Assembly (NCBI GenBank): GCA_019038625.1
Contig: JAHOYU010000110.1
Location: 6,209 to 70,208 of the forward strand
DNA from: Candidatus Latescibacterota bacterium
GTDB lineage: Bacteria > Krumholzibacteriota > Krumholzibacteriia > Krumholzibacteriales > Krumholzibacteriaceae
DNA length: 64,000 nt
Direction of reading: 5' to 3'
Translations under genes and position numbers: made by a program
Notes under the pieces: model-generated
Seen by the model: only the letters and a program-made list of their open reading frames with translations
Told to the model about the DNA's origin: nothing
Databases searched by the model: none
In this document: piece by piece, positions 1 through 64,000 of the stretch
Position numbering within the stretch: position 1 is the stretch's first letter
Layout of the letters: each line of letters starts with the position of its first letter

Positions 1-1
1 A

Positions 2-3000
2 TTGGGACACGGAAATGATTTTTATATGGGTACAGCGGGCCGTCAAACCTGGTGGCCTAATAGCTATGAAAATGTTCAAAATGAAGGGAAATATCCTGTT
101 ATATTTGCGATATCGTGTGAGACCGGACGTTTTGATGGAATTACAGGCACTCTAACTCCTCCAGTAACATCGGCAGTCAGCCTTGGTGAAGTTGATGCGA
201 TGGATGCAATGGGGGAACGCTTGCTAAATATACCGGGAAGAGGAGCCGTGGGCTTTATTGGTTTTAGCAGGTCTGTTCCTGGTGTAAAACATATCGATCT
301 CTACACTGAGATTCTTTTTTCTCTTCAGTCAACAGTCGGCGAAACGGCTACTGCATATTATTATTATCTTCTGGGTAGTCCGGTTCACTATGAATCTTTG
401 GTCTACTTAGGTGACCCTGCACTAAATACTTTTTTCGAAGAGTATGAGGAAACACCAAGTGATAGTGTGGATCTGGCAATGGACAGGGGTAATGCGTTCA
501 GCTTTGATATTCCCGGTTATGATGAATTGTTTGATAAAGGTAGTTCGAGTCATTTTGTAACAAGAGTAATGAATATTGGACCAGGAGATGCTGAGGATTT
601 TGATGTTCAATTATCAGTAGAAGGAAACGTGGTCGAAACCAAGACAGTCACTCTGCTTGCTGCGTATGATACAATCAATGTGGCCTTTTCATACACGTTC
701 TCGCTGCAGGGTAATCCCAGTATCTCAGTCAATGTGAATCCAGATTCATCTATTTCCGAACTTTATTACGAAAATAATACAGTAGATTCAGTTGTTTCTG
801 TGATGGATATTATTGATGGCTTCCCAGTTGATCTTGCAGAGAAGAGTATAACCTCAAACCCAAATATTATCACCCAGGCTGATGAAATCTCCTTCTTGAT
901 TAATAATGGAAATAGCGGTCTGGTAAATGTAAGTGAATCTGGGGACAATTCTTGCAGCGTGACAAATATTGATTTGGAGCATGGATTTCCAATCCCCGTT
1001 GGCAGTATTACTTCCGGGAGTTCATTTCAAACAGTAGCAATAGGATATACTCAAGATTCAGTAAACAGAACAATCAATATTTATAATGCTCTAACACTTG
1101 AACTCGAAGAGTCGTCATCCTTCACTGTTGTCGAGACGTATCCATTTTCAGGAAAAGGTGTGCTATATGATATCAACAATGATGGAAATGCTGAGATTGT
1201 ATACATAGAATCTTATTACCCGTTTACGCCCGATCCTTCTTCGCTCCTGTATAAGGGCATTATAAAGATTTTCAAATATGATGGCGATCAAATAACTGAG
1301 ATTGTTTCGCAGCAACTGGATTATGTTCCAACAGATCTCGCAATTGAGGACCTTGATTTCGATAATACAGCGGAAATTGTGGTAATTGGATTTGTTTCCA
1401 TAACACTACAGGATTTAAATAGATTTGACACTAAAGTCAATGTTTACAATCTATCAGGATCATCGCTCGTTGATCTTTATGTGAATTCACCTATTGTCGT
1501 CGAATATGATGGTCTTTTCACTCCTATTCCTGCCAATGTTTTTGCCGAGTCCGGCAGTGCTGATAGTAAAGTGATGTTTTCGGATATAGATAAGAATGGG
1601 TATCTTGATATCGTTTATGGTTTGTTTAGAGATGTTGGGATTCTTCTTTTTGATGAGACGGGATACAGCCATAAGAATGTAAAACTTTTTTGGGATTATT
1701 ATTTCTACGAAAGTTCCGCAACATCCGGGGTGAAAAATTATAATGAACAGACAATTGTTGTGGCGGCAGACATAATTGAGGATAACGGACGTGAGGAAAT
1801 AATTGCAAAATTCCAGAACCGTCTTTTCGTTATGGATTACAATCCTGCAAGTGAAGAATTCAGTATCATAGACTCTCTCATCGTGGGATATGGGCATGAT
1901 ATTGTGGCTGGTCCTCTACTCAGCTACCTTGATAATGATGGAACTTTAGATATTGTCATTGGATCAAGGAAACTTGGTTATTACGGAGGTACTGATTCAT
2001 ATTCCATAAGGATCTATAATTACAATTCGGGCTTGGTAGAGAAGCAGGGCTGGACGCCGACAAGGATGTATGGGAAAGATGATGGCAGGTTATCACTAGC
2101 AGATATAGATAGTGACGGAAGTACAGAAATTGTATGGCAGACAAAGTCTCAATTATTTGTATTTGCTACTCCATGGTCGAATAGTGGGGGATCGGTCTGG
2201 CCCGTGGAAGATGGTAACGAGCGCCTCACAAACAGCAACAAGAGATATATCAGTGGCGATACCGGTGGAAGCAACATAAGCCTGGCTGGATACATCGAGA
2301 TGCTCGGAGATTTGGTCATCGACGAGGGCGATACGCTGTTTATTGCACCAAGCACGGAGATAGCTGTCAGTACTGAAGACTTTGAAGAGGCCGGAGACGA
2401 CACGCTTCGTGTCGAGTTGATATGCGATGGATACATGCAGGCGTACGGAACGGAGAACGAACCTGTCACTTTCTATTCGATGGCCACTTCGCCTGACAAA
2501 GGTGACTGGTGCGGTTTGTTCTTTACCGAAAACAGTTCAGGAGGAGAGCTGGCCAGCGTAAATATCAGCAGTGTCGACTACGGGCTGAAGAGTCCGGTGA
2601 CGGTCGAACTAACTGGTTGTGACATATCCAGTTGCGACATCTCTGGTATCTATCTGTATGAGGACAGTACCACCAACGAGAGTACGATCTCATCAACAAC
2701 CGTCAGCGACGTGACTCAGCAGTATCCGAAGGCTGTAATCGGAATCTATGAATGCGAAGGTACTGTGACGATCCAGGATTGTACAGTAGATTCAGGGGCA
2801 AGTGGGATCTGGATCGATGATTCCAGCCCGATCATATCACACACAGAAGTGACCGAAAATAGCAGTACAGGGATTTTTGTCCTCGGGCCAGCAACAGTAT
2901 CAGACGGACCGACGATCTCTAATTGCACAATCGTCGATAACACTTACAACGGCATTATATTCGTGAATCATCCGGGAATCGTGGATAGTTGTGTCATTAC

Positions 3001-3640
3001 TGATCATAGTCAGACTGGTATCATCTGCACTGAGGCCTTGTCTTGCGTCGAAATCCGGTATTCCCGCATCGAAGACAATACGACGGGGATTCACGCTTTC
3101 CTTAACGCTTGCCCGGTCGTAGGAGACAACTCTGCTGGTGAAGGAATGAACAATTCTTTTAACAACAGTAGCTACAACATTCTGCAGACTAACTCCGATA
3201 CATCGCCGAAAATTATGGCGGAGTATTGTTATTGGGGCACAGCTCCCTTGCAGCTCCCCGATCCATCCAAGATTTCTGGAAATATCGATTTCGTGCCATT
3301 CCTTGCAAGTGATCCGTTAATCAGTTATGGCATAAGCCGCAGGGCGGAATCGGAGACACGCCTCTACCTTTACCAGAACTTCCCGAATCCGGTATCCGGT
3401 AACGGTACGACGATCATGTATTCAATACCGGTCAATGATCAGAAGGTAACCCTGAAGATCTATGATGTTGCAGGAAGAAGGGTCAGGACTCTCGTTGACG
3501 GAGTCAGGGGTATCGGCAAACATTCCATTACTTGGGACGAACATAACGACAACGGATCAAAGGTTGCCAGGGGCATTTACTTCTATCAGCTCGTAGCTGG
3601 CGACCAGAAAATTTCAAAGAAACTCATTCTCTTGAGATAG
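2..3640 (+). CDS. Secreted peptidase C25 (gingipain)-like protein, 5'-truncated at the window edge. It has FG-GAP/VCBS-like repeats, a parallel beta-helix region and a T9SS C-terminal sorting domain.
   Basis: The ORF opens at the window edge with GHG...(36 aa)...ISCETG, a His-Cys spacing like the gingipain catalytic dyad. FG-GAP-like repeats follow (DINNDGNAEIV, DIDKNGYLDIVYG, DNDGTLDIVIG, DIDSDGSTEIVW), then a PbH1-like beta-helix stretch (NCTIVDNTYNGIIFVNH...). The C-terminus (LYQNFPNPVSG...IYDVAGRRVRTL...GIYFYQLVAGDQKISKKLILLR) is a type-A T9SS CTD. Confidence 0.75.
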   Translation: MGHGNDFYMGTAGRQTWWPNSYENVQNEGKYPVIFAISCETGRFDGITGTLTPPVTSAVSLGEVDAMDAMGERLLNIPGRGAVGFIGFSRSVPGVKHIDLYTEILFSLQSTVGETATAYYYYLLGSPVHYESLVYLGDPALNTFFEEYEETPSDSVDLAMDRGNAFSFDIPGYDELFDKGSSSHFVTRVMNIGPGDAEDFDVQLSVEGNVVETKTVTLLAAYDTINVAFSYTFSLQGNPSISVNVNPDSSISELYYENNTVDSVVSVMDIIDGFPVDLAEKSITSNPNIITQADEISFLINNGNSGLVNVSESGDNSCSVTNIDLEHGFPIPVGSITSGSSFQTVAIGYTQDSVNRTINIYNALTLELEESSSFTVVETYPFSGKGVLYDINNDGNAEIVYIESYYPFTPDPSSLLYKGIIKIFKYDGDQITEIVSQQLDYVPTDLAIEDLDFDNTAEIVVIGFVSITLQDLNRFDTKVNVYNLSGSSLVDLYVNSPIVVEYDGLFTPIPANVFAESGSADSKVMFSDIDKNGYLDIVYGLFRDVGILLFDETGYSHKNVKLFWDYYFYESSATSGVKNYNEQTIVVAADIIEDNGREEIIAKFQNRLFVMDYNPASEEFSIIDSLIVGYGHDIVAGPLLSYLDNDGTLDIVIGSRKLGYYGGTDSYSIRIYNYNSGLVEKQGWTPTRMYGKDDGRLSLADIDSDGSTEIVWQTKSQLFVFATPWSNSGGSVWPVEDGNERLTNSNKRYISGDTGGSNISLAGYIEMLGDLVIDEGDTLFIAPSTEIAVSTEDFEEAGDDTLRVELICDGYMQAYGTENEPVTFYSMATSPDKGDWCGLFFTENSSGGELASVNISSVDYGLKSPVTVELTGCDISSCDISGIYLYEDSTTNESTISSTTVSDVTQQYPKAVIGIYECEGTVTIQDCTVDSGASGIWIDDSSPIISHTEVTENSSTGIFVLGPATVSDGPTISNCTIVDNTYNGIIFVNHPGIVDSCVITDHSQTGIICTEALSCVEIRYSRIEDNTTGIHAFLNACPVVGDNSAGEGMNNSFNNSSYNILQTNSDTSPKIMAEYCYWGTAPLQLPDPSKISGNIDFVPFLASDPLISYGISRRAESETRLYLYQNFPNPVSGNGTTIMYSIPVNDQKVTLKIYDVAGRRVRTLVDGVRGIGKHSITWDEHNDNGSKVARGIYFYQLVAGDQKISKKLILLR

Positions 3641-4001
3641 AGGAAAAGGTGAGTGCTATGGGTTAGAGTAATTGCTCTACCACAAATGAGGATTAATTTG
3701 TCGAGTACCCGCCTCTATTTGTCCCTCTAGGCTGCGTCCCGGTATCGGGGCGCAGTCCTCATTATCGGCCACGAGAAGCTTCATCCATGCTGGTTTTCCG
3801 GTTTTTGACCACAGATATTTTCGTGATTTTCGATTTTGGTTGAATTTTTTATTTTTTTCTAAAATAATTGCCTGTTTCGGAGGATTTCCTGTAATCTCGG
3901 GATATTCCCTGAAAGTTCCGGAAATGTCCATCAAGATCGTAGTGAGGGCCTTCATTTCGGTAAAAATACCTGTTCACATAACCCATGTTCAATAATAGGG
4001 G

Positions 4002-4031
4002 TTGACTTTCAGCCACTCCCTATGCTACAAT
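4002..4031 (+). promoter_or_regulatory. Sigma70-like promoter candidate upstream of the 4159 gene.
   Basis: TTGACT (4002-4007), an 18-nt spacer, then TACAAT (4026-4031). It sits in a 520-bp non-coding region and is followed by a ~125-nt leader and an AGGAGG RBS before the ATG at 4159. Confidence 0.4.
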
Positions 4032-4158
4032 CAGCCTTGTCGAGTAAGTTAACGGTATCTCCAACATGAAGTGCGGAAGGAGGAAGTGGTACCCCCGTGT
4101 TACTGTTTCTTTTTAACTCATGGTCCCAAACCTTTCCGGAGGTTTAGGAGGTTAAAAG

Positions 4159-4803
4159 ATGTTCAAAGGAAAAGTTATACTTTTCTCTTTGTTGCTGGTT
4201 TTTGCAACCTCGATTTATGCTGGCGATGTTGATCCTTGTCAGAGTGAATTTGGCGCCAGCTGTGCTCTTAGAGTCTCGATCTGCCCCGCCGGGGATTTCG
4301 AGTTCATCTATGATGGTTGCGGCACTGGGAACGATTTTCTCTGGCTGAATGCCAGGGACCTTTCTGGCAACGGTATTGAGGGTATTCCCTGGACAGATTA
4401 CTGGATTCAGGCTTGCGATCCGGCTCAGGATCTCTGCCTGTGTTCAGCTCCGTTCGCTGCGGATGCACTTACCGATGCCTTGGGATACACCGAGATTTCC
4501 GGTCGTATCGCCGGCGGTGGCTGTATTCTCACCGACGGTATCTATCTTGCCATCCAGGGCAAGACTCTAGTTGACTTTCCGGGATGTATAACACAGACAT
4601 GTGTTGACATTATTATTGTCAGCCCGGATCTCAACGCTGACTGTTACGTGAATCTGTCCGATCTCGGTATTTTTGGTCTCTCGTACAACACGGCGACCGG
4701 CGACCCCGGTTATGACGACTGCTGTGATTTCAACGACGATACCAATTGTAACCTGAGTGACTTCGCATTCATCGGGGAGCATTACCAGCACGAGTGCTTC
4801 TAA
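4159..4803 (+). CDS. Small Cys-rich secreted protein with a C-terminal dockerin-like (Ca-binding repeat) module.
   Basis: There is an AGGAGG RBS and a signal peptide (MFKGKVILFSLLLVFATSIYA). The mature protein has about 17 Cys. Two dockerin-like loops are present, DLNADCYVNLSDLGIFGLSY and DDTNCNLSDFAFIGEHY (Dx[N/D]xDxxVNxxD-like). Confidence 0.6.
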   Translation: MFKGKVILFSLLLVFATSIYAGDVDPCQSEFGASCALRVSICPAGDFEFIYDGCGTGNDFLWLNARDLSGNGIEGIPWTDYWIQACDPAQDLCLCSAPFAADALTDALGYTEISGRIAGGGCILTDGIYLAIQGKTLVDFPGCITQTCVDIIIVSPDLNADCYVNLSDLGIFGLSYNTATGDPGYDDCCDFNDDTNCNLSDFAFIGEHYQHECF

Positions 4804-4879
4804 GCACAGAGCTGTTTTATCTGGCGACCCTGTGAACATGATTCATCTTTTGGGCTGCATTAAAAAAGGGAGTTAGATT

Positions 4880-5422
4880 ATGAAGAGAGTACTGCTGACA
4901 GTTGCTGTTGCTCTCCTGATACCAGGATTGTTGATGGCTCAGGCTCCGACGCTAGGTGTGTATTTCAGCGGCAAGCTGCATACCACCCCCGCGTTGCCGA
5001 TGACGCCATTTAATGGGTACCTGTACATTGTGCAGGATGCTTATTTCGTCACTGCCGTTGAGTATCAGTTGGTGATGTCGCCAAACCTCATACTTGGTGG
5101 CGTATCGTATCCTTCGAATTTCGCGCTTGAGATGGGTGACCCTCTTGCTGGCCATGCGATTACGTTCTGGCCTCCGATGACGGGTTATCCTGATGGTTAC
5201 GATCTGCTTGCGACATATACTCTGTATACGTCTGCAGATTGCGCGATGATACCGAATTCGACATTGGCGATAGGACCCCATCCTGATAGTGGAGAACTTC
5301 GTGGCACGTATAGCCCCGACAACGAAACCTTCCCGATCATCGGCCTGACATCTTTTGTATGTCCTTCCGGTGTCGCGAATGACGATGCAAGTTGGGGTGC
5401 GATCAAGTCCTTATACGAATAA
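4880..5422 (+). CDS. Small secreted protein, paralog 1 of a tandem family with a conserved C-terminal ASWGAIKS tail.
   Basis: There is a GGGAG RBS and a signal peptide (MKRVLLTVAVALLIPGLLMAQA). The C-terminus is ANDDASWGAIKSLYE. The protein is collinear with the next two genes (GVYF/IGLY, AVEYQLV/CAEYKVL). Confidence 0.75.
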   Translation: MKRVLLTVAVALLIPGLLMAQAPTLGVYFSGKLHTTPALPMTPFNGYLYIVQDAYFVTAVEYQLVMSPNLILGGVSYPSNFALEMGDPLAGHAITFWPPMTGYPDGYDLLATYTLYTSADCAMIPNSTLAIGPHPDSGELRGTYSPDNETFPIIGLTSFVCPSGVANDDASWGAIKSLYE

Positions 5423-5596
5423 GGAAGATGCAATTCGTTGGTTTGTGGCTGGGTGAGAAAGTCATCCAGCCACGGAGCCGCGAAAGGGGGTGATGAGCGG
5501 AAGCGAAAGCGCAAGATGCTCAGCCCCGGGATTTTTCTGATACTGACCGGGCTGATTGAATTGTAAATGTTACTTCTTAACCGGGAGTGAATTGGA

Positions 5597-6151
5597 ATGA
5601 AGAAAGTTATAATGCTTGCAATGGCTCTGATGCTTGTTGCCGGTACCGTGAGCGCTGGACCGGTGGCTTACATTGGTCTTTATGGCGACGCCGGCCACTT
5701 AGTAACAGAGTATATGAATCCGGGCATGACCCAGTTCACGCTGTGGACCTGGGTACTGCCCAGCGACAACGGCGCGATGTGTGCCGAGTATAAGGTCCTG
5801 GCGCCTGTTGGCCCAGGCATGATCATTCAGGCGGCTGTAGTGAATCCTCTTGCGACCGTATCGATGGGTTCTGCCATTGGTGCTCCGGGCGCGAGTGTAT
5901 GTTTTGGATCCTGTCAGACCGACTGGTTCTGGACCTACCAGGTACCTATCTGGAGTACGGACACTGTCGCTGGATTTTTCGAGCTTTTTGCTCATGACGA
6001 TGCTGGTGGCCCTCAGGTAGCGAACTGTATCCTTCCGGATTATCCTATCGAACCAGCTACTAAGTATACGAAGTTCGGATTGAATCAGGATGGCGTAATT
6101 GGATCCGGCACCGCCAGCTGGGGTGCTGTCAAGAGCCTGATCAATGACTGA
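5597..6151 (+). CDS. Small secreted protein, paralog 2 of the tandem family.
   Basis: There is a GGGAG RBS and a signal peptide (MKKVIMLAMALMLVAGTVSA/GP). It is highly similar to the 6252 gene (about 85% nucleotide identity over several hundred bp). The C-terminus is GTASWGAVKSLIND. Confidence 0.8.
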   Translation: MKKVIMLAMALMLVAGTVSAGPVAYIGLYGDAGHLVTEYMNPGMTQFTLWTWVLPSDNGAMCAEYKVLAPVGPGMIIQAAVVNPLATVSMGSAIGAPGASVCFGSCQTDWFWTYQVPIWSTDTVAGFFELFAHDDAGGPQVANCILPDYPIEPATKYTKFGLNQDGVIGSGTASWGAVKSLIND

Positions 6152-6251
6152 TGACGCCTAGTCATCAATAAAGTTGAAGTGGGAATCTCTCATCCCCGAG
6201 AGATTCCCATCTTTTAAGACTACTTGTTATGTTATGATAGGAGTGAGAATT

Positions 6252-6815
6252 ATGAAGAGAGTATTGATGGTTGTTGCAGCTCTCGCTCTGTTAGCTGGCA
6301 CAGTAAGTGCCGCCGGACCGGTTGCTTATATCGGCCTTTATGCAGATGCAGCTCACACTGCTTGTGAGTACTGGAATCCGGCCATGACCATGTTCACGCT
6401 GTATACCTGGGTAAATCCCAGTGACAATGGTGCGATGTGTGCCGAGTATAAGGTTGAGGCACCTGTAGGCCCGGGCATGATCATTCAGGCTGCTGTAGTG
6501 AATCCGGGTGCGAGCGTATCGATGGGCGCTGCCATAGGTGCTCCGGGCGCGAGTGTATGTTTTGGAATGTGTCAGACTGACTGGTTCTATACATACTATG
6601 TGCCCATCTGGAGCCTGGACACTACCGCTGGTCTTTTTACACTTCATCCTCATGATGTTGCTGGCGGACCTCAGGTAGCGAATTGTATTCTTCCTGATTA
6701 TCCGATCGAGCCTGCGACGGTTCTGAACAGCTTTGGTTTGAACACGGTTTGTGAAGAAGCTATCGCAAACGACGAAGCAAGCTGGGGAGCAATCAAGAGC
6801 ATGGTCAGCGAATAA
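6252..6815 (+). CDS. Small secreted protein, paralog 3 of the tandem family.
   Basis: A TAGGAG RBS precedes an internal ATG at 6252 within the 6174 ORF. The signal peptide is MKRVLMVVAALALLAGTVSAAGP. The C-terminus is ANDEASWGAIKSMVSE. A strong terminator follows. Confidence 0.8.
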   Translation: MKRVLMVVAALALLAGTVSAAGPVAYIGLYADAAHTACEYWNPAMTMFTLYTWVNPSDNGAMCAEYKVEAPVGPGMIIQAAVVNPGASVSMGAAIGAPGASVCFGMCQTDWFYTYYVPIWSLDTTAGLFTLHPHDVAGGPQVANCILPDYPIEPATVLNSFGLNTVCEEAIANDEASWGAIKSMVSE

Positions 6816-6840
6816 GTGCTGAAATGCTATAGATTACAAA

Positions 6841-6869
6841 GGACCCGGTCAGCCGGGTCCTTTTTTTTT
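6841..6869 (+). terminator. Rho-independent terminator of the paralog cluster.
   Basis: A perfect 8-bp stem (GGACCCGG tcag CCGGGTCC) is followed by a T9 tract. Confidence 0.85.
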
Positions 6870-6944
6870 GTATCTTCTGTCCCCATCTGTTATAATTACA
6901 CGTAGAACATACTGCAAATTCCCCCCTGGAACAGGAGATTTCAC

Positions 6945-9900
6945 TTGTCACTATATCCTCTCTCTTTCAGGTCGATCACGAGAGCGGTCCTGCTGGTAAT
7001 CTTCGGTCTGCCTTTATTGCTTTCGAGTCTGATGGGAGCGGGAACGCGGCTCGTTTCTTCTGATATCTCGTCTGCCGTTTTTGAGATCGATATCCCTGTT
7101 GTCGACATTACGAGGATGGAAGATGGACGGGTAAAGCTCAGAATCGAGGGGTATGGCACATTCTCTCCAGAGGGTGCATCGGAGCTTCCGGGGCGAACCT
7201 TTCTTGTGGCAGTTCCAGCCACAGGTGTTGTTCGAGTCGAATGGAGCATCATCTCACAAAGTGACCTGGGTATCGTCGATCTGTACAGGGTCCCTGGAAA
7301 GAGGCTGGTCGAGGGTGAGGACGGCACGGCGTTGACCGAGTTTTTTGAAGCGGACGATCCATGGGATGGAGAGATCAGACTGGAAAGAGTGGCTGGTGGC
7401 AAGCCCTCTTTTATGGGGAGGCAGAGAGTAATTCCCATAAGGGTAAATCCTGTATTCAGGGCGGGTGGCCGTTTTGCGGTGGCGACGAAGATCAGGGTCA
7501 CAGTTCTTTCGACAGGCGTTGATCGGGCAGAGATGGTCCCGGATGCAGAAGTGGTGAGGATCTCTGGAGCATGGAGAAGCCTCTATGACGAACTGCTTGT
7601 GAATCCCCTGGATGTGGAGAAGCATGTACTACCGCTGAAAAGCCGTATGTTCGTGAGATCTCCCTTCGAAGCCGGTAAAAGGCTGAAGATCAGGATACCC
7701 GAGACGGGACTATACTCGATCAGGGCGGATTCTCTTATAGCTGCCGGTCTTTCGCCCGACCTTTCAAATACCGGGTTTGCTCTGAAAAAATATTATTTCG
7801 ACGGGAACGAGCCTGGTCTCGTCAGGAAAGTCGATATTCCGATACACATAATAAAAGGAGAATCCTCACCGCCCGATATCTTTTCGGGGAACGATCTGGT
7901 CATATTCCATTCGTATGGTATCAAGGACGATGTCGATGCGGGTGATGTTCATGCCTCATATACGGATTTCAATATCATCTGGCTCGAAGAGGACGTCCCG
8001 GGGGTCCTGATGACGGAGTCGGTCATGGAGACAGGATCGGCGCTGCTCGTTTCCGTCTTCGATGCCACCGTTATCGAGAGAAAGGATGCCTGGTACGAAA
8101 AAAATATCAATGCAGGGACTGAAGATTTCTATTTTCTGAAGGAACCGGTGTTGGCCCAGGCCGTTATGCCGTTTACTCTGAACGATCCCGAGCCACTTTC
8201 GACATTCGATCTGACCGTTCGGTTGATGGGCCTCAAAAGACTCGTTCTACACCAGATCCTGACCTTTCAGTTGAGAAATTCGTCTGGTACATACGATATC
8301 GGTTCTGATGAGGTATCCGGGACGAACAACGAAGTATATACATTCAGCGGACTTTCGTCCGGGTACCTGGTAGATGGAGAAAACGAACTGCTTATCTCGA
8401 GTGGGACCATGGGGGGATTTACAGTGAACGATTTCACGGTTGATTATCCCGCACGTTTCACCTCGTCCGATAACATGCTTGAGTTCATATTAAAGGTCGC
8501 CCTGCCAGTCCAACAGGTGGAAGTCACCGGTCTAGACATCGATGAAGGATACGTCATCGACATATCCGCCCCCTCCTCGCCTGTGTTTTACGATGTCCCC
8601 CATGAAAATTTTCAGGACAATACCACATCATTTTCGGCGATCCTTAAGTTGCAGACTTCATCCGACTCAAAATACGTATTTCTTGCCAGAGGGGCAGGCG
8701 GTCATATCAAGGTCGACTGGATCTCGGTGGACGACCCTTCGTCCCTCATGGCCGAAGGGGGCCCTTTCGATGCTCTTGTCATCTCACACCCGGATTTTCT
8801 CCCCCCGACTGAGACCGTACTGTCCGACTATGTGGCCTGGCGGGAGGGTATGGGCTTCAGGACCCTCACCGTCAATATCGAAGACATATACGACGAGTTC
8901 AACGGAGGACTGAAATCGAGCGATGCGATCAAGCGGTTTATAAAGTACGGTTTCGACAACTGGGGAGTTGAATATGTGGTCCTGGTGGGGGACGGGAATG
9001 AAGATCACAAACAGGTATTCTATGATCCAAGCCCACTCAGGGGATCACCCCCCGACTTTATTCCTCCATTTACCTATAGCATAGATGTGATCGGGAGTTT
9101 CTATGATGATGAAGTGATCTCCACCGATAAGTATTACACATATCTGGACGAGACATGGCCAGAGAGCGGGTATCCGGATGTCTTTCTTGGTCGGCTTCCA
9201 GTGGCGAGCAATATCGAGCTCAGGGCTATGATGACCAAGATCAGGGAATACGAGAATACGGAAAATGATGATGGCTGGAGGAGGAATGTCGTCCTGTTCG
9301 CTGATGATGCCTGGTCCGACTATCCCAACTACCGTTATAAGTCGGGAGAACTTCACTTCGAGCAGGGGATGGAGAGGATTGCCCTGGCGATTGAGGACGC
9401 GCTTCCCGGTGGGTTCGATGTGGACCGGTTGTTCCTTGCCAGATGGACAGATGGGGCTCACGAAATAGGCGAGTCGGGAGTGGTGGTGTTCAGTGAAGCG
9501 ACAGATTCGACGAGGACATATTTTACTCCATATCTGCTCGACAGGCTGAACGAAGGAGCCCTTTTCTTTTCCTTCCAGGGGCATGCTCACAGGGCGCATC
9601 TGAGCAGCGAGTCCGGATTTTCGATGTTCAGCCAGTACAGGGACCTCAACCAGCTCACTGCGGCCAGGAATTTTGTTTTTCTCGGTGCGGGATGCCATAT
9701 CAGCCAGTTTGCTATTGTCTCCGAGCTCGGCAGGCTCAGCGATGGGCCGAACGGGGACTGTATTACCGAACAGATGCTTTTCAAGTCCCGGGCCGGAGCT
9801 GTGGGAACGTATGCCAGCACGGGGTTTGAGGTCCTGGACCAGAACGAGTATTTTTTCGACACGCTTCACGATTATATCTTCAAGACACCGCCGACGGACT

Positions 9901-10991
9901 CTATTCCTCCCTCCAGGACAGGGACGGGCGCACATTGGGTCCTGGGCGAAATGATAACCATGGCAGAAATCGAGCACATAGGTACCACCTATTATGGGTT
10001 TGATCAAACGTTCCGGTACGTATTACTGGGCGACCCCATGCTGACGATCGATGCCGGACCTCCTAATATGACTCTGGAAGCCGACTGGGGTGACGGCTGG
10101 GTCAGCCTGGACAGTGACACACTTAGATCGGGGAACAGTTCTAACACCGGAAGACTGAGATTCACCGCCACGGATGTAGTGGGGTTGGGAGGAGTGAAGT
10201 TCGTGGTCGACGGGGAGGACCGGACCGGTGATCTGGAGATATCGCGGTCAGGTGACGAATCTCTGACATGGCCGAGAAGCTGGTCGGCAGAGACGGACTA
10301 TGTAGTGTCGCTCGACGATCATTCGCTGTTGTTCTCGGTCCTGACTCCGGATGGGACAGAAGCGGGAAGTATCGAGTTGATGGTTGAGACCGGTGTAAGG
10401 CTTTTTCACAGTGGTGATATAGAGATATTTCCCGGTGGAGAAGCTCCCCCGGAGGGTGAGTTTCGTATTGTGATAGATCTTCCCGTCTACCTGCAGGAAC
10501 CTCCTCTCATGGAACTGGACGGAATCGAGTTTGCCGGAGCGAATCTGAGTGTGCCGGATGGAGCCGATTCGACGCACTGGGAAGGGACATTCGAAGCCAG
10601 GTTCGTGGGTGGCAGCCACACCTTCACGGTTTACGTGGGACAGCAATCGGTCGAATTCACCTTCCTGATATCGGGGAGCGAACTGGTAATGGACAGTTAT
10701 AACTACCCCAACCCGTTCAGGACGGGTACGAAAATATGTTATACGCTGAATTTCCCCGCCGATTCGGGAAACATAACGATATACAATGTAAGCGGGCGAC
10801 TTATCAGGACGCTGCCAGTCCCTTCGGATATGCTTGAAGCAGCAGATTATAGTGCTGCGAACTTCGTCTACTGGGACGGCAGGGATATGGCCGGTGACCG
10901 AGTTGCCAACGGCAGCTATATCATACTTCTCGAGATGGTTAAGGACGGCAGGGATACACGGTTTCAGTCCATCTCGATCAAACTCGAGTAA
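6945..10991 (+). CDS. Large secreted peptidase C25 (gingipain-like) family protein with a T9SS C-terminal sorting domain.
   Basis: A hydrophobic signal-like N-terminus follows a TTG start. The catalytic dyad context is FQGHAHRAH...(37 aa)...LGAGCHISQF. The C-terminus (YNYPNPFRTGTKICYT...IYNVSGRLIRTL...GSYIILLEM...SIKLE) is a T9SS CTD. The exact start is uncertain (TTG at 6945 or a downstream start). Confidence 0.8.
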   Translation: MSLYPLSFRSITRAVLLVIFGLPLLLSSLMGAGTRLVSSDISSAVFEIDIPVVDITRMEDGRVKLRIEGYGTFSPEGASELPGRTFLVAVPATGVVRVEWSIISQSDLGIVDLYRVPGKRLVEGEDGTALTEFFEADDPWDGEIRLERVAGGKPSFMGRQRVIPIRVNPVFRAGGRFAVATKIRVTVLSTGVDRAEMVPDAEVVRISGAWRSLYDELLVNPLDVEKHVLPLKSRMFVRSPFEAGKRLKIRIPETGLYSIRADSLIAAGLSPDLSNTGFALKKYYFDGNEPGLVRKVDIPIHIIKGESSPPDIFSGNDLVIFHSYGIKDDVDAGDVHASYTDFNIIWLEEDVPGVLMTESVMETGSALLVSVFDATVIERKDAWYEKNINAGTEDFYFLKEPVLAQAVMPFTLNDPEPLSTFDLTVRLMGLKRLVLHQILTFQLRNSSGTYDIGSDEVSGTNNEVYTFSGLSSGYLVDGENELLISSGTMGGFTVNDFTVDYPARFTSSDNMLEFILKVALPVQQVEVTGLDIDEGYVIDISAPSSPVFYDVPHENFQDNTTSFSAILKLQTSSDSKYVFLARGAGGHIKVDWISVDDPSSLMAEGGPFDALVISHPDFLPPTETVLSDYVAWREGMGFRTLTVNIEDIYDEFNGGLKSSDAIKRFIKYGFDNWGVEYVVLVGDGNEDHKQVFYDPSPLRGSPPDFIPPFTYSIDVIGSFYDDEVISTDKYYTYLDETWPESGYPDVFLGRLPVASNIELRAMMTKIREYENTENDDGWRRNVVLFADDAWSDYPNYRYKSGELHFEQGMERIALAIEDALPGGFDVDRLFLARWTDGAHEIGESGVVVFSEATDSTRTYFTPYLLDRLNEGALFFSFQGHAHRAHLSSESGFSMFSQYRDLNQLTAARNFVFLGAGCHISQFAIVSELGRLSDGPNGDCITEQMLFKSRAGAVGTYASTGFEVLDQNEYFFDTLHDYIFKTPPTDSIPPSRTGTGAHWVLGEMITMAEIEHIGTTYYGFDQTFRYVLLGDPMLTIDAGPPNMTLEADWGDGWVSLDSDTLRSGNSSNTGRLRFTATDVVGLGGVKFVVDGEDRTGDLEISRSGDESLTWPRSWSAETDYVVSLDDHSLLFSVLTPDGTEAGSIELMVETGVRLFHSGDIEIFPGGEAPPEGEFRIVIDLPVYLQEPPLMELDGIEFAGANLSVPDGADSTHWEGTFEARFVGGSHTFTVYVGQQSVEFTFLISGSELVMDSYNYPNPFRTGTKICYTLNFPADSGNITIYNVSGRLIRTLPVPSDMLEAADYSAANFVYWDGRDMAGDRVANGSYIILLEMVKDGRDTRFQSISIKLE

Positions 10992-11137
10992 GCACTCGTC
11001 GTCAATTGCGAGAAGAACAATCTCAGATTCCTCTTGTCCGTACAGCGAGATACTCAAGAAATCTCTTTACCTCGCGAACTCTTCCCTACTAGAATAGTCC
11101 CGGAAGGATCAGATTATAAACAAACGGAGGTCGAGAC

Positions 11138-11791
11138 TTGGACACGCGCCTGGATGAGCTCAGGAGCAGGAGCAATCGATTGATCGTCGGGATAGAAGCC
11201 GGGAACAGTAACCGGAGTATCTCTGCCGCCATCGTGGAAGTCTCGGGCAGGGGAGACGATACTATAATAGATATCTATTCGTTTAAGGATATCGAACTCC
11301 CCGGGGAACTTGTCGCAGCTCTGGAAGCTCTTGGCAGGATCGACGATTTCGATTCAGAAGAGATAGCCGGCATCAATTTTCTTCTGATCCACCAGATAAA
11401 CGGCCTTTTTCAGGACCTTTTCGACGATATTCAACTGGAACCGGAAGATGTGGACGTGCTGGGAGTAAAATGTCTGGAAATAGCTGGTAAACGGCTCCCG
11501 GAGGATCCTTCGGTGATCAGTGAGATGACAGGTTGCATAGTCGCGAGTCGGTTCAGAATTGAACTGGAGAACGGTAAGGGACCGGAACTCGATATCGTGG
11601 AGCCTATTCTGAGGAAAATGGTAGGAGAGATCATGGAAAGGCTCGAGATCGATATGGAAGCCAGCGAAGCTGTCGCGGTGGCCCTGATGGCCAACGAATC
11701 CGTATACAGCGATGGGGTGGAAGTGGATAAGGCAGATCCCACGGACAAGGAGAGAGCCGGTCTTTACGGAGAATTCTATTTTCCTGCCTGA
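11138..11791 (+). CDS. Hypothetical protein with weak resemblance to the N-terminus of an AnmK/ASKHA-type sugar kinase. It is too short to be a full enzyme.
   Basis: It has a TTG start after an AACGGAGG RBS. The stretch LIVGIEAGNSNRSISAAIVEVSG resembles the AnmK N-terminus (IGVMSGTSLDGVDVVLAAI). At 217 aa it is short against the ~370 aa typical of AnmK. It lies upstream of SpoIID-like and NagZ genes. Confidence 0.4.
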   Translation: MDTRLDELRSRSNRLIVGIEAGNSNRSISAAIVEVSGRGDDTIIDIYSFKDIELPGELVAALEALGRIDDFDSEEIAGINFLLIHQINGLFQDLFDDIQLEPEDVDVLGVKCLEIAGKRLPEDPSVISEMTGCIVASRFRIELENGKGPELDIVEPILRKMVGEIMERLEIDMEASEAVAVALMANESVYSDGVEVDKADPTDKERAGLYGEFYFPA

Positions 11792-11825
11792 GCCATCCGG
11801 TCGCTGCTCTCCCCGTTAAACTATC

Positions 11826-13193
11826 ATGATGAAAGGCTGTTTGATGAGATACGCGATCGTGGGAATAGCTATACTCGCTCTCGCAACGGTGATTTCTTGC
11901 GGAAGGCCGGAACCTGTCTACATTTCGGGAGACCCGGAAGCGCCCGATGAACAGTCATCACTGCCGGGCCCTGATCCTTCAGTCCATACAGGGACTGATC
12001 ATTCGCCTCGAGTACGTGTGTTGATCCTGGAGACATCAGACAGGATAAGGGTCGAAGTAGATGGGGCCCAGGTAGAGGCGGCAGGATCAGATGTGCCCGG
12101 AAAGGCTCGCTCGCAAACGAAGGCCGATATTCGGGGCCGACTCGATATCACCCGAAATGGGAAGGAAATAAAGGTAGCCGGGGGTGGGCGGACAATCGCC
12201 CGTTCTCCCTGGATCATGATCAGGCCGGAGCCAGGCAGTGATTTTCGGATCGAAGGAAAGATCTACAGGGGCGCTCTTCTTCTCAGGAACATGGGCAGGC
12301 GTATTCAGGCTATCAATGTGATCGGTGTGGACGACTATATCAAGGGTGTACTTCCATCGGAGATCGGATATCTCCGTAAAGGCCAGTATGAGGCATACAG
12401 GGTGCAGGCCATCGCGGCCCGTTCTTATGCGATGGGAAAACTCGAAGAAAAGAAAAATTCTCCTTATGATCTGAAGGCGACGATAATGGACCAGGTCTAC
12501 AGAGGAGTCGGTGGTGAAAATACTGAAGCGTCAGCAGCCGTCGATGAGACCAGGGGACTGGTTGGATTGTGGAATGGCAGGGTGATCACAGCCTACTACA
12601 GTTCCTGCTGTGGAGGGCATACGGCCGATATACGGGACGGGTGGCCCTGGAAAGCTGATTTTCCGTATTTATACGGCAGCAGGGATTCGGAAGGCCGCCG
12701 GGGAAAGTCCTTTTGTCGTGATTCAAGACATTTCAGGTGGGAACACAGCTGGGACGGCCGGGCTCTTTTCCAGATCCTGAGGAAGACCCTGTCTGCCGAG
12801 CTGGGTAATCGTGTCGCGCCATTCTCAAGGCTTGTCGATATAAAGGTAGACGGTCTTTCAAAGAGTGGTCGGGTCAAGGCTCTTGTCTTTGTGACCGACA
12901 GGGGCAGGTACAGGGTCGAGGGAGACAGGTTAAGATGGGTGATGAGGCCCGAATCAGCCAGTGGGTCGATCCTCCGAAGCACACTATTCAAGATGAAAGT
13001 GACCAGGTCAGGTGGAAGGGTCGCTTCAGTTTCATTAAAGGGTGCCGGGAATGGGCACGGTACAGGTATGTGCCAGAGCGGAGCGATCAAGATGGCCGAG
13101 GAGGGGTATGATTTCAGGGAGATCCTGCTCCACTACTATCCAAAAATAACTATCGAAAGGGTCTATCAGGCCGAACGGGGAATGGATCGATGA
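11826..13193 (+). CDS. SpoIID/LytB domain protein, a peptidoglycan-remodelling protein.
   Basis: Conserved SpoIID motifs are present (YRVQAIAARSYAMGK and YYSSCCGGHTADIRDGW). There is a signal or lipobox-like N-terminus (TVISCG). Confidence 0.8.
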   Translation: MMKGCLMRYAIVGIAILALATVISCGRPEPVYISGDPEAPDEQSSLPGPDPSVHTGTDHSPRVRVLILETSDRIRVEVDGAQVEAAGSDVPGKARSQTKADIRGRLDITRNGKEIKVAGGGRTIARSPWIMIRPEPGSDFRIEGKIYRGALLLRNMGRRIQAINVIGVDDYIKGVLPSEIGYLRKGQYEAYRVQAIAARSYAMGKLEEKKNSPYDLKATIMDQVYRGVGGENTEASAAVDETRGLVGLWNGRVITAYYSSCCGGHTADIRDGWPWKADFPYLYGSRDSEGRRGKSFCRDSRHFRWEHSWDGRALFQILRKTLSAELGNRVAPFSRLVDIKVDGLSKSGRVKALVFVTDRGRYRVEGDRLRWVMRPESASGSILRSTLFKMKVTRSGGRVASVSLKGAGNGHGTGMCQSGAIKMAEEGYDFREILLHYYPKITIERVYQAERGMDR

Positions 13194-14797
13194 TAAACGA
13201 TATCATCAGAAAACTTTCACCCCTTATCGTGGTTGGCCTCGAGGGGACCGTCCTCACCGACAGGGAAAGGGAGCTTCTGGCTGCCTTTCCGCCCGCCGGA
13301 GTGATTTTCTTTGCCCGTAATGTTGTGGACACGGCCCAGTTGAAAGGTCTGGCCTCTGAAGTATCGGATATCATCATGGATGCTTCCGGTCTGGTCCCAC
13401 TGATCATGGCGGACCATGAAGGCGGTCGGACCTCTGTCCTGGCAAAGGCGGTCGGAACGCCCCCTTCACAGATGTCTCTGCTCAGGGCAGAGTCACTGCT
13501 TGGAGAGAAGGGGATGCTGGAGGAGACATTCAGGGAGACTGCGATGAGGATGCTTTCCTGCGGCATCAATATGACTCTGAGTCCAGTGGCTGATATTAAT
13601 TCCGAGTATCTCAATCCCATCATCGGTACCAGAGCATTCGATATTGCTGCCGATCCTGTCTGTGACGCGGTGTTAAGAGCTATCCTGGCGCTCAGGGAGA
13701 CAGGGATACTTACATCGATAAAACATTTTCCAGGGCATGGGTCCACTACCGGTGATTCCCATCTGGTCCTGCCAAGTGTCGGAAAGACGATTGATGAATT
13801 GATACAGAGTGATATGGAACCGTTCAGGTCGGGGGTCAGTGCTGGGGCGGATACGGTGATGACAGCGCATATTGCTCCTGCGGACCGTTCTCTTCCAGCT
13901 TCGCTCGATCCGTTTATCATAGGTGATCTGCTGAGAGGACGATTGGGTTTCGATGGGGTCGTCATCACAGACGGCCTCGAAATGGCAGGTATCCTGACAG
14001 GCAGGGGGTTGACGGGAGCTGCTTCCGGGCTTAATTCCGGTGAGGGCTGCCTTCTCAAGCCTGCCTGTGTGTTGAGGACAGTCCTGGAAGCGGGAAATGA
14101 TATTCTTCTGTTTTCGCGACCAGCAGCAGAAGTCTATGCGGAGATAGAAGAGATGCTGCCTCTTCTTGAAGATGATCTGGATTTCTGGCATGAAGAGTTC
14201 GATGATATATTGGCCTGCTCGAGGCCTCGTGTGGACGAGTTGAGGTCCAGGGCCGTAGCAGCTGGAAGGTCGGGGGTGGACAGGGCATGGGAGTTTTCGG
14301 ACGAAATATATGAGAGAGTATCGGATATAGTGACAGGAGTTGCTGGCAGAGCCGGACTGGCGGGTAGGCCCACATTCGATGATTCGACGCCGATAGTATT
14401 CTGTGGGGAAGAAAAGGATTTTTCATATTTTACGACAGCAAGTTTCATCTCCATCCTTTTATCCGAGACTGGCCGCACGGAGGGGGTTGCCCCCACTCCG
14501 GAAAGGGCCCTTGAACCGCTTTTCGAAGGTTCGTCTCCGCGCTCACGCGAACCAATGAGATTCTTCAGCCTGTCTTATGGTTCCCGGTCGGAAAAACCTT
14601 CAGGTGTCCTGGTCATGATGGGGCGCAGACCTCTCATAGTCGAAGACCTCAACCGTCTTGCAGAGGGATTCGATACGATCGTGGTAACAGATTGGCCATG
14701 GGCTTCAAGGCTCATCGATACACAAAAAAAGATTATAACTACCTATGGAATATGTGATTCGGCAGCTTCAGCTGTGGCAGGTCTGTTGAGTGGATAG
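13190..14797 (+). CDS. nagZ: Beta-N-acetylhexosaminidase (GH3, NagZ-like) with a C-terminal extension.
   Basis: It carries the KHFPGHGSTTGDSH motif typical of the GH3 NagZ family. Its ATGA start overlaps the stop of the upstream gene. Confidence 0.8.
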   Translation: MINDIIRKLSPLIVVGLEGTVLTDRERELLAAFPPAGVIFFARNVVDTAQLKGLASEVSDIIMDASGLVPLIMADHEGGRTSVLAKAVGTPPSQMSLLRAESLLGEKGMLEETFRETAMRMLSCGINMTLSPVADINSEYLNPIIGTRAFDIAADPVCDAVLRAILALRETGILTSIKHFPGHGSTTGDSHLVLPSVGKTIDELIQSDMEPFRSGVSAGADTVMTAHIAPADRSLPASLDPFIIGDLLRGRLGFDGVVITDGLEMAGILTGRGLTGAASGLNSGEGCLLKPACVLRTVLEAGNDILLFSRPAAEVYAEIEEMLPLLEDDLDFWHEEFDDILACSRPRVDELRSRAVAAGRSGVDRAWEFSDEIYERVSDIVTGVAGRAGLAGRPTFDDSTPIVFCGEEKDFSYFTTASFISILLSETGRTEGVAPTPERALEPLFEGSSPRSREPMRFFSLSYGSRSEKPSGVLVMMGRRPLIVEDLNRLAEGFDTIVVTDWPWASRLIDTQKKIITTYGICDSAASAVAGLLSG

Positions 14798-14823
14798 GGA
14801 GCCTGAGCAGAATCAGAATTTAT

Positions 14824-14852
14824 TTGACATTAGGACCATACCCTGTTATTAA
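14824..14852 (+). promoter_or_regulatory. Promoter candidate for tRNA-Asp.
   Basis: TTGACA (14824-14829), a 17-nt spacer, then TATTAA (14847-14852), about 75 nt upstream of the tRNA. Confidence 0.4.
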
Positions 14853-14928
14853 TATTCATGTTGGGCAGGGTTGACTGCCTGTTTTTTTTCAGTCATCCGG
14901 GATGTCCTGCACGTAAAATGATTAGTAC

Positions 14929-15003
14929 GGGGTCGTAGTTCAGTTTGGTTAGAACGCCTGCCTGTCACGCAGGAGGTCGCGAGTTCGAGTCTCGTCGGCC
15001 CCG
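14929..15003 (+). tRNA. tRNA-Asp (anticodon GTC); the 3' CCA is not encoded.
   Basis: It reads GGGGTCGTAGTTCAGTTTGGTTAGAACGCCTGCCTGTCACGCAGGAGGTCGCGAGTTCGAGTCTCGTCGGCCCCG. The acceptor stem is 7 bp, the anticodon loop is cTGTCAc, and there is a T-arm GTTCGAGTC. It is near-identical in layout to bacterial tRNA-Asp. Confidence 0.9.
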
Positions 15004-15011
15004 TTTTTTTT

Positions 15012-15046
15012 GACCGGACGATCAGATGGTCGGTCGGTCTTTTTTT
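15012..15046 (+). terminator. Rho-independent terminator downstream of tRNA-Asp.
   Basis: A GACCG...CGGTC(GGTC) hairpin is followed by a T7 tract. Confidence 0.6.
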
Positions 15047-15064
15047 GTCCTGATAAAAAGAAAA

Positions 15065-15097
15065 AGCGGAGGATGATCATCCTCCGCTTTTATTTAT
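15065..15097 (-). terminator. Bidirectional rho-independent terminator serving the minus-strand RRM gene.
   Basis: A perfect 10-bp stem (AGCGGAGGAT gatc ATCCTCCGCT) is flanked by T/A-rich tracts on both sides. Confidence 0.8.
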
Positions 15098-15119
15098 ATG
15101 GAATATCGAACCAGGGCTT

Positions 15120-15437
15120 CTAGTATCTGTCCCGGCCGTATCCGCCGCCGCCACCGCGACCTCCGCCTCCTCCGCCTCCTCGTTTGTCCTCGCGGGGCTT
15201 TGCCTCGCTGACTTTGAGTGCGCGGCCATCAATTTCCTTGCCGTTGACACCTTCGATGGCTTTCAATGCTTCTTCGTCATTGTCCATCTCTACGAAACCA
15301 AAGCCCCTGGATCGATCCGTAAACTTGTCCTTGATAATGCGGGCTGAACTTACAGAGCCAAAAGGGCTGAAGAGCTGATTAAGATCATCATCAGTCGTTG
15401 AAAACGGGAGGTTTCCAACATAAATATTCTTTGCCAT
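15120..15437 (-). CDS. RRM-type RNA-binding protein with a glycine-rich C-terminal tail.
   Basis: It has the RNP1 motif RGFGFVEM and an RNP2-like IYVGNLPF. The tail is RGGGGGGGRGGGGGYGRDRY. Confidence 0.9.
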   Translation of the reverse strand: MAKNIYVGNLPFSTTDDDLNQLFSPFGSVSSARIIKDKFTDRSRGFGFVEMDNDEEALKAIEGVNGKEIDGRALKVSEAKPREDKRGGGGGGGRGGGGGYGRDRY

Positions 15438-15955
15438 TTTCTTAAAGGTCCTTTCTAAAACAAAAACTGAATCGGAATCTAGCCACAGATACTGTTGTAG
15501 CCTGCAGCATCTTCATTTCTTTTCGGGCATCACCTCAGTTTCAAAGCGAAACAAAACACCGACGACCATATCCTTTTGAACCGATCCGACACAGTTCCCA
15601 AGTCCTGCTTCGAATAAGATTTGTCCTGGAAAATATAAGACAGGTAAATTACTTTTTCGAACCGTTTCTTGAAACTGGCCGCTATTTGATCGCTTTTGGT
15701 TAAGAGTCCCTGTTATCTCCTTTGTCGGAACTGTCCCTACAATTGAAATATACAACTACATGTCAAGAAAATGCCAGTATTTTTTCCGGTTTTCAGGTAG
15801 TAGCTTCTTTCAACCCCGATTCTATTCTGTCTGTTCCGTGGGTGCCTGAAAGAAGATATTGATTGCCTGGCATGATTTTCATTGATATTCTGGCACCCTG
15901 TGTGCGGTGCTTCTATCAACCGCTTTCCGGTCAACATTTTCGGTGGAGGACTGTC

Positions 15956-17530
15956 ATGATGCTTTCCCGGTTCACAAGTATTTTATTTACCATAATATTT
16001 CTGGTCGGTGTGTGGGCAGGTTCAGGGCTCGAGGCATGCACATGTATTCTTGTCGGGAAGAATGCTTCAGTTGATGGTTCGACGACGACTAGCCATACCT
16101 GCGACAGCAGGCTAGACAGGACATGGCTGGAAGTTGTTCAAGGGGCAAAATATCACAAGGGGAGTACTTGTGGTGTCTATCTTGGGTCGAGGTTCACCAG
16201 GTATCCCGGCGATACTGCGGGTGTCAGACTGATGGGTCAGATCCCCCAGGTTCGAGAGACGTTCGCTTATCTGAATTCAGCTTACCCATGCATGAATGAA
16301 AAGCAGCTCGCGATTGGCGAGTCCACATTCGGGGGAAGGGCTGAGTTGAGGAATAAAGAGGCTTTCTTTTCCTGTGAGGAACTATGTCGCTTCGCCCTGG
16401 AAAGGGCTTCTACCTGCAGAGAGGCCATCAGTTTGATAGGGTCGCTTACGAAGGAATTTGGATATAATGATGGTGGAGAGTGTCTTATGTTCGCCGATAC
16501 GGATGAGATATGGCATTTCGAGATCATCGGTTCGGGAAAGGACAGGGTCGGTTCAGTATGGGCGGCGCAGCGCATACCGGACGACCATGTCGGGGTGACA
16601 GCCAACGCCAGCAGGATCATGGAGATCGATCCCGGCGATTCGGAAAATTTCATGACCAGTGAGAATGTCATTGATGTCGCTGTTGAAAATGGCTGGTACG
16701 ATCCCGATTCGGGAGAGCCGTTCCGGTTCTGCTATGCTTATGACCCGGGGGGACGGACCAGTATGGCCGCGCGCCGAAGGGAATGGAGGGTATTCGACCT
16801 GCTTGCGCCATCTCTGGGGCTTGATCCAAACTCTGAGAACTATCCCATTTCTGTCAGACCCGATACCCTGGTCACTGTAAGGCGGGTAATGGAGATATTC
16901 AGGGATACCTTCGAGGGTACCGAGTTCGATATGACAAAGTTCATGTACGTGGAGACCGAAGACGGGAAATTCGAGAAGAGCCCGTACGCGAACCCGTTCA
17001 TGCATTACGATATGATGCCCCTGATGAAGGTCAACGGGGGGTGGGGAAAGATGGGCGAGAGATGTATAGCCAGGTATTATTGCGCATATATCACTGTGAC
17101 CCAGTCGCGTGGATGGATGCCCGATCCGGTAGGAGGACTGGTCTGGTTCGGATGGGACAATCCTGCCATGACTGCTTTTACTCCTCTCTACTGCGGGATC
17201 TCCAATGTGCCCGAAAGCTGGAAACTAAGCGGGCGCCAGGCCTTCGACAGGGATTGTGCCTGGTGGGGGTTCAATCGTGTTGCCGACCTGTCTGCTCAGA
17301 AATGGGGGCAGATGAGAGTCGATGTCGATTCCGTAAGAGTGGCGTTCGAAGACAGGGCTTTCGATGACCAGGCAGAGCTGGAGAAAAAAGCGGTAGCCCT
17401 GTTCGAAAAAAGCCCAAAGAGAGCCAGAAAGTTACTTACCGAATATTCCTGCGGGTTTGCCGAAGAGACAACGGCTGCGTACTGGGACCTTGGAGACCAT
17501 CTCTGGTGGAAATACACCGGAAAGTTCTGA
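15956..17530 (+). CDS. Peptidase C69 family dipeptidase (Ntn-hydrolase fold).
   Basis: The signal peptide ends ...GSGLEA immediately before CTCILVGKNASVDGS. An N-terminal nucleophile Cys right after the signal peptide is typical of C69. A GGAGG RBS precedes the ATG at 15956. Confidence 0.75.
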   Translation: MMLSRFTSILFTIIFLVGVWAGSGLEACTCILVGKNASVDGSTTTSHTCDSRLDRTWLEVVQGAKYHKGSTCGVYLGSRFTRYPGDTAGVRLMGQIPQVRETFAYLNSAYPCMNEKQLAIGESTFGGRAELRNKEAFFSCEELCRFALERASTCREAISLIGSLTKEFGYNDGGECLMFADTDEIWHFEIIGSGKDRVGSVWAAQRIPDDHVGVTANASRIMEIDPGDSENFMTSENVIDVAVENGWYDPDSGEPFRFCYAYDPGGRTSMAARRREWRVFDLLAPSLGLDPNSENYPISVRPDTLVTVRRVMEIFRDTFEGTEFDMTKFMYVETEDGKFEKSPYANPFMHYDMMPLMKVNGGWGKMGERCIARYYCAYITVTQSRGWMPDPVGGLVWFGWDNPAMTAFTPLYCGISNVPESWKLSGRQAFDRDCAWWGFNRVADLSAQKWGQMRVDVDSVRVAFEDRAFDDQAELEKKAVALFEKSPKRARKLLTEYSCGFAEETTAAYWDLGDHLWWKYTGKF

Positions 17531-17632
17531 TGTGTTGATGAGTCTCTGGATAAATGATATAGTCGCGCGGAGATATAGTGATCAAAAGGCCAAAGGAAAA
17601 TAGCACTAATTAACCAGTCAAGGAGTGGACGG

Positions 17633-18892
17633 ATGGAAGCTCAGGAAGAAACCCAGAGACCGTGGTGGCGGTGGCTGATACTGCTTATGATCAGCATGGT
17701 CCTTTTCGGATCCTACTACGTCTATGACGCGGTCACACCGATCAACGATTATATCCAGCAGTCGATGGACATCGACAATTCTCAGTACGGATTGCTGTTC
17801 ACATTGTATTCTTTGCCAAACCTCTTTTTTCTGGTGGTCTTTGCGGGTGTCCTGCTCGACAGGCTCGGAATAAAAAAGGCAGGGATCCTGTATGCTGGAT
17901 TATGTGTCTTAGGTTCCCTTGTGACCTCTGTAGCCGCGGACAAGTCTTTTGTCTGGATGCTGGTCGGAAGAGGGATATTCGGGTTCGGATCGGAAGCGGC
18001 GATCCTGGTCGTCAACAAGGTGATAGCGAGGTGGTTCAGGGGGAAAGAGCTTTCACTGGCCTTCGGTCTTAATATAACGGTATGCAGGATGGGTACTTTT
18101 CTGGCGATGGGGACTTCCGCGATGATCAGGAACAGCCTGGGTTCGTGGACATGGTCGGTCTGGGCCGGTACTGCGGTCATGTTCGTCACATTCCTTCTCT
18201 TCCTCGTATATCTGGCCATGGACAAGAAGGGTGTAAGCGCCGGGGAGGATAGCGAGGAACAGGTCGGCATGATGAAGATCCTGAAGGAAGTCCGGAACTT
18301 CGGGCCATCGTTCTGGCTGGTGAGTCTTCTGTGCGTGACCTTTTATTCGGCGATGTTTCCCTTCCTTTCACACGCTCCACGCCTCCTTCAGAAGCAGTTC
18401 TCGATGAGCGCGACGCAGGCCGGATGGTATACTGCCATGGCTTCAGGGAGTACGATGATCTTTACGCCGATCTTCGGTTTTCTTGTAGACAAGTTCGGCA
18501 AGCGGGGGACACTGATGATGCTTGGATCGCTTCTGCTTTTCCCCGCCCATCTTCTTCTGGGATTGACAAATATACATCCTGCCGTACCTTTTATCATCCT
18601 GGGCATTTCCTTTTCTCTCGTTCCTGCTGCCCTCTGGCCGGCTGTTCCTATCCTGGTCAAAGAGAATTACCTGGGGACCGCGTACGGTATGATCGGGTGG
18701 ATCCAGAACGCGGGGCTGACGCTTTTCCCGTGGCTTGCCGGGATCGTGGTCGACAGGAACGGGTATTTTCCTATGCAAATCATGTTTGCCTCTCTGGGTT
18801 TTGTAGGCCTGATATCTGCTTTTATACTTCTAAAAACCGACAAGAGGCTTGGTACCGGGTTGCAGCTTCCGAGCAGGGAGGCACAGGCCTAG
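17633..18892 (+). CDS. MFS transporter.
   Basis: It has about 12 predicted TM helices. An MFS-like motif, GVLLDRLGIKKAG, sits in loop 2-3. Confidence 0.8.
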   Translation: MEAQEETQRPWWRWLILLMISMVLFGSYYVYDAVTPINDYIQQSMDIDNSQYGLLFTLYSLPNLFFLVVFAGVLLDRLGIKKAGILYAGLCVLGSLVTSVAADKSFVWMLVGRGIFGFGSEAAILVVNKVIARWFRGKELSLAFGLNITVCRMGTFLAMGTSAMIRNSLGSWTWSVWAGTAVMFVTFLLFLVYLAMDKKGVSAGEDSEEQVGMMKILKEVRNFGPSFWLVSLLCVTFYSAMFPFLSHAPRLLQKQFSMSATQAGWYTAMASGSTMIFTPIFGFLVDKFGKRGTLMMLGSLLLFPAHLLLGLTNIHPAVPFIILGISFSLVPAALWPAVPILVKENYLGTAYGMIGWIQNAGLTLFPWLAGIVVDRNGYFPMQIMFASLGFVGLISAFILLKTDKRLGTGLQLPSREAQA

Positions 18893-18917
18893 ATCGTTTA
18901 TACAGATTTTCAGAAAA

Positions 18918-18947
18918 AGAGGCCCGGGAATTTATTCCCGGGCCTCT
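18918..18947. terminator. Bidirectional terminator between convergent genes.
   Basis: A 13-bp stem (AGAGGCCCGGGAA ttta TTCCCGGGCCTCT) lies between the MFS 3' end and the S9 peptidase 3' end. Confidence 0.7.
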
Positions 18948-19004
18948 TTCTGTGTCTGAATGTGGTGTCACCTGGATATTGAGGCCAGGATCATCCGCCG
19001 GTCT

Positions 19005-22000
19005 TTATTCCTTTTCCAGGATCTTCATCAGGTCCTTTTCAAGAGATTCTTCGGGAGTCTCGACGATTCTGCCGATCTCTTTGCCGCCCCGGTATATGAT
19101 GATGGTTGCGACCCTTTCGACATCGTAATAGTCCTTCAGCCTTTCTGACCATGTCAGGACTCTTGCCGGTACTCGCAGGTCGGTCGAGAAACGGGAGCTT
19201 CCCACTGCATACATCCTGATTTCCGAAACGGGATAATCGACCGTTTCCAGGAGCTTCCAGAGTCTCGGTATCTCTCTCTGTGAGTCGGAGCACCATGTAC
19301 CGAGGACACAGGTGATCTCGACACCATAGATCTCCTCTTCGATGGCGGAAAGTGTCTCAGGGTCAGGAGTATAGTCGAAGAATTCGTCATCCCATCCTGC
19401 GATAGTGTTAGTAATATCCTCTCTTGTCACCTCTCCCAGCAGTGCCCGGTAGTCTTCCTTAAGTAAGACTTCGTGCAGCCCATGGTAAGCGGGAAGGCTT
19501 TTCTTTGGAGGATCTATAGCGGGATACATCTCGTCCCACCACTCGGGCTGATCCTTGAGGTACTTGTCGAACCAGGCGATCTGAGCGTCAGACCATGATA
19601 TTCTCTTTTTGTAATCGATGATAAAATGGTTCTGTCCCTCATATTTGATATATTCGACATCCTTGCCCAGGATCTTCAATGCAGTATACATCTGCTCGCT
19701 TTCGCCCGGTGGAACGTTGGTGTCCGCTGCCCCGTGCAGAAGCAGAAGGGGGGTGACGATCTTGTCAGCCGCAAAGAGGGGGCTCTGGTCGACATAGATA
19801 TCAGGCCTGTTCCATGGGTAACTTTCTGCTGCCGATACAGCGTTATAAGCATATCCCCAATATCCTTCTCCCCAGTAGCTTCCGATCATGCTTATGCCTG
19901 CATGGGATACTGCTGCAGCGAAGATATCGGTCTGTGTTATCACCAGCTGTGTCATGAAGCCCCCGAATGACGCGCCTTCGCATCCTACCCTGTATGGATT
20001 TACAAATGGATGGGCATCGAGGAATTTTCCTACTCCGGAGATGATCTCCTCTGAGGTCACTTTCCCCCAGTCGTTGACATGCGCGGTGGAGAATTCCTGT
20101 CCGAATCCGGTCGCGCCACTTGGCTGGAGTACGTACACGATGAAATCTTTGGCGGCCCAGAGGTTGAACGGGTATCTGCCGGCGAAACGCCTGTCGACAG
20201 GCGAAGTCCCTGCGTAATAATAGACGATGCATGGATAGAGGCGAGTTGAATCGAAATCGGGAGGATAGTGGATCCTTCCAATGATCGTAGTCCCGGATTC
20301 GGTAACGAAGTCGAAGTCTCCGATCTCACCGATTATTACGTCATCCAGTATTCCGGAGCCGGGAGAAGCTATCTTCCTGACCCTGTCTTTTTTCAGATCG
20401 ATAGAATATACTGCTGGAGACAGGCTCGTTCCTTCTCCCGCAAATGCTGCTATTGATCTGTTAGATGAAATGCTCAGCCTGCTGACGACATCAGCATCCG
20501 TCTTTATCTCCCGGAATGTCTGTTTACGGGCATTGTACCTGTAAAATTTCTTCAGGTCTTTCTTTGCCGCAGTGATGTAGATCCTGTTATCGGCTTTAGA
20601 CCAGATGGCTCCGGAAATGGCAGGATCGAAATCTCTTGATATGGCTTCTACTTCACCAGTCTCAGAGTCCATGATATAGAGCTGGCCATCGTAATCGTTC
20701 GGAATCACTCTTTCTTTCACATCGACTCCGATATTACCGAAAGTGGAGGGTCCTCCTTTGATCAATATCTTTTTCCCGTCCGGAGACCATTGAGCACCAC
20801 CGACCCAGTGTCCTTTGTGAAGCTGCCTGGTACTCATATCATCGAGATCCAGAAGGATAAGTTCCGATGTGCCGAATGGCCTCTCGGACAGATCTTCATA
20901 ATATCTTGAGAGCAGGATCTTCCGGCCGTCGGGATGTATATCACTGACGTACGAATCGAATTTTCCGGCGGCCAGTTTCCTCACCGACCCTCCCGGCACG
21001 GAAGTCATCATCATGGATGTCCTGTTTCTGGCGAAGCGCTGCCTGTCCTGTATCCCCCGCAGCCTTTTTACACCTGTACCGTCGTCTTTCGCATTGTCAT
21101 TGATATAATAGACCATCCATGTACCGTCAGGACTCCAGGTGTAACCTCCGAGGTCTTTTATATGCTCTATGACGGTTTCGGTTCTGCCGCTATCAAGGTC
21201 GAGGATCCGTATGGAACCCTTTCCATTTTTTCTCGCAGTATATGACAGGCGGTTTCCTGTAGGCGCCCACTCCATATTCGACATTTCGCTTTCACGTATT
21301 GTGTTGACGAGTTCGCCGTCCGGAAGCTTTCTTATTTCCCTGTAGCTCTCCCGCTTCCCTTCAGGCGGGAGAAATCTCCAGTAACTTATAAGGGCAAGAT
21401 TTCCGTTCGGTGATACGTCTATTCCACTGATATTGGGGACATCGAGAACATGTGATATGTTCAATCTCATCGTCGGGTCTGTCGAGACGACCGGTTTTTC
21501 CTTGAAGTCATCCGATATCTTCATCGAGGCATCCATTCGCCAATCGGCGACCGTATCGCCGGGGACATGGACCATTTTTGCGATAAGAAGATGTTTTCCC
21601 TGCTTAAGATTCGTGCTTCCCGATTTTGCTTCTCCGAGCTTGCCTGTTCCGCTGACCGTCTCTGACTTTACCAGAGATACTCCGTCGATGAATAATTCAA
21701 AAGGGTCAGACGAAGATGCTTCGATTTCGATTTTCATCCATCGCGGCAGTTCTATCCATGCCGCCAGGTATGAAGTGGATGGCAGGTCTGTCAGGCTTTC
21801 GAGCAGGGTGCCGAGAGTATCGGCTGAAACTTCGGTCCATGACATCGGGCCCTCGAGTGTGTTGACAGAACTACCCACAGACGGGGAAAGACGTCTTAAG
21901 TCCATATCCTTAAAAGATAAAAGAAATGCGGCGTCGTTATCTTTCCCGTCCTCATCATGAAACGCTGGAAATTGCGATATTATTGGGCCAAGGCGCAGCC

Positions 22001-22163
22001 ATTGATCGATATGGAGTTTTGCGTCTTCCAGTTTTTCAATCGTCCCCGAGCTGTCCGGCTTTTCCTGTGGTTCCGTGTCAGTCTGGGATAGTGCCGGGAT
22101 GGCCGACAGGATAATGAAGGCGATAACGACAGACACGAGTCCTGATTTCAGCAGATTCCTCAT
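19005..22163 (-). CDS. Secreted multidomain protein with a TolB-like beta-propeller, an S9 prolyl-oligopeptidase/dipeptidyl-peptidase catalytic domain and a C-terminal thioredoxin-like (CxxS) domain.
   Basis: The start is taken at MRNLLKSGLVSVVIAFIILSAIPALSQ (signal peptide). S9 motifs are present (GASFGG, then LLLHGAADTNVP, then GQNHFI). The C-terminal roughly 150 aa contain VLGTWCSDSQ and a Trx-fold-like beta/alpha pattern. Confidence 0.8.
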   Translation of the reverse strand: MRNLLKSGLVSVVIAFIILSAIPALSQTDTEPQEKPDSSGTIEKLEDAKLHIDQWLRLGPIISQFPAFHDEDGKDNDAAFLLSFKDMDLRRLSPSVGSSVNTLEGPMSWTEVSADTLGTLLESLTDLPSTSYLAAWIELPRWMKIEIEASSSDPFELFIDGVSLVKSETVSGTGKLGEAKSGSTNLKQGKHLLIAKMVHVPGDTVADWRMDASMKISDDFKEKPVVSTDPTMRLNISHVLDVPNISGIDVSPNGNLALISYWRFLPPEGKRESYREIRKLPDGELVNTIRESEMSNMEWAPTGNRLSYTARKNGKGSIRILDLDSGRTETVIEHIKDLGGYTWSPDGTWMVYYINDNAKDDGTGVKRLRGIQDRQRFARNRTSMMMTSVPGGSVRKLAAGKFDSYVSDIHPDGRKILLSRYYEDLSERPFGTSELILLDLDDMSTRQLHKGHWVGGAQWSPDGKKILIKGGPSTFGNIGVDVKERVIPNDYDGQLYIMDSETGEVEAISRDFDPAISGAIWSKADNRIYITAAKKDLKKFYRYNARKQTFREIKTDADVVSRLSISSNRSIAAFAGEGTSLSPAVYSIDLKKDRVRKIASPGSGILDDVIIGEIGDFDFVTESGTTIIGRIHYPPDFDSTRLYPCIVYYYAGTSPVDRRFAGRYPFNLWAAKDFIVYVLQPSGATGFGQEFSTAHVNDWGKVTSEEIISGVGKFLDAHPFVNPYRVGCEGASFGGFMTQLVITQTDIFAAAVSHAGISMIGSYWGEGYWGYAYNAVSAAESYPWNRPDIYVDQSPLFAADKIVTPLLLLHGAADTNVPPGESEQMYTALKILGKDVEYIKYEGQNHFIIDYKKRISWSDAQIAWFDKYLKDQPEWWDEMYPAIDPPKKSLPAYHGLHEVLLKEDYRALLGEVTREDITNTIAGWDDEFFDYTPDPETLSAIEEEIYGVEITCVLGTWCSDSQREIPRLWKLLETVDYPVSEIRMYAVGSSRFSTDLRVPARVLTWSERLKDYYDVERVATIIIYRGGKEIGRIVETPEESLEKDLMKILEKE

Positions 22164-22451
22164 CTGTTTCCTTTCGTTCCGGTTGAGCGGACTGATGGCA
22201 GTATTTAAATGCTTCAAATTCAACAAGCATCGATCGATAAATAATACAGACACTACTCCTGTTGTTCAAGGATACTATAGTGTCTATTTTATAAATATCA
22301 GCGGGACAAAAGTTCCTGCAGGAAACAATGAATTCGACTCTTGAGGTCTATTCCTTGATTGTCAGGAAGAGACCGGTCGGTTCTTCTTGAAGTCATTCAA
22401 TAGCCGGGTTATATTCAATTTTCGCCGAACAATGGGAAGGAGACCCTTGAG

Positions 22452-22967
22452 ATGTCGAGAAAGCTAGGTTTTACGGGACTTATAGTGATAATGATCCTGG
22501 TCGGATGTGGTGCTGGCAGTGAAGAGAAGACCGCCGATGGCTGGCTCAGCTTCAACGAGGGCATGGAACTGGCCGCCAGTTCAGGGAAGCCCGTGATTGT
22601 CGATTTCTATACTTCATGGTGCAAATGGTGCAAGGTCATGGACAGGGACACTTTTTCCAATCCTGAGGTAAAAGCTGCGTTGGAAAAGGATTTTGTCACA
22701 ATACGGATAAATGCTGAGAATAGGAAAGATAAGCTCCGATATAAGGGCAAAGAATATACTCCTGTGGAATTGACGAGGTTGTTCAAAGTGAGAGGATTTC
22801 CCTCTCTTGCATACATGGAGAGTGATGGAGAACTTATCATGGTCGTGCCCGGTTTCAAAAAACCGGATGTATTCATGCCGACCCTGAGATATATTATAGA
22901 TGGATGCCACAGGAAAGGCGTCACTCTGGATCAATATATTCGGAATGGCGGAGAATGTGGGAAGTGA
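22452..22967 (+). CDS. Thioredoxin-family lipoprotein (WCxWC redox motif, COG2143-like).
   Basis: It has a GGAAGGAG RBS and a lipobox LVGC. The redox motif reads VIVDFYTSWCKWCKVMD. Confidence 0.8.
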   Translation: MSRKLGFTGLIVIMILVGCGAGSEEKTADGWLSFNEGMELAASSGKPVIVDFYTSWCKWCKVMDRDTFSNPEVKAALEKDFVTIRINAENRKDKLRYKGKEYTPVELTRLFKVRGFPSLAYMESDGELIMVVPGFKKPDVFMPTLRYIIDGCHRKGVTLDQYIRNGGECGK

Positions 22968-23020
22968 TCGCTTCAGTATTCTTTGATGCGAGAGGACGGG
23001 AATAATTCGAGGATGTAAAG

Positions 23021-23413
23021 ATGTATAGTATTGAAAAAAAGGATTACGGTCTCAGAATCGTTGAGGGGGGAATCGTCGGAATCGAGGAAGCCCTGGAATT
23101 ACTGAGCGAACTCAAGGCTGAAATAGAAAAAGTAAAACGCCCTTTCCAGATCTTTGTCGACATGAGGACTCTGTTGCCCCTTTCAGAAGAGGTACAGAAA
23201 GTGTTTGTCGATGCGCATATATTAGTGCTGGCAAATGGTATGAACAGGTCTGTCGCCATACTCAAAGACAATCTTGTGATTCTTCAGCACATCAAGACCT
23301 CCAAAGAAACGGGTCTCGATCAGGTAGAGCGGTATATCAGTGCTCTTGACAATCCCGATTGGGAACAACAGGGACTTGACTGGATACTGGATGGGAAAGA
23401 ACCGACAGGCTGA
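23021..23413 (+). CDS. Hypothetical protein.
   Basis: The ORF has coding-like composition and plausible start context. I recognise no family. Confidence 0.45.
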   Translation: MYSIEKKDYGLRIVEGGIVGIEEALELLSELKAEIEKVKRPFQIFVDMRTLLPLSEEVQKVFVDAHILVLANGMNRSVAILKDNLVILQHIKTSKETGLDQVERYISALDNPDWEQQGLDWILDGKEPTG

Positions 23414-23443
23414 AGTCAGCGGTGAAAGAACAGGAGGACGGGA

Positions 23444-24526
23444 ATGAGAATTGGAGTTTTGACTGGTGGTGGGGATGCCCCTGGACTGAACCCTGCGATT
23501 GCCGGAGTGGTGGAACGTGCGTCGATGTACGGACACAAGGTGATAGGTCTCAAACGCGGATGGGAAGCACTGTGCATCAAGGATAACAAGAATCATGTCG
23601 TGGAACTGGGGCCTGAGATAATCCGTGAGTACAGCAGGCTCGGTGGCAGCAAGCTTCTCTGCAGCAGGACCAATCCCGTTTCGGAAAAGAATGACAGGAC
23701 CGAACTGGTCCTGAAAAATATCAAGAAATTAAAGCTGGATGCCCTGATCGCGATGGGTGGAGACGACACACTGGGCGCTGGAGCTGTTCTGGCAGAGCGA
23801 GGAGTACCTGTAATAGGTATCCCCAAGACTATCGACAGGGACCTTGCTGGAACAGAATACTCCCTGGGATATGATACAGCTCTCAATGTGATCACCGATT
23901 GCGCCGAGCGTATCGCGCAATCCGCCGAATCACACCAGACGATCTTTTTCCTGGAAGTGATGGGTCGTCACGCGGGATGGCTGGCATTGAGGGGTGGAGA
24001 GGCGGCTTTCGCTGACGTCATCCTGATCCCGGAATACGCCTTCACGATCGATAAACTTTCAGAAGTCCTGCGCGAGCAGCTGGAAACCAGCACCAAAATC
24101 GGATTTGACCATGTCTACAAGATAATCGTGGTTGCCGAAGGAGCTCATATCACCGGTGAGGAAGAAGTCAGAAAAGATGCCAAGATCGACGACTTCGGTC
24201 ATTACAGCCTCGGTGGAGTGGGAAACTATCTGAAAGGCCTTATGGAACACAGGTTCCGGCACACAAGATACTCAGCGCTTGCGTATCTGCAGAGAGGCGC
24301 CCCGCCATCCCAGAAAGACAGGCAGATCGGCAGGCGTTTCGGACATAACGCCGTCGAGATGCTGAACAGCGGTGACACGGGATACATGGTCGCGGTCCAG
24401 CGTTCAAGGCTGGTCAAGGTCCCTCTGGCGGAAGTGAAGAACTCTCCGAGCCTGGTCGATGTCGATAAGTACTATAATACCGACAAGTTGAACGTAAAGA
24501 TCGAGTGGACCGATATGGCGGAGTAG
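23444..24526 (+). CDS. pfp: 6-phosphofructokinase (PFK-A family) with sequence signatures of the PPi-dependent type.
   Basis: PFK-A motifs are present (GVLTGGGDAPGLN, MGGDDTLGAG, IGIPKTIDRDL, MGRHAGWLAL). GGDDT replaces GGDGS and PKTID replaces PGTID; these are the Gly-to-Asp and Gly-to-Lys changes characteristic of PPi-PFK. Confidence 0.85.
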   Translation: MRIGVLTGGGDAPGLNPAIAGVVERASMYGHKVIGLKRGWEALCIKDNKNHVVELGPEIIREYSRLGGSKLLCSRTNPVSEKNDRTELVLKNIKKLKLDALIAMGGDDTLGAGAVLAERGVPVIGIPKTIDRDLAGTEYSLGYDTALNVITDCAERIAQSAESHQTIFFLEVMGRHAGWLALRGGEAAFADVILIPEYAFTIDKLSEVLREQLETSTKIGFDHVYKIIVVAEGAHITGEEEVRKDAKIDDFGHYSLGGVGNYLKGLMEHRFRHTRYSALAYLQRGAPPSQKDRQIGRRFGHNAVEMLNSGDTGYMVAVQRSRLVKVPLAEVKNSPSLVDVDKYYNTDKLNVKIEWTDMAE

Positions 24527-24533
24527 TGAGCCA

Positions 24534-25721
24534 TCATCTCCTGAATAATCCAACCATTTCAACATGGTATGTCCCCGGAAACATATCTATAAGGTGGAGT
24601 TTGTTCAGCGAATAACCGGATTCGATCAGGCGTGAGGCGTCCCTGGCAAATGTGGGGGGCTCGCAGGATACCATTATTATTTCAGGTGGGCGAAGTTTTA
24701 TTATTCCCCTGGCAGCTTCCGCGGGGATGCCGCTCCTGGGTGGATCGGCGATGAGCAGGTCCGTTTGTCCGATCCGGAAGATCTCTTTTTCGACCTTGCC
24801 CTTTCTGAAGGTAACATTCGATATTTTGTTGAGTTTCTTTGCCGCAAGCGCGCTTTTATGCCCGTTTCGGTCGTTTTCGATGCCGATGGCTTCTCCTGCA
24901 ATCTTCGAAAAGGGAAGGGTAAAAAATCCAGCTCCGCAGTACAGATCCAACAGTCTGTGGGGAGTCGAAGAAGAGAGAGAGAGGGTCTTCTCGATAAGGG
25001 TATCGGTCATAAGGCGATTAACCTGGAAGAATGATTGTGGAGATATGGGGAAGTGGTATCCCCCGGCTTCCATCAGCACATCCGGTGGACTTACGTGATC
25101 TTTCAGTCCCCAGAAATGCACGGTGTCAAACCTGTCCATCCTGACTCTGACTTCGCTGACTGGAACAAGGCAGCTCGCGGGAATGGCCGCTATCGCCGAC
25201 CTCATCTCCTCGGGTAGTAGAAGGCATCCTCCCTCGGGAAATGGGACTATGTCGTCCGACTCCCGGCGTATAAAACCCGGATTTCCGTCCCTGTCCACAT
25301 GGAAGACAGAATGATTACGGTAGCCATAACGGCTGGGGCAGGAGGTGAATTCGTCGATCGATGTCTTGATTCCGCCGATTCTTTCAAGACTTTCCAGCGC
25401 GGTGGTTTTTTTCACCTCGATCTCGTTTTCATAGGAGAGGTGAAGCATGTGGCAGCCGCCGCAGATCCCGAATATCGGGCAATCCGGTTCGATCCGAAGT
25501 GGTGATGGTTCGATTATGTTTTCCAGTTTGCCGAAGAGGACTTTCTTTTTGTCTGCCGTTATCTCGAAAGTGACCAGGTCGCCGGGCGCTGTATACGGGA
25601 GAAAGATGGTCTTTCCCTCGGAATGCCCCAGCCCCAGTCCGCCATATACTATTTTTTTTATCTCCACCGGTTCCCGGCTCATAATGATCCTCCAGAAGTT
25701 TTTAATTGTCTCTTCATGCAT
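24534..25721 (-). CDS. rlmD: 23S rRNA (uracil-C5)-methyltransferase RlmD/RumA family (TRAM domain, Fe-S cysteines, SAM methyltransferase).
   Basis: It has a TRAM-like N-terminus and a Cys cluster (CPIFGICGGCHMLH). SAM-binding LLDLYCGAGFFTL and DPPRSG motifs are present. Confidence 0.8.
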   Translation of the reverse strand: MHEETIKNFWRIIMSREPVEIKKIVYGGLGLGHSEGKTIFLPYTAPGDLVTFEITADKKKVLFGKLENIIEPSPLRIEPDCPIFGICGGCHMLHLSYENEIEVKKTTALESLERIGGIKTSIDEFTSCPSRYGYRNHSVFHVDRDGNPGFIRRESDDIVPFPEGGCLLLPEEMRSAIAAIPASCLVPVSEVRVRMDRFDTVHFWGLKDHVSPPDVLMEAGGYHFPISPQSFFQVNRLMTDTLIEKTLSLSSSTPHRLLDLYCGAGFFTLPFSKIAGEAIGIENDRNGHKSALAAKKLNKISNVTFRKGKVEKEIFRIGQTDLLIADPPRSGIPAEAARGIIKLRPPEIIMVSCEPPTFARDASRLIESGYSLNKLHLIDMFPGTYHVEMVGLFRR

Positions 25722-25842
25722 GATACCTCTTTCAAGCTCTTGATGATAGATGATTTGTATTGAATACGGTCAGATGGACAGCTATTATTCACAGGTCGCT
25801 AAGGCTGAGAGGCTTTTCCCGCTGTGACAGAAAGGAAATCTT

Positions 25843-27045
25843 TTGCGTATCGGTATGGTATTGAAGGGCAGGATACCCCCTCCTGATATCCGTGTGGAGA
25901 AGGAGGCCGGGACCCTGGCTGCGGAAGGTCACGAAGTTCATCTTCTTCTTGAGCGTGGAGAGGGAGAAGAACTGGAAGCCATGAACGGCCCTATCCACAT
26001 GTACCGGGGCGTTGAGATGGGCAAGTGGAGAGAGAAGTATCACAGGTACACTTTCAACTTCACATACAGGGATCGGCTTTGGGAAAAGGCTATCACGGAT
26101 TTTGTGAAAAGTCGAAAAATAGAGGTGCTTCATATTCACGATCTTCCGCTGGTGGGCGAAGCGGTCAGGGTCGGGCGAATGCAAGGTATTCCTGTAGTCG
26201 CTGATCTGCACGAGAATTATCCCGGCGGCCTGCAGGTCTGGTACACGAGCCAATTCAAAAAGAAGACCATATACGGGTTCAGGCGCTGGGCCCGGTACGA
26301 AAGAGAGATACTGAGAGAAGTCGATGCTATCATAGCGGTGATCGAGGAATCGAAGGAAAGGATCAAGGGGCTGGGAATTCCTGGAGAGAAGATCCATGTG
26401 GTTCCGAACACTGCTCATGTGGAGAGGATCAACATTCCTCTCGATCCGGCTATCACGGAAAAGTACTCGGACTATTTCATGATCTCCTATATCGGAGGCT
26501 TTGCTCCTCACAGGGGGCTGGACACCGTAATAAGGTCCGTTCCTTTTATGAAGGAGAGGATAAAGGATCTCAGGGTCGTTCTTGTGGGCGACAGGAACAA
26601 GCCATACATGGACTACCTCAAGAGACTTTCTGCCAGTCTCGGCTGCGAAGATACGGTCGAGATGCCCGGATGGCAGCCCTTTGAAAAAATCTGGAGCTAT
26701 ATCGATGCAAGTTCCGTCTGCCTTGTCCCACATGCGAGGAATCCGCACACAGACACCACGATCCCACACAAGATCTTTCAATACATGATGGTGAAAAAGC
26801 CGGTAATCGTGAGCGACTGCCCACCCCTGAAGAGGGTGATCGAGGATTCCGGTGGAGGTCTGGTCTTTACCTGGGACCGTCCCGAAGAACTCGCTGAGAG
26901 TGTGACGAGACTTTATGAGGATGAGGAAACCAGAAAAAATACAGGAGAGAGAGGGTGTGAAGCCTTCCTCGACCGTTACAACTGGGACAGTACCAGTGAT
27001 GAGCTCAAGGAGCTTTATCGTGGGCTGGCCAAAAGGAAGAAGTGA
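25843..27045 (+). CDS. Glycosyltransferase family 4.
   Basis: It has a GT4 N-terminal pattern and a C-terminal EX7E-like region (HTDTTIPHKIFQYMMVKKPVIVSDCPPLKRVIEDSGGGLVF). It starts with TTG after an AAAGGAAA RBS. The large antisense ORF (25789-27084) is judged a shadow ORF. Confidence 0.75.
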   Translation: MRIGMVLKGRIPPPDIRVEKEAGTLAAEGHEVHLLLERGEGEELEAMNGPIHMYRGVEMGKWREKYHRYTFNFTYRDRLWEKAITDFVKSRKIEVLHIHDLPLVGEAVRVGRMQGIPVVADLHENYPGGLQVWYTSQFKKKTIYGFRRWARYEREILREVDAIIAVIEESKERIKGLGIPGEKIHVVPNTAHVERINIPLDPAITEKYSDYFMISYIGGFAPHRGLDTVIRSVPFMKERIKDLRVVLVGDRNKPYMDYLKRLSASLGCEDTVEMPGWQPFEKIWSYIDASSVCLVPHARNPHTDTTIPHKIFQYMMVKKPVIVSDCPPLKRVIEDSGGGLVFTWDRPEELAESVTRLYEDEETRKNTGERGCEAFLDRYNWDSTSDELKELYRGLAKRKK

Positions 27046-28187
27046 GGGAATCGATGGAAGTGAAGCTGCTCGACCTGGTTGCACAGTATGATAAGATCAG
27101 GAGTGAGATAGAAGCCGCGGTCCGTGACGTCATGGAATCCCAATATTTCATCATGGGGCCGAAAGTAGCCGAGTTCGAACGATCCGTGGCAACATATTGC
27201 AGCGTAGAATATGCCACTGGTGTGGCCTCGGGATCCGATGCCATCCTTCTGGCCCTTATGGCGCTTGATATCGGCCCCGGAGATGAAGTCATCACGACGC
27301 CTTACACCTTCTTTTCAACAGTCAGTTCGATAACGAGGCTTGGAGCCACACCGGTCATGGTCGATATCGATCCTGCCACATATAACATCTCGCCCGAGAA
27401 GATCGAAGATGCGATCACGTCCAGGACGAAGGCTGTCCTTGTCGTGCATCTGTTCGGTCAGCTGGCGGAGATGGAGAGGATCTGCGCGATGGCCGATTCA
27501 CGCGATATCCCGGTCATAGAGGACGCGTGCCAGTCGATCGGAGCGTCGTATAAGGGGAAGAAAGCAGGTGCTTTCGGACTGGGTGGTTGTTTCTCATTTT
27601 TTCCCTCCAAGAATCTCGGTGGCTTTGGGGATGGCGGGATGGTAGTGACTGGAGATAAGGATTTTGATTTGCGGCTGCGCCTTCTGCGCGGGCATGGAGC
27701 GAGGGAGAGGTACTATCATGACGAGGTCGGGATCAACAGCCGACTGGATGCGATACAGGCAGCGGTCCTCGAAGTCAAACTGAAATACCTGGATGAGTGG
27801 AGTGAGGGAAGGCGCAGGAACGCCGCTTATTATTCCGAAGGACTGGCCGATCTGCCGGGAATCTCCACTCCAGTGACTGCCGAGGGAAATGTCAGCATCT
27901 TCAATCAATATGTGATTCGGGCAAGAGATAGAGATTCGCTCAAATCGTTCCTTGTCTCGCAGAGTATCGGTTGTGAGATATACTATCCCGTACCACTTCA
28001 TATGCAGAAGTGTTTTTCTTTTCTGGGGCAGTCGAAGGGAGACCTGCCTGAAGCGGAAAAAGCCTCTGAACAGACTCTGGCTCTGCCTGTCTACACTGAA
28101 TTGGCAGAGCAGCAGCAGGATTTTGTCATAGATAAAATAAAAGAATTTTATGCGGACAGGGAAGTAGAGCCCCTGGCCAGCACTTAA
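27042..28187 (+). CDS. DegT/DnrJ/EryC1/StrS family PLP-dependent sugar aminotransferase.
   Basis: The N-terminus (LVAQYDKIRSEIEAAVRDVMESQYFIMGPKVAEFE) is typical of the family. The active-site region reads SFFPSKNLGGFGDGGMVVT. It overlaps the upstream GT4 gene by 4 nt. Confidence 0.9.
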   Translation: MRESMEVKLLDLVAQYDKIRSEIEAAVRDVMESQYFIMGPKVAEFERSVATYCSVEYATGVASGSDAILLALMALDIGPGDEVITTPYTFFSTVSSITRLGATPVMVDIDPATYNISPEKIEDAITSRTKAVLVVHLFGQLAEMERICAMADSRDIPVIEDACQSIGASYKGKKAGAFGLGGCFSFFPSKNLGGFGDGGMVVTGDKDFDLRLRLLRGHGARERYYHDEVGINSRLDAIQAAVLEVKLKYLDEWSEGRRRNAAYYSEGLADLPGISTPVTAEGNVSIFNQYVIRARDRDSLKSFLVSQSIGCEIYYPVPLHMQKCFSFLGQSKGDLPEAEKASEQTLALPVYTELAEQQQDFVIDKIKEFYADREVEPLAST

Positions 28188-28207
28188 CGAAGGAGAAAAG
28201 GCTTCCA

Positions 28208-29362
28208 TTGAAAGTAGTTTGTTTTTCGGAGATCCAGTGGCAGTACGTCAGGACTAGAAAGCAGCAGATCATCGGCCGCTTTCCGGCAGACTGGGAGATT
28301 CTTTTCCTGTCCAGCGTCGTTAAGGGTAAGAAGAACAATTTCAGGCCTGCCAGGGACGGTAATGTCACGCATGTCTGTATCCCCGCTTTGAAGAACTTTC
28401 CTCAAAAATTACTGAGGATTCTTTTTTCCTTTCCTCCTGCCAGGTTCCTGTGGAACATAATCCTGTTTCTCTGGGTTCATACCATACTTTCCATTACCGG
28501 TTTTTCCGGAGGAGCCCGGGTCTTTTTCGTCTCCAATATTTATTACGCGGCGGTGCTACCGCTATTCATGCGATCTTTCATCCTGTATGATTGCAACGAT
28601 GATCCTCTTGAATTTCCTGGCTCGCCCCCCTGGGCGGGGAAGTATTTCAGGAAACTCGTATCCATATCCGATGTCCTGGTCGCGGTAAGCAGGGGATTGG
28701 TAGAACGCCTTCATTCAATGGGAGTGAAGAATGTGAGCTATATTGGCAATGGTGTCGATTATGGACTTTTCAGGAAGGCGGCCGAACAAGGCATTCCTGA
28801 AGAGATGAAAAAATTCAATAGACCTGTTCTGGGATACTCTGGGGCGATAGCTCCGTGGTTCGATATGGAACTGCTCAATATGGTCGCGGAGTCTTTCCCG
28901 GAAGCATCGATAGTCTTGATGGGGCCACTTTTCGAACCGTTGCGCGAAAGACTCGAGAAGTTGATAGCCGAAAAGGGTAATGTTTTCTATGTTGGATCGA
29001 AACCATATGAACGACTGGGTGCCTATATCAATGCGCTTGATATCTGTATGATCCCGTTGCAGATGAACGAACTCATGCGTATGGCGGATCCCAACAAGAT
29101 ATATGAATACGCTGCCGTGGAAAAACCGATCGTTACATACAAATTCGCTCCCGAGATGGAAGAACTGGATGGGATGATATATCTGGCGGAAAGCCGGGTG
29201 GAATTTGTCGAGGGTATAAGGAAAGCGCTGAAAGAGGGGGCGGATTCTGCGAAGTTGCGTCAATTTGCGATGGCATGCAGCTGGCAATCACGTGCCGATG
29301 CTATGATCGCGTTGATCGAGAGAAGATGTGCTTCAGGAGACTACGGAGAGGAGTGTCGATGA
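28208..29362 (+). CDS. Glycosyltransferase (GT4-like, group 1).
   Basis: It starts with TTG after a GAAGGAGAAAAGG RBS. The composition is consistent with a GT-B fold. Its stop overlaps the start of the next gene (ATGA). Confidence 0.6.
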   Translation: MKVVCFSEIQWQYVRTRKQQIIGRFPADWEILFLSSVVKGKKNNFRPARDGNVTHVCIPALKNFPQKLLRILFSFPPARFLWNIILFLWVHTILSITGFSGGARVFFVSNIYYAAVLPLFMRSFILYDCNDDPLEFPGSPPWAGKYFRKLVSISDVLVAVSRGLVERLHSMGVKNVSYIGNGVDYGLFRKAAEQGIPEEMKKFNRPVLGYSGAIAPWFDMELLNMVAESFPEASIVLMGPLFEPLRERLEKLIAEKGNVFYVGSKPYERLGAYINALDICMIPLQMNELMRMADPNKIYEYAAVEKPIVTYKFAPEMEELDGMIYLAESRVEFVEGIRKALKEGADSAKLRQFAMACSWQSRADAMIALIERRCASGDYGEECR

Positions 29363-30576
29363 AACAGCTTGTGCAGTTAATAGCAGGGGTTATTCTTTTG
29401 TCTACCGTTTTGTCCGGATGTTCCGGCAGAGACGGGAATCAGGATCTTTACATCTTCGAGGAACTTGAGACTGCTTCTTCTCTCGAAGATCCGTCCGGCA
29501 GGGTGGAGAGATTGAAGATATTCGCAGCTAACAATCCTGATCATCCAGCAAGATCAATAGCCTATTCAAGGATATTTGAGACTATGGTCGTCGACATGAA
29601 CGACGAAGACGGGTCTTTGGTATGGTTCGGTCAGGTAATGGAAAAGGAGAAGGAACCTTTTATCCGAGGCGACCTTCTATACAGGAAATTCGCCTTTCTG
29701 TGGGAAAAAGACAAAGAATCCGCGATTCTACTGGCCGAGCAGATACTGGCCGGGTCAGAGAGCGATTACCGTCTGCATCTGTACCTTTGTTACTATCTGA
29801 TGAGTGAGGAATCCAGCGATAAGTTAACAGAAAAGCTGTTCGAGAAACTGCAGGGATTGACCAGCAACGAATATAAATTAAAACACGCAAGATCAGTTTA
29901 TGGTGAGTTCCTCTTTGACCGGAATAGAGAGGATGAGGGCGTGGCTGTTTTGGCCAAAGCGGGAGATTATCCTTTCGCCAACGAAAAACTGGCCACGTAT
30001 CTCTGGGAAAAGGATATGCGGAAGGAGGCCATCGAGTCTTATATCATGTTTGTCGCTGGAGCGCCTGGTGCGAGAGAGCATGTAAATGTTGACAGTCTGT
30101 ACAGCCTCGTTTATCCGGACAGTAAGGATCTCAATGATCGGATCTCGGCGATGAGGATAATCGATGAGGGTGTGCTTCCCGATATGGATTTTTCCGATTT
30201 GAACGGAATGACTCACAAACTGTCGGAATATCGGGGCGATATACTCATAATCAGTGCATGGAGCCCTACCTGACCGCCTTGTATTGCGGAGTTGCCGCAA
30301 CTGGAAGAATTGAAGAAGTCCGAAAGTGAAAAAGGTTTCAAGCTCCTGCTTATCGATTCCAAAGGCATGGTGAAACGCAGCAGGGAGATACTCGAGGAAA
30401 AGAAAGTGACGATCCCTCTGTTGATAGATTCGAGGTTCTATTCGAGGAATGTCCTTACGACTATGTATACTCCGACTACGATCGTCATCGACAGGGAAGG
30501 CCGGTTGAGAGCACGTCTGGTCGGTGGTTCGAAAGATTTCGAGCAGGTTCTGATGGATATCGTCGAATCGTTGTGA
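29359..30576 (+). CDS. Candidate selenoprotein: a lipoprotein with a TlpA/redoxin-family thioredoxin-like domain containing an in-frame UGA (Sec) at 30271-30273 in a U-P-P-C redox motif.
   Basis: Two same-frame ORFs (29359-30273 and 30292-30576) are separated only by TGA. Read-through gives ...GDILIISAWSPT-U-PPCIAELPQLEELKK..., matching the redoxin consensus ([20 protein letters not shown]) with U at the first Cys. The downstream sequence has the rest of the fold (IPLLIDS..., PTTIVIDREGRL). A lipobox LSGC is present. A SECIS-like hairpin lies 10 nt downstream of the UGA. Confidence 0.6.
30284..30300 (+). promoter_or_regulatory. Candidate bacterial SECIS hairpin.
   Basis: A 6-bp stem (TTGCGG agttg CCGCAA) starts 10 nt after the UGA. 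The apical loop contains G-U 18-19 nt downstream of the UGA, within the range reported for bacterial SECIS elements. Confidence 0.45.
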
Positions 30577-30629
30577 TCATGCGGTTCAGGTTGGGAAATT
30601 CCGTCGACTGTTAAGATCGGAAATACTTA

Positions 30630-32270
30630 CTATATTTCGCAGGGGCTTCCCGCAAGGCTCTCCATCGAGCTCTTCATCTCCGAGATCGTCGATTTCAGCG
30701 CCGGATCGATATTCAGGGTCAACGCGTGATCAAGTGTGTTGATGGCATCGTTGATGTTGTTCAATCCGGAGGTCAGTAGTTTTGCCAGTGAGATCGAGGC
30801 TTTGGCGCTCAGGGTAGGAGACGCATTGATCTTAATGATCGAGCTGTATATGTCGTGAGCTTCACCATACCTGCCAGTGCTCTGCAGGTGTTTTCCGACC
30901 TTGAGCAGCAGCTGCGGGTTTACCGCCTTATCATTCTGAACACGGATCATATCCAGTGCCAGTTCGGTTGCTTCATCCATCCTGCTTTTGAGCAGCAGGC
31001 TCTTCAGTGTCAGCTGATTTATGGACAGAGAGTCATTTTCGATACCTGCTTCACGGTAGATCATAGCTATGTCACGGGCGAGATCGAAGTTTTCAGGGTT
31101 TTCACTGATAAGCTGGGAAAAGAGGATCTTTGCTCGTTCCACGCTGCCCTGTCGGATGCTGTCGCAGGCTTCGTCGAACCTCGGATCTTTTAATACTCCC
31201 TCCTGAACCTGTTTCTTTTTTACCAGGGGATCTATGATCTTTTCTTCCAGTCCCGTTGCTTGGAAAACGAGTGCCGTTACTATGCCGGCCAGGTATCCCA
31301 TTATATGAGCAAGGTAGGCTACGTTCGAACCCCCCACGAAATCGGACATCGATTTGAGGGCGACCTGTTGTATGAACCAGAAGGGAAGAAAGACGAACGC
31401 GGGGAGGTGAAAGGTCCCCCATAACGGCCGGAACAGGAACATGAAAAAATAGAAGAATTTGATCTTTGTCATAAAATGACGGACTGTAAATGCTCCCATC
31501 GCGGCAGCAATCGCTCCTGAAGCTCCGATGAGAGGCATCCCCGAGGAAGTATCCTGCAGGCTGTGAGCAAGACCGGCAAACATGCCCCCACATAGATAAA
31601 AGGCCAGGAACGGTCCGCGGCCCCAGGTGTCTTCGAGAAGGCATCCTACAACCCAGAGAAAGAGCATGTTACCGAGCAGATGCCAAATGTCTCCATGGAG
31701 AAAGAGATGAGTGATGAAGGTCCAGAACCTGTTCATATTTCTGGGAACCAGACCCAGGGCAAACGAAGGGATCCTGTTTAGGACACTTTCTTCCTTTTTC
31801 TGAATACTCTTCCATTCTGCGAGCAGTTCCTGTCTGACAGGCTCACCTTTGTAGAAAGACGCGTCGCGTTTGTACAGAGTATTTCCAAAATTTTCGAGAT
31901 CCTTAAAACAGGAATATGAATTTCCCATCGCTGTAAATATATTGGATTCCAGGTCGGCATAGTCGCTTGAACCAGCGATACCGTCCATCGCCATTTCCTG
32001 GAGATTGTCTATATACCCGTTTTCAAGATAGAACTCATCGTTTTCGAGAAGGAACAGGTGGACCTGTACATGGTAGATCTCCCGTTCGACTTTGAAGAGG
32101 TCGGCGTGGATATCGCCGCCGGTCATACTTGTCAGCATATGCACAACTATACAGATGACAATGAGTGAGATCGTGACCTTCGGTTTAAGGGCCAGAGTGC
32201 TTTTGGTGCCTACAGGTAAGATGATCAACTTCTTTGCCTCTCTGCAACAGATGAACGTGACATGTTGCAA
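30630..32270 (-). CDS. Rhomboid family intramembrane serine protease fused to a C-terminal TPR domain.
   Basis: Rhomboid catalytic motifs are present (GASGAIAAAMGAF with the Ser, and HLFLHGDIWHLLGNMLFLW with the His). Six or seven TM helices are predicted. The C-terminal roughly 170 aa are TPR-like. Confidence 0.85.
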   Translation of the reverse strand: MQHVTFICCREAKKLIILPVGTKSTLALKPKVTISLIVICIVVHMLTSMTGGDIHADLFKVEREIYHVQVHLFLLENDEFYLENGYIDNLQEMAMDGIAGSSDYADLESNIFTAMGNSYSCFKDLENFGNTLYKRDASFYKGEPVRQELLAEWKSIQKKEESVLNRIPSFALGLVPRNMNRFWTFITHLFLHGDIWHLLGNMLFLWVVGCLLEDTWGRGPFLAFYLCGGMFAGLAHSLQDTSSGMPLIGASGAIAAAMGAFTVRHFMTKIKFFYFFMFLFRPLWGTFHLPAFVFLPFWFIQQVALKSMSDFVGGSNVAYLAHIMGYLAGIVTALVFQATGLEEKIIDPLVKKKQVQEGVLKDPRFDEACDSIRQGSVERAKILFSQLISENPENFDLARDIAMIYREAGIENDSLSINQLTLKSLLLKSRMDEATELALDMIRVQNDKAVNPQLLLKVGKHLQSTGRYGEAHDIYSSIIKINASPTLSAKASISLAKLLTSGLNNINDAINTLDHALTLNIDPALKSTISEMKSSMESLAGSPCEI

Positions 32271-32458
32271 TATGAGAGAATACTATTTATAGTATCCCGG
32301 CCTTTCCATACGCCATATGCGTAACAGAACAAATGATACGCAGTTATCTCGATTGTTCGGCTTGTGACTTTAGTCATGACTGGAAATTGCAAGAAGAGTT
32401 CCATCGATCAGAGGTTTATCTGACGATAGATCGATTGGCCAGGATCTCCAACCAGGAG

Positions 32459-32486
32459 GACTTGCCGACAGGCTTGGCGGCAAGTC
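32459..32486. other. Stable hairpin in the intergenic region between the beta-CASP 3' end and the rhomboid 5' end.
   Basis: It is a 9-bp stem (GACTTGCCG acaggcttgg CGGCAAGTC). There is no T-tract, so it is not a classical terminator. Confidence 0.3.
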
Positions 32487-32504
32487 TCTGATACCTGTCA
32501 GTGG

Positions 32505-33902
32505 TCAAACAAGTTCTATCTCGTCCCCTGTCTCCGGGAGGAAGACAGGTAGCCCTTTGCTCTTGAGAAGGTCGTAGAGTTTCTGTGACTGGTCTTCCTC
32601 TCCGTGGACTATAAAGATCTTTTTTACCGAGCCTTTGAGAGGCAGAGCGTAGTTCAGAAGATCGTCCCGGTCGGCATGTGCGGAAAAGGAGTTCATTATT
32701 TCCACTTTTGCTCTCAGTGCCCGCTCTTCTCCGAAGATTTTCACCTTCTCATGCTTTTCTACGATTCTTCTGCCAAGGGTATTTTTTGCCATGTAACCGA
32801 TCACCATCACAGTGTTCTTCGGGTCGCCGATATTGTTTTTCAGATGATGGACTATACGGCCTGCTTCGCACATCCCCGAGGCTGATATGATTATCATCGG
32901 CCTGTTTTCCTGATTGAGGCTCTTTGATCTTTCCACATCCCTTATATATTCGATCCTGTTCGTTCCCAGCGGGTCCTGCCCAGAACGGAAAGCATCGTAC
33001 ATCTCCTCGTCATAGCACTCCGGGTGCCTGATGAAGACCTCTGTCACGTTCACTGCCAGGGGACTGTCCACGTAGATCGGGATGCTGGGGATCCTGTCTT
33101 CCTGAAGGAGCTGGTTGAGATAGTATGCTATCTCCTGTGTCCGCTCAAGCGCGAACGAGGGGATGATGACTTTACCACCTCTGTTGACAGTATCAGTTAT
33201 CACTTCAGCGAGACGGTTCTTGGTCGTGTCGACCGAATCATGGAGCCTTCCCCCGTAGGTGCTTTCCAGGAACAGATAGTCGATATCAGGTGGGGTCTCC
33301 GGATCGTTCAGGATCGGCATATCCTTTCTCCCGAGATCCACCGCATAGGCGACACGGATCGTCCGGCCATCCTTTTCGATCTCGATAAGGGGGTTCGCGG
33401 AGCCAAGGACATGGCCGGCGTCATAGAATGTCACAGAGATATCGTCGGTCACCCTGACCTTCTGTTCGTAGGGGTGGCCGGAAAAAAACTGAAGAGAGTC
33501 TTCAGCATCCTGACGCGTATAAATGGGATCTGCTGGAGGTAGTCCTTTCTTTTTGTGGACCTTGTTGACGTATTTGATACTTTCTTCCTGGATGTGTCCA
33601 CTGTCTGGAAGCATCTTCGAGCAGAGGTCCCTCGTAGCATCTGTGGTCACTATCCGTGAATCGAATCCCTGTTTGACCAGGTTAGGAATATTTCCGCTGT
33701 GATCTATATGAGCATGGGAGAGGATGCACGCGTCAAGTGTAGCGGGGTCGTACGGGAAAGTCGAGTTCTTGGAATAAAAATCTTTTCTGCGGCCCTGGAA
33801 GAGTCCACAGTCGATGATCACTTTTGATGATTCCGTTGTGATCAAGTGATTCGATCCTGTCACTTCCCTTACAGCACCGATAAAAGTTGTTTTGACGCTC
33901 AT
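32505..33902 (-). CDS. MBL-fold beta-CASP family ribonuclease/hydrolase.
   Basis: It carries the HxHxDH motif (SHAHIDHSGNIP) and has a beta-CASP-like C-terminal region. The start is taken at MSVKTTF (ATG 33902) after a GAAGGGAG RBS. Confidence 0.8.
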   Translation of the reverse strand: MSVKTTFIGAVREVTGSNHLITTESSKVIIDCGLFQGRRKDFYSKNSTFPYDPATLDACILSHAHIDHSGNIPNLVKQGFDSRIVTTDATRDLCSKMLPDSGHIQEESIKYVNKVHKKKGLPPADPIYTRQDAEDSLQFFSGHPYEQKVRVTDDISVTFYDAGHVLGSANPLIEIEKDGRTIRVAYAVDLGRKDMPILNDPETPPDIDYLFLESTYGGRLHDSVDTTKNRLAEVITDTVNRGGKVIIPSFALERTQEIAYYLNQLLQEDRIPSIPIYVDSPLAVNVTEVFIRHPECYDEEMYDAFRSGQDPLGTNRIEYIRDVERSKSLNQENRPMIIISASGMCEAGRIVHHLKNNIGDPKNTVMVIGYMAKNTLGRRIVEKHEKVKIFGEERALRAKVEIMNSFSAHADRDDLLNYALPLKGSVKKIFIVHGEEDQSQKLYDLLKSKGLPVFLPETGDEIELV

Positions 33903-34233
33903 CTTACTCCCTTCAGGTAAACTGCCCTCATAAGGGCAGCAGAGCAGGAAAATCGCAATAAGCAATAAAAACAGACAGTCTGATAAAACTCCATGACAGC
34001 ATTTCAGTTTTCCGCATTGAAAAAAACAGTTTGAAACATCCGTTGCTGACTGTTCCATCTGATTCTCGATCATTCCTCATGCGGACCTGTCAGGTGAGGA
34101 TATTACCATACAAAGGTCCCGCATTAAAGACCCTTCTCCGGTCAGTATTTATTGGAAGGGGTCTGCAACTGTTTATGGAACATGGATTGCTCCGATCCAT
34201 CACGGCAGCAGCTCATTCGCAAGGTGAGCGTAG

Positions 34234-36183
34234 ATGACATTTAGAATTATTTATTCCGCAGGAATAATTTGCATACTGACACCTGTTCTTCTCGTCCTTT
34301 CCACCGTGCCATCACAGGGAGCGTGGAACGAAACGGGACGCTCTGTATGTACCGCGACCGGTAACCAGTGGTATCCGACAATAGTCAGGGGAGACGCAGA
34401 TAACGCTCTCATGATATGGCAGGATTACCGCTCGGGCAGTGGCGACATTTATATACAGAAGATCGATGGAGGCGGTGACACGCAGTGGACTCCGAACGGG
34501 ATAGCTGTGTGTACGGAGCAAGCCGACAGGGAATTCTTCCGGCAGGCTGTTTCTGATGGATCGGGAGGAGCGATCCTCGCGTGGACGGATCATCGAGCCG
34601 GTCTCATCGACATCTTTGTCCAGAGGGTGGATAGCGGGGGAGTCCCCGTCTGGTCAGGCCCGGGTATCCAGGTATCCACAAGTTCAGGGAATGATTACTA
34701 CCCGGCAATCTGTCCCGATGGTCAGGGGGGTGTTCTGCTGGCATGGCAGAGAGGGCTCGATGAAACGAGTGTGATCAGGGTTCAGAAGGTGAATGGCTCT
34801 GGAGAATCACAATGGACATATGGTGGGATAGAACTGTCCGACGAGTCAGGACTATTTCTTCCGGTCATCGTCGATGACGGGAGTGGGGGCATGATCGCCA
34901 TGTGGGTAGCAGGGGATGCTTCGGCCGGCATAATAATGGCTCAGCGCATAAGTGCAGCCGGTCAGCGAATGTGGGGCCAGTCCGGAGTCGCTGTCTGTCC
35001 TCCGGGCGTTGCAAACAGTTTTCCGGTGATACTCGGGGATGCTGCGGGAGGGTGCATGGTCGTCTGGGAAGATCTTCGCAACGGCCAGAGGGACATTTAT
35101 TCTCAAAAACTGGACGGTAACGGCGACCTGCTCTGGGATCCGGAAGGAGTGCATGTTTCAGTCAGTGAAGGAGAAAAATGGTTTCCCCAGGCGGTCCGTA
35201 TCAATGATGGCGGTATAATCGTCGTCTGGGTGGACGCGAGAGATGATGACTCTGATCTTTACGCGCAGAGAATCGGGCCGGAAGGAGATCTTCTATGGTC
35301 TGCCGGAGGCAACCTGGTCTGCGGAGCTGTTGGGCATCAGCTGAATCCGAGGATGGAGATGAGTTCCGGGGGCGATATCATCGTCGTATGGCAGGACGGC
35401 CGCGGTGACGACTATGATATCTACGTTCAACGTGTCGATATTGCCGGCCTGATATTATGGGAAACCGGTGGTCAGGCCGTTGTCTCACTTCCGGATGATC
35501 AACGTATTCCCGAGATAATTACCGATGATGCCGGAGGGGCGCTTGTCACCTGGGAACAGTGGGACGGCGACTCTGACATCTATAGTCAGCGGATTGACAG
35601 AGAAGGACATTATCTGGCCACCTCGCTGGCCGGGTTTACAGCTGACTCTCGGAGTGACATGATAGAGATCGTCTGGACGATGAATGAAAGTGAGCCGGAA
35701 ATGGTGTTCACTATCTCCAGGCAGGCATCCGGAGAAACTATCTTCGGACTTCTCGATATCGGGCCGGAGGAATCTACGGAGGAGACTTTTATTGTCAGAG
35801 ACAGAGATATCGAGCCCGGTGTGGAATATAGATACAGGGTCTCGGTGACAGGGTCAGAAGGTTTAAAACTACTTTTCGAAACGGCGCCACTGAGTATCGG
35901 GGCGGGAGTGAATATCGTCCGTCAGAACTATCCGAATCCGTTTAATCCTGTTACGACCATAGCCTATGTACTGGCGGCGGACTTGAGCGTCGAGCTGACC
36001 GTATATGATGTGTCCGGACGACGGATAGCTGTCCTTGAGGAGGGGATTCAGCTGCGAGGAAACCATGAAGTCGTGTGGAATGGAACCGATATCAGAGGAA
36101 ACAGGGTTTCGTCCGGTGTCTATTTCTACAGGTTGAGAGCGGGGAAGGATCTGTTCACGAAAAAGATGGTGTTACTCAGATAG
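34234..36183 (+). CDS. Secreted beta-propeller-like repeat protein with a T9SS C-terminal sorting domain.
   Basis: It has a signal peptide. About 8-9 repeats follow of roughly 55 aa each (DIY.Q[KR][IV]D..G...W...G..V). The C-terminus (NIVRQNYPNPFNPVTTIAY...VYDVSGRRIAVL...GVYFYRLRAGKDLFTKKMVLLR) is a T9SS CTD. Confidence 0.8.
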   Translation: MTFRIIYSAGIICILTPVLLVLSTVPSQGAWNETGRSVCTATGNQWYPTIVRGDADNALMIWQDYRSGSGDIYIQKIDGGGDTQWTPNGIAVCTEQADREFFRQAVSDGSGGAILAWTDHRAGLIDIFVQRVDSGGVPVWSGPGIQVSTSSGNDYYPAICPDGQGGVLLAWQRGLDETSVIRVQKVNGSGESQWTYGGIELSDESGLFLPVIVDDGSGGMIAMWVAGDASAGIIMAQRISAAGQRMWGQSGVAVCPPGVANSFPVILGDAAGGCMVVWEDLRNGQRDIYSQKLDGNGDLLWDPEGVHVSVSEGEKWFPQAVRINDGGIIVVWVDARDDDSDLYAQRIGPEGDLLWSAGGNLVCGAVGHQLNPRMEMSSGGDIIVVWQDGRGDDYDIYVQRVDIAGLILWETGGQAVVSLPDDQRIPEIITDDAGGALVTWEQWDGDSDIYSQRIDREGHYLATSLAGFTADSRSDMIEIVWTMNESEPEMVFTISRQASGETIFGLLDIGPEESTEETFIVRDRDIEPGVEYRYRVSVTGSEGLKLLFETAPLSIGAGVNIVRQNYPNPFNPVTTIAYVLAADLSVELTVYDVSGRRIAVLEEGIQLRGNHEVVWNGTDIRGNRVSSGVYFYRLRAGKDLFTKKMVLLR

Positions 36184-36193
36184 TGACCGTTAC

Positions 36194-37537
36194 TCAGCTG
36201 CCGCTGATCGTCATCCGGTCGATCTTGAAAGCGGGAGAGGCGACAGTCGACTTCCAGTCGAGGCTGTCTTCGACCATGCTGATTTTCGAGAGCATTTCGC
36301 TGAAGGTGCCGGCAATTGTGAATTCGGTCACCGGATGAGTGAGTTTTCCGTCTGAGATCCAGATGCCCTGGGCTCCCTGGGAAAAATCACCACTCGACCA
36401 GTTTGCTCCCGGTCCCGACAGGGCCGTCAGAAAGAGGCCTTCGTCGATACTGGATATGATCTCGTCAAGCGTACGCTTTCCCGGGACCATATAAAAATTC
36501 GAAATACCTCCCGAGCTTCCCGTTGTCTTCATCGAGAGTTTACGGGCCTGATAGCTACTGAGAAGATAGCTTTTGAGGACACCGTTCTCGACTACCGTGT
36601 TTTTTTTACTTCTCACGCCTTCAGCATCAAAAGGTCTGCTGCCGAGTCTGCCTGGCATCAACGGGTCGTCTATGATCGTCACAAGAGGTGAAGATATCTC
36701 TTTGCCCAGCATGTCGGCCAGGAACGACGAGCGTTTGTATATGTTTCCGCCATTGACTGCCGAAGCTATGCAGCCCAGGAATTTTCTGGCTGATACCTGA
36801 TCGAAGATGACAGGAACGCTGCAGGTCTTCGGTTTGATGGCTCCAAGTTTTCGCAGGGTACGTTTGACGGCAATACTTGCTGTATTTTCTATCGGATCCA
36901 GGCCGGCCCTGTCACAGGAAGTTGAAAACCAGAAGGAAGATTGTTTCCTCGCGGTGTTTTCACCGTCCTGAGCCGTGTCTTCGGCAGCGCAGGAAATGTC
37001 TGTGGAAAACCATGTCTGCTTGTATCCCTCGCAGAACCCCGATGAATTCGCGAAGACCAGAGAATATATTCCTGATGAATATGATGCGCCGTCGGAAATG
37101 ATCCTCTTGTCCATTTCGCATGCCGCCTTTTCGAGGGCCATTGCGATGGATATCTTCTCGTCTGCAGGTATTCCTGCGGCCTCAAGATCGAAAAGGCCCT
37201 GGATCTCTCCAGCGACGCCGGTCTCCTCCGGATCCGGCAGGCTGAAATATTCATCCCTGTCCATTACCGAAGAGAGTTCCACAGCTTCCCCGATCATTTT
37301 TCTGATATTTTCAGAGGAAAGATCACTTGTAGTGATAGAGGATTTCCTCTTTCCCACAGAAAGGGTGATCGAGATGCGGCTCGAAACGGATTCCGTGAGA
37401 TTGTCCGTGCGTTCGTTTCGTACCGTAACGCTGAACCGATCCTGTCCGGAAACGGTGACCTCAGCGGTCTCTGCGCCCTCCCCGATAGTCGTTTTTACGG
37501 CATCCAGGGCCAGTGTTTTCATCTCATCCATATTCAT
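36194..37537 (-). CDS. pmbA: TldE/PmbA family metalloprotease-modulator protein.
   Basis: The C-terminal domain is PmbA/TldD-like (GISNFYMVPG..., FLTALSGPGANWSSGDFSQGAQG) and there is no HExxxH motif. It pairs with the downstream TldD-like gene. Confidence 0.8.
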   Translation of the reverse strand: MNMDEMKTLALDAVKTTIGEGAETAEVTVSGQDRFSVTVRNERTDNLTESVSSRISITLSVGKRKSSITTSDLSSENIRKMIGEAVELSSVMDRDEYFSLPDPEETGVAGEIQGLFDLEAAGIPADEKISIAMALEKAACEMDKRIISDGASYSSGIYSLVFANSSGFCEGYKQTWFSTDISCAAEDTAQDGENTARKQSSFWFSTSCDRAGLDPIENTASIAVKRTLRKLGAIKPKTCSVPVIFDQVSARKFLGCIASAVNGGNIYKRSSFLADMLGKEISSPLVTIIDDPLMPGRLGSRPFDAEGVRSKKNTVVENGVLKSYLLSSYQARKLSMKTTGSSGGISNFYMVPGKRTLDEIISSIDEGLFLTALSGPGANWSSGDFSQGAQGIWISDGKLTHPVTEFTIAGTFSEMLSKISMVEDSLDWKSTVASPAFKIDRMTISGS

Positions 37538-37558
37538 GTCCGGTCACTCCGTTATTTG

Positions 37559-39034
37559 TCAGCCCAGTTCGCTGCCTCCGACCGTGATACTTGAGATCTT
37601 AATCGTGGGAAGTCCCACTCCCACAGGAACAGATTGTCCCTTGCCACATGTCCACCTGCCATCACTGAACGCAAAATCATTGCCCACATGAGTCACCCTC
37701 GAAAGGACTTCGGGCCCGTTTCCTGTCAGCGTCAGGTTTTTCACAGGCACGGTGATTTTTCCGTTTTCGACCAGGTAAGCCTCGATCGGGACGAACACGA
37801 AATCGCCGTTGGAGATATCGACCTGCCCGCCCTTGAAAGACTTGCAGTAGATCCCTTTTTTTGTAGATCTGAATATCTCGCCGGGGTCGGTTTCTCCGTT
37901 GGCGAGGTATGTGACGGTCATGCGTGGCATGGGGGGGTACCTGTAGCTTTCCCTGCGGCCGTTTCCGGTCGGTGAAGTATTGAAGAAACTGGCGCTTATC
38001 CTGTCCTGCATGAAGCCCTTCAGGATACCTTTCTCTATAAGGACGGTCGGTTCGGTAAGAACACCCTCATCGTCGAAATTCAGGGAACCGCGATCGTGCA
38101 TGATTGTACCATCATCTATTACGGTGACAAGATCACTCGCGACCTTGTCGCCTACACGGCCGGTATAGGCCGATGTCTTTTTCCGGATAAAGTCCGCTTC
38201 GAGCGGGTGCCCGACAGATTCGTGAAGAAGGATACCTGATTCGGCCGGTGCCAGTATGAGCTCCATCTGACCGGCAGGGGCATCGATTGCTTCAAGCAGA
38301 AGAAGGGCCTGTCTGGCCGCTTCCGAACCATGTTCGGTCGGGGTCTTTTTGGTGAAGTACTCAGGTCCGATCCTTCCGCCACCACTCGATATACCCACCT
38401 GGCGATTACCGTTTCGTTCTCCGATCGCGGAAACAGATATCCGCGTCATGGGCCTGACGTCTCTCAGGGAGTGGCCGTCCGATGTGATCAGTCTTATGGT
38501 CCTCATGCTGTCCGCGAGAGTGACGGATACCTTTACTATGCTGGGATCGCTGTTCCTCGCGGCCTTTTCAGCCTGTTCGATCCAGCCGGTTTTTCTGTCA
38601 AGCGGTTCGTCTGTGGTGAGTCGGTCGAGTGGATAATAATCTTTGTGTTCGATCTCATGATATGAAGCAGGAGGTGTTGTTCTCCCCGAATCGGCTATCG
38701 CGGCAGCTGTGAGAGCCGCTTTCTGCATCTTGTCGAGAGAGAGTTCCTCTGTATACGCGTAACCTGTACCCTCGCCCTTTACGCACCTGATCCCGACCCC
38801 CATGGATACCGATTTGATTCCTTCTTTGACTATTCCTTCTTCCATAGTGATGATGTTTTCTATGGAATGTTCGAAGAAAAGGTCACTGAAATCACATCCG
38901 CGTGACATAGCGGTAGACAGTACTTTTTCTGTGTCCTCGTCACTGATTCCGAAATGATCTATATATCCAGGCAAGTGTTTTGCCCCTCCGATTATGATTG
39001 ATTCCCCATAAGAGCCGCTACGGCCTGCCTCCAC
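37559..39034 (-). CDS. tldD: TldD family zinc metalloprotease.
   Basis: It has the HExxxH motif (LLHESVGHPLEADF) and a GSYGESIIIGG-like N-terminus. It is in the same orientation as pmbA, which lies downstream. Confidence 0.85.
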   Translation of the reverse strand: MEAGRSGSYGESIIIGGAKHLPGYIDHFGISDEDTEKVLSTAMSRGCDFSDLFFEHSIENIITMEEGIVKEGIKSVSMGVGIRCVKGEGTGYAYTEELSLDKMQKAALTAAAIADSGRTTPPASYHEIEHKDYYPLDRLTTDEPLDRKTGWIEQAEKAARNSDPSIVKVSVTLADSMRTIRLITSDGHSLRDVRPMTRISVSAIGERNGNRQVGISSGGGRIGPEYFTKKTPTEHGSEAARQALLLLEAIDAPAGQMELILAPAESGILLHESVGHPLEADFIRKKTSAYTGRVGDKVASDLVTVIDDGTIMHDRGSLNFDDEGVLTEPTVLIEKGILKGFMQDRISASFFNTSPTGNGRRESYRYPPMPRMTVTYLANGETDPGEIFRSTKKGIYCKSFKGGQVDISNGDFVFVPIEAYLVENGKITVPVKNLTLTGNGPEVLSRVTHVGNDFAFSDGRWTCGKGQSVPVGVGLPTIKISSITVGGSELG

Positions 39035-39071
39035 GATTGCGCCAGATCAGGCCAAAGGGTATATTAGTCAC

Positions 39072-41270
39072 ATGGCTACTATTTTTAAAGGATTAATTTT
39101 AAAATTTTCCAGGCCAGATGCTTTTCAGCTGCCGGTCCGGATCTTCGTCATTCATCTCATCGCGTTCATTTTTCTGTCTTCAGGACTAAAAGGGCAGTCC
39201 TGTACGATCTGCCAGCTTACCGGCAGGATCGACAGCGGGAATATCGCGGAAATAATAAAATGTCTGAGTGGTGAAGATCCGATCGACACTGGCGATGGCC
39301 TGGTGTCCATTAACACCCGGTACGCTTTTTCACCTCAAAAGGCGATAGCTACAGACTACCTGATGGACCTGGCCACAAGTTACGGATATTCACCTTTCAT
39401 ACACAGTTTCATACTGAAGGTCGACCGTCCCGATCTCACCGGGATCGCAGTTTCCCCCGGAGCAGATACTGTGTGGGTGGGGTCGATGGATGGCGATATA
39501 TTCATCTCTTTACGCGATAACGGCTGGTCCAGTTTCGACAGGTTGTCAGGGTTAGATGGCAGGGTGAACGAGCTGGTGCTGTCGGGAGGTGGGCGACTGT
39601 GGGCCGCTTGCAAGGCCATAGGAGGTGGGTGGGGAAAGATTTTCTCTTCAGATGACGGCGGAGTGACCTGGGAGATGAAGAAGGACGGCGGTGAAACCGA
39701 CTTTTCTTCTCTGAACACGATCAGTTTCTGGGACGAGCAATGGGGTTTTGCCGCGGGAGACCATGGGGCCTTCCTCAATACGAGTGATGGAGGGGAGAGT
39801 TGGTGGACCGAGGCTATACCCTTACCGTACAACATCAACGGTTCGACGGCTCTTGGTCCCTTTCATTATTTGATCGTCACAGATGCCGGTTATCTTTTCG
39901 AAAGCACCGATCGCGGTTTTAGCTGGTCCTCGACCAGTTTGAGTCCAGCGATGGCGCGCCTGACTGATATCGATTTTGTGGATGAGGTCCATGGCGTGAT
40001 AGTCGGGTCAGGGGTGGTGTTTTATACTTCGGACGGAGGGACGACCTGGGACGAGACCGCCCATCCGGCAGAGCTGAGATGCGTGGAGATGATCGATTCG
40101 ATAAACGTTGTCGCATCGGGAGGTGGTGGAGAGGTCTGGATCAGCGAAGACGGCGGCGCGTCCTGGGTTTCACTGGAGAACGGATGCATCGGTACTGAGC
40201 CTGTCTGGAGATTCTCTATGGACTCCGGTGGTGGAATGTGGACAGCAGGTGGTAACGAGATACTGAGAGTCGAGCCGGGATGGCCTGCTGTGGAAGATTG
40301 CAGGTCATACATCGTCGCCGATACTATTCGTGGTTCGAATATCGTTTTCCGAAAGGAGGGGATGAAAGAACCGGAGCACAGAGTCGTTCTGTGCGGGCAC
40401 TATGATTCTATCAACAGGGAAACGGACCCTCTGGTCTGTGCTCCCGGCGCCGATGACAATGCCAGCGGGACCGCCTGTGTCCTCGAATGTGCCAGGATCC
40501 TGTCAGATGCCTGGCTAGACAGGACGGTCGAATTCGTCCTCTTCGATGGAGAAGAGCTGGGGCTCATCGGCAGTTCCGCTTTCGCCGCGGAGGCTGATAC
40601 GCATGCGATTTATGACGCTCTGATAAATCTGGATATGGTCGGCAACGATTACGGCGGGACAGGGACCGCCCTTCTCGGAGCGGTCGAGGATTCGCAGGAC
40701 TCTACGCTGGCCGGGATCCTTCTCCGCTGCTCAGAGGACTATACTCTGCAGTACACGCTTGACTGGTCTTACCGGATGACGCATAACCAGCCGACCAGTG
40801 ACCAGCTTTCTTTCAAGGAAGTGGTGGACATGCCCGTGGCATGTATCATCGAAAGCGGATACAGGGATAATCCTCATTATCATAATTGTTCCGATCTTTT
40901 CGAATTCGTCAATATGGACTATATAGCAGATGTGGCGAGGACGGCTCTTTCGGCTGTGGCCGAACTGGCTGGATATGGACTGGCGCCCGCCGCCGACCTT
41001 GTCCTTCACCAGAACTATCCCAATCCGTTCTCCTCTTTTACAAGAGTCACCTTCGAGATCCCGCGTGAGATGGATGTAAGGTTATCCGTGCATGATGTCA
41101 CGGGAAGGGAACTTGCTCTACTGATAAACGACCGTGTGGATGCTGACAGGTATCTGTACATCTGGAACGGAAGGAACGACGCCGGATCGGACCTTTCCAG
41201 CGGAGTCTATTTCATCAGACTGAAAGCTGGAGGCGAGACGAAATCGGTAAAAGCAGTAATCCTGCATTGA
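39072..41270 (+). CDS. Secreted protein with a BNR/Asp-box beta-propeller, an M28 family peptidase domain and a T9SS C-terminal sorting domain.
   Basis: Asp-box repeats are present (SDDGGVTWE, TSDGGESWW, STDRGFSWS, TSDGGTTWD, SEDGGASW). M28 metal ligands are present (HYDS, GADDNASG, FDGEELGLIGS). The C-terminus (LHQNYPNPFSSFTRVTF...VHDVTGRELALL...GVYFIRLKAGGETKSVKAVILH) is a T9SS CTD. Confidence 0.85.
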   Translation: MATIFKGLILKFSRPDAFQLPVRIFVIHLIAFIFLSSGLKGQSCTICQLTGRIDSGNIAEIIKCLSGEDPIDTGDGLVSINTRYAFSPQKAIATDYLMDLATSYGYSPFIHSFILKVDRPDLTGIAVSPGADTVWVGSMDGDIFISLRDNGWSSFDRLSGLDGRVNELVLSGGGRLWAACKAIGGGWGKIFSSDDGGVTWEMKKDGGETDFSSLNTISFWDEQWGFAAGDHGAFLNTSDGGESWWTEAIPLPYNINGSTALGPFHYLIVTDAGYLFESTDRGFSWSSTSLSPAMARLTDIDFVDEVHGVIVGSGVVFYTSDGGTTWDETAHPAELRCVEMIDSINVVASGGGGEVWISEDGGASWVSLENGCIGTEPVWRFSMDSGGGMWTAGGNEILRVEPGWPAVEDCRSYIVADTIRGSNIVFRKEGMKEPEHRVVLCGHYDSINRETDPLVCAPGADDNASGTACVLECARILSDAWLDRTVEFVLFDGEELGLIGSSAFAAEADTHAIYDALINLDMVGNDYGGTGTALLGAVEDSQDSTLAGILLRCSEDYTLQYTLDWSYRMTHNQPTSDQLSFKEVVDMPVACIIESGYRDNPHYHNCSDLFEFVNMDYIADVARTALSAVAELAGYGLAPAADLVLHQNYPNPFSSFTRVTFEIPREMDVRLSVHDVTGRELALLINDRVDADRYLYIWNGRNDAGSDLSSGVYFIRLKAGGETKSVKAVILH

Positions 41271-41306
41271 TCAGGGACGACTGCTACCTGATTATAACAC
41301 CGATCT

Positions 41307-41894
41307 TCAGCGTACTATCTCCATATCACCGAAGACCAGCGAGGGTTTCAGCCGAAGTATGCGGTCAGATCCGTCGCATTCAGGCGATCTGTAACTTCCA
41401 TCTCTGACTTTGTTGCCGTCATAGGTAGTGATCGATCCGAACAGGGTGCTGCCGTCTATCTCGAAGGCGAGATTGGCGGGTACCCTTATCGAGATATCTC
41501 CGAAGACCGAGTGCAGGTCCAGCTGTCCATAACTTCCTATCCTTTTGATATCCTGAAGGTCGAGAGATATTTTTCCGAATACGCTGCTGATATTTCCTCC
41601 CGAAAACTCTTCGTTGTCGATCTTTACGCTGATGTCGCCGAATGCGCTCGAGTGCCTGATGAAAGGCGAAGACGTAGTGGTCGAAGTATCGCCGAATACC
41701 TGGAAGTCACCCTCGGTCTTTGTGTGTCTTCCTCTTTTTCTCAACAGATGGAATCCCCACCAGACCAGAAGAAGAGGGGATAGTTTCCAGAGAGAGTCAC
41801 CCAGGTCGAAGATATTGAAATTGTTGATAATGAATAAAAACCCGATGATAATCAGGATTATCCCTATTCTTTTGTTACTTATTCCCTTTTTCAT
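41307..41894 (-). CDS. LiaF-like membrane protein (cell-wall stress module; DUF2154 'toastrack' C-terminal domain).
   Basis: The N-terminus has TM helices. The C-terminus has repeated VFGDIS/LFGSI beta-strand motifs like the LiaF C-terminal domain. It overlaps the upstream membrane-protein gene by 4 nt. Confidence 0.55.
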   Translation of the reverse strand: MKKGISNKRIGIILIIIGFLFIINNFNIFDLGDSLWKLSPLLLVWWGFHLLRKRGRHTKTEGDFQVFGDTSTTTSSPFIRHSSAFGDISVKIDNEEFSGGNISSVFGKISLDLQDIKRIGSYGQLDLHSVFGDISIRVPANLAFEIDGSTLFGSITTYDGNKVRDGSYRSPECDGSDRILRLKPSLVFGDMEIVR

Positions 41895-42421
41895 TCCTTA
41901 CCTCCAGACTGCCATTCGTCATTTTCGGGCGGCCCGGTCTCTGATTTATTTCTCCTCATCAATAGCATGACACCGATCCCTACTACAAACAGGGGCCAGA
42001 TATATTTAATGAAGTAAAAACTCTGCAGGAGGAAGATCATCCCGACGATCGTCAGTATGACGGCCGGCACCAGCAAACCCCGCTCTCTCTTGCCGAAGAT
42101 GTACATCGCGAAAAATCCAAAGGCAGGACCAAGGATGAAAAAGGGCCACAGTCCTCCCATCCAGCTCCAGTCGTACCGGGCACTGAGGTTGAATATCATC
42201 CCGTAAGTCAGAAGTATCGTCCCCGGCATTATCAGGCCTTCCTTGCTTCGGTCGAATATAAAGCCCACCCAGAAGACAAGGCCGAGCAGAAGGACCATGT
42301 ATGTCCACATGACCTCCCAGTCGAGATCGATTGTCCCGAAGTTGCTTAGTACCGCGATTAATCCGATGATGATCAGGATCAGTCCCGGTACGATCGATGG
42401 TTTTTTGTTCTTCCTGCTCAT
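41891..42421 (-). CDS. Polytopic small membrane protein (PspC/LiaI-LiaF-TM-like), first gene of a two-gene operon with the LiaF-like gene.
   Basis: Four or five TM helices are predicted. It is translationally coupled to the 41307-41894 gene. Confidence 0.5.
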   Translation of the reverse strand: MSRKNKKPSIVPGLILIIIGLIAVLSNFGTIDLDWEVMWTYMVLLLGLVFWVGFIFDRSKEGLIMPGTILLTYGMIFNLSARYDWSWMGGLWPFFILGPAFGFFAMYIFGKRERGLLVPAVILTIVGMIFLLQSFYFIKYIWPLFVVGIGVMLLMRRNKSETGPPENDEWQSGGKE

Positions 42422-42678
42422 TTGGATACCTCCAGAATCTCGAAGGACCTTACGATGACATACTCATTATTGAAAAAACGTGTGCTGAGCCCGGTCGCTG
42501 CGAACACTTCCTGCTCAATGAGGATTCTCTCAGAATGGCCGGGTAGTTACAAGCTTAAAGCAGCAATGGAACTGACTATGTGGACTTGCAACCCGGCCTT
42601 TCTATTCTCAGCCTCCAGGTATTGATACGTACTGTCGGGCTGCTATGTTTCCATTTATTTGAAGGGAGGGGGAAGAGA

Positions 42679-43341
42679 TCAATGGTACTCGTTGCCGCGT
42701 TTATCCCAGAATCCTTCGGTCAGGGTAAGATGGTCTTTTTCCCAGGCGATAAAGCCTTTTTCCTTAAGACGCGTTATAAGGCGGGAAAAAGTCTCTGGAA
42801 TGGTTCCGATCGATGATGCGATGTCCTTTTTCGAGAGTTCTATCTTGTATTTTTCGTGGATCCCGTAATTTTCGGAAAGGAACATGAAAAATCTCGCTTC
42901 TACATCATAAGAGGTGAGGTAGAGGATCCGTTCGGCAAGGTATCGCTGTTTCTTCATCAGCATCGCGATGAAGCTGTTTCTAAATTCAGGTTTTTCGAGC
43001 ATTCGCATGAGCATCCCCCGGGTCATACAGAAGATCGAGGAATCAGCTATGGCCTGCGCGTTCGTGGGATATCGGTTAGATTCAAAAAGGACGATCTCCG
43101 CGAAGTTCTCGGGGGGTTCGAGGAATTTTACCGTGATCTCTCTGCCATCGGCAGAGGTCTTGGTCAGCTTGATGCGGCCTTCGAGGAGTATGAACAGTTC
43201 GTCACCGGGCCGGCCCTCGAAGAAAATGAAGTCACCCTTTTCGAATTTCCTTATGACACCTGAATTCTCGATCTCGGCAAGGATTTCCTCATCAAGGCCC
43301 CTGAATATCTCCGCGTCTCTTATCCTCGAACTCATCTGCAC
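42679..43341 (-). CDS. hcpR: Crp/Fnr family transcriptional regulator, a likely HcpR-type regulator of hcp.
   Basis: It has a cNMP-binding domain (FIFFEGRPGDELFILLEGRIKL) and a C-terminal HTH (ASSIGTIPETFSRLITRLKEKG). It is divergent from hcp. A TTGAC-N4-GTCAA palindrome lies in the shared intergenic region. Confidence 0.75.
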   Translation of the reverse strand: MQMSSRIRDAEIFRGLDEEILAEIENSGVIRKFEKGDFIFFEGRPGDELFILLEGRIKLTKTSADGREITVKFLEPPENFAEIVLFESNRYPTNAQAIADSSIFCMTRGMLMRMLEKPEFRNSFIAMLMKKQRYLAERILYLTSYDVEARFFMFLSENYGIHEKYKIELSKKDIASSIGTIPETFSRLITRLKEKGFIAWEKDHLTLTEGFWDKRGNEYH

Positions 43342-43394
43342 GGTTAACCCTTTTATAAAAATAAAGTTACTTTTGTTAAAGAAAAGCGATATAC

Positions 43395-43408
43395 TTGACC
43401 CAGGTCAA
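43395..43408. promoter_or_regulatory. Crp/Fnr-type operator (candidate HcpR site) upstream of hcp.
   Basis: A perfect inverted repeat TTGACccagGTCAA lies about 82 bp upstream of the hcp ATG. A TAGATAAT -10-like element sits about 15-20 bp downstream of it. Confidence 0.55.
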
Positions 43409-43489
43409 GGCAAAACTCCCATAGATAATATTAAATAGCATCATGATCTGTAATTGATTGCCGGGGTAATGCCTCGAAAGGAGAGAAGG

Positions 43490-45130
43490 ATGGGAATGTT
43501 CTGTTTTCAGTGTCAGGAAACGGCAAAGAATGAAGGATGTATGGTAAGTGGTGTCTGTGGAAAAAAAGAATCTACAGCCAATCTTCAGGACCTGCTGGTC
43601 TATACGACAAAAGGATTATCGATCTACGCTCAGATAGCTGCGGAAAAAGGCGACAATATCACCGATATCGGCCGATACGTCGCTCATGCCCTCTTCGTCA
43701 CAGTCACCAACACGAACTTTGACGATCCAGCCATCGAAGCAGTGATCAGGGAAGGCCTGGAGATGAAGCGCGGACTCGCCACGAAATATGGCGGCGAGAT
43801 CAGCGGCACTCTTCACGATAGTGCTACCTGGGATCCGGCTCCCGGTGAGGACCTTCTTGAAAGAAGTAAAGAGGCGGGGGTCCTTGCCACCGAGAACGAG
43901 GACGCAAGGTCTCTCAGGGAACTTGCCATTTACGGACTCAAAGGCCTGGCGGCCTACTCTCATCATGCCCTCGTACTGGGTCATGAAAGCGACGAGATAT
44001 ACAAGTTTATCTTCAAGGCTCTCGTTTCTACGACGAAAGAGCTGCCCCTTGATGAGATGGTCGGTATGGTCATGGAAACAGGAAAGGTGGCCGTCGATAC
44101 GATGGCTCTTCTGGACAAGGCCAACACGACCGCATACGGGTCTCCCGAGATCACAAAAGTCGATATCGGCACAGGCTCGAAGCCGGGGATCCTCGTATCG
44201 GGACATGACCTGAAGGATTTTGAGGAGCTTCTGCGTCAGACTGAAGGAAAAGGGATCGACATCTATACTCATGGCGAGATGCTTCCCGCTCACTATTATC
44301 CCGAATTCAAGAAGTATGATCATCTGGTCGGGAATTATGGTGGCTCCTGGTGGAAGCAGGCATCCGAGTTCGAGTCGTTCAATGGACCTATTCTGATGAC
44401 GACAAACTGTATCATAACTGTAAAGGATTCATACAGGGACAGGATATTCACTACGGGTGCTGCCGGATACCCTGGCCTCACGCATATTGCTGACAGAGCA
44501 GAAGGTGGAGAGAAAGATTTCAGCGCGCTGATAGAGCTGGCCCTGAAGAGCGAGGCTCCCGTCGAGATCGAGACCGGTTCGATAACGGGCGGATTCGCCC
44601 ACAACCAGGTTCTGGCCCTTGCTGACAAGGTCGTAGATGCAGTCAAAAGCGGTGCCATAAAGAGATTTGTAGTAATGGCCGGATGTGACGGACGGCAGAA
44701 GGGCAGGTCCTACTTCACAGACGTGGCCGAAGCACTTCCTTCGGACACCGTGATCCTGACGGCCGGTTGTGCCAAGTACCGCTACAACAAGCTGGAACTC
44801 GGCGACATCGGCGGTATACCCAGGGTCCTGGATGCCGGACAGTGTAACGACAGTTATTCTCTCGCCGTTATCGCTTTGAAACTCAAAGAGGTATTCGGTT
44901 TCGAGGATATCAACGAGTTGCCATTGTCGTTTGATATAGCATGGTACGAGCAGAAGGCCGTAACGGTCCTTCTCGCACTGCTCTACCTTGGATTCAAGGG
45001 GATCCGCCTTGGACCGACGCTTCCCGCATTCCTGTCCCCGGGCGTAGCGAAAGTCCTGGTAGACAACTTCGATATCAAGCCGATCGGTGATGTCGAGGGT
45101 GATATAGCCGCAATGATGGCCGGAAACTAA
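43490..45130 (+). CDS. hcp: Hybrid-cluster protein / hydroxylamine reductase (class I-like Cys spacing).
   Basis: The N-terminus is [23 protein letters not shown] (CX2CX8CX5C). The roughly 550 aa length fits Hcp. An AGGAGA RBS precedes the ATG at 43490. Confidence 0.95.
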
Positions 45131-45155
45131 GAAAATATCCGGCAGATTGAATAAG

Positions 45156-45200
45156 GGCCCGGCACATGAATCTGTATCATGCGGCCGGGCCTTCCTTTAT
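45156..45200 (+). terminator. Terminator-like hairpin after hcp.
   Basis: An 8-bp stem (GGCCCGGC / GCCGGGCC) has an internal CATG-containing loop and is followed by cTTccTTTaTTTc. Confidence 0.5.
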
Positions 45201-45355
45201 TTCAGAGAAATATGAATGTCGGGGAACTTCTTTACAGGAGGCGCGCAAACTATTAGATTGCGGGTTGTCGGGTCCCTGTATAGAGTGATCATGTTCTCTC
45301 AGGGGCCGGAAACATCATTTTAAGGAAAGGCTCTGGAACGGGGCAGGAGTGTCGA

Positions 45356-47152
45356 TTGGTACGAATAAAGAATTTCAGCATTACAGCCCATATAGACCAT
45401 GGCAAATCCACTCTGGCTGACAGGCTGATCCAGAATTCTCACCTGGTCGATGAGAGAAGATTCAAGAACCAGATGCTTGATACGATGGATATCGAGCGTG
45501 AGCGCGGGATAACGATCAAGAGCCAGACAGTATGCCTGCCGTACCGCAGCAGGTCGGGGGAGGATTTTATCCTGAACCTTATCGATACTCCGGGGCATGT
45601 CGATTTCTCATACGAGGTATCAAGGGCGCTTGCGTCATGTGAGGGAGTCCTTCTTCTTGTCGATGCCAGCCAGGGAGTGGAAGCCCAGACCATGGCCAAT
45701 CTATATCTCGCGCTGGAACACGACTTGACCATCATTCCCGTTATCAACAAAATCGACCTTCCATCCGCCGACCCGGAGCGGGCGAAAGAGATGATCGAGG
45801 TGGAGCTGGGCCTCGATTCCGACAAGGCTATCCTGTGCAGCGCCAAGACGGGTTTTGGTGTGGAGGATGTCATGGAAGCTATTGTCGAGCAGATCCCTGA
45901 CCCCTCAGGCGATCCGAATTTACCTCTTCGTGCCCTGATATTCGACGCGCAATACGATGCGTTTCGTGGAGCAGTCATCAGCTGCCGCGTAGTAGATGGA
46001 TCGGTCAAAACTGGTGATACAATCAGACTGATGTCACTTGGGACGACACATAAGGTGGAGGAAGTAGGCGTCTTCAAGATCGATATGGAAAAGAGAAAGA
46101 GTCTGAGCGCTGGTGAGGTCGGATATATCATCGCCGGGATCAAGACGGTCAGTGATACAAGGATAGGTGATACGGTGGTCTTCGACGAGGATCCGATGCC
46201 TCCCGCTCTGGCCGGTTTCAAGGAAGTAAAGCCCGTAGTATTCTCTTCTATCTATCCGATTGATTCTGACGATAACGCGGCCCTGGCAGATGCTCTGGAA
46301 AAATATAAACTCAATGACGCGTCACTGACCTACCAGAGAGATTCATCAGCTGCTCTGGGGCACGGATTCAGGTGTGGATTCCTTGGGATGCTGCACCTCG
46401 AAGTGTTCCAGGAGAGACTGGACAGGGAATTCAACCAGGCAATAATCATGACTGCTCCGAGCGTGGAATACAAGTTCGTCCTCGCTAATGGAGAGGAAGT
46501 GGAAGTCGACAACCCCGAATACTATCCGGACCCGGCCATGATAGCGAAAGCCATGGAGCCATATATCAAGGCGACCATCATGATACCTGAAAAATACATG
46601 GGAGCCGTGATGCAGCTCTGTCTGGCCAGAAGGGGAGTCAACTCCCATTTTCATTATCCAACAGCCGGCAGGATAGAGGTCTTTTTCGAGATGCCGCTCG
46701 CCGAGGTCATCCATGATTTTTATGACAAGCTCAAGACGATCACTCAGGGATACGGATCGTTCGATTACGATCTTCTCGACTATCGGCAGGACGACCTGAT
46801 CAAGGTCGATATCCTTGTTAACAGCGAGAGGGTAGACGCACTCTCGATTATTGTCCATAAGGAGAGAGCCAGGACAAAAGCGAAACTGATGTGTGACCGT
46901 CTCAGAGAAGAGATTCCGAGACATATGTTCAAGATCGCGATCCAGGCTGCCGTGGGGGGAAAGATAATAGCCAGATCGACGATATCGGCCATGCGAAAGG
47001 ATGTCACCGCAAAATGTTACGGTGGTGATATCTCGAGAAAGAGAAAGCTCCTGGAGAAACAGGCCAAGGGCAAGAAACGAATGAAATCGGTCGGCAGAGT
47101 GATGATTCCCCAGGACGCCTTCGTGGCGGTCCTCAAGACCAATGAAGATTGA
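45356..47152 (+). CDS. lepA: Translation elongation factor 4 (LepA).
   Basis: The N-terminal G-domain reads IKNFSITAHIDHGKSTLADRL, with DTPGHVDF and NKID motifs. The roughly 600 aa length fits LepA. It starts with TTG after a GCAGGAG RBS. Confidence 0.95.
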   Translation: MVRIKNFSITAHIDHGKSTLADRLIQNSHLVDERRFKNQMLDTMDIERERGITIKSQTVCLPYRSRSGEDFILNLIDTPGHVDFSYEVSRALASCEGVLLLVDASQGVEAQTMANLYLALEHDLTIIPVINKIDLPSADPERAKEMIEVELGLDSDKAILCSAKTGFGVEDVMEAIVEQIPDPSGDPNLPLRALIFDAQYDAFRGAVISCRVVDGSVKTGDTIRLMSLGTTHKVEEVGVFKIDMEKRKSLSAGEVGYIIAGIKTVSDTRIGDTVVFDEDPMPPALAGFKEVKPVVFSSIYPIDSDDNAALADALEKYKLNDASLTYQRDSSAALGHGFRCGFLGMLHLEVFQERLDREFNQAIIMTAPSVEYKFVLANGEEVEVDNPEYYPDPAMIAKAMEPYIKATIMIPEKYMGAVMQLCLARRGVNSHFHYPTAGRIEVFFEMPLAEVIHDFYDKLKTITQGYGSFDYDLLDYRQDDLIKVDILVNSERVDALSIIVHKERARTKAKLMCDRLREEIPRHMFKIAIQAAVGGKIIARSTISAMRKDVTAKCYGGDISRKRKLLEKQAKGKKRMKSVGRVMIPQDAFVAVLKTNED

Positions 47153-48272
47153 TGGTTCGGCAGGCCTCTATATCCATATCCCTTTCTGTAAGACGAAATG
47201 TCCCTACTGTGATTTCTATTCGATAACATGCAACGATTCGCTGGCCGGTTATCCGGAGCTGTTGATCGGTGAGATGGAGATGTACAGGGATCGTTTCACT
47301 TCTTTTGACACGATCTACCTGGGTGGGGGCACCCCGTCTCTTATCGAGGGAGAGGCCCTGGCCGAAATACTCGAAAAAGTTCGATTGTCCTTTCACATAC
47401 CGGAAACAGCCGAGATAACTATTGAAGTAAATCCGGATGACATCGAGATCTCTCTGCTGGATGCCTGGAATAGGGCAGGTGTGAACCGGATCAGCCTCGG
47501 TATACAGTCCTTCGATGATCGGCATCTGAAGTTTCTCGGGCGCAGGCATGATGGGTCATCCTCTGTCTCGGCCATCGAAATGGCATCAGGTGCCGGCTTC
47601 GAAAATCTCGGGATCGACCTGATATTCGGATTTCATGGGCAGACAATGGATGACTGGAGAGATGCGCTCGAAAGAGCGGCGGGGATGAGGCCCTCCCACA
47701 TCTCCTGTTATCAGATGACGATCGAGCAGGGGACTTCGATGGGGCGGATGCTGAAAGAGGGTTCGATCATTTCTCCCGGCGAAGATATTCAGCATGACAT
47801 GTTTGCCCTGGCCTCTGAATTCCTCAGATCTAGAGGATATCTGCATTATGAGGTCTCGAATTTTGCTCTTGGTGAAAAAAATATTTCAGGACACAATTCC
47901 AGATACTGGGACCATACTCCGTATCTCGGCCTGGGTCCCTCTGCACATTCTTTCGACGGGAGATCGAGATGGTGGAATCACCGTGATCTTGATCTCTATT
48001 CCAGCATGGTCCTGAATGGGGAATCTCCAGTAGAGGGGAAGGAGGATCTCTCGAAAGAACAGTTACGACTCGAGAGGATCTATTTTGGATTCCGGACACT
48101 TCGCGGTAACGACCTCGATGATATCCAGAGCGGAAAAGGGGGTAAAGAAGTGATGGAGAAGCTATTGGCCGGGGCCCTGGTCACCGTTGAGAATGGTAGA
48201 GTGATACCTACGACTCGCGGTATGCTTTTTGCCGACAGACTCCCGGTCTTGATTGTCTCAGGCACCCTTTGA
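47142..48272 (+). CDS. hemW: Radical SAM heme chaperone HemW (HemN-like coproporphyrinogen oxidase family).
   Basis: It has the motif LYIHIPFCKTKCPYCDFYS (CxxxCxxC). It overlaps the lepA stop; lepA-hemW is a conserved gene pair. Confidence 0.9.
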   Translation: MKIDGSAGLYIHIPFCKTKCPYCDFYSITCNDSLAGYPELLIGEMEMYRDRFTSFDTIYLGGGTPSLIEGEALAEILEKVRLSFHIPETAEITIEVNPDDIEISLLDAWNRAGVNRISLGIQSFDDRHLKFLGRRHDGSSSVSAIEMASGAGFENLGIDLIFGFHGQTMDDWRDALERAAGMRPSHISCYQMTIEQGTSMGRMLKEGSIISPGEDIQHDMFALASEFLRSRGYLHYEVSNFALGEKNISGHNSRYWDHTPYLGLGPSAHSFDGRSRWWNHRDLDLYSSMVLNGESPVEGKEDLSKEQLRLERIYFGFRTLRGNDLDDIQSGKGGKEVMEKLLAGALVTVENGRVIPTTRGMLFADRLPVLIVSGTL

Positions 48273-48341
48273 ACTCATCTTTCGGATCATGGAAGCATTC
48301 CAGGGGGCAGAATACTCCCGCGGCTTCTCCAGACATGACAC

Positions 48342-50360
48342 TTACCTGAGTAGCACCATCTTGCGATTGATAGTCCCGGTGCCGGAAGTCAGCCTGTAGA
48401 AATAGACTCCCGAATTCACTTTCGAACCATCGTCCGCCAGGCCCTTCCATGACAGTGTATGATACCCTGCCGGGAAATATCCGCTGGCCAGCTTTCTGAC
48501 GAGTCTTCCATTTACATCGAAGATATCGAGCGTGATCCTGCCTTCTGCTTCCAGTCCGAATTCTATCGTGGTCACGGGATTGAAGGGATTGGGGATGTTC
48601 TGTCCGAGAAATGGCATCAGGGGCGCTTCATCCGAGCCGGTCAGGTTGAGTTCCACATCGCAGAGGATCCAGTGGTCCGGATCGATCTCGACCGATGTTA
48701 CCGGGTCGAAGGTAATGATTGCGAACGATTCCTGCGATTCGTCGATCCAGAGGATCGTATCGATGACCCCTGAGGTGGTAGTGATCCTCATGTCCACCGG
48801 CATCATATAGGGAATAGCCTGAGTCTGTGTTATCGCGCAGGAGAGATGAGTCTCTCCGCCCGCTTCGAATACATTCCAGGTGAGGGAATAGACAGGCCGG
48901 TCCTCCCGAGTCAGCCACTGGTCGAAGAACCATGACAGAGACGCGTCGTAATGGTCTTCGTATACCTGCCTCATGTCGTCGGTGTCGGCGTATGAGAATC
49001 TGTATCGGGAGTCTTCGAGATATGCCTGTGTCGCCGTGAAGAATGTGCCGTCTCCGAGGACATGTCTGAGCATGTGAAGTACCCACGCCCCCTTGTGATA
49101 GACGACAATGTTGAAATAATACCATGGGTCGTCATTATCAGGATCCCGCATCACCGGGCCGTCCCAGAGGTGAGGAGTATCTTTCGTCTCCATATAGCTT
49201 CGCAGTTTTACCGCACCCTCGATGTGTTCGAACCAGAGAGCTTCGCTGTAACTTGCCCAGCCCTCGTTGAGCCATATATTTACCCAGTCGCTGCATGTGA
49301 CCATATCCCCGAACCACTGGTGTGCCAGTTCATGTACCCATATATAATCGTATTTATGCGAGCCGAGTGTGAGGGCTGCTCCATAGCTGGTGAGGGTCTG
49401 GTGTTCCATCCCTCCCCCGATGGCACAGTGAGCGATACCGTACTTTTCATCGACAAATGGGTATAGGCCGAATATAGACGAAAAGAAGTCCAGAACAGGG
49501 ACCTGGATATTGAAATCCTCCGTGGCCTGAGCGATCTTGGACGGATAGACATAGTTTGTCACCATCATCGTCTCGCCCGGAGCGTATACCCACGGTTCTT
49601 CGAGGAGGACGTAATCGGAAGCCGTCACGCTGAAGAGATAATTTGCCATCGGGTAATTTTCTTTCCACTGAAAACGACGGTAAGGCGCCCCCCAATGGGT
49701 CGTATCGCTGACTCCGATAAACTCGCCGTTTGAGGTAGCTGTGAGAAGGGGATCTACCGCGAGCCTTATGTCGAACAGGGCCTTGTCGTCAGGATAGTCT
49801 TTGCAGGGGTACCATGTCCTTGCGCTCCAGGGCTCGCTGAGCGAATAGATCACCGGAGCCCCGTCGTACGATCTGAAGAATAGTCCGGGATGTGCCGCTC
49901 CTGCAGGATAGCCCTGATAATAGATATCGAGGCTGAATGGTTCGCCGGTGGCCAGAGGTCCCGGGAGTTCTATCTGGAGGATGCTTCCCCCGTTGACCCA
50001 GGACAGTTCGCCATATCCGGAAGCGGTGACCGACAGGATCTCAAGCACCGGGTCGGTGTCTATATCCATGGTCAGAAATCCATCCACGAGGCTTTCGAAT
50101 TCTATCCCGATGCGCCCTTCGACTCTCTGAAGAATATGGTCTATTGCTATATCGATATCGTATCGGATGACATCATACTCCAGTTGGCTGGGAGTAGGAT
50201 CGGGCATCATCAGCAACCCTCTCTCCATAGAGGCCGAGGCTCGTAAAAGATCCAACTGCTGGATGATATCTTCATGTATGATCTCGAACCGGTCCTGTGC
50301 TTCGGTGAGGGAGGGAGTCAGAACGGCCATCGACAGGAGAATGATTGCGAGGTTTCTCAT
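48342..50360 (-). CDS. M1 family zinc aminopeptidase with a T9SS C-terminal sorting domain.
   Basis: It has GGMEH (a GAMEN-like motif) and HELAHQWFGDMVT...(18)...NEGWASY (HEXXH-X18-E). The C-terminus (FLGQNIPNPFNPVTTIEF...IFDVNGRLVRKL...GVYFYRLTSGTGTINRKMVLLR) is a T9SS CTD. The start is taken at MRNLAIILLSMAV (signal peptide). Confidence 0.9.
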   Translation of the reverse strand: MRNLAIILLSMAVLTPSLTEAQDRFEIIHEDIIQQLDLLRASASMERGLLMMPDPTPSQLEYDVIRYDIDIAIDHILQRVEGRIGIEFESLVDGFLTMDIDTDPVLEILSVTASGYGELSWVNGGSILQIELPGPLATGEPFSLDIYYQGYPAGAAHPGLFFRSYDGAPVIYSLSEPWSARTWYPCKDYPDDKALFDIRLAVDPLLTATSNGEFIGVSDTTHWGAPYRRFQWKENYPMANYLFSVTASDYVLLEEPWVYAPGETMMVTNYVYPSKIAQATEDFNIQVPVLDFFSSIFGLYPFVDEKYGIAHCAIGGGMEHQTLTSYGAALTLGSHKYDYIWVHELAHQWFGDMVTCSDWVNIWLNEGWASYSEALWFEHIEGAVKLRSYMETKDTPHLWDGPVMRDPDNDDPWYYFNIVVYHKGAWVLHMLRHVLGDGTFFTATQAYLEDSRYRFSYADTDDMRQVYEDHYDASLSWFFDQWLTREDRPVYSLTWNVFEAGGETHLSCAITQTQAIPYMMPVDMRITTTSGVIDTILWIDESQESFAIITFDPVTSVEIDPDHWILCDVELNLTGSDEAPLMPFLGQNIPNPFNPVTTIEFGLEAEGRITLDIFDVNGRLVRKLASGYFPAGYHTLSWKGLADDGSKVNSGVYFYRLTSGTGTINRKMVLLR

Positions 50361-50512
50361 CGTAGTAATTCCTTCCATGACTATAAGTTGCACTACAATG
50401 ATAGCATATGACAGCTCTTCTGGCAAGGGAGCGCGTGATCACCCGTTCTCTGCTGATATCTCTTGCGTGCAAGGCTCTTCATCTGTAAAGTAATGGGAGA
50501 CAGGAAAGTACG

Positions 50513-52399
50513 ATGAAACAATACAAAGAGCATACATTCAAACCGGTTAAGATCATCCTTCCCGCTATTTTTGTAGTAGCGGCGGTAATCAGGGTCCTGT
50601 TCATAATTCAGCTCGAGAGATCCGATATCGGGGCGGTCCTGCCGCTGGATATGATGTTTTACCGGGAACTTGCCTCAAGGATATCTTCCGGGGCCGGTAT
50701 TCCCGGAGGGGCGATCTCGTTCAACCCGCTTTATCCGGTTTTTCTCGCCGCTGTCTACAAGCTGTTCGGCGATGCGATGATATGGGTCAGGATATTGCAG
50801 TCGATCACAGGCCTCCTGACAATAGCACTCATATATGCGGCAGGGAGAAGGTTTGCTCTCAATATCGATGACCAGAGGATCGATCCGCGGATCACAGGAC
50901 TGGTCGCTGCTTCCGTCTCGGCGCTGTATCCGCAATTCCTGCTGTACGAGGGCAGTCTTCTTGCTACAACTCTGGTGATCTTCATCTTTACAGCCTCATT
51001 CCTCCTGGCCCTGATCGTCGACAGGCCGATCGTCGATGGAAAGGTCCCCGTCATCGCCGGTCGAGAGGTCCCTCTCTGGATATGCTGTCTTCTGTTGGGA
51101 CTGCTCATTGGCGCTGGAACGTTAGGAAGGCCGAATATTTTCCTTCTTCTCGTGCCCGCGATTCCTCTCTGGCTCTATTTCCGTTCAGGGAGGCGTGCAA
51201 GAGGGTTGATCACAGGAATAGTATGCCTGGCCGGAGTAGTCACGATGCTTCTACCTCCTGTCATCTATAACGCGTCTCAGACAGGGCAGTTCGTGCCTGT
51301 ATCCACGCACGGAGGAATAAATTTCTATATTGGTAACAGGTCGGGGGCCACGGGCATATACAGCCCGCCTGAAGGAATGCGATCGGATATGAGGGGGCTG
51401 ATCGAGGATGCCAGAGTGGTCGCCGAGAGAGAATCGGGAACGAGCTTGACCGATTCCGAAGCCTCTGACTACTGGATGGCCCGGGCCAGACAGTCTATAT
51501 CCAGCGCCCCTGCCGCCTGGATGAGACTCCTCGGGAGGAAGCTGCTCCTTTTCTGGAACGGTACAGAAGTGTCCGACATAGTGGAGCTTTCGATATTCAA
51601 GCGGGAGTGTTCGACTCTCCATTCCGCCATAGTTCCTTTCAGCCTGATATCCGCGTTCGCCCTTCCAGGACTGATCCTTGTCTTTCTGTTGAGGAAAGGC
51701 AGGTGGGTGACCGGTATTTTTGCGGGCGCAGCCATAGCCTCTATCCTTCTCTTCTATATAAATGCCAGGTACCGTATACCTTCTGTTCCTGTCCTGATCG
51801 TTCTCGGTGCTGTCTTTCTGGTTTGGACCATCGGTACGCTGCGGGCGAGGGAATGGAAGAGGGGTGTGGTGGCAATCGCTTCTGTAGCCGCTGTTTTCCT
51901 CTTCATATCCAGTCGTGATCTGGTCTTTGTGGACAAGAGTGCCGCATATACTTTTCTTGGAAATCATTTCATGCAGAATGGAGAAATTGAAAAAGGGGAA
52001 AAGGCCTTTGCCGAAGCGTACAGACTCGCCCCGCGACTGGTGATGACCAATATTAATTACGGCAGGGTCCTGCTGCAAAAGGGAAAGCTGGAGGAATCCC
52101 GCTCGTTGTACGACCGGGCTTACAGGATACAACCTGATTTTCCCATGCTTGCCATCGAGTACGGTTCCCTTCTCGATCAGATGGGTATGAAGGAGGAGGC
52201 TGCAGCGATGTATCTGCGTGCCGTGGAACTGGGGCGCGACAGAGATACTCTGCTGGCCTGCCAGTTGCTTTCCCGTTCGGCTTACGAGGCGGGCAGGCTG
52301 GAAGAGTCGGCTTCCTGGATCAGAAAGGCACTCGAGATAGCGCCCGGGGACGAAAGGCTCAGGGGCCTTCTCCTGATGCTCGAACAGAAGGAACCTTAA
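50513..52399 (+). CDS. Polytopic membrane protein with a GT-C/PMT(GT39)/DUF2723-like N-terminal domain and C-terminal TPR repeats.
   Basis: The N-terminus has about 10 TM helices (IILPAIFVVAAVIRVLFII...). The C-terminal roughly 170 aa are TPR-like (NHFMQNGEIEKGEKAFAEAYRLAP...). Confidence 0.6.
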   Translation: MKQYKEHTFKPVKIILPAIFVVAAVIRVLFIIQLERSDIGAVLPLDMMFYRELASRISSGAGIPGGAISFNPLYPVFLAAVYKLFGDAMIWVRILQSITGLLTIALIYAAGRRFALNIDDQRIDPRITGLVAASVSALYPQFLLYEGSLLATTLVIFIFTASFLLALIVDRPIVDGKVPVIAGREVPLWICCLLLGLLIGAGTLGRPNIFLLLVPAIPLWLYFRSGRRARGLITGIVCLAGVVTMLLPPVIYNASQTGQFVPVSTHGGINFYIGNRSGATGIYSPPEGMRSDMRGLIEDARVVAERESGTSLTDSEASDYWMARARQSISSAPAAWMRLLGRKLLLFWNGTEVSDIVELSIFKRECSTLHSAIVPFSLISAFALPGLILVFLLRKGRWVTGIFAGAAIASILLFYINARYRIPSVPVLIVLGAVFLVWTIGTLRAREWKRGVVAIASVAAVFLFISSRDLVFVDKSAAYTFLGNHFMQNGEIEKGEKAFAEAYRLAPRLVMTNINYGRVLLQKGKLEESRSLYDRAYRIQPDFPMLAIEYGSLLDQMGMKEEAAAMYLRAVELGRDRDTLLACQLLSRSAYEAGRLEESASWIRKALEIAPGDERLRGLLLMLEQKEP

Positions 52400-52411
52400 A
52401 TCGTTTTAACC

Positions 52412-53632
52412 TTGCCGGGATCTGCGGACAGTGATAAAGTCCCGTTCACGGGAACATCCCGGGAAGGGCTTCTGCGACAGGATCTGAATATGCTTGCCAT
52501 CATATCTGTTATTCTCAGGCACAAGAAAACCGTTATCATCGTCACCCTGTCCGGCCTGGTCATCTCCGCAGTGATCAGTTTATTGATACCTCCGAAGTTT
52601 ATTGCAAGAGGCGCCTTTCTTCCCACTGGGGTCGAAAAGGAACTTACCGGTGGTGGTGATTTCTTTTCGGGCCTCGGATCTATCGGCGAGACCTACGCGA
52701 CTTTCGCCAGGGTAAAAAGGAATTATGTCATTGAATATATCGTCAGAAGCCGGAAGATGTGCGACCTCATCTCGAAGCGGTTTGACCTGGAATCGATCTA
52801 CCGGGTCGACGGAGCTGCCCGGGCGCACAAAAAACTGAGCGAACATACAGGGATGATCATACTGAACGAAGGCGTCCTCATAATCTCGTTCGAGGATTCG
52901 GACCCGGTCAGGGCAAGGGACATTGTTTCGGCGTATTTTGAGTTTATAGACAAGCTTCTTATGGAATTTGCGATGGAAAATGCCAAGTCGAAACGTGATT
53001 TTCTCGAAGCTGAAAAAGCCAGGCGGGAGAAGATGATCGAGGACATGGACGACAGGCTCGCCCGGTTTATGAAGGAGCGCGGTGTCTTCGAAGTGCAGCA
53101 GCAGGCCAGGGCCGCATACAGGGTCATAGCGGGACTCGCCGCCCGTGAAACAATGATAGAAATAGAAAAGACGATGCTCGAGATGACGATGAAGGAGACA
53201 AACCCGGAACTGGAAAGACTGGAACTCGAACTTGACGCGGTTAGAGCGAGAGTCTCTGATCTTGTCGAGGGTGACGGTGGCGGAGAGCTTTTCCCGCCTC
53301 TTGACGAACTTCAGAATGTCTCATCGGAGTATCTTGGCATGATGAGTGAAAGGATCGTACATGAATTTGCCCTCGCATTCGTAAATCTCAAGCTGGAGGA
53401 TGCCAGGATTGCCGAGGACAGCGATGTTAGTGTTATCAGGATAATCGATCCACCGGTTGTGCCCGAACTGAGGTCGTGGCCGAAGAGAAAGCAGATCGTA
53501 ATTGTCGGGACAGCGGCGGCCTTTTTCTGGATATGTTTCATATTGTTACTGAGACAGCAGATAAAGGCCGGACGATTCTCCGACACGAAAGATGAATCCG
53601 GGGCGGACGCCTCTGTTCCGGATCCCCTGTAA
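52412..53632 (+). CDS. Wzz/PCP-like polysaccharide chain-length determinant family protein.
   Basis: It has an N-terminal TM (IIVTLSGLVISAVISLLIPPKF), a long coiled-coil periplasmic region and a C-terminal TM (IVIVGTAAAFFWICFILLL). The start is uncertain (TTG at 52412 or ATG at 52490). Confidence 0.6.
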   Translation: MPGSADSDKVPFTGTSREGLLRQDLNMLAIISVILRHKKTVIIVTLSGLVISAVISLLIPPKFIARGAFLPTGVEKELTGGGDFFSGLGSIGETYATFARVKRNYVIEYIVRSRKMCDLISKRFDLESIYRVDGAARAHKKLSEHTGMIILNEGVLIISFEDSDPVRARDIVSAYFEFIDKLLMEFAMENAKSKRDFLEAEKARREKMIEDMDDRLARFMKERGVFEVQQQARAAYRVIAGLAARETMIEIEKTMLEMTMKETNPELERLELELDAVRARVSDLVEGDGGGELFPPLDELQNVSSEYLGMMSERIVHEFALAFVNLKLEDARIAEDSDVSVIRIIDPPVVPELRSWPKRKQIVIVGTAAAFFWICFILLLRQQIKAGRFSDTKDESGADASVPDPL

Positions 53633-53647
53633 TGGGAGAGGGAAAAG

Positions 53648-55033
53648 TTGAGATTCGAGATCTTCGGTGAACCGGTTCATAAGGTCAGGCTGGCTCTTGC
53701 ACTCTTTGTATTGACCGTATTCGCCGCCGCCGTAATTATTTTGATGCCGCGTGGGCTGGTCAGGCTCGCTTTTGTCGGTATCTTCACTCTTCCGATCCTG
53801 ATCCTGTTTTTCGACCACCCGGAGTGGACGCTCTACGTCCTTCTCGGCCTGTTGTTTTCCAACATCTTTATCTTTTTTCATTTTCCACTCGTGCGCATGG
53901 CGGCCCTGTTTCTAATATCTTCCTGGGGCCTGTCCGTGTTAATGGGAAGGAGGATCGTCATTCATGACAGGAGGATGTTTTTCCTCACTACAGCTTTCCT
54001 CATCCTATCCTTTCAGTCGATGATCTTCGCGAGGAATATCGCCAGTTCTATTAATCGTATGGACAATTTTCTGACTACTCTCGTCACTCTTTTTTTAATC
54101 ATACAATTCTCGAGGTCCAGGAACGAATTCTTCAAAGTATTGTTCGTGATATCCCTTGGCTGTCTGGTAAGTAATTTTCTGCCTTTTCTGGTGCCCCCTC
54201 CTGAGAAGTACGCAGACCTGTCATTAATATGGGGTCAGGCGGTATTGAGGTATGAAGGATATCTCAGGGAACCGAATATGTTTGCGTTTTCCCTGACCTT
54301 TCTTATCCCGATCCTGTTCATCCTTTTTGCCAGGCTAAAAAGGCCGTGGTTCGCGAGACCGGTTGTCGCTGTCGCGACGGTAGGAACGATATTCGTAATG
54401 GCGCTGAGTTTTTCAAGAGGAGCGTTCGTCGCTCTGGCAGCCATGTTCCTTACGCTCCTTATCGTGGAACGCCGTAACAGATCGATTCTGTTTGCCGGGC
54501 TGGCCATGATAGTGGCTGGAGCGCTGTTGGCTCCGGCAGCATACTGGGAACGGATAGCGTCTCTCGTGGAAATCGGGAATAGTATGACTGAGGACACCGC
54601 TATCATTTCGCGGATATATACAATGAAGATCGCCCTCATCCTTGGGATCAGGAACCCTTTGTTTGGGGTCGGATTAGAGAATTTTCTGTTTCATGCCTCA
54701 AGGTTCACCTCGTTCGGAAATTTTGTGCATAACAGCATCCTGCAGGTCTTTTCTGATCTGGGGATTCCAGCGCTCATCGTCTATTTCTGGATAATGATCT
54801 ACAACCTGAGAGTGACCAGGGGGTTGATGAATCTCGGGGGAGATCCTGAAGCTGCCCAGATAGGAAGATTGTTGTTCGTGCAGCAGGTAGGGGTGCTTAT
54901 AAATTCGATGTTCATCCCTGTGTCCCACCACATGATCCTCTGGTTGACGATGTTACTTCCCACGATGGCCTGGTACGCATGTACAGGGAGACAATTCACT
55001 CCTCTGAAAAAATCGCTGCATCAAAGAAATTAA
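53648..55033 (+). CDS. O-antigen ligase/polymerase-like (Wzy_C family) polytopic membrane protein.
   Basis: It has about 10-12 TM helices. A Wzy_C-like segment is present (FSRGAFVALAAMFLTLLIV). The start is uncertain (TTG). Confidence 0.5.
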   Translation: MRFEIFGEPVHKVRLALALFVLTVFAAAVIILMPRGLVRLAFVGIFTLPILILFFDHPEWTLYVLLGLLFSNIFIFFHFPLVRMAALFLISSWGLSVLMGRRIVIHDRRMFFLTTAFLILSFQSMIFARNIASSINRMDNFLTTLVTLFLIIQFSRSRNEFFKVLFVISLGCLVSNFLPFLVPPPEKYADLSLIWGQAVLRYEGYLREPNMFAFSLTFLIPILFILFARLKRPWFARPVVAVATVGTIFVMALSFSRGAFVALAAMFLTLLIVERRNRSILFAGLAMIVAGALLAPAAYWERIASLVEIGNSMTEDTAIISRIYTMKIALILGIRNPLFGVGLENFLFHASRFTSFGNFVHNSILQVFSDLGIPALIVYFWIMIYNLRVTRGLMNLGGDPEAAQIGRLLFVQQVGVLINSMFIPVSHHMILWLTMLLPTMAWYACTGRQFTPLKKSLHQRN

Positions 55034-55096
55034 CGGTCTGAGCGGGAGTCAGAGTAAACGAGGCTGAAACTGTTAAGGGAACCATCGAGATCAAGG

Positions 55097-56038
55097 CTAG
55101 AACTGGTAGCTGAGCGATAGTCTGGTCTGCCTGCCAAACGCGTCTTCAGGGTCAAAAGTGAATGAGAGGGCTATATCTGTGGCCGCCAGGCTTGTGAGAA
55201 GTCCGAAACTCGTTATCGTCCGGGAATAATTTACCAGTCTCGCATCGATACCGCCAAGGATTGACAAGGTGCCTTCGACGATCACTATCTCGGAACCGAG
55301 AAGGACCCTGTTCATTTCTCCGGCTTTCGTTACTATGTCTCCCTCGACCGATACGCGACCGAAAAGGTCTTCCAGTGACAGTGCGAGATTGATCGAAGAG
55401 TCAAGCTCTTCATCGATCTCCGGATAATGTATAATGCTGCTGGTATTCCTGGCGACCAGTCCGAACCATAAGTTGCGATACAGTCGAGTCGTCCATCCGA
55501 AATCATATGCCATCCCCCAGGAATCGGCATCGTCAAGATCGGTCCAGCTTCTCATGAATCTGACGGTAGCTCCGATGCTGTTGAAATGATTAAGGCTGAA
55601 TGCCATCGAGAATCCGGCCGTTCCTTCGTTCCAGGCCGATCCACCAGCCAGTTTCAACCCCAGATGGGATATCGAAACGGCGGCAGCCAGCCTTTTGACC
55701 TCTATTGTTCCATCGGGCGACGTTCTGGTGTCCATGAAGCCGGTACCGACTGTTATAATGCTGTAAAGGTTGTCAAGGCCGGGGACCGGCCTCGTCACAC
55801 CTGCTGTCAATCTCGTCGAGCGAAGGAAAACCAGATTGGCGGGATTGTAATATGCTGCCCCGTCGTCCCTGGCGAGAAGGGTGGCAGCTCCGCCGAGCGC
55901 TTCACCCCGAGCGTCCCAACCCATCGGGAGAAATGTTCCGCCTCGGGAGCCCTCGGTCGCCGATACCATAACTGAAAACAATGGCACCAGGACAGCTGCG
56001 ATAATGAATGAAGTTATTTTTCTTTTACAGGTCATCAC
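55097..56038 (-). CDS. Putative outer-membrane beta-barrel protein, possibly T9SS-associated (PorQ/PorP-like; tentative).
   Basis: It has a signal peptide and alternating amphipathic beta-strand pattern. The C-terminus ends in ...LSLSYQF, an aromatic residue typical of OMPs. It lies immediately upstream of a T9SS-CTD Ig-like protein gene. Confidence 0.4.
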   Translation of the reverse strand: MMTCKRKITSFIIAAVLVPLFSVMVSATEGSRGGTFLPMGWDARGEALGGAATLLARDDGAAYYNPANLVFLRSTRLTAGVTRPVPGLDNLYSIITVGTGFMDTRTSPDGTIEVKRLAAAVSISHLGLKLAGGSAWNEGTAGFSMAFSLNHFNSIGATVRFMRSWTDLDDADSWGMAYDFGWTTRLYRNLWFGLVARNTSSIIHYPEIDEELDSSINLALSLEDLFGRVSVEGDIVTKAGEMNRVLLGSEIVIVEGTLSILGGIDARLVNYSRTITSFGLLTSLAATDIALSFTFDPEDAFGRQTRLSLSYQF

Positions 56039-56040
56039 AG

Positions 56041-57627
56041 TTATTTCACCACTGCTATAAAGTTCTTCTCTATCGTTTTGGATTCTCCGGAATGTATCGT
56101 CAATAACATAAGATATGCACCGTTTCTTACGGTCTCACCGTCGTCGTTGAGCAAGTCCCACTCGATCTCGTAAGTCGAGGATATGGACCAGTCTCTGATC
56201 GTCCTGACCTTTTCGCCTCCGAGATCGTATATATCGATCCCGACTCCGCTGGCCGCAGACCCGGTCACTATCTGGAATATATCAGGGCCACGGAAGACCT
56301 CGGGATAGGATATCCCCGTCCCGACAGAGTATGTTACCTCAAGGATCTTCGAACTCCCGCTTTCATTGCCTGCTACATCTCTGGCGATGACCCAGATCCT
56401 GTTCTGTCCGATGCCCAGTTCTACAGTGGGGGGCATAAAATATATAATAGTCGTGTCGGAGGGCGTATTTTCGTATGAACTGAAAATGACCAGGCTGTCT
56501 ACGTCTTCATCAAACTCCAGTTCCAACTCTATCTGAGAAGTCAGTACCGTCCCCGGCCTGTTCAATATCAGGGGTGATGCCGGCGAAGTCCTGTCCAGAG
56601 TGAATGTGAGGGACAAATAACTGAGCTGATTGTAATTGTCACTGCATTTTACATTCAATGTATATTGATTCTCGAATCGCGACACAGTCCCGTTTACTGT
56701 GTCGGGGACATCGAATCTCCAGTAAAGGGTGTCTGCCTGGTACCATGAACTGTCCGGGGCCATGTAATCACTCTCGTAATAAACGTCTTCCGTGTCATTC
56801 TGTCCCCAGGCCAGTATAAGGGATCCGATTTGTATTCCAGCGGAGTCCCGGCAGTAACCTGTTATTTCGAGTGGTACGGTCCTGGTCTCAGCTTCGATCC
56901 CGGTAAGGATGATGATCTCGGGGGATTCTGTGTCTATCTCGACCGCGCCCGAAGCTGTGGCCTTATTTCCTGCTACATCTGTGATATCGATCCCAATCGA
57001 CTGGAGACCTGGAAGAGTGGAAACGGGCGGCAGCCATTCGTAAAGATATTCGCCGTCAGCTGTCACTTCGAGAGCAGTAGTCCACAAAGTTTCCTCTGGA
57101 TCGGTGATCGTTATAGATGTTGCCGAACCTGTCTCAAACGAGGAGACAGTATAATAGATCGATACGGTCGAGGAGTCCGTGGGGAATCCGGGAGAAAAGA
57201 CTCCCGGCTCGATCCTGTCAATATTCACCGAAGGCGGAGTAAGGTCGACAACTATCGTCCTCTGCTGGTACTCCCCAGTGCCTCCGCTGTATTCGTAGAG
57301 TCGCAACAGATACTCGCCCTCCGGCAGCAGTACGCCCTCATGGTCACGGCCGTCCCAGACGGCGGAATACTGTCCCGCAGCCAATCCAGTTTCCAGGTAG
57401 ACGGTATCCAGCACTTCCGTCATCGCCAGGTTCTCGATCGTGACCAGGAGGGTGTCGACCCCGCCTGCGAGTATCAGAGACGCGATCATTGAATCCTTCA
57501 CTCCGTCGTCGTTTGGTGATATCGAGGGAAAGTTGATGATCAGAGTTACCTGACCAGCTTCCGCCGGAGCAGAGAAAGCCGGGAGGATCAGGAACAGGAC
57601 CAGTATGTTTATAATCCACAGGCGCAA
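56041..57627 (-). CDS. Secreted Ig-like/FlgD-Ig-like repeat surface protein with a T9SS C-terminal sorting domain.
   Basis: It has a signal peptide and an N-terminal INFPSISPNDDGVKDS motif. The C-terminus (GIDIYDLGGEKVRTI...EWDLLNDDGETVRNGAYLMLLTIHSGESKTIEKNFIAVVK) is homologous to the other CTDs in the window. Confidence 0.65.
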   Translation of the reverse strand: MRLWIINILVLFLILPAFSAPAEAGQVTLIINFPSISPNDDGVKDSMIASLILAGGVDTLLVTIENLAMTEVLDTVYLETGLAAGQYSAVWDGRDHEGVLLPEGEYLLRLYEYSGGTGEYQQRTIVVDLTPPSVNIDRIEPGVFSPGFPTDSSTVSIYYTVSSFETGSATSITITDPEETLWTTALEVTADGEYLYEWLPPVSTLPGLQSIGIDITDVAGNKATASGAVEIDTESPEIIILTGIEAETRTVPLEITGYCRDSAGIQIGSLILAWGQNDTEDVYYESDYMAPDSSWYQADTLYWRFDVPDTVNGTVSRFENQYTLNVKCSDNYNQLSYLSLTFTLDRTSPASPLILNRPGTVLTSQIELELEFDEDVDSLVIFSSYENTPSDTTIIYFMPPTVELGIGQNRIWVIARDVAGNESGSSKILEVTYSVGTGISYPEVFRGPDIFQIVTGSAASGVGIDIYDLGGEKVRTIRDWSISSTYEIEWDLLNDDGETVRNGAYLMLLTIHSGESKTIEKNFIAVVK

Positions 57628-57957
57628 GAAACACTTCCCTTGGTTAAATCTTCAAACACCTCTGTATTATATGTGTCATCTTCCCGGCCAGTCAACATCT
57701 AAACTATGATCAGGACTCCGGTAATAAAACAAGTTGCAAGTTGCAGGAACCGTATTCCTGTGATAGGATCAAAGGGGTCCAATGTAAAATCTGTACGGAA
57801 AGAGAGTGTGATCTGCCGTTGTTCCGGTTCTGCCTGGAGGTGATCAGCAATTTCTTCGTCGAAGGGTAAGAAGGCCGGAAAGAAGAGTCAGAATTCTTCT
57901 CAGGATGGTATTTCATCAGCCCTTGCCGCCGGGTACCTGATTTTTCTTCTCATCCAT

Positions 57958-60114
57958 TTGATTCCCCTCATGTCGGCGAGCCAGACCTTATGGGGAATCG
58001 ATCAATGGAGATATATTCCTGCCCCGTTTCTGTTCATACTGATCGTCTTCGGGGTCCTTCCCCTGATTCCATCGGTTCGGAGTACTCTTGCAGGCATGGT
58101 GTCGAAAGCCGTCCGGCCTGAAAAGAGAGAAACGACCCTTCGGGGACGTGCGATCCCTGTCCTCCTGGCAATTGTTTCCGTTGCTCTGATCTTCTGGTTG
58201 TTCCGGCAGAAGACTCATTTCCTCGGCGATGGTTATCTCTGGATAAAGTTTCTCGAGTCCGGAGATTTCAGCAGGTATTGGGATCTGACAGCTCTTTGCC
58301 TGATATATAATGGTATTCACCGTTTTCTCAACATCATATATCCCTTCGGCGATGTTGGTATGCCAGTTGTCGCCACAGGGATCAGTATCTCCTCCGGCCT
58401 GATCTTCCTGATATTCGCCTGGAAGAGCGCCAGGGTTCTTTTCACATCGATCAACAAAACTCTCTTTATCTTTCTGGCTGTCCTGTCGTCTGGTTCGATC
58501 ATGCTCTTTTTCGGATATATCGAAGCCTATCCTCCGGTAGCGCTGGCCGCGATGATATATATTTATTATGGTCTTCTCTTTCTTCGCGGGCGTACCAGTC
58601 TGCTAGCCCCTGCTGCGGCCCTCCTGCTCGCCCTCCTGCTGCATCCCTCGATGGCCGCTCTTTTTCCCGGCCTTTTGATCCTGTGCTATCTGAATAGGGG
58701 GAAAAGACCCGGCTGGAGAAGATATTTCCTGGTCCTCACAACGTCGGCAGCCGGGTGTTTTATCCTACTCTACATATTCCAGCAGTCAGGTATTTTCCCG
58801 GGTTTTTTCAACGAGAGTTTTTTGCCTCTTTTCGATGGGAGTCATCTCAACAGGGTCCCATACCCGGTTCTGTCAAAGGGAAGTGCGGCCGACCTTCTGG
58901 GCGAGATCTTGCTGGTCTGCCCGGTCGTCGTTCTTGTGTCTGCCGTATTTTTCCGGAAGGGGAAGATGGAGGAAAAGGGTAGATCTGGCAGGAAGGGCAA
59001 ATCGGGCGCAGAGGATCGATCAGGCACTGATGGACCGTCTGCCGAGATCCTGTTTCTATTGACTGTTTCGGTATTTTTTGTACTCGAGTTCATGGTGACA
59101 AATAAATTGATCGGGGCAAGCAGGGACTGGGATATTTTTGCCTCGATGGCCCTGCCGATGTCGATGATGACTGCATTGCTTCTTCTTCATTATTTCAGAG
59201 ACAGAGTTGCCGAGCTTATCGTCTTCACATTCTTCATCATGATCCTTCATACAGCAACCTGGATAGGTATCAACGCCTCGGAAGAGGCCTCCCTCGACCG
59301 TTTTTCAGATCTGATCGAAAACTACAGCTGGAGCGATTACGCACGGGGCTACGCGAACGACGAGCTGGCCACCTTTTATCTCGACAGGGGAGATGAATCG
59401 CGGGCGCTGGATTTTTCGAGAAAGTCGATAAAGGCCGATCCTGGGAATATCAGGTATCTGTATAACGCAGCGACAAGACATATGATCTGCAACAGGCATG
59501 ATGAGACGATCAGGCTCTACAGGAGAGTCCTGGAGAAGAATCCCGATTATCTGGAAGCAAGGCTCAATCTCGGTACTCTTTTCTTCAACCTGGACAGGCT
59601 GGATGAGGCAGGTAGCGAGTTTTTGGATGCGATCCGGCTGGATTCGACATCGGCGATCGGACACGAGAAACTTGCGCATATCTGCCTTCGAAAGGGTATT
59701 TTTGGCCGTGCTGTGGGTCATTTCGAGAAATACCTGTCGATCGAACCTGAAGATGTCGATGTACGTTTCGAGTTGGCGATGCTTCTCGACCGTCTCGACG
59801 ATTCCGATGGGGCGCTTCGGCAGCTAAACCGGGTCCTTCAATTGCGCAGGGATGACGTCAGTGTCATGAACAACATCGGGGTCATCCACTGCAAGAGGAG
59901 AGAGTACTCCGACGCTGTCCTGATCTTCGACAAGGCGCTTCAGCTCAACCCCGACCAACCATCGATCCACGGGAACCTCGCCAGGGTCCATTATCTTGAG
60001 GGCTATTATGAGATGGCATGGGAACATGTCTTTAAGGCGGAAAGGCTCGGCGGAGTCGTTCCGCCCGACCTTCTCTCCAGTCTTGAGGCAGTTATGGATC
60101 GTCCTGCAAACTGA
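57958..60114 (+). CDS. Polytopic membrane protein with C-terminal TPR repeats, a paralogous architecture to the 50513 and 61911 genes.
   Basis: The N-terminal roughly 420 aa have about 12 TM helices. The C-terminal roughly 280 aa have about 7 TPR repeats (DPGNIRYLYNAATRHM..., NPDYLEARLNLGTLFF...). Confidence 0.6.
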   Translation: MIPLMSASQTLWGIDQWRYIPAPFLFILIVFGVLPLIPSVRSTLAGMVSKAVRPEKRETTLRGRAIPVLLAIVSVALIFWLFRQKTHFLGDGYLWIKFLESGDFSRYWDLTALCLIYNGIHRFLNIIYPFGDVGMPVVATGISISSGLIFLIFAWKSARVLFTSINKTLFIFLAVLSSGSIMLFFGYIEAYPPVALAAMIYIYYGLLFLRGRTSLLAPAAALLLALLLHPSMAALFPGLLILCYLNRGKRPGWRRYFLVLTTSAAGCFILLYIFQQSGIFPGFFNESFLPLFDGSHLNRVPYPVLSKGSAADLLGEILLVCPVVVLVSAVFFRKGKMEEKGRSGRKGKSGAEDRSGTDGPSAEILFLLTVSVFFVLEFMVTNKLIGASRDWDIFASMALPMSMMTALLLLHYFRDRVAELIVFTFFIMILHTATWIGINASEEASLDRFSDLIENYSWSDYARGYANDELATFYLDRGDESRALDFSRKSIKADPGNIRYLYNAATRHMICNRHDETIRLYRRVLEKNPDYLEARLNLGTLFFNLDRLDEAGSEFLDAIRLDSTSAIGHEKLAHICLRKGIFGRAVGHFEKYLSIEPEDVDVRFELAMLLDRLDDSDGALRQLNRVLQLRRDDVSVMNNIGVIHCKRREYSDAVLIFDKALQLNPDQPSIHGNLARVHYLEGYYEMAWEHVFKAERLGGVVPPDLLSSLEAVMDRPAN

Positions 60115-60242
60115 CAATGACCGTTAAGTTTTTCCCTTACAACTCTCTTCTTGCTTGAGGTGGGGGCATGTCTTATAGTGCATCCGGTTGTCAGATCTGG
60201 ATCATTTGTGGTCCAGAACTTTTGGGTTGACCGAATTGGAGG

Positions 60243-61910
60243 TTGAACTTGGCTCTGGATATGACGTTCCAGATCGTTGGAGGGTTGGGTTTCTTTCTTT
60301 TTGGCATCAAGGTCATGTCGGAGGGACTCAGAAGGGTCTCGAGTGACAAGCTCAAGAACATCCTGAATCTACTTACCCGTAACCGGATACTGGCCCTTTT
60401 TGTAGGGACTGGCGTCACGGCCCTTATCCAGAGCAGCAGTGCGATGACAGTCATGGTCGTGGGATTCGCTAACGCTGGCCTTCTTACTCTCAAACAAGCT
60501 ATCCCGGTAGTACTGGGAGCGAATATTGGAACCACCTTTACAGCCTGGCTGGTCAGTTTCCTGGCTGTCTTCAAGATAACTCACTATGCTCTCCCCGCAG
60601 TGGGCCTCGGTTTCTTCATGATGCTGATGGAGAAAAAGCCCGGCGTAAAACAATGGGGCGAGGTCCTTTTCGGGTTCGGCGTATTGTTTGTCGGAATCGG
60701 GTTCATGAAGGATGCCTTCGAACCACTTGAGAGCAGCCAGCATGTGATGGACGTCATGGTCAATTTCAGCAAGTATCCGATTCTCGGAGTCCTGGTGGGA
60801 ACTGTGATAACGATGATCCTCCAGAGTAGCTCCGCAACGATCGCCCTCGTTCAGCTCCTTGCTTTCAAGGGGCTTATAGATTTCCCATCGACTATTCCCA
60901 TCATCCTCGGGGACAACATCGGGACGACGATTACCGCCCAGATAGCGACAATAGGAGGGACTACCGCTGCCAAGCGGGTAGCCTGGGCTCACACGCTTTT
61001 CAATGTCTTCGGAACATTATATATGCTGGTATTCCTCTATCTGAGACTATACGGCCGTTTTATCGAGAATCTCGTGCCGGGGCCGCTCACCAGTAGTAAT
61101 GTCATGCTTCACATAGCCCTTTCCCATTCAATATTCAATGTGTTCAACGCGGTACTATTCCTTCCCTTTGTCGTCTGGCTCCAGAAGGTGGTCGAGAAAC
61201 TGGTCAAACCGAAAGGTGATGTCGTCAGCGTTGAACCTCAGTTCCTTGAAAAGAATCTACTGGAGACTCCCGTGCTGGCTCTCCAGCAGGGCAGAAGAGA
61301 GATAATCAGGATGCTCTCGCTCGCGCGTTCGGCCTTCAAGAATGCTTATGAGATGTTTGTGGACGGAAAGATGGAACTTGGCAAAAAGGTGAACAGGAGG
61401 GAAGAAGCAGTAGACAATCTCCAGGCGGAGATCACTCGTTACCTCATCAGTATCTCGATGGAGAACCTCGAACAGGAGGAAGCGGAAAAGATTCCCGTGT
61501 TCATCCACTCGGTGAACGATATTGAGCGTATTGCGGATCATGCGGAGAATGTCGCGGAGCTTGCTCAAAGAAAATTCGAGCAGAAACTTCAGTTGACTGA
61601 TAAGGCCAGCAGCGAACTGGAAAAGATGGTCGAACTCACGATGGGAATGCTCGATGATGTGGCAAAGGGCCTCGAAACCAACGACATGAAATATGCCAAG
61701 AGAGCTCTTAAGAAGGAAGACCAGATCAACCACCTGCAGGTCAATTACAGGAACAGCCATGTCAAAAGGCTCAATGAGGGCAGCTGTGATATATATGCCG
61801 GACTGATCTTCCTCGACTGCGTAGATTACATGGAGAAGATCGGTGATCATCTGGCCAACATAGCCCAGGGGCTGCTCGGAGGATTCCGCTGGGATGATCA
61901 ACGGGGATGA
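60243..61910 (+). CDS. Na+/phosphate cotransporter (type II Na/Pi cotransporter-related, with a PhoU-like C-terminal domain).
   Basis: It has two Na/Pi cotransporter repeats (QSSSAMTVMVVGFANAGLL... and LQSSSATIALVQLLA...). The C-terminus is a PhoU-like helical domain. The start is TTG at 60243 or ATG at 60261. Confidence 0.85.
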   Translation: MNLALDMTFQIVGGLGFFLFGIKVMSEGLRRVSSDKLKNILNLLTRNRILALFVGTGVTALIQSSSAMTVMVVGFANAGLLTLKQAIPVVLGANIGTTFTAWLVSFLAVFKITHYALPAVGLGFFMMLMEKKPGVKQWGEVLFGFGVLFVGIGFMKDAFEPLESSQHVMDVMVNFSKYPILGVLVGTVITMILQSSSATIALVQLLAFKGLIDFPSTIPIILGDNIGTTITAQIATIGGTTAAKRVAWAHTLFNVFGTLYMLVFLYLRLYGRFIENLVPGPLTSSNVMLHIALSHSIFNVFNAVLFLPFVVWLQKVVEKLVKPKGDVVSVEPQFLEKNLLETPVLALQQGRREIIRMLSLARSAFKNAYEMFVDGKMELGKKVNRREEAVDNLQAEITRYLISISMENLEQEEAEKIPVFIHSVNDIERIADHAENVAELAQRKFEQKLQLTDKASSELEKMVELTMGMLDDVAKGLETNDMKYAKRALKKEDQINHLQVNYRNSHVKRLNEGSCDIYAGLIFLDCVDYMEKIGDHLANIAQGLLGGFRWDDQRG

Positions 61911-64000
61911 TCAGGGTAGACTTTCGGTAGTCGATTTTTTCTCTGCCTGAAACTTTTCCCATACCCTGTCCAGTATATCCTGGGGCGCCGGAGCATTTGG
62001 GTTCAGTTCCACACTTCTGACAAGATGTCTGTATGCGTCTTCATAGTTCCCGCGGGCTTCCTGGACGATTCCCATATTGAAGTGCAGTTTCGGGGACATA
62101 TCGTTGTCGCGGAGAGCTCCGTCCAGGATTGTCCACGCTTCCTCGAAATCTCCCTCGTCCATAAAGACATTCGCAAGGTTGTTCTTTGCGACCCAGTTGC
62201 GCGGCAGCATACTGAGAACTCTGTAATAGTTCTGTTTCGCCTCTTCGAACATCTTGTCCTGATGGAATTTGGCTCCCTGATTCAGGATTGCCGACGCAAG
62301 GCTCCTGATGTTCTGTTCCCTTCGGGGTTCGAGTGAAAGAACCTTGTTGTAGGCGGTTATCGCCACACCGAATTCTCCCGCCCTGTTCGCGGCGAAACCG
62401 AGCCTGTTCCAGTAATGGATGCTGGAAGAATCGTAAGAGGTGAGAATATTGAATTCGTTTATTGCGTCGCTGAACCACCTTTTCTCTATGTAGGCTTCGC
62501 CCAGCTCTTCTCTGTAGCTCACGTTTTCCGGTTCGATCCTGAGAGATCTGATGAAATACGAGATCGCGTCGACGTAATCTTCGTTTTTCATATCTGCTTT
62601 CCCAAGGTAGAACCATGTGACCGCGTCATCCCCAGCTTTTTCCACCGATGTTTCCAGCCAGGTCGCGGCTGCCTCGTAGTCTTCCTTTTCGTACGCCCTG
62701 ATCCCGGTGATCTTTTCGGCCTGTCCGGGAGCGAGAGGAAGGGAGGCGAGGCGGGCTACCCCTCTGTCCTGAGAGCTGGATACGATTACAAGCGCTGCAG
62801 AATGAATCGATCCCAGGACCACGAGTAACAGGATCGACGAGGCGAATATTTTTATCGTTGCCGAACGCCTGTGGATACTGAAAAGAGCCAGAACGGTGAA
62901 AGCAGGCCCCGTTACTGCTATCGCGTCCCACCCGAGGCCGCTCTCGATCCTGTGAGAAAGGATAAGGATCATTACCAGGGCAGAGATGACGAGAGCAGAA
63001 AGAAATCTTTCGACAGTCTCTGTTTCCCTTTTTCCCTTATTCTTTTTCAGTCCAGGGACGAAAACTATCAGCGAAGCGATACTCGCGGGACCTATGAGGA
63101 GCAGGGCGTTGCCCCAGTCCCCAAACATTCTTCCGGTCGTGCCGGTCGAGATCGAGGCCACCGCACTGGAACATGAGGACAAGATGAACCGCATCGGGGA
63201 GATGCCACCTGGAATCGTCCGTATAATGATCTCGATGGCTACTGCCGACAGGACAAGTATAATTGCAGAGACAAGGGCCTCTTTACGGCTTGAACTTCTT
63301 CGAAAGGCGATTATCATCAATGCCGCGAGTCCGACCACAAGATAGGCAGCCGATAGATGAGAGGCTACCGCAAGGATGAATAGCGAGACAGGGATGAACA
63401 GAGTCGATCTGCCCTCTATGAACCGTATTGAAGTTATAATAAAAAGAGTAGAAAATATAATGGCTGGCGGGATCAGGCCGCTTCCTCCGAAAAAGACGAC
63501 GATAAAACCACTCGAGATCACAAATAGTGTAGACAGGATCATTGTTCGCTCAGGTGTCAGCCGGGCCGGGTCATTTTCTCCATCGATCGGAGATCCATTG
63601 ATATTGTCGGTGTCATTGGGCCCCCTCCCTTTCGTCATCGCGAGAGCGGCAGCTTTCGCGCACGGGATGAATAAAAGCCCCGACAGGATACTGACGAGGC
63701 CGGTCACCATTCGAGGAGTCCAGAAGAACAGGGGGTTGAACAGTCTGAAGACGGCTTGATTAACAGCTGTGGCCAATGGGGCCCCCGGGCTCACCCACCT
63801 GCCGCTTCCGACGAGAGCCGCAGCCTCATTCAGTTCCCCCCACAAAAGGTGACCCTGCCTCAGGAGGAATATCGATCCGAATATCGCCAGATAGAATATA
63901 ATCCGGGCCCATAGAGGATGTTTTTTTTCAGTGGTGAACAGTCTCAGTACCCTGTTCCGCGTTCCGGGGATCAGAAGAAGTAGAGAGAGGCCGATAATGA
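61911..64000 (-). CDS. Polytopic membrane protein with C-terminal TPR repeats (GT-C/DUF2723-like); its 5' end extends beyond the window.
   Basis: The reading frame stays open on the minus strand from 61911 to the window end. A multi-TM N-terminal region is followed by TPR repeats, with C-terminus ...VWEKFQAEKKSTTESLP. The TTG at 63845 reported in the ORF track is internal. Confidence 0.6.
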   Translation of the reverse strand, partial: IIGLSLLLLIPGTRNRVLRLFTTEKKHPLWARIIFYLAIFGSIFLLRQGHLLWGELNEAAALVGSGRWVSPGAPLATAVNQAVFRLFNPLFFWTPRMVTGLVSILSGLLFIPCAKAAALAMTKGRGPNDTDNINGSPIDGENDPARLTPERTMILSTLFVISSGFIVVFFGGSGLIPPAIIFSTLFIITSIRFIEGRSTLFIPVSLFILAVASHLSAAYLVVGLAALMIIAFRRSSSRKEALVSAIILVLSAVAIEIIIRTIPGGISPMRFILSSCSSAVASISTGTTGRMFGDWGNALLLIGPASIASLIVFVPGLKKNKGKRETETVERFLSALVISALVMILILSHRIESGLGWDAIAVTGPAFTVLALFSIHRRSATIKIFASSILLLVVLGSIHSAALVIVSSSQDRGVARLASLPLAPGQAEKITGIRAYEKEDYEAAATWLETSVEKAGDDAVTWFYLGKADMKNEDYVDAISYFIRSLRIEPENVSYREELGEAYIEKRWFSDAINEFNILTSYDSSSIHYWNRLGFAANRAGEFGVAITAYNKVLSLEPRREQNIRSLASAILNQGAKFHQDKMFEEAKQNYYRVLSMLPRNWVAKNNLANVFMDEGDFEEAWTILDGALRDNDMSPKLHFNMGIVQEARGNYEDAYRHLVRSVELNPNAPAPQDILDRVWEKFQAEKKSTTESLP

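Follow-up and report, generated by a model that had tools for sequence, protein, structure and literature searches.

An in-frame UGA probably read as selenocysteine at the active site of a TlpA/ResA-like lipoprotein from Candidatus Krumholzibacteria

Selenoproteins of the TlpA/redoxin type that carry a UxxC motif form an established class and have been catalogued (PMC13188914). For the bacterial SECIS element (bSECIS), the consensus derived from the Zhang and Gladyshev model and summarised in the same work (PMC13188914) gives a spacing range of 16-37 nt. BSepDB left out unnamed 'bacterium' genomes, which are the kind that carry the family described here. Since the UxxC TlpA-like class with a coding-region SECIS is well established, a further member would come as no surprise to a specialist. 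For Candidatus Krumholzibacteria, an uncultured phylum of the FCB group, the searchable literature yielded no report of selenium use, and a search for Krumholzibacteria or Latescibacteria together with selenocysteine or selenium gave nothing relevant. In the locus presented here, an in-frame UGA almost certainly encodes the active-site selenocysteine (Sec) of a redox enzyme that is exported and thioredoxin-like. Below, the window designates the whole 64-kb stretch of DNA that was analysed; the features are collected in Table 1.

The preliminary description of this locus had proposed that two ORFs are one frame broken only by a TGA, and the sequence is as described. The ORF reading of the window gives, on the plus strand at 29359-30576, a single gene of 405 codons (including Sec305) plus a terminal TGA; its sole interruption is the TGA at 30271-30273, with no further stop until the TGA at 30574-30576. 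Around the interruption the read-through product is ...ILIISAWSPT-U-PPCIAELPQLEELKK..., and the peptide across residue 305 reads ...SAWSPT-U-PPCIAELPQLEELK. The ORF 30292-30576 is in frame with 29359-30273, its TTG start being merely the first possible one past the TGA. As had been anticipated, gene callers split the gene: the public annotation has a 'hypothetical protein' of 304 aa, followed by a short ORF. More generally, every public MAG examined cuts the gene at codon 304 or splits it, under the label hypothetical, a systematic mis-annotation that the present reading corrects. It can also be observed that, within this one gene, the same codon TGA stands for Sec at 30271 and for stop at 30574.

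Table 1. Features of the selenoprotein candidate locus and its upstream operon (positions in the window).
Feature	Position	Strand	Evidence or remark
Sigma-70-like site (predicted)	25760-25788		Upstream of the operon 25843..29362 (+)
GT4 glycosyltransferase, conserved upstream operon partner	25843-27045	+	Synteny
DegT/DnrJ/EryC1 aminotransferase, conserved upstream operon partner	27042-28187	+	Synteny
GT1-type glycosyltransferase, conserved upstream operon partner	28208-29362	+	Synteny
Shine-Dalgarno-like GGAGAGGAG	29345..29353	+	5 nt upstream of ATG 29359
Predicted selenoprotein CDS	29359..30576	+	Frame and orthologs; public record is the 304-aa hypothetical protein MBU8921862.1 plus an unannotated/short downstream ORF
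Lipoprotein signal peptide, lipobox L-S-G-C	29359..29421	+	Read from the sequence
All-alpha TPR/HAT-like helical repeat domain, about residues 25-265 (~240 aa)	29431..30153	+	
TlpA/ResA-like thioredoxin-fold (Redoxin/AhpC-TSA) domain, residues 273-392, across the UGA	30175..30534	+	Pfam, NCBIfam, Foldseek and PDB matches
In-frame UGA, residue 305 (Sec), context ACC-UGA-C	30271..30273	+	Ortholog conservation
Redox motif U-P-P-C	30271..30282	+	Alignment to WCPPC of PDB 3KCM and to TlpA/ResA; Cys ortholog has CPPC
Core SECIS-like hairpin, 6-bp stem UUGCGG/CCGCAA, loop AGUUG	30284..30300	+	Folding, conservation, covariation
Pro372 codon, invariant M-Y-T-P-T-T loop, the thioredoxin-fold cis-proline loop facing the active site	30472..30474	+	Invariant columns; aligns with VPET of 3KCM
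True stop TGA, 101 codons downstream of the Sec TGA	30574..30576	+	

Start and stop of neighbouring genes meet in ATGA (29359-29362), where the ATG of the gene overlaps the stop codon of the glycosyltransferase gene before it. Five orthologous loci (L001, L002, L003, L005 and L039) show this 4-nt overlap too, an arrangement which suggests that the two genes are translationally coupled. No link to cytochrome maturation genes was seen in the gene neighbourhood. The encoded protein has a hydrophobic N-terminus with the lipobox LSGC, pointing to an extracytoplasmic location; the lipobox Cys21 is invariant in an alignment of eight sequences, and a lipobox-like motif occurs in all divergent members of the family. 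The TPR/HAT-like N-terminal domain gave no match in Pfam.

The C-terminal part belongs to the redoxin fold. PF00578 (AhpC-TSA; 53.4 bits for a cutoff of 26, E=3e-14) and PF08534 (Redoxin; 47.5 bits for a cutoff of 26.6, E=2e-12) both match residues 273-392 across the TGA codon, in agreement with the earlier view that the fold continues downstream of it. In a phmmer search against the PDB (3KCM, E=3e-17), U305 aligns with the first Cys of WCPPC, and it occupies the same position in TlpA and ResA, so that the UGA does replace the first Cys of the redox motif (CPPC to UPPC). The initial assignment of a W-C-x-P-C motif is right as to the redoxin CxxC position, but the actual motif is W-S-P-T-U-P-P-C, with the Trp four residues upstream. 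T-P-T-T of the present protein, which contains the invariant P372, aligns to V-P-E-T of 3KCM. The domain score, the C/U-x-x-C site and the cis-Pro loop place the protein among TlpA/ResA/CcmG-like proteins (Redoxin/AhpC-TSA; cd02966), and Foldseek matches are ResA, DsbE, TlpA, SdbA and Etrx. The AlphaFold model of the domain, built on a shallow alignment, is poor (pLDDT about 40-60), and the fold assignment is therefore based on the Pfam and PDB sequence matches.

Closer assignments within this fold were considered and rejected. The protein scores below the equivalog cutoffs of both ResA proper (NCBIfam NF002854, 53.6 bits for a cutoff of 170) and TlpA proper (NF047696, 49.1 bits for a cutoff of 230), and is thus an ortholog of neither. 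It is not the ResA-like WAxxUGC selenoprotein NF041054 (43.6 bits for a cutoff of 300), the motif being AWSPTUPPC instead. Peroxiredoxins (AhpC/TSA sensu stricto), with their PxxxTxxC/U peroxidatic motif (TxxU in the selenoprotein form), were set aside because Thr adjoins U (S-P-T-U) and the resolving Cys is at +3 (UxxC). A UxxC site with a resolving Cys at +3 is the thioredoxin-type arrangement.

Sequence comparisons show that TGA is present at the identical codon in 22 distinct 60-nt sequences (alignment A4) and in three partial loci. The TGA-bearing set (the window, L001-L005, L007-L018, L020-L027 and L039-L042) spans about 36-87% protein identity, and most members come from MAGs labelled Krumholzibacteria. 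These orthologs share synteny, and in each the frame downstream of the TGA is intact over about 101-112 codons. Codons +1 to +3 after the TGA (P-P-C) vary synonymously while the amino acids are kept, which indicates that they are translated. In the syntenic ortholog L006/P0005 the codon is TGC, the motif CPPC and the product one protein of 408 aa, so that U lines up with a genuine Cys when this ortholog is aligned, a check called for at the outset; P0006 likewise has TGC. The Cys form is confined to one nested sub-lineage, and L006/P0005 is nested within an all-Sec clade in an NJ tree, arguing that Sec is ancestral. Clustering at 50% identity gives about 17 clusters with Sec, set against a single recent sub-lineage with Cys. 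In an exhaustive search of 1.84 billion cluster representatives, proteins with the N-terminal domain that reach the active site all end exactly one residue before the Sec/Cys position, and the C-terminal pieces appear as separate ORFs of 87-100 aa. The family was found almost only in Krumholzibacteria. A UGA conserved at one codon, aligned Cys homologs and coding sequence under purifying selection downstream are therefore all present, as in selenoprotein genes.

The hairpin that had been noticed 10 nt past the UGA, with a loop G-U 18-19 nt away, was recovered (TTGCGG-AGTTG-CCGCAA in DNA; stem 30284-30289/30295-30300, loop 30290-30294). The MFE fold of the window extends it, with a bulge, to 30278-30307. 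This hairpin satisfies all four published bSECIS constraints, with a spacing of 16 nt, and in a scan on MFE structures 16 of 18 Sec orthologs pass the same rules, their loop being identical and placed 16-17 nt after the UGA. It should be noted that these rules are loose, being passed by 11% of the window's TGA triplets, and that the energy cutoff is -7.5 kcal/mol whereas the 6-bp core alone reaches -7.2, so that an ungapped scan fails nearly all orthologs. The energy of the hairpin, -11.2 kcal/mol, is ordinary (z = -0.08 against shuffled sequences), and thermodynamic significance was accordingly rejected as evidence for a SECIS. The significance of the hairpin comes from its conservation and not from its stability. 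Across the six hairpin codons, synonymous pair identity is 0.98, compared with 0.51 +/- 0.17 in 55 other conserved columns (p=3.7e-5), and the frozen codons are mostly minor ones in the genome (TTG 9%, ATT 16%, CAA 18%). Within the stem, a U-A pair is replaced once by C-G, in a compensatory manner, and there is a single change to U.G. Only 1 of 500 shuffles attains the covariation score observed; the stem covariation rests on that single compensatory event. In L003 a G-G mismatch weakens the hairpin to -6.9 kcal/mol. A lower stem, in which Pro/Ser codons would pair with Glu-Glu codons, was tried in three registers and rejected, its covariation being no better than in shuffles. Rfam gave no match near the gene at gathering or permissive thresholds, the sole match in the whole window being a tRNA at 14929. 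Thus, the SECIS interpretation stands as regards the published constraints and conservation at the RNA level, not as regards folding energy, and the invariant 17-nt hairpin with its one compensatory variant represents a compact candidate SECIS for the Krumholzibacteria lineage.

The best explanation, to which we assign a probability of roughly 0.9, is that the locus is one gene for an exported, lipid-anchored Krumholzibacteria selenoprotein in which UGA 30271 is read as Sec, and which joins a TPR-like domain to a TlpA/ResA-type domain with a U-P-P-C site. The continuous selected frame, the conserved UGA, the Sec/Cys pair, the fold assignment and the RNA-level constraint on the hairpin directly support it. 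During translation, the UGA at 30271 would be recoded to Sec, the conserved hairpin 10 nt downstream presumably acting as a bacterial SECIS that recruits SelB with Sec-tRNA(Sec). The mature enzyme would be a thiol-disulfide reductase or isomerase of the cell envelope, whose N-terminal TPR-like helical domain probably serves in partner or substrate recognition. The selenolate of Sec305 would attack a substrate disulfide and Cys308 would resolve the selenenylsulfide. TlpA and ResA are re-reduced by membrane electron donors of the CcdA/DsbD type, and by analogy such a donor may re-reduce the present protein. The glycan-synthesis genes transcribed together with it may bear on its substrate. From these data we infer the Sec identity of the inserted residue, the SelB dependence, the redox direction and the physiological substrate.

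One can ask whether the UGA is instead recoded, at this site only, by a near-cognate or specialised tRNA that the hairpin stimulates and that inserts Cys, Trp or some further residue in place of Sec, in a lineage devoid of canonical Sec machinery. Indeed, the evidence for read-through tells that the codon is decoded and is silent on the residue inserted. ARAGORN found no tRNA-Sec in the 64-kb window and 28 loci, where the only tRNA was tRNA-Asp; Pfam found no SelA, SelB or SelD among the approximately 30 genes of the window, whose only EF-like GTPase is LepA. Overall, none of selA, selB, selD and tRNA-Sec lies in the window or in about 150 kb of related loci; for so small a share of a MAG (the contig of the window measures 89.8 kb) this says nothing about the genome. 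However, the site corresponds to the catalytic Cys of CxxC, where Sec is classically found, and UxxC TlpA-like selenoproteins are known elsewhere. The geometry of the hairpin (5-nt loop with G-U, 16 nt spacing) fits the SelB-type bSECIS consensus. Moreover, the UGA is kept throughout the family although a one-nucleotide change to TGC is viable, as in L006, which implies that Cys is inferior to the residue inserted. Site-specific insertion of another residue is therefore improbable. It is likewise quite unlikely that Krumholzibacteria without the canonical machinery decode this UGA by some other hairpin-stimulated route, whether with Cys, another residue or a non-canonical tRNA. Much more likely than such an exotic route is that the present family, almost obligately Sec-containing, reveals the Sec-decoding trait for the first time in the phylum.

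Alternatively, the locus could specify two products, a TPR-only lipoprotein ending at the UGA and the C-terminal part of the redoxin made from an internal start. UGA recoding is not known to be fully efficient, so that incomplete recoding probably yields some truncated TPR lipoprotein as a by-product. The efficiency of recoding in E. coli is the topic of a dedicated study (PMC4513850). Gene callers also predict a separate downstream ORF of 69-105 aa in several MAGs. The predicted internal starts nevertheless differ among orthologs, and no promoter-like site was found on the plus strand inside the gene. The C-terminal fragment would have neither the signal peptide nor the first beta-strands nor the active-site nucleophile. 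In addition, the P-P-C codons, whose amino acids are preserved, lie upstream of TTG 30292, the start chosen by the ORF finder, and the Cys ortholog is a single protein. Two separate products are thus very unlikely.

A pseudogene in decay, or else an error of sequencing or assembly, in which the TGA would be a disabling mutation or an artefact and the downstream ORF a remnant, would agree with a public annotation that stops at the TGA and with the absence of visible Sec machinery from the window. A pseudogene should, however, show non-equivalent lesions and neutral evolution. The relatives were inspected for such stops and frameshifts, and what they have instead is a TGA that keeps its codon position, across at least 22 divergent loci assembled independently from different studies and environments, with no other stops or frameshifts and with dN/dS of 0.07-0.27 downstream of the TGA, like the upstream part. 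Their range of identities excludes redundant copies of one assembly. This reading is scarcely credible, and the conserved TGA codon, purifying selection and the Sec/Cys pair bear out the original proposal of a genuine selenoprotein. Finally, genome-wide reassignment of UGA to Trp or Gly (genetic code 4 or 25), which occurs in some uncultured lineages and could be evoked for the ortholog labelled 'Patescibacteria group' (L018), has a negligible probability, since TGA serves as a genuine stop more often than any other codon in the window, ending 18 of its 32 well-supported genes (the selenoprotein gene included), no other Pfam-supported gene there requires UGA read-through, the other genes split by TGA in the window being only antisense-frame artefacts of real genes, and homologs have Cys, not Trp or Gly, at the aligned residue.

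Reading the UGA as Sec implies Sec decoding in Candidatus Krumholzibacteria. Unusually, nearly all of the family contains Sec, suggesting that selenium chemistry is under strong selection in a redox step of the envelope. Co-transcription with glycan-synthesis genes could guide functional work.

Compared with known systems, the candidate hairpin resembles the SECIS of the E. coli fdhF type in lying within the coding region directly 3' of the UGA, in its small G-U-bearing apical loop and in its spacing of 16 nt; it differs in its short 6-bp invariant core and in a spacing at the lower limit, with no equivalent of the bulged U demonstrated and no Rfam model. The selenoprotein NF041054, whose match covers residues 265-382, likewise carries Sec as the first active-site residue of a ResA/TlpA-like domain, but it has WAxx-U-GC where the present protein has AWSPT-U-PPC, and its N-terminal region differs. 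With the Cys-containing proteins ResA of B. subtilis, TlpA of Bradyrhizobium, CcmG/DsbE, 3KCM and Etrx1/2 of S. pneumoniae, the Krumholzibacteria protein has in common the fold, the position of the CxxC site, the cis-Pro loop and extracytoplasmic anchoring. Etrx1/2 are lipoproteins as well, and 3KCM, from Geobacter metallireducens, has C-P-P-C, with the same P-P dipeptide as U-P-P-C. In contrast to these reductases, the Krumholzibacteria protein has Sec in place of Cys and an additional TPR-like domain. The catalogued UxxC families (PMC13188914) are alike in their thioredoxin-fold redoxin domain, in Sec replacing the first Cys of CxxC, in an in-frame coding-region hairpin right after the UGA, in the existence of Cys homologs and in a function predicted by homology only. 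Compared by description only, the Krumholzibacteria family departs from them by its TPR-like N-terminal domain of about 240 aa with a lipobox, its S-P-T-U-P-P-C motif, its fixed GT-DegT-GT operon synteny and its near restriction to Krumholzibacteria.

The focal gene is the final gene of a plus-strand operon with the order GT4 glycosyltransferase, DegT aminotransferase, glycosyltransferase (GT), focal gene. Its ATG (29359), just preceded by GGAGAGGAG, overlaps the stop codon of the upstream glycosyltransferase gene (ATGA). The preliminary description of two same-frame ORFs broken solely by TGA 30271-30273 is borne out by the window sequence: the frame continues beyond this codon to TGA 30574-30576 with no other stop. 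The read-through product reads ...ILIISAWSPT-U-PPCIAELPQLEELKK..., and its residues 273-392, which span the TGA at residue 305, are matched by Pfam AhpC-TSA (E=3e-14) and Redoxin (E=2e-12). A promoter scan gave no promoter-like site on the plus strand inside the gene; terminator-like sites showed no excess over shuffles in the scanned region and none was close to the TGA. About 6.4 kb upstream lies the gene of another exported protein of the thioredoxin-like type (Thioredoxin_7/DsbH-like, 171 aa); it has no interrupting stop codon and is syntenic in two orthologous loci, L001 and L006.

Features of the window, in window positions
Feature	Position	Strand	Remark
Cys-rich secreted ORF	4159-4803		beside the tandem paralogs
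Tandem small secreted paralogs	4880-5422, 5597-6151, 6174-6815		
Thioredoxin_7/DsbH-like gene	22452-22967		
GT4 glycosyltransferase	25843-27045	+	operon gene upstream of the focal gene
DegT aminotransferase	27042-28187	+	operon gene upstream of the focal gene
GT glycosyltransferase	28208-29362	+	operon gene directly before the focal gene
Focal gene	29359-30576	+	
Hairpin UUGCGG-AGUUG-CCGCAA	30284-30300	+	10 nt after UGA
Hybrid-cluster protein and Crp/Fnr-family regulator genes	42679-45130		divergent
Sorting-domain proteins	2-3640, 6945-10991, 34234-36183, 48342-50426, 56041-57627		sorting domains joined to C25 or M1 peptidases, or to Ig-like domains

Using the read-through product as a query, a protein search retrieved six orthologs 304-310 aa long, with 55-100% identity and each terminating at ...SAWSPT, and two 408-aa orthologs (51% identity) reading ...SPTCPPCIAELPQ... 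At the DNA level, gene order is kept (GT4, DegT aminotransferase, GT, focal gene, followed by a rhomboid or beta-CASP gene in convergent orientation) and the continuation after the site is intact in each ortholog examined (101-112 codons). Frameshifts or stops at non-equivalent positions had been named beforehand as marks of a pseudogene; instead, TGA occupies the identical codon in all shortened orthologs, and it aligns with TGC (Cys) in the syntenic full-length one. The family was extended with 13 loci from GTDB species genomes and nine from JGI metagenomes, most labelled Krumholzibacteria; TGA is present in every one that covers the site, as SPT-U-P[PST]C or U-MPC. When 1.84 billion cluster representatives were searched exhaustively by HMMER, taking the Cys ortholog as query, the N-terminal domain turned up in about 17 clusters, down to 36% identity. 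All such representatives that reach the active site stop exactly one residue before the Cys/Sec position, and the post-UGA part occurs as separate ORFs of 87-100 aa. Four of the most divergent members, inspected at the DNA level, likewise have TGA, with the domain after it intact and the gene neighbourhood unchanged. In a neighbour-joining tree, the only Cys form is nested within an all-Sec clade, at 80-82% identity to its Sec neighbours. From this nesting, Sec (UGA) can be taken as ancestral and the Cys form as a recent one-nucleotide replacement.

Some public records of the family carry discordant labels. The window protein is assigned to 'Bacteroidales bacterium' in GenBank and to 'Candidatus Latescibacterota bacterium' in nr, its orthologs being Krumholzibacteria, and one ortholog (DATKWS010000182.1) carries the label 'Patescibacteria group bacterium', a probable result of mis-binning. 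A 233-aa protein from a 1123-bp ENA contig (P0009), joining the family N-terminal domain to a MiaA (IPPT, PF01715) fragment in its second half, is probably an assembly chimera.

The hairpin was confirmed at the reported distance from the UGA. Its stability is ordinary (-11.2 kcal/mol, z = -0.08 vs shuffles). The hairpin fits the bSECIS rules, which 16 of 18 Sec orthologs pass with the same loop; these rules are loose, since of all the window's TGA triplets 11% pass them. The real evidence for a putative SECIS lies in conservation. The six hairpin codons (ATT GCG GAG TTG CCG CAA) have a synonymous pair identity of 0.98, vs 0.51 +/- 0.17 (maximum 0.89) for 55 other amino-acid-conserved columns (Mann-Whitney p=3.7e-5), and most are minor codons in the genome, where TTG accounts for 9% of Leu codons, ATT for 16% of Ile, CAA for 18% of Gln and GCG for 25% of Ala. 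Around the UGA, the preceding Thr codon is ACC in 18/18 sequences and the next base is C in 17/18. Among the first 18 sequences the stem is invariant and hence offers no variation from which to judge covariation. Adding divergent members brought a single compensatory change from U-A to C-G (in L039, where a synonymous ATT>ATC goes with CAA>CGA), a U.G wobble in L040 and the loss of one outer pair in L042; the observed stem covariation score was reached in just 1 of 500 shuffles. The proposed lower stems were unsupported, and no Rfam family matches the hairpin. In the Cys ortholog (L006, ERZ25073601 NODE_2), the hairpin is kept almost unchanged after TGC, with an AGUUA loop also seen in the Sec-form locus L010; such a 'fossil SECIS' agrees with Sec having been replaced by Cys very recently.

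We consider the focal gene to encode a genuine selenoprotein, with a probability of 0.9. The main residual alternative is a site-specific recoding of the UGA to a residue other than Sec. Neither the 64-kb window nor roughly 150 kb of related loci yielded genes for tRNA-Sec, selA, selB or selD, and no report of Sec machinery was found in the literature on the phylum Krumholzibacteria. A pseudogene, a sequencing error, a genome-wide UGA reassignment and a two-gene arrangement are excluded or very unlikely, because the post-UGA segment is as constrained as the upstream part (Nei-Gojobori dN/dS = 0.07-0.27), codons +1 to +3 (Pro-Pro-Cys) vary synonymously while keeping their amino acids, and TGA is the commonest ordinary stop in the window (18/32 well-supported genes), also ending the focal gene itself.

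The analysis shows one continuous, selected ORF, with a conserved UGA where the nucleophile of a TlpA-type U-x-x-C site belongs and an RNA-constrained, SECIS-like hairpin 3' of it. Going by what is established on Sec decoding in bacteria and on TlpA/ResA enzymes, SelB loaded with Sec-tRNA(Sec) would bind the hairpin as the ribosome arrives at the UGA, and Sec would be inserted. The lipoprotein would be exported, then anchored in the envelope, where the Sec305 selenolate would attack a substrate disulfide and Cys308 would resolve the selenenylsulfide. A CcdA/DsbD-like donor would re-reduce the enzyme, and the TPR-like domain may supply partner specificity. The gene's unvarying association with amino-sugar and glycosyltransferase genes is a hint of a role in envelope biogenesis.

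Elsewhere in the window, type IX secretion C-terminal sorting domains (Por_Secre_tail, FlgD_ig, CHU_C) are unusually dense, as would suit the proteolytic lifestyle of an FCB-group member. The group formed by the Cys-rich ORF and three small secreted paralogs is flanked by two giant gingipain-like Peptidase_C25 proteins that bear such domains (2-3640 and 6945-10991). The last two paralogs are 73% identical, the first and third 29%; a C-terminal SWGAIKS[LM] motif is common to all three, none of which matches a Pfam family. The first 4 kb (1-4000), encoding the C-terminal part of a C25/CARDB/FG-GAP/T9SS protein, has a GC content of 0.43 vs about 0.50-0.53 in the remainder. The hybrid-cluster protein (Prismane, E=3.5e-169) and its divergent Crp/Fnr-family regulator are a marker of anaerobes or nitrosative stress.

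The focal protein has clear sequence matches among PDB chains, the best being 3KCM (E=3e-17), a protein of the thioredoxin family from Geobacter metallireducens; TlpA (1JFU) and ResA come next. In these alignments U faces the first Cys of W-C-P-P-C, as had been claimed, although the motif itself is W-S-P-T-U-P-P-C and not the announced W-C-x-P-C; the invariant M-Y-T-P-T-T loop of the family aligns to the cis-Pro loop. NCBIfam scores fall under the ResA and TlpA cutoffs and under that of NF041054, a selenoprotein family curated as 'ResA-like WAxxUGC'; by these scores, the protein is a relative of the three families and a member of none. Several UxxC TlpA/redoxin-type selenoprotein families are already listed in a 2026 review of the prokaryotic selenoproteome (PMC13188914), and a UxxC-type ResA-like one is curated at NCBI (NF041054). 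The TPR-TlpA lipoproteins of Krumholzibacteria are publicly annotated solely as truncated hypothetical proteins, and BSepDB left out unnamed MAGs of this sort. The family stands out in being almost exclusively Sec-containing and implies Sec use in an uncultured phylum. Since related families are already catalogued and its own members are annotated only in truncated form, it is best described as an addition to the established class of UxxC TlpA-like selenoproteins.

Follow-up and report, generated by a model that had tools for sequence, protein, structure and literature searches.

ArnT, PMT and TMTC, the characterised members of the PMT_2 family, use monophosphate-linked monosaccharides as donors; en-bloc transferases such as PglB/STT3 also fall within the GT-C class. 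Bacterial GT-C enzymes with tetratricopeptide repeat (TPR) tails are abundant, and are essentially without assigned functions. [quoted passage not shown] The window analysed here, a stretch of 64,000 nucleotides, carries the following genes (nucleotide positions within the window).

25843-29362: GT4, DegT and GT genes
48342..50426, minus strand: M1 aminopeptidase with a T9SS C-terminal domain (Peptidase_M1 and Por_Secre_tail)
A, 50513..52399, plus strand: predicted TMTC/ArnT-like GT-C glycosyltransferase of 628 aa; 11 TM helices and 3-4 TPRs
B, 52412..53632, plus strand: predicted polysaccharide co-polymerase (PCP; Wzz/KpsE-type) with two TM helices and a coiled periplasmic domain
C, 53648..55033, plus strand: Wzy_C-domain membrane protein
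D, 55097..56038, minus strand: predicted outer-membrane beta-barrel of PorV/PorQ-like type, downstream partner of E
E, 56041..57627, minus strand: predicted surface protein with several Ig-like domains and a CHU_C-like T9SS C-terminal domain
F, 57850..60114, plus strand: member of an unannotated 13-TM plus TPR family; called as 57958-60114, 718 aa
60243-61910: Na/Pi-cotransporter/PhoU gene, between F and H
H, 61911..64000, minus strand: divergent paralog of F, 5′-truncated by the window end; 738 aa at full length

Genes A, F and H each encode 11-13 TM helices followed by a C-terminal TPR array, at the coordinates given for them in the initial annotation. The reading frame of H is open up to the window end (64000), and H is therefore 5′-truncated, as had been recognised; the full-length protein (P0200) is encoded on the same public contig as F. 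The Na/Pi-cotransporter/PhoU gene was omitted from that annotation. Genes A, B and C are co-directional, with gaps of 12 nt between A and B and of 15 nt between B and C. The GT4, DegT and GT genes that had been placed upstream are present, but they are not adjacent: they lie 21 kb away behind housekeeping genes, the intervening genes including rhomboid, RNase J-like, TldD/PmbA, M28 and M1 peptidase, LiaF, Crp, Hcp, LepA and HemN-like genes.

The reading that we favour, and consider reasonably probable, is that the region holds two separate things, a surface-glycan pathway made up of A, B and C, and F and H as stand-alone members of another family. The “paralogous architecture” proposed for the three membrane proteins holds as a shared layout, but does not extend to paralogy of A, because only the membrane domains of F and H are detectably homologous (BLASTP 3e-26, 24% identity), whereas A matches F and H in the TPRs alone. 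A shared membrane plus TPR architecture therefore does not mean paralogy, and on these comparisons the A and F/H families appear distinct and unrelated-looking. The idea of one system of three such proteins was not sustained either, since F is missing from all 44 of the related loci and a Na/Pi transporter lies between F and H. In the closest relative, where A is 85% identical, a heparinase II/III gene occupies the position of F, and homologs of F occur in unrelated gene contexts; the best explanation is that F represents an insertion specific to this lineage.

Gene A is predicted to encode a PMT_2/GT-C family enzyme with a periplasmic TPR tail. Its 11 TM helices are agreed by hydropathy and AF2 secondary structure (pLDDT of 87), its TPR repeats span residues 476-624 (TPR_2 E=2.7e-15), and the positive-inside rule, with a Lys-rich N-terminus, places the N-terminus inside and the C-terminus and TPRs outside. 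The window protein itself scores under the PMT_2 cut-off (E=0.015, 16 bits; cut-off 26.1); 13 of 14 relatives (42-53% identity) match PMT_2 (best 2e-8), the remaining one matches Glyco_transf_22, and source names on relatives include “GT39” or “ArnT-like”. The GT-C type suggested for all three proteins thus stands for A, whereas the tie of F and H to it is weak (3/18 relatives matching PMT_2; hhalign P=0.007). Asp46, invariant in 32 sequences, sits in a 52-residue first periplasmic loop after TM1, and further invariant positions are Y50, N71-P72, Y74-P75, E146, R206-P207-N208 and H266-G-G-I-N270; a long conserved loop follows TM7. The acidic residue that the initial annotation expected of a first periplasmic loop is thus present in A, and is likewise found in F (Asp91, conserved in at least 90%) and, as Glu or Asp, in the orthologs of H.

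The predicted products of B and C place A among genes for surface-glycan assembly. B scores slightly under the Pfam cut-offs for Wzz (22.6 bits) and GNVR (25.4 bits), matches TIGR01010 (2.4e-12) and TIGR03007 (5e-11), and matches the PDB entry 8tsh_E, a “capsular biosynthesis protein”, at 8e-8; its TM helices (residues ~38-67 and ~360-382) flank a helical periplasmic domain. B is related to a solved capsule PCP and is a predicted co-polymerase. C matches Wzy_C (PF04932; 9.3e-18, 64.9 bits, cut-off 31.7) and TIGR03097 (3.2e-15), a phmmer search of the PDB with C returned nothing, and C is either an O-antigen polymerase or a ligase, with an O-OTase as a further option. The association of A with Wzz-like and Wzy_C genes, pointed out from the window alone, proved to be tight across Krumholzibacteriota: B is the next gene after A in 26 of 38 related loci, and 22 of 32 Krumholzibacteriota-type loci have both B and C after A. 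With Wzx immediately before A in 10 or more loci, (Wzx)-A-PCP-Wzy_C is a conserved Krumholzibacteriota cassette. It is not obligatory, since among the 38 A-type loci nine are paralogous copies that lack B-C and in three A adjoins D-E without B-C. The M1 aminopeptidase gene, to which we assign no functional part, is a divergent syntenic neighbour, found upstream of A in 17/23 loci.

We propose that A-B-C represents, for a Wzx/Wzy-type surface-glycan pathway conserved in Krumholzibacteriota, the half located in the membrane and periplasm. On the periplasmic side, A would transfer one sugar from a polyprenyl-phosphate-sugar donor, with the Asp46-type aspartate of the first periplasmic loop as the putative catalytic residue, and its acceptor may be the glycan itself, still growing or complete, or the molecule to which that glycan is attached. 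The TPR tail might dock A onto this acceptor or onto the PCP/Wzy_C machinery, B would act as co-polymerase, and C as polymerase or ligase. The ancestral cassette probably included the Wzx flippase; this genome is without Wzx at this site. The presence of just one Wzy_C protein in Wzx-A-PCP-Wzy_C leaves a polymerase or ligase function over, and A, as a member of the class that also holds PglB/STT3, might instead fill it as an en-bloc transferase (ligase or O-OTase) that moves the finished, undecaprenyl-PP-linked polymer to a protein or lipid acceptor chosen by the TPRs, C being the Wzy polymerase and B its co-polymerase. However, A matches PMT_2, with the donor type noted above for its characterised members, has no STT3 or PglB match, and a second Wzy_C gene could lie elsewhere in the genome, 64 kb of which were examined. 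We regard en-bloc transfer by A as improbable.

The remaining genes of the conserved neighbourhood bear on a different acceptor for A. E matches FlgD_ig (7e-16, 58 bits) and Big_13 (7.6e-6) and falls slightly under the cut-off of 27 for CHU_C (9.7e-6, 26.1 bits), and D is under the cut-off of 90 for NF033709, the PorV/PorQ family (6.3e-11, 42 bits). The initial reading of B as PCP/Wzz-like and of C as Wzy_C holds, and on these sub-threshold matches E and D are candidates for the T9SS Ig-like cargo and its barrel partner. Of 20 long loci, 12 have E and D in synteny with A, and A could be a TMTC/PMT-type protein O-glycosyltransferase that modifies Ser/Thr of secreted proteins within the periplasm, e.g. 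E, the link to PCP and Wzy_C genes being incidental or a matter of shared lipid carriers. The architecture of A is that of TMTC, in which the TPRs are luminal and Ig-like cadherin domains serve as acceptors (PMC7801869, PMC10214176), the three loci with A then E-D and no B-C point the same way, and the O-OTase of Bacteroidota was unidentified as of 2022 (PMC8729774). Yet A is operonic with B and C, while E-D is on the opposite strand, and the conserved order also takes in the unrelated Na/Pi transporter, so that synteny alone is weak. A-like proteins also occur, with none of the neighbours that A has here, in Planctomycetota, Acidobacteriota, Nitrospinota and Myxococcota, phyla in which, to our knowledge, T9SS is absent. 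Protein O-glycosylation by A is, in our estimate, unlikely. Under the preferred reading, in which A serves the surface-glycan pathway, the fact that A, D-E, the Na/Pi gene and H (which follows the Na/Pi gene in 5/5 loci with sequence there) lie near one another would reflect a gene order conserved in the class rather than a demonstrated shared pathway.

As called from TTG 57958, F has 12 TM helices and TPRs from residue ~460 to 712 (TPR_2 2.7e-21; AF2 pLDDT of 88). An in-frame stretch upstream of the call (57844-57957) encodes a Lys-rich N-terminus and an extra TM helix (TM0) that fits the family consensus, and the true protein therefore probably has 13 TM helices; its start is likely ATT 57850, behind GGAGG at 57836-57840. 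The motifs HFLGDG, FFGYxExY and SRDWD characterise F, and every conserved polar motif of the F/H family faces the periplasm. Asp91, in HFLGDG, belongs to a 53-residue periplasmic loop with helices at residues 91-101 and 108-127. The syntenic H-ortholog subfamily lacks Glu189 and the Arg-Asp (residues 389-390) of SRDWD, and retains a G[E/D] at the position of Asp91. With two of the family's three acidic motifs gone, H might serve a different, or a non-catalytic, function. At 50% identity the F/H family forms at least 5,012 clusters, and neither Pfam nor NCBIfam offers a model for it; the few members with a source name come from Krumholzibacteriota, Latescibacterota, KSB1 and Eisenbacteria.

Profile comparisons suggest that the F/H family is probably GT-C-like, with the same fold as A. 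The three F/H relatives (of 18) that match PMT_2 do so over the region equivalent to TM2-TM7 of A, and one reaches the gathering score (26.7 bits versus 26.1) with a match in register with that of A. The hhalign alignment of F with A is collinear across the whole domain (score 29.8, P=0.007, probability 5.6%, with 1-6% across F-A comparisons) and was the best of six comparisons, with controls at P=0.1-0.77; in sub-clade tests the margin of F-A over a Wzy_C control was small. The profile of F found nothing among PDB sequences at E≤10 and did not align to E. coli ArnT, but A, the positive control, also gave no match at E≤10 and no alignment to ArnT, and these tests therefore lack power. In Foldseek searches with full-length models, the 50 best matches of A were all TPR proteins, and TPR/Sel1 matches dominated for F in PDB and BFVD.

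These results can also be read to mean that F and H are not glycosyltransferases at all but membrane scaffolds that carry TPRs, or enzymes with a different polytopic fold, with the PMT_2 matches as hydrophobic-composition noise. The membrane domain of F has no Pfam or NCBIfam match and that of H no Pfam or GT-C family match, which together with the low hhalign probability, the empty PDB search and the two acidic motifs missing from H fits such a reading. Against it stand the in-register relative above the gathering score, the full-length collinear alignment with A, the periplasmic placement of all conserved polar motifs, and the loop of F, which with its two short helices and conserved Asp mirrors the GT-C EL1. 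We consider a non-glycosyltransferase role doubtful, although not far-fetched. In the preferred reading, the F/H family would comprise lipid-linked-sugar transferases with protein or glycan acceptors. A bolder version, which we put forward as a speculation more likely wrong than right, is that the family is a previously unrecognised branch of such transferases in which the periplasmic TPR array selects protein acceptors. If so, F/H and the cassette-embedded A would make TPR-guided periplasmic glycosylation a major, unstudied route of surface modification in uncultured FCB-group phyla, and T9SS cargo such as the adjacent Ig-like E might be acted on.

The fixed partnership of Wzx, a GT-C/TPR protein, PCP and Wzy_C provides a concrete, testable context for one TPR-tailed enzyme. 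Thousands of 13-TM plus TPR proteins labelled only “tetratricopeptide repeat protein” represent a gap in glycosyltransferase catalogues, and defining the F/H membrane-domain family would improve the annotation of many candidate-phylum genomes. The results so far have no direct bearing on the Bacteroidota O-OTase or on A-LPS attachment, for which the three proteins had been put forward as candidates.

Two family comparisons drawn in the initial annotation were not supported. PMT/GT39 proper (PF02366) is absent at E≤1 from A, F, H and their relatives, and Pfam scans of A, F and H gave no PMT or MIR match; DUF2723/TMEM260 (PF11028) has no match at E≤1 in A, F, H or the scanned relatives. TMEM260/DUF2723 (GT117) proteins resemble A, F and H in general layout, with a TPR-like domain behind the polytopic membrane domain. 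The layout of A matches that of the eukaryotic TMTC O-mannosyltransferases. With TMTC1-4 it has in common the number of TM helices (11), an N-terminus on the cytoplasmic side, a first extracytoplasmic loop that contains an acidic residue, a long conserved loop following TM7, TPRs arrayed at the C-terminus outside the cytoplasm, and a PMT_2-type signal. Unlike TMTC, A has no DUF1736 match and only 3-4 TPRs, and it is bacterial and operonic with PCP and Wzy_C genes. ArnT (GT83, PF02366/PF13231), the lipid A Ara4N transferase, shares with A the PMT_2 clan signal, the periplasmic orientation and a presumed polyprenyl-P-sugar donor, but it has 13 TM helices and a soluble C-terminal domain where A has TPRs, and the arn operon genes are absent here. 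As in Wzx/Wzy-dependent pathways, the locus supplies a PCP (B) and a Wzy_C protein (C), with Wzx directly upstream in relatives; in contrast to those pathways, the window has no initiating transferase or cytoplasmic GT next to these genes, and a GT-C/TPR gene sits between those for Wzx and PCP.

The region between 48.3 and 64.0 kb of the window contains the following genes (coordinates, strand, product).

48342–50426, minus strand: M1 aminopeptidase with a T9SS C-terminal domain
50513–52399, plus strand: A, GT-C-like membrane protein with a C-terminal TPR array, 628 aa
52412–53632, plus strand: B, PCP/Wzz-like protein, 406 aa
53648–55033, plus strand: C, Wzy_C protein, 461 aa
55097–56038, minus strand: D, putative PorV/PorQ-like barrel, 313 aa
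56041–57627, minus strand: E, Ig-like protein and putative T9SS cargo, 528 aa
57958–60114, plus strand: F, membrane protein with a C-terminal TPR array, 718 aa as called
60243–61910, plus strand: G, Na/Pi cotransporter fused to PhoU
61911 to window end, minus strand: H, membrane protein with a C-terminal TPR array, 5′-truncated

A, B and C run in the same direction, spaced 12 and 15 nt apart, as do E and D, spaced 2 nt apart. The Na/Pi-PhoU gene (plus strand) and H (minus strand) are convergent, with stops at 61910 and 61911 and zero intergenic bases (61908–61913). The frame of H is open up to base 63998; the full-length protein is P0200 (738 aa), which shares an 89,792-bp public contig with F (P0001). 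That contig is tagged “Bacteroidales bacterium”, probably because it was wrongly binned or classified: the MAGs that hold A's close relatives and the syntenic loci are all Krumholzibacteriia/Krumholzibacteriota, and the window most likely derives from the phylum Krumholzibacteriota.

The initial annotation had described three polytopic membrane proteins with TPR tails, and this was borne out: A has 11 TM helices, F 12 as called, and H at least 10 within the window, all followed by TPRs (residues 476–624 in A, about 460–712 in F). By the positive-inside rule, the N-termini of A and F are predicted to be cytoplasmic and their TPR arrays periplasmic. The three do not form one paralogous set: BLASTP alignments of A with F or H cover the TPRs only. 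F and H align with one another across the membrane domain and TPRs (24% identity, 567 columns, E=3e-26), and we class A, F and H as two families rather than three paralogs. All our functional statements are inferred from gene context and from the families to which the proteins belong.

In a word-indexed search, A had 179 relatives, nearly all belonging to Krumholzibacteriota or to candidate phyla close to it, with every close relative labelled Krumholzibacteriota or Krumholzibacteriia; several carry a precomputed PMT_2 match or were named “glycosyltransferase family 39” or “ArnT-like” at source. The membrane domain of A itself matches PMT_2 at E=0.015 only; 13 of 14 relatives match (up to 2e-8), and one relative also matches Glyco_transf_22. 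Across 32 A-family sequences, Asp46 and Tyr50 in the first periplasmic loop (52 residues in A) are invariant, as are N71-P72-x-Y74-P75, E146, R206-P207-N208, and an H266-G-G-I-N-x-Y-x-G-N block that opens a 118-residue loop after TM7. The AF2 model of A is confident (pLDDT 87).

The called start of F (57836–57960) probably cuts off a conserved first TM helix. F was called from TTG 57958, and the public annotation begins at ATG 57970 (714 aa). The upstream frame is open from 57844, reads ...KGKKAGKKSQNSSQDGISSALAAGYLIFLLIHLIPLMSASQTLWGIDQW, and encodes a Lys-rich tail and a TM helix matching the first helix of the family; it has no ATG, GTG or TTG. An ATT lies at 57850, 9 nt after GGAGG, and is likely the start codon, which would make F a 13-TM protein of 754 aa whose first helix the public annotation misses.

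Outside the TPRs, F and H have zero Pfam or NCBIfam matches. The family is large: a profile of 18 membrane domains, searched against 1.84 billion proteins, retrieved 5,012 clusters at E≤1e-3 and 2,377 at E≤1e-30, counted as representatives at 50% identity. Members with a named source belong to KSB1, Latescibacterota, Eisenbacteria and this MAG, and are annotated solely as TPR or hypothetical proteins. The family motifs, LWGxDQW, HFLGDG (Gly90 invariant, Asp91 in at least 90%), FFGYxExY (Glu189), His229 and SRDWD (Trp391 and Asp392 invariant), are all periplasmic by predicted topology. In the AF2 model of F, which is confident (pLDDT 88), a periplasmic loop of 53 residues, containing two short helices, starts at HFLGDG and is close in length to the first loop of A.

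When aligned to the family HMM, H and six orthologs recognised by position retain G[E/D] at the HFLGDG site and His229. Two of the three acidic motifs are absent from this group, since FFGYxExY is replaced by FFGGGG and SRDWD by SGLxW, and H is classed as a distinct subfamily. A first MAFFT alignment had implied that H lost the loop Asp; this was ruled out by the Glu/Asp kept in its orthologs in the family-HMM alignment. Elsewhere, F homologs occur in unrelated contexts, one adjoining a weak PMT_2 gene and one within a tandem array. On a 591-kb contig (L085, 8001–17974), F-family genes and short TPR/TM fragments lie in tandem (657, 128, 383, 116, 609, 301 aa and more), which suggests local amplification and decay of the family in some genomes.

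Whether the F family belongs to the GT-C superfamily was assessed by several comparisons. PMT_2 is matched by 3 of 18 members, in P0034 at 26.7 bits (gathering score 26.1), over helices corresponding to TM2–TM7 of A. Global-mode hhalign had given a shifted alignment; in local mode, with deeper alignments (175 F-family and 121 A-family domains) and controls, the families align collinearly (F 59–432 to A 6–463; score 29.8, P=0.007, probability only 5.6%). Five controls, which compared A, F, Wzy_C and Na/Pi families with one another, yielded P=0.1–0.77, and sub-clade tests gave P=0.009–0.04 against A and 0.026–0.26 against Wzy_C. Searches of PDB sequences with the A and F membrane domains (phmmer and profile hmmsearch) returned zero matches at E≤10, and hhalign of either profile with E. 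coli ArnT gave no alignment; these comparisons are without discriminating power because A, a known PMT_2 relative, also fails in them. Foldseek with full-length AF2 models (F and A against PDB, F against BFVD) was dominated by the TPR arrays, the top 50 hits all being TPR/Sel1 proteins. Taken together, the profile comparisons are only suggestive of GT-C membership for the F family; F and H are stand-alone members of a second family, which probably shares the fold of A.

Gene order was examined by scanning the A membrane-domain profile over 185,579 species genomes, which gave 78 loci whose neighbouring six-frame ORFs were searched with the window proteins. In the 44 Krumholzibacteriota-type loci (A match E<1e-100; 38–85% identity), the genes recur in the order M1 / (Wzx) A B C / D E / Na/Pi / H. 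Of 38 loci with sufficient sequence, 26 have B directly 3′ of A, and A is followed by B and C in 22 of 32; three loci have D-E directly after A without B-C, and nine hold paralogous A copies, some tandem, without these neighbours. The M1 peptidase is upstream of A in 17 of 23 loci, and a Wzx flippase (Polysacc_synt) is immediately upstream in at least 10; the window itself lacks a Wzx homolog (E≤1). H was found in all five loci that reach past the Na/Pi gene. The presence of a phosphate transporter within the conserved order argues for inherited gene order rather than one pathway. More distant A-like proteins (28–33% identity; KSB1, Planctomycetota, Acidobacteriota, Nitrospinota, Myxococcota and Latescibacterota) have none of the neighbours of A.

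F as a cassette member was rejected by synteny, being present in none of the Krumholzibacteriota-type loci. Insertions vary at the site of F, which lies between E and the Na/Pi transporter. The closest relative, GCA_023131975.1 (A 85% identical), has a heparinase II/III-like gene (857–881 aa; L002/L003, 17285–19930) at the position of F. In a distant relative (CP070727.1; L004, 14603–16948), a 781-aa protein with a weak match to Dpy19 (a GT-C C-mannosyltransferase) is encoded between the Wzy_C gene and D-E, a further GT-C-like gene at this variable position.

The GT4, DegT and second GT genes that the initial annotation had joined to this locus lie at 25.8–29.4 kb, with about 14 unrelated genes, housekeeping genes included, in between; on this distance and these intervening genes, they were rejected as members of the locus. 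They form a small glycan gene set (25843–30273) unlinked to the A–H region, comprising a GT4 whose best NCBIfam match is a PEP-CTERM/XrtA-associated GT (4e-34), a DegT aminotransferase (5.5e-119), a TuaH-like GT (7.6e-22) and a 332-aa ORF without family match. Secreted peptidases are unusually abundant in the window (19005–22253, 34234–36183, 39072–41270, 48342–50426); T9SS C-terminal sorting domains are found on the peptidases of the M28 and M1 families and on a 649-aa protein whose domain is unknown, and an S9 peptidase has no sorting-domain match. A 1348-aa Peptidase_C25 protein (6945–10991, plus strand) matches the T9SS sortase PorU model at 3.7e-49, under the equivalog cut-off. A second protein (2–3640, plus strand), whose 5′ end is cut off at the start of the window, combines a partial match to C25 with FG-GAP repeats and a C-terminal domain of T9SS type A; the two are separated by four small ORFs without family match (4159–6815).

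We propose that A-B-C, a conserved cassette that ancestrally included Wzx, serves the periplasmic steps of a surface-glycan pathway of the Wzx/Wzy type. B matches PDB 8tsh_E (8e-8) and is assigned as a PCP; C scores above the Wzy_C threshold, a match that leaves polymerase, ligase and O-OTase undivided. The connection to T9SS is based only on adjacency of the E-D pair. As of 2022, the O-OTase of Bacteroidota had yet to be identified, and O-antigen ligases influence T9SS cargo anchoring (PMC8729774, PMC11611037); our literature search found no characterised bacterial GT-C enzyme with TPRs and no identified Bacteroidota O-OTase. By analogy, A would most likely transfer a monosaccharide from a polyprenyl-phosphate donor to a putative glycan, lipid or protein acceptor. 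Eukaryotic TMTC O-mannosyltransferases are built from 11 TM helices, with the N-terminus in the cytoplasm, TPRs on the non-cytoplasmic side and a TM7–TM8 loop that is important for catalysis, and the helix number, N-terminus side, post-TM7 loop and TPR side of A give the layout described for these enzymes (PMC7801869).
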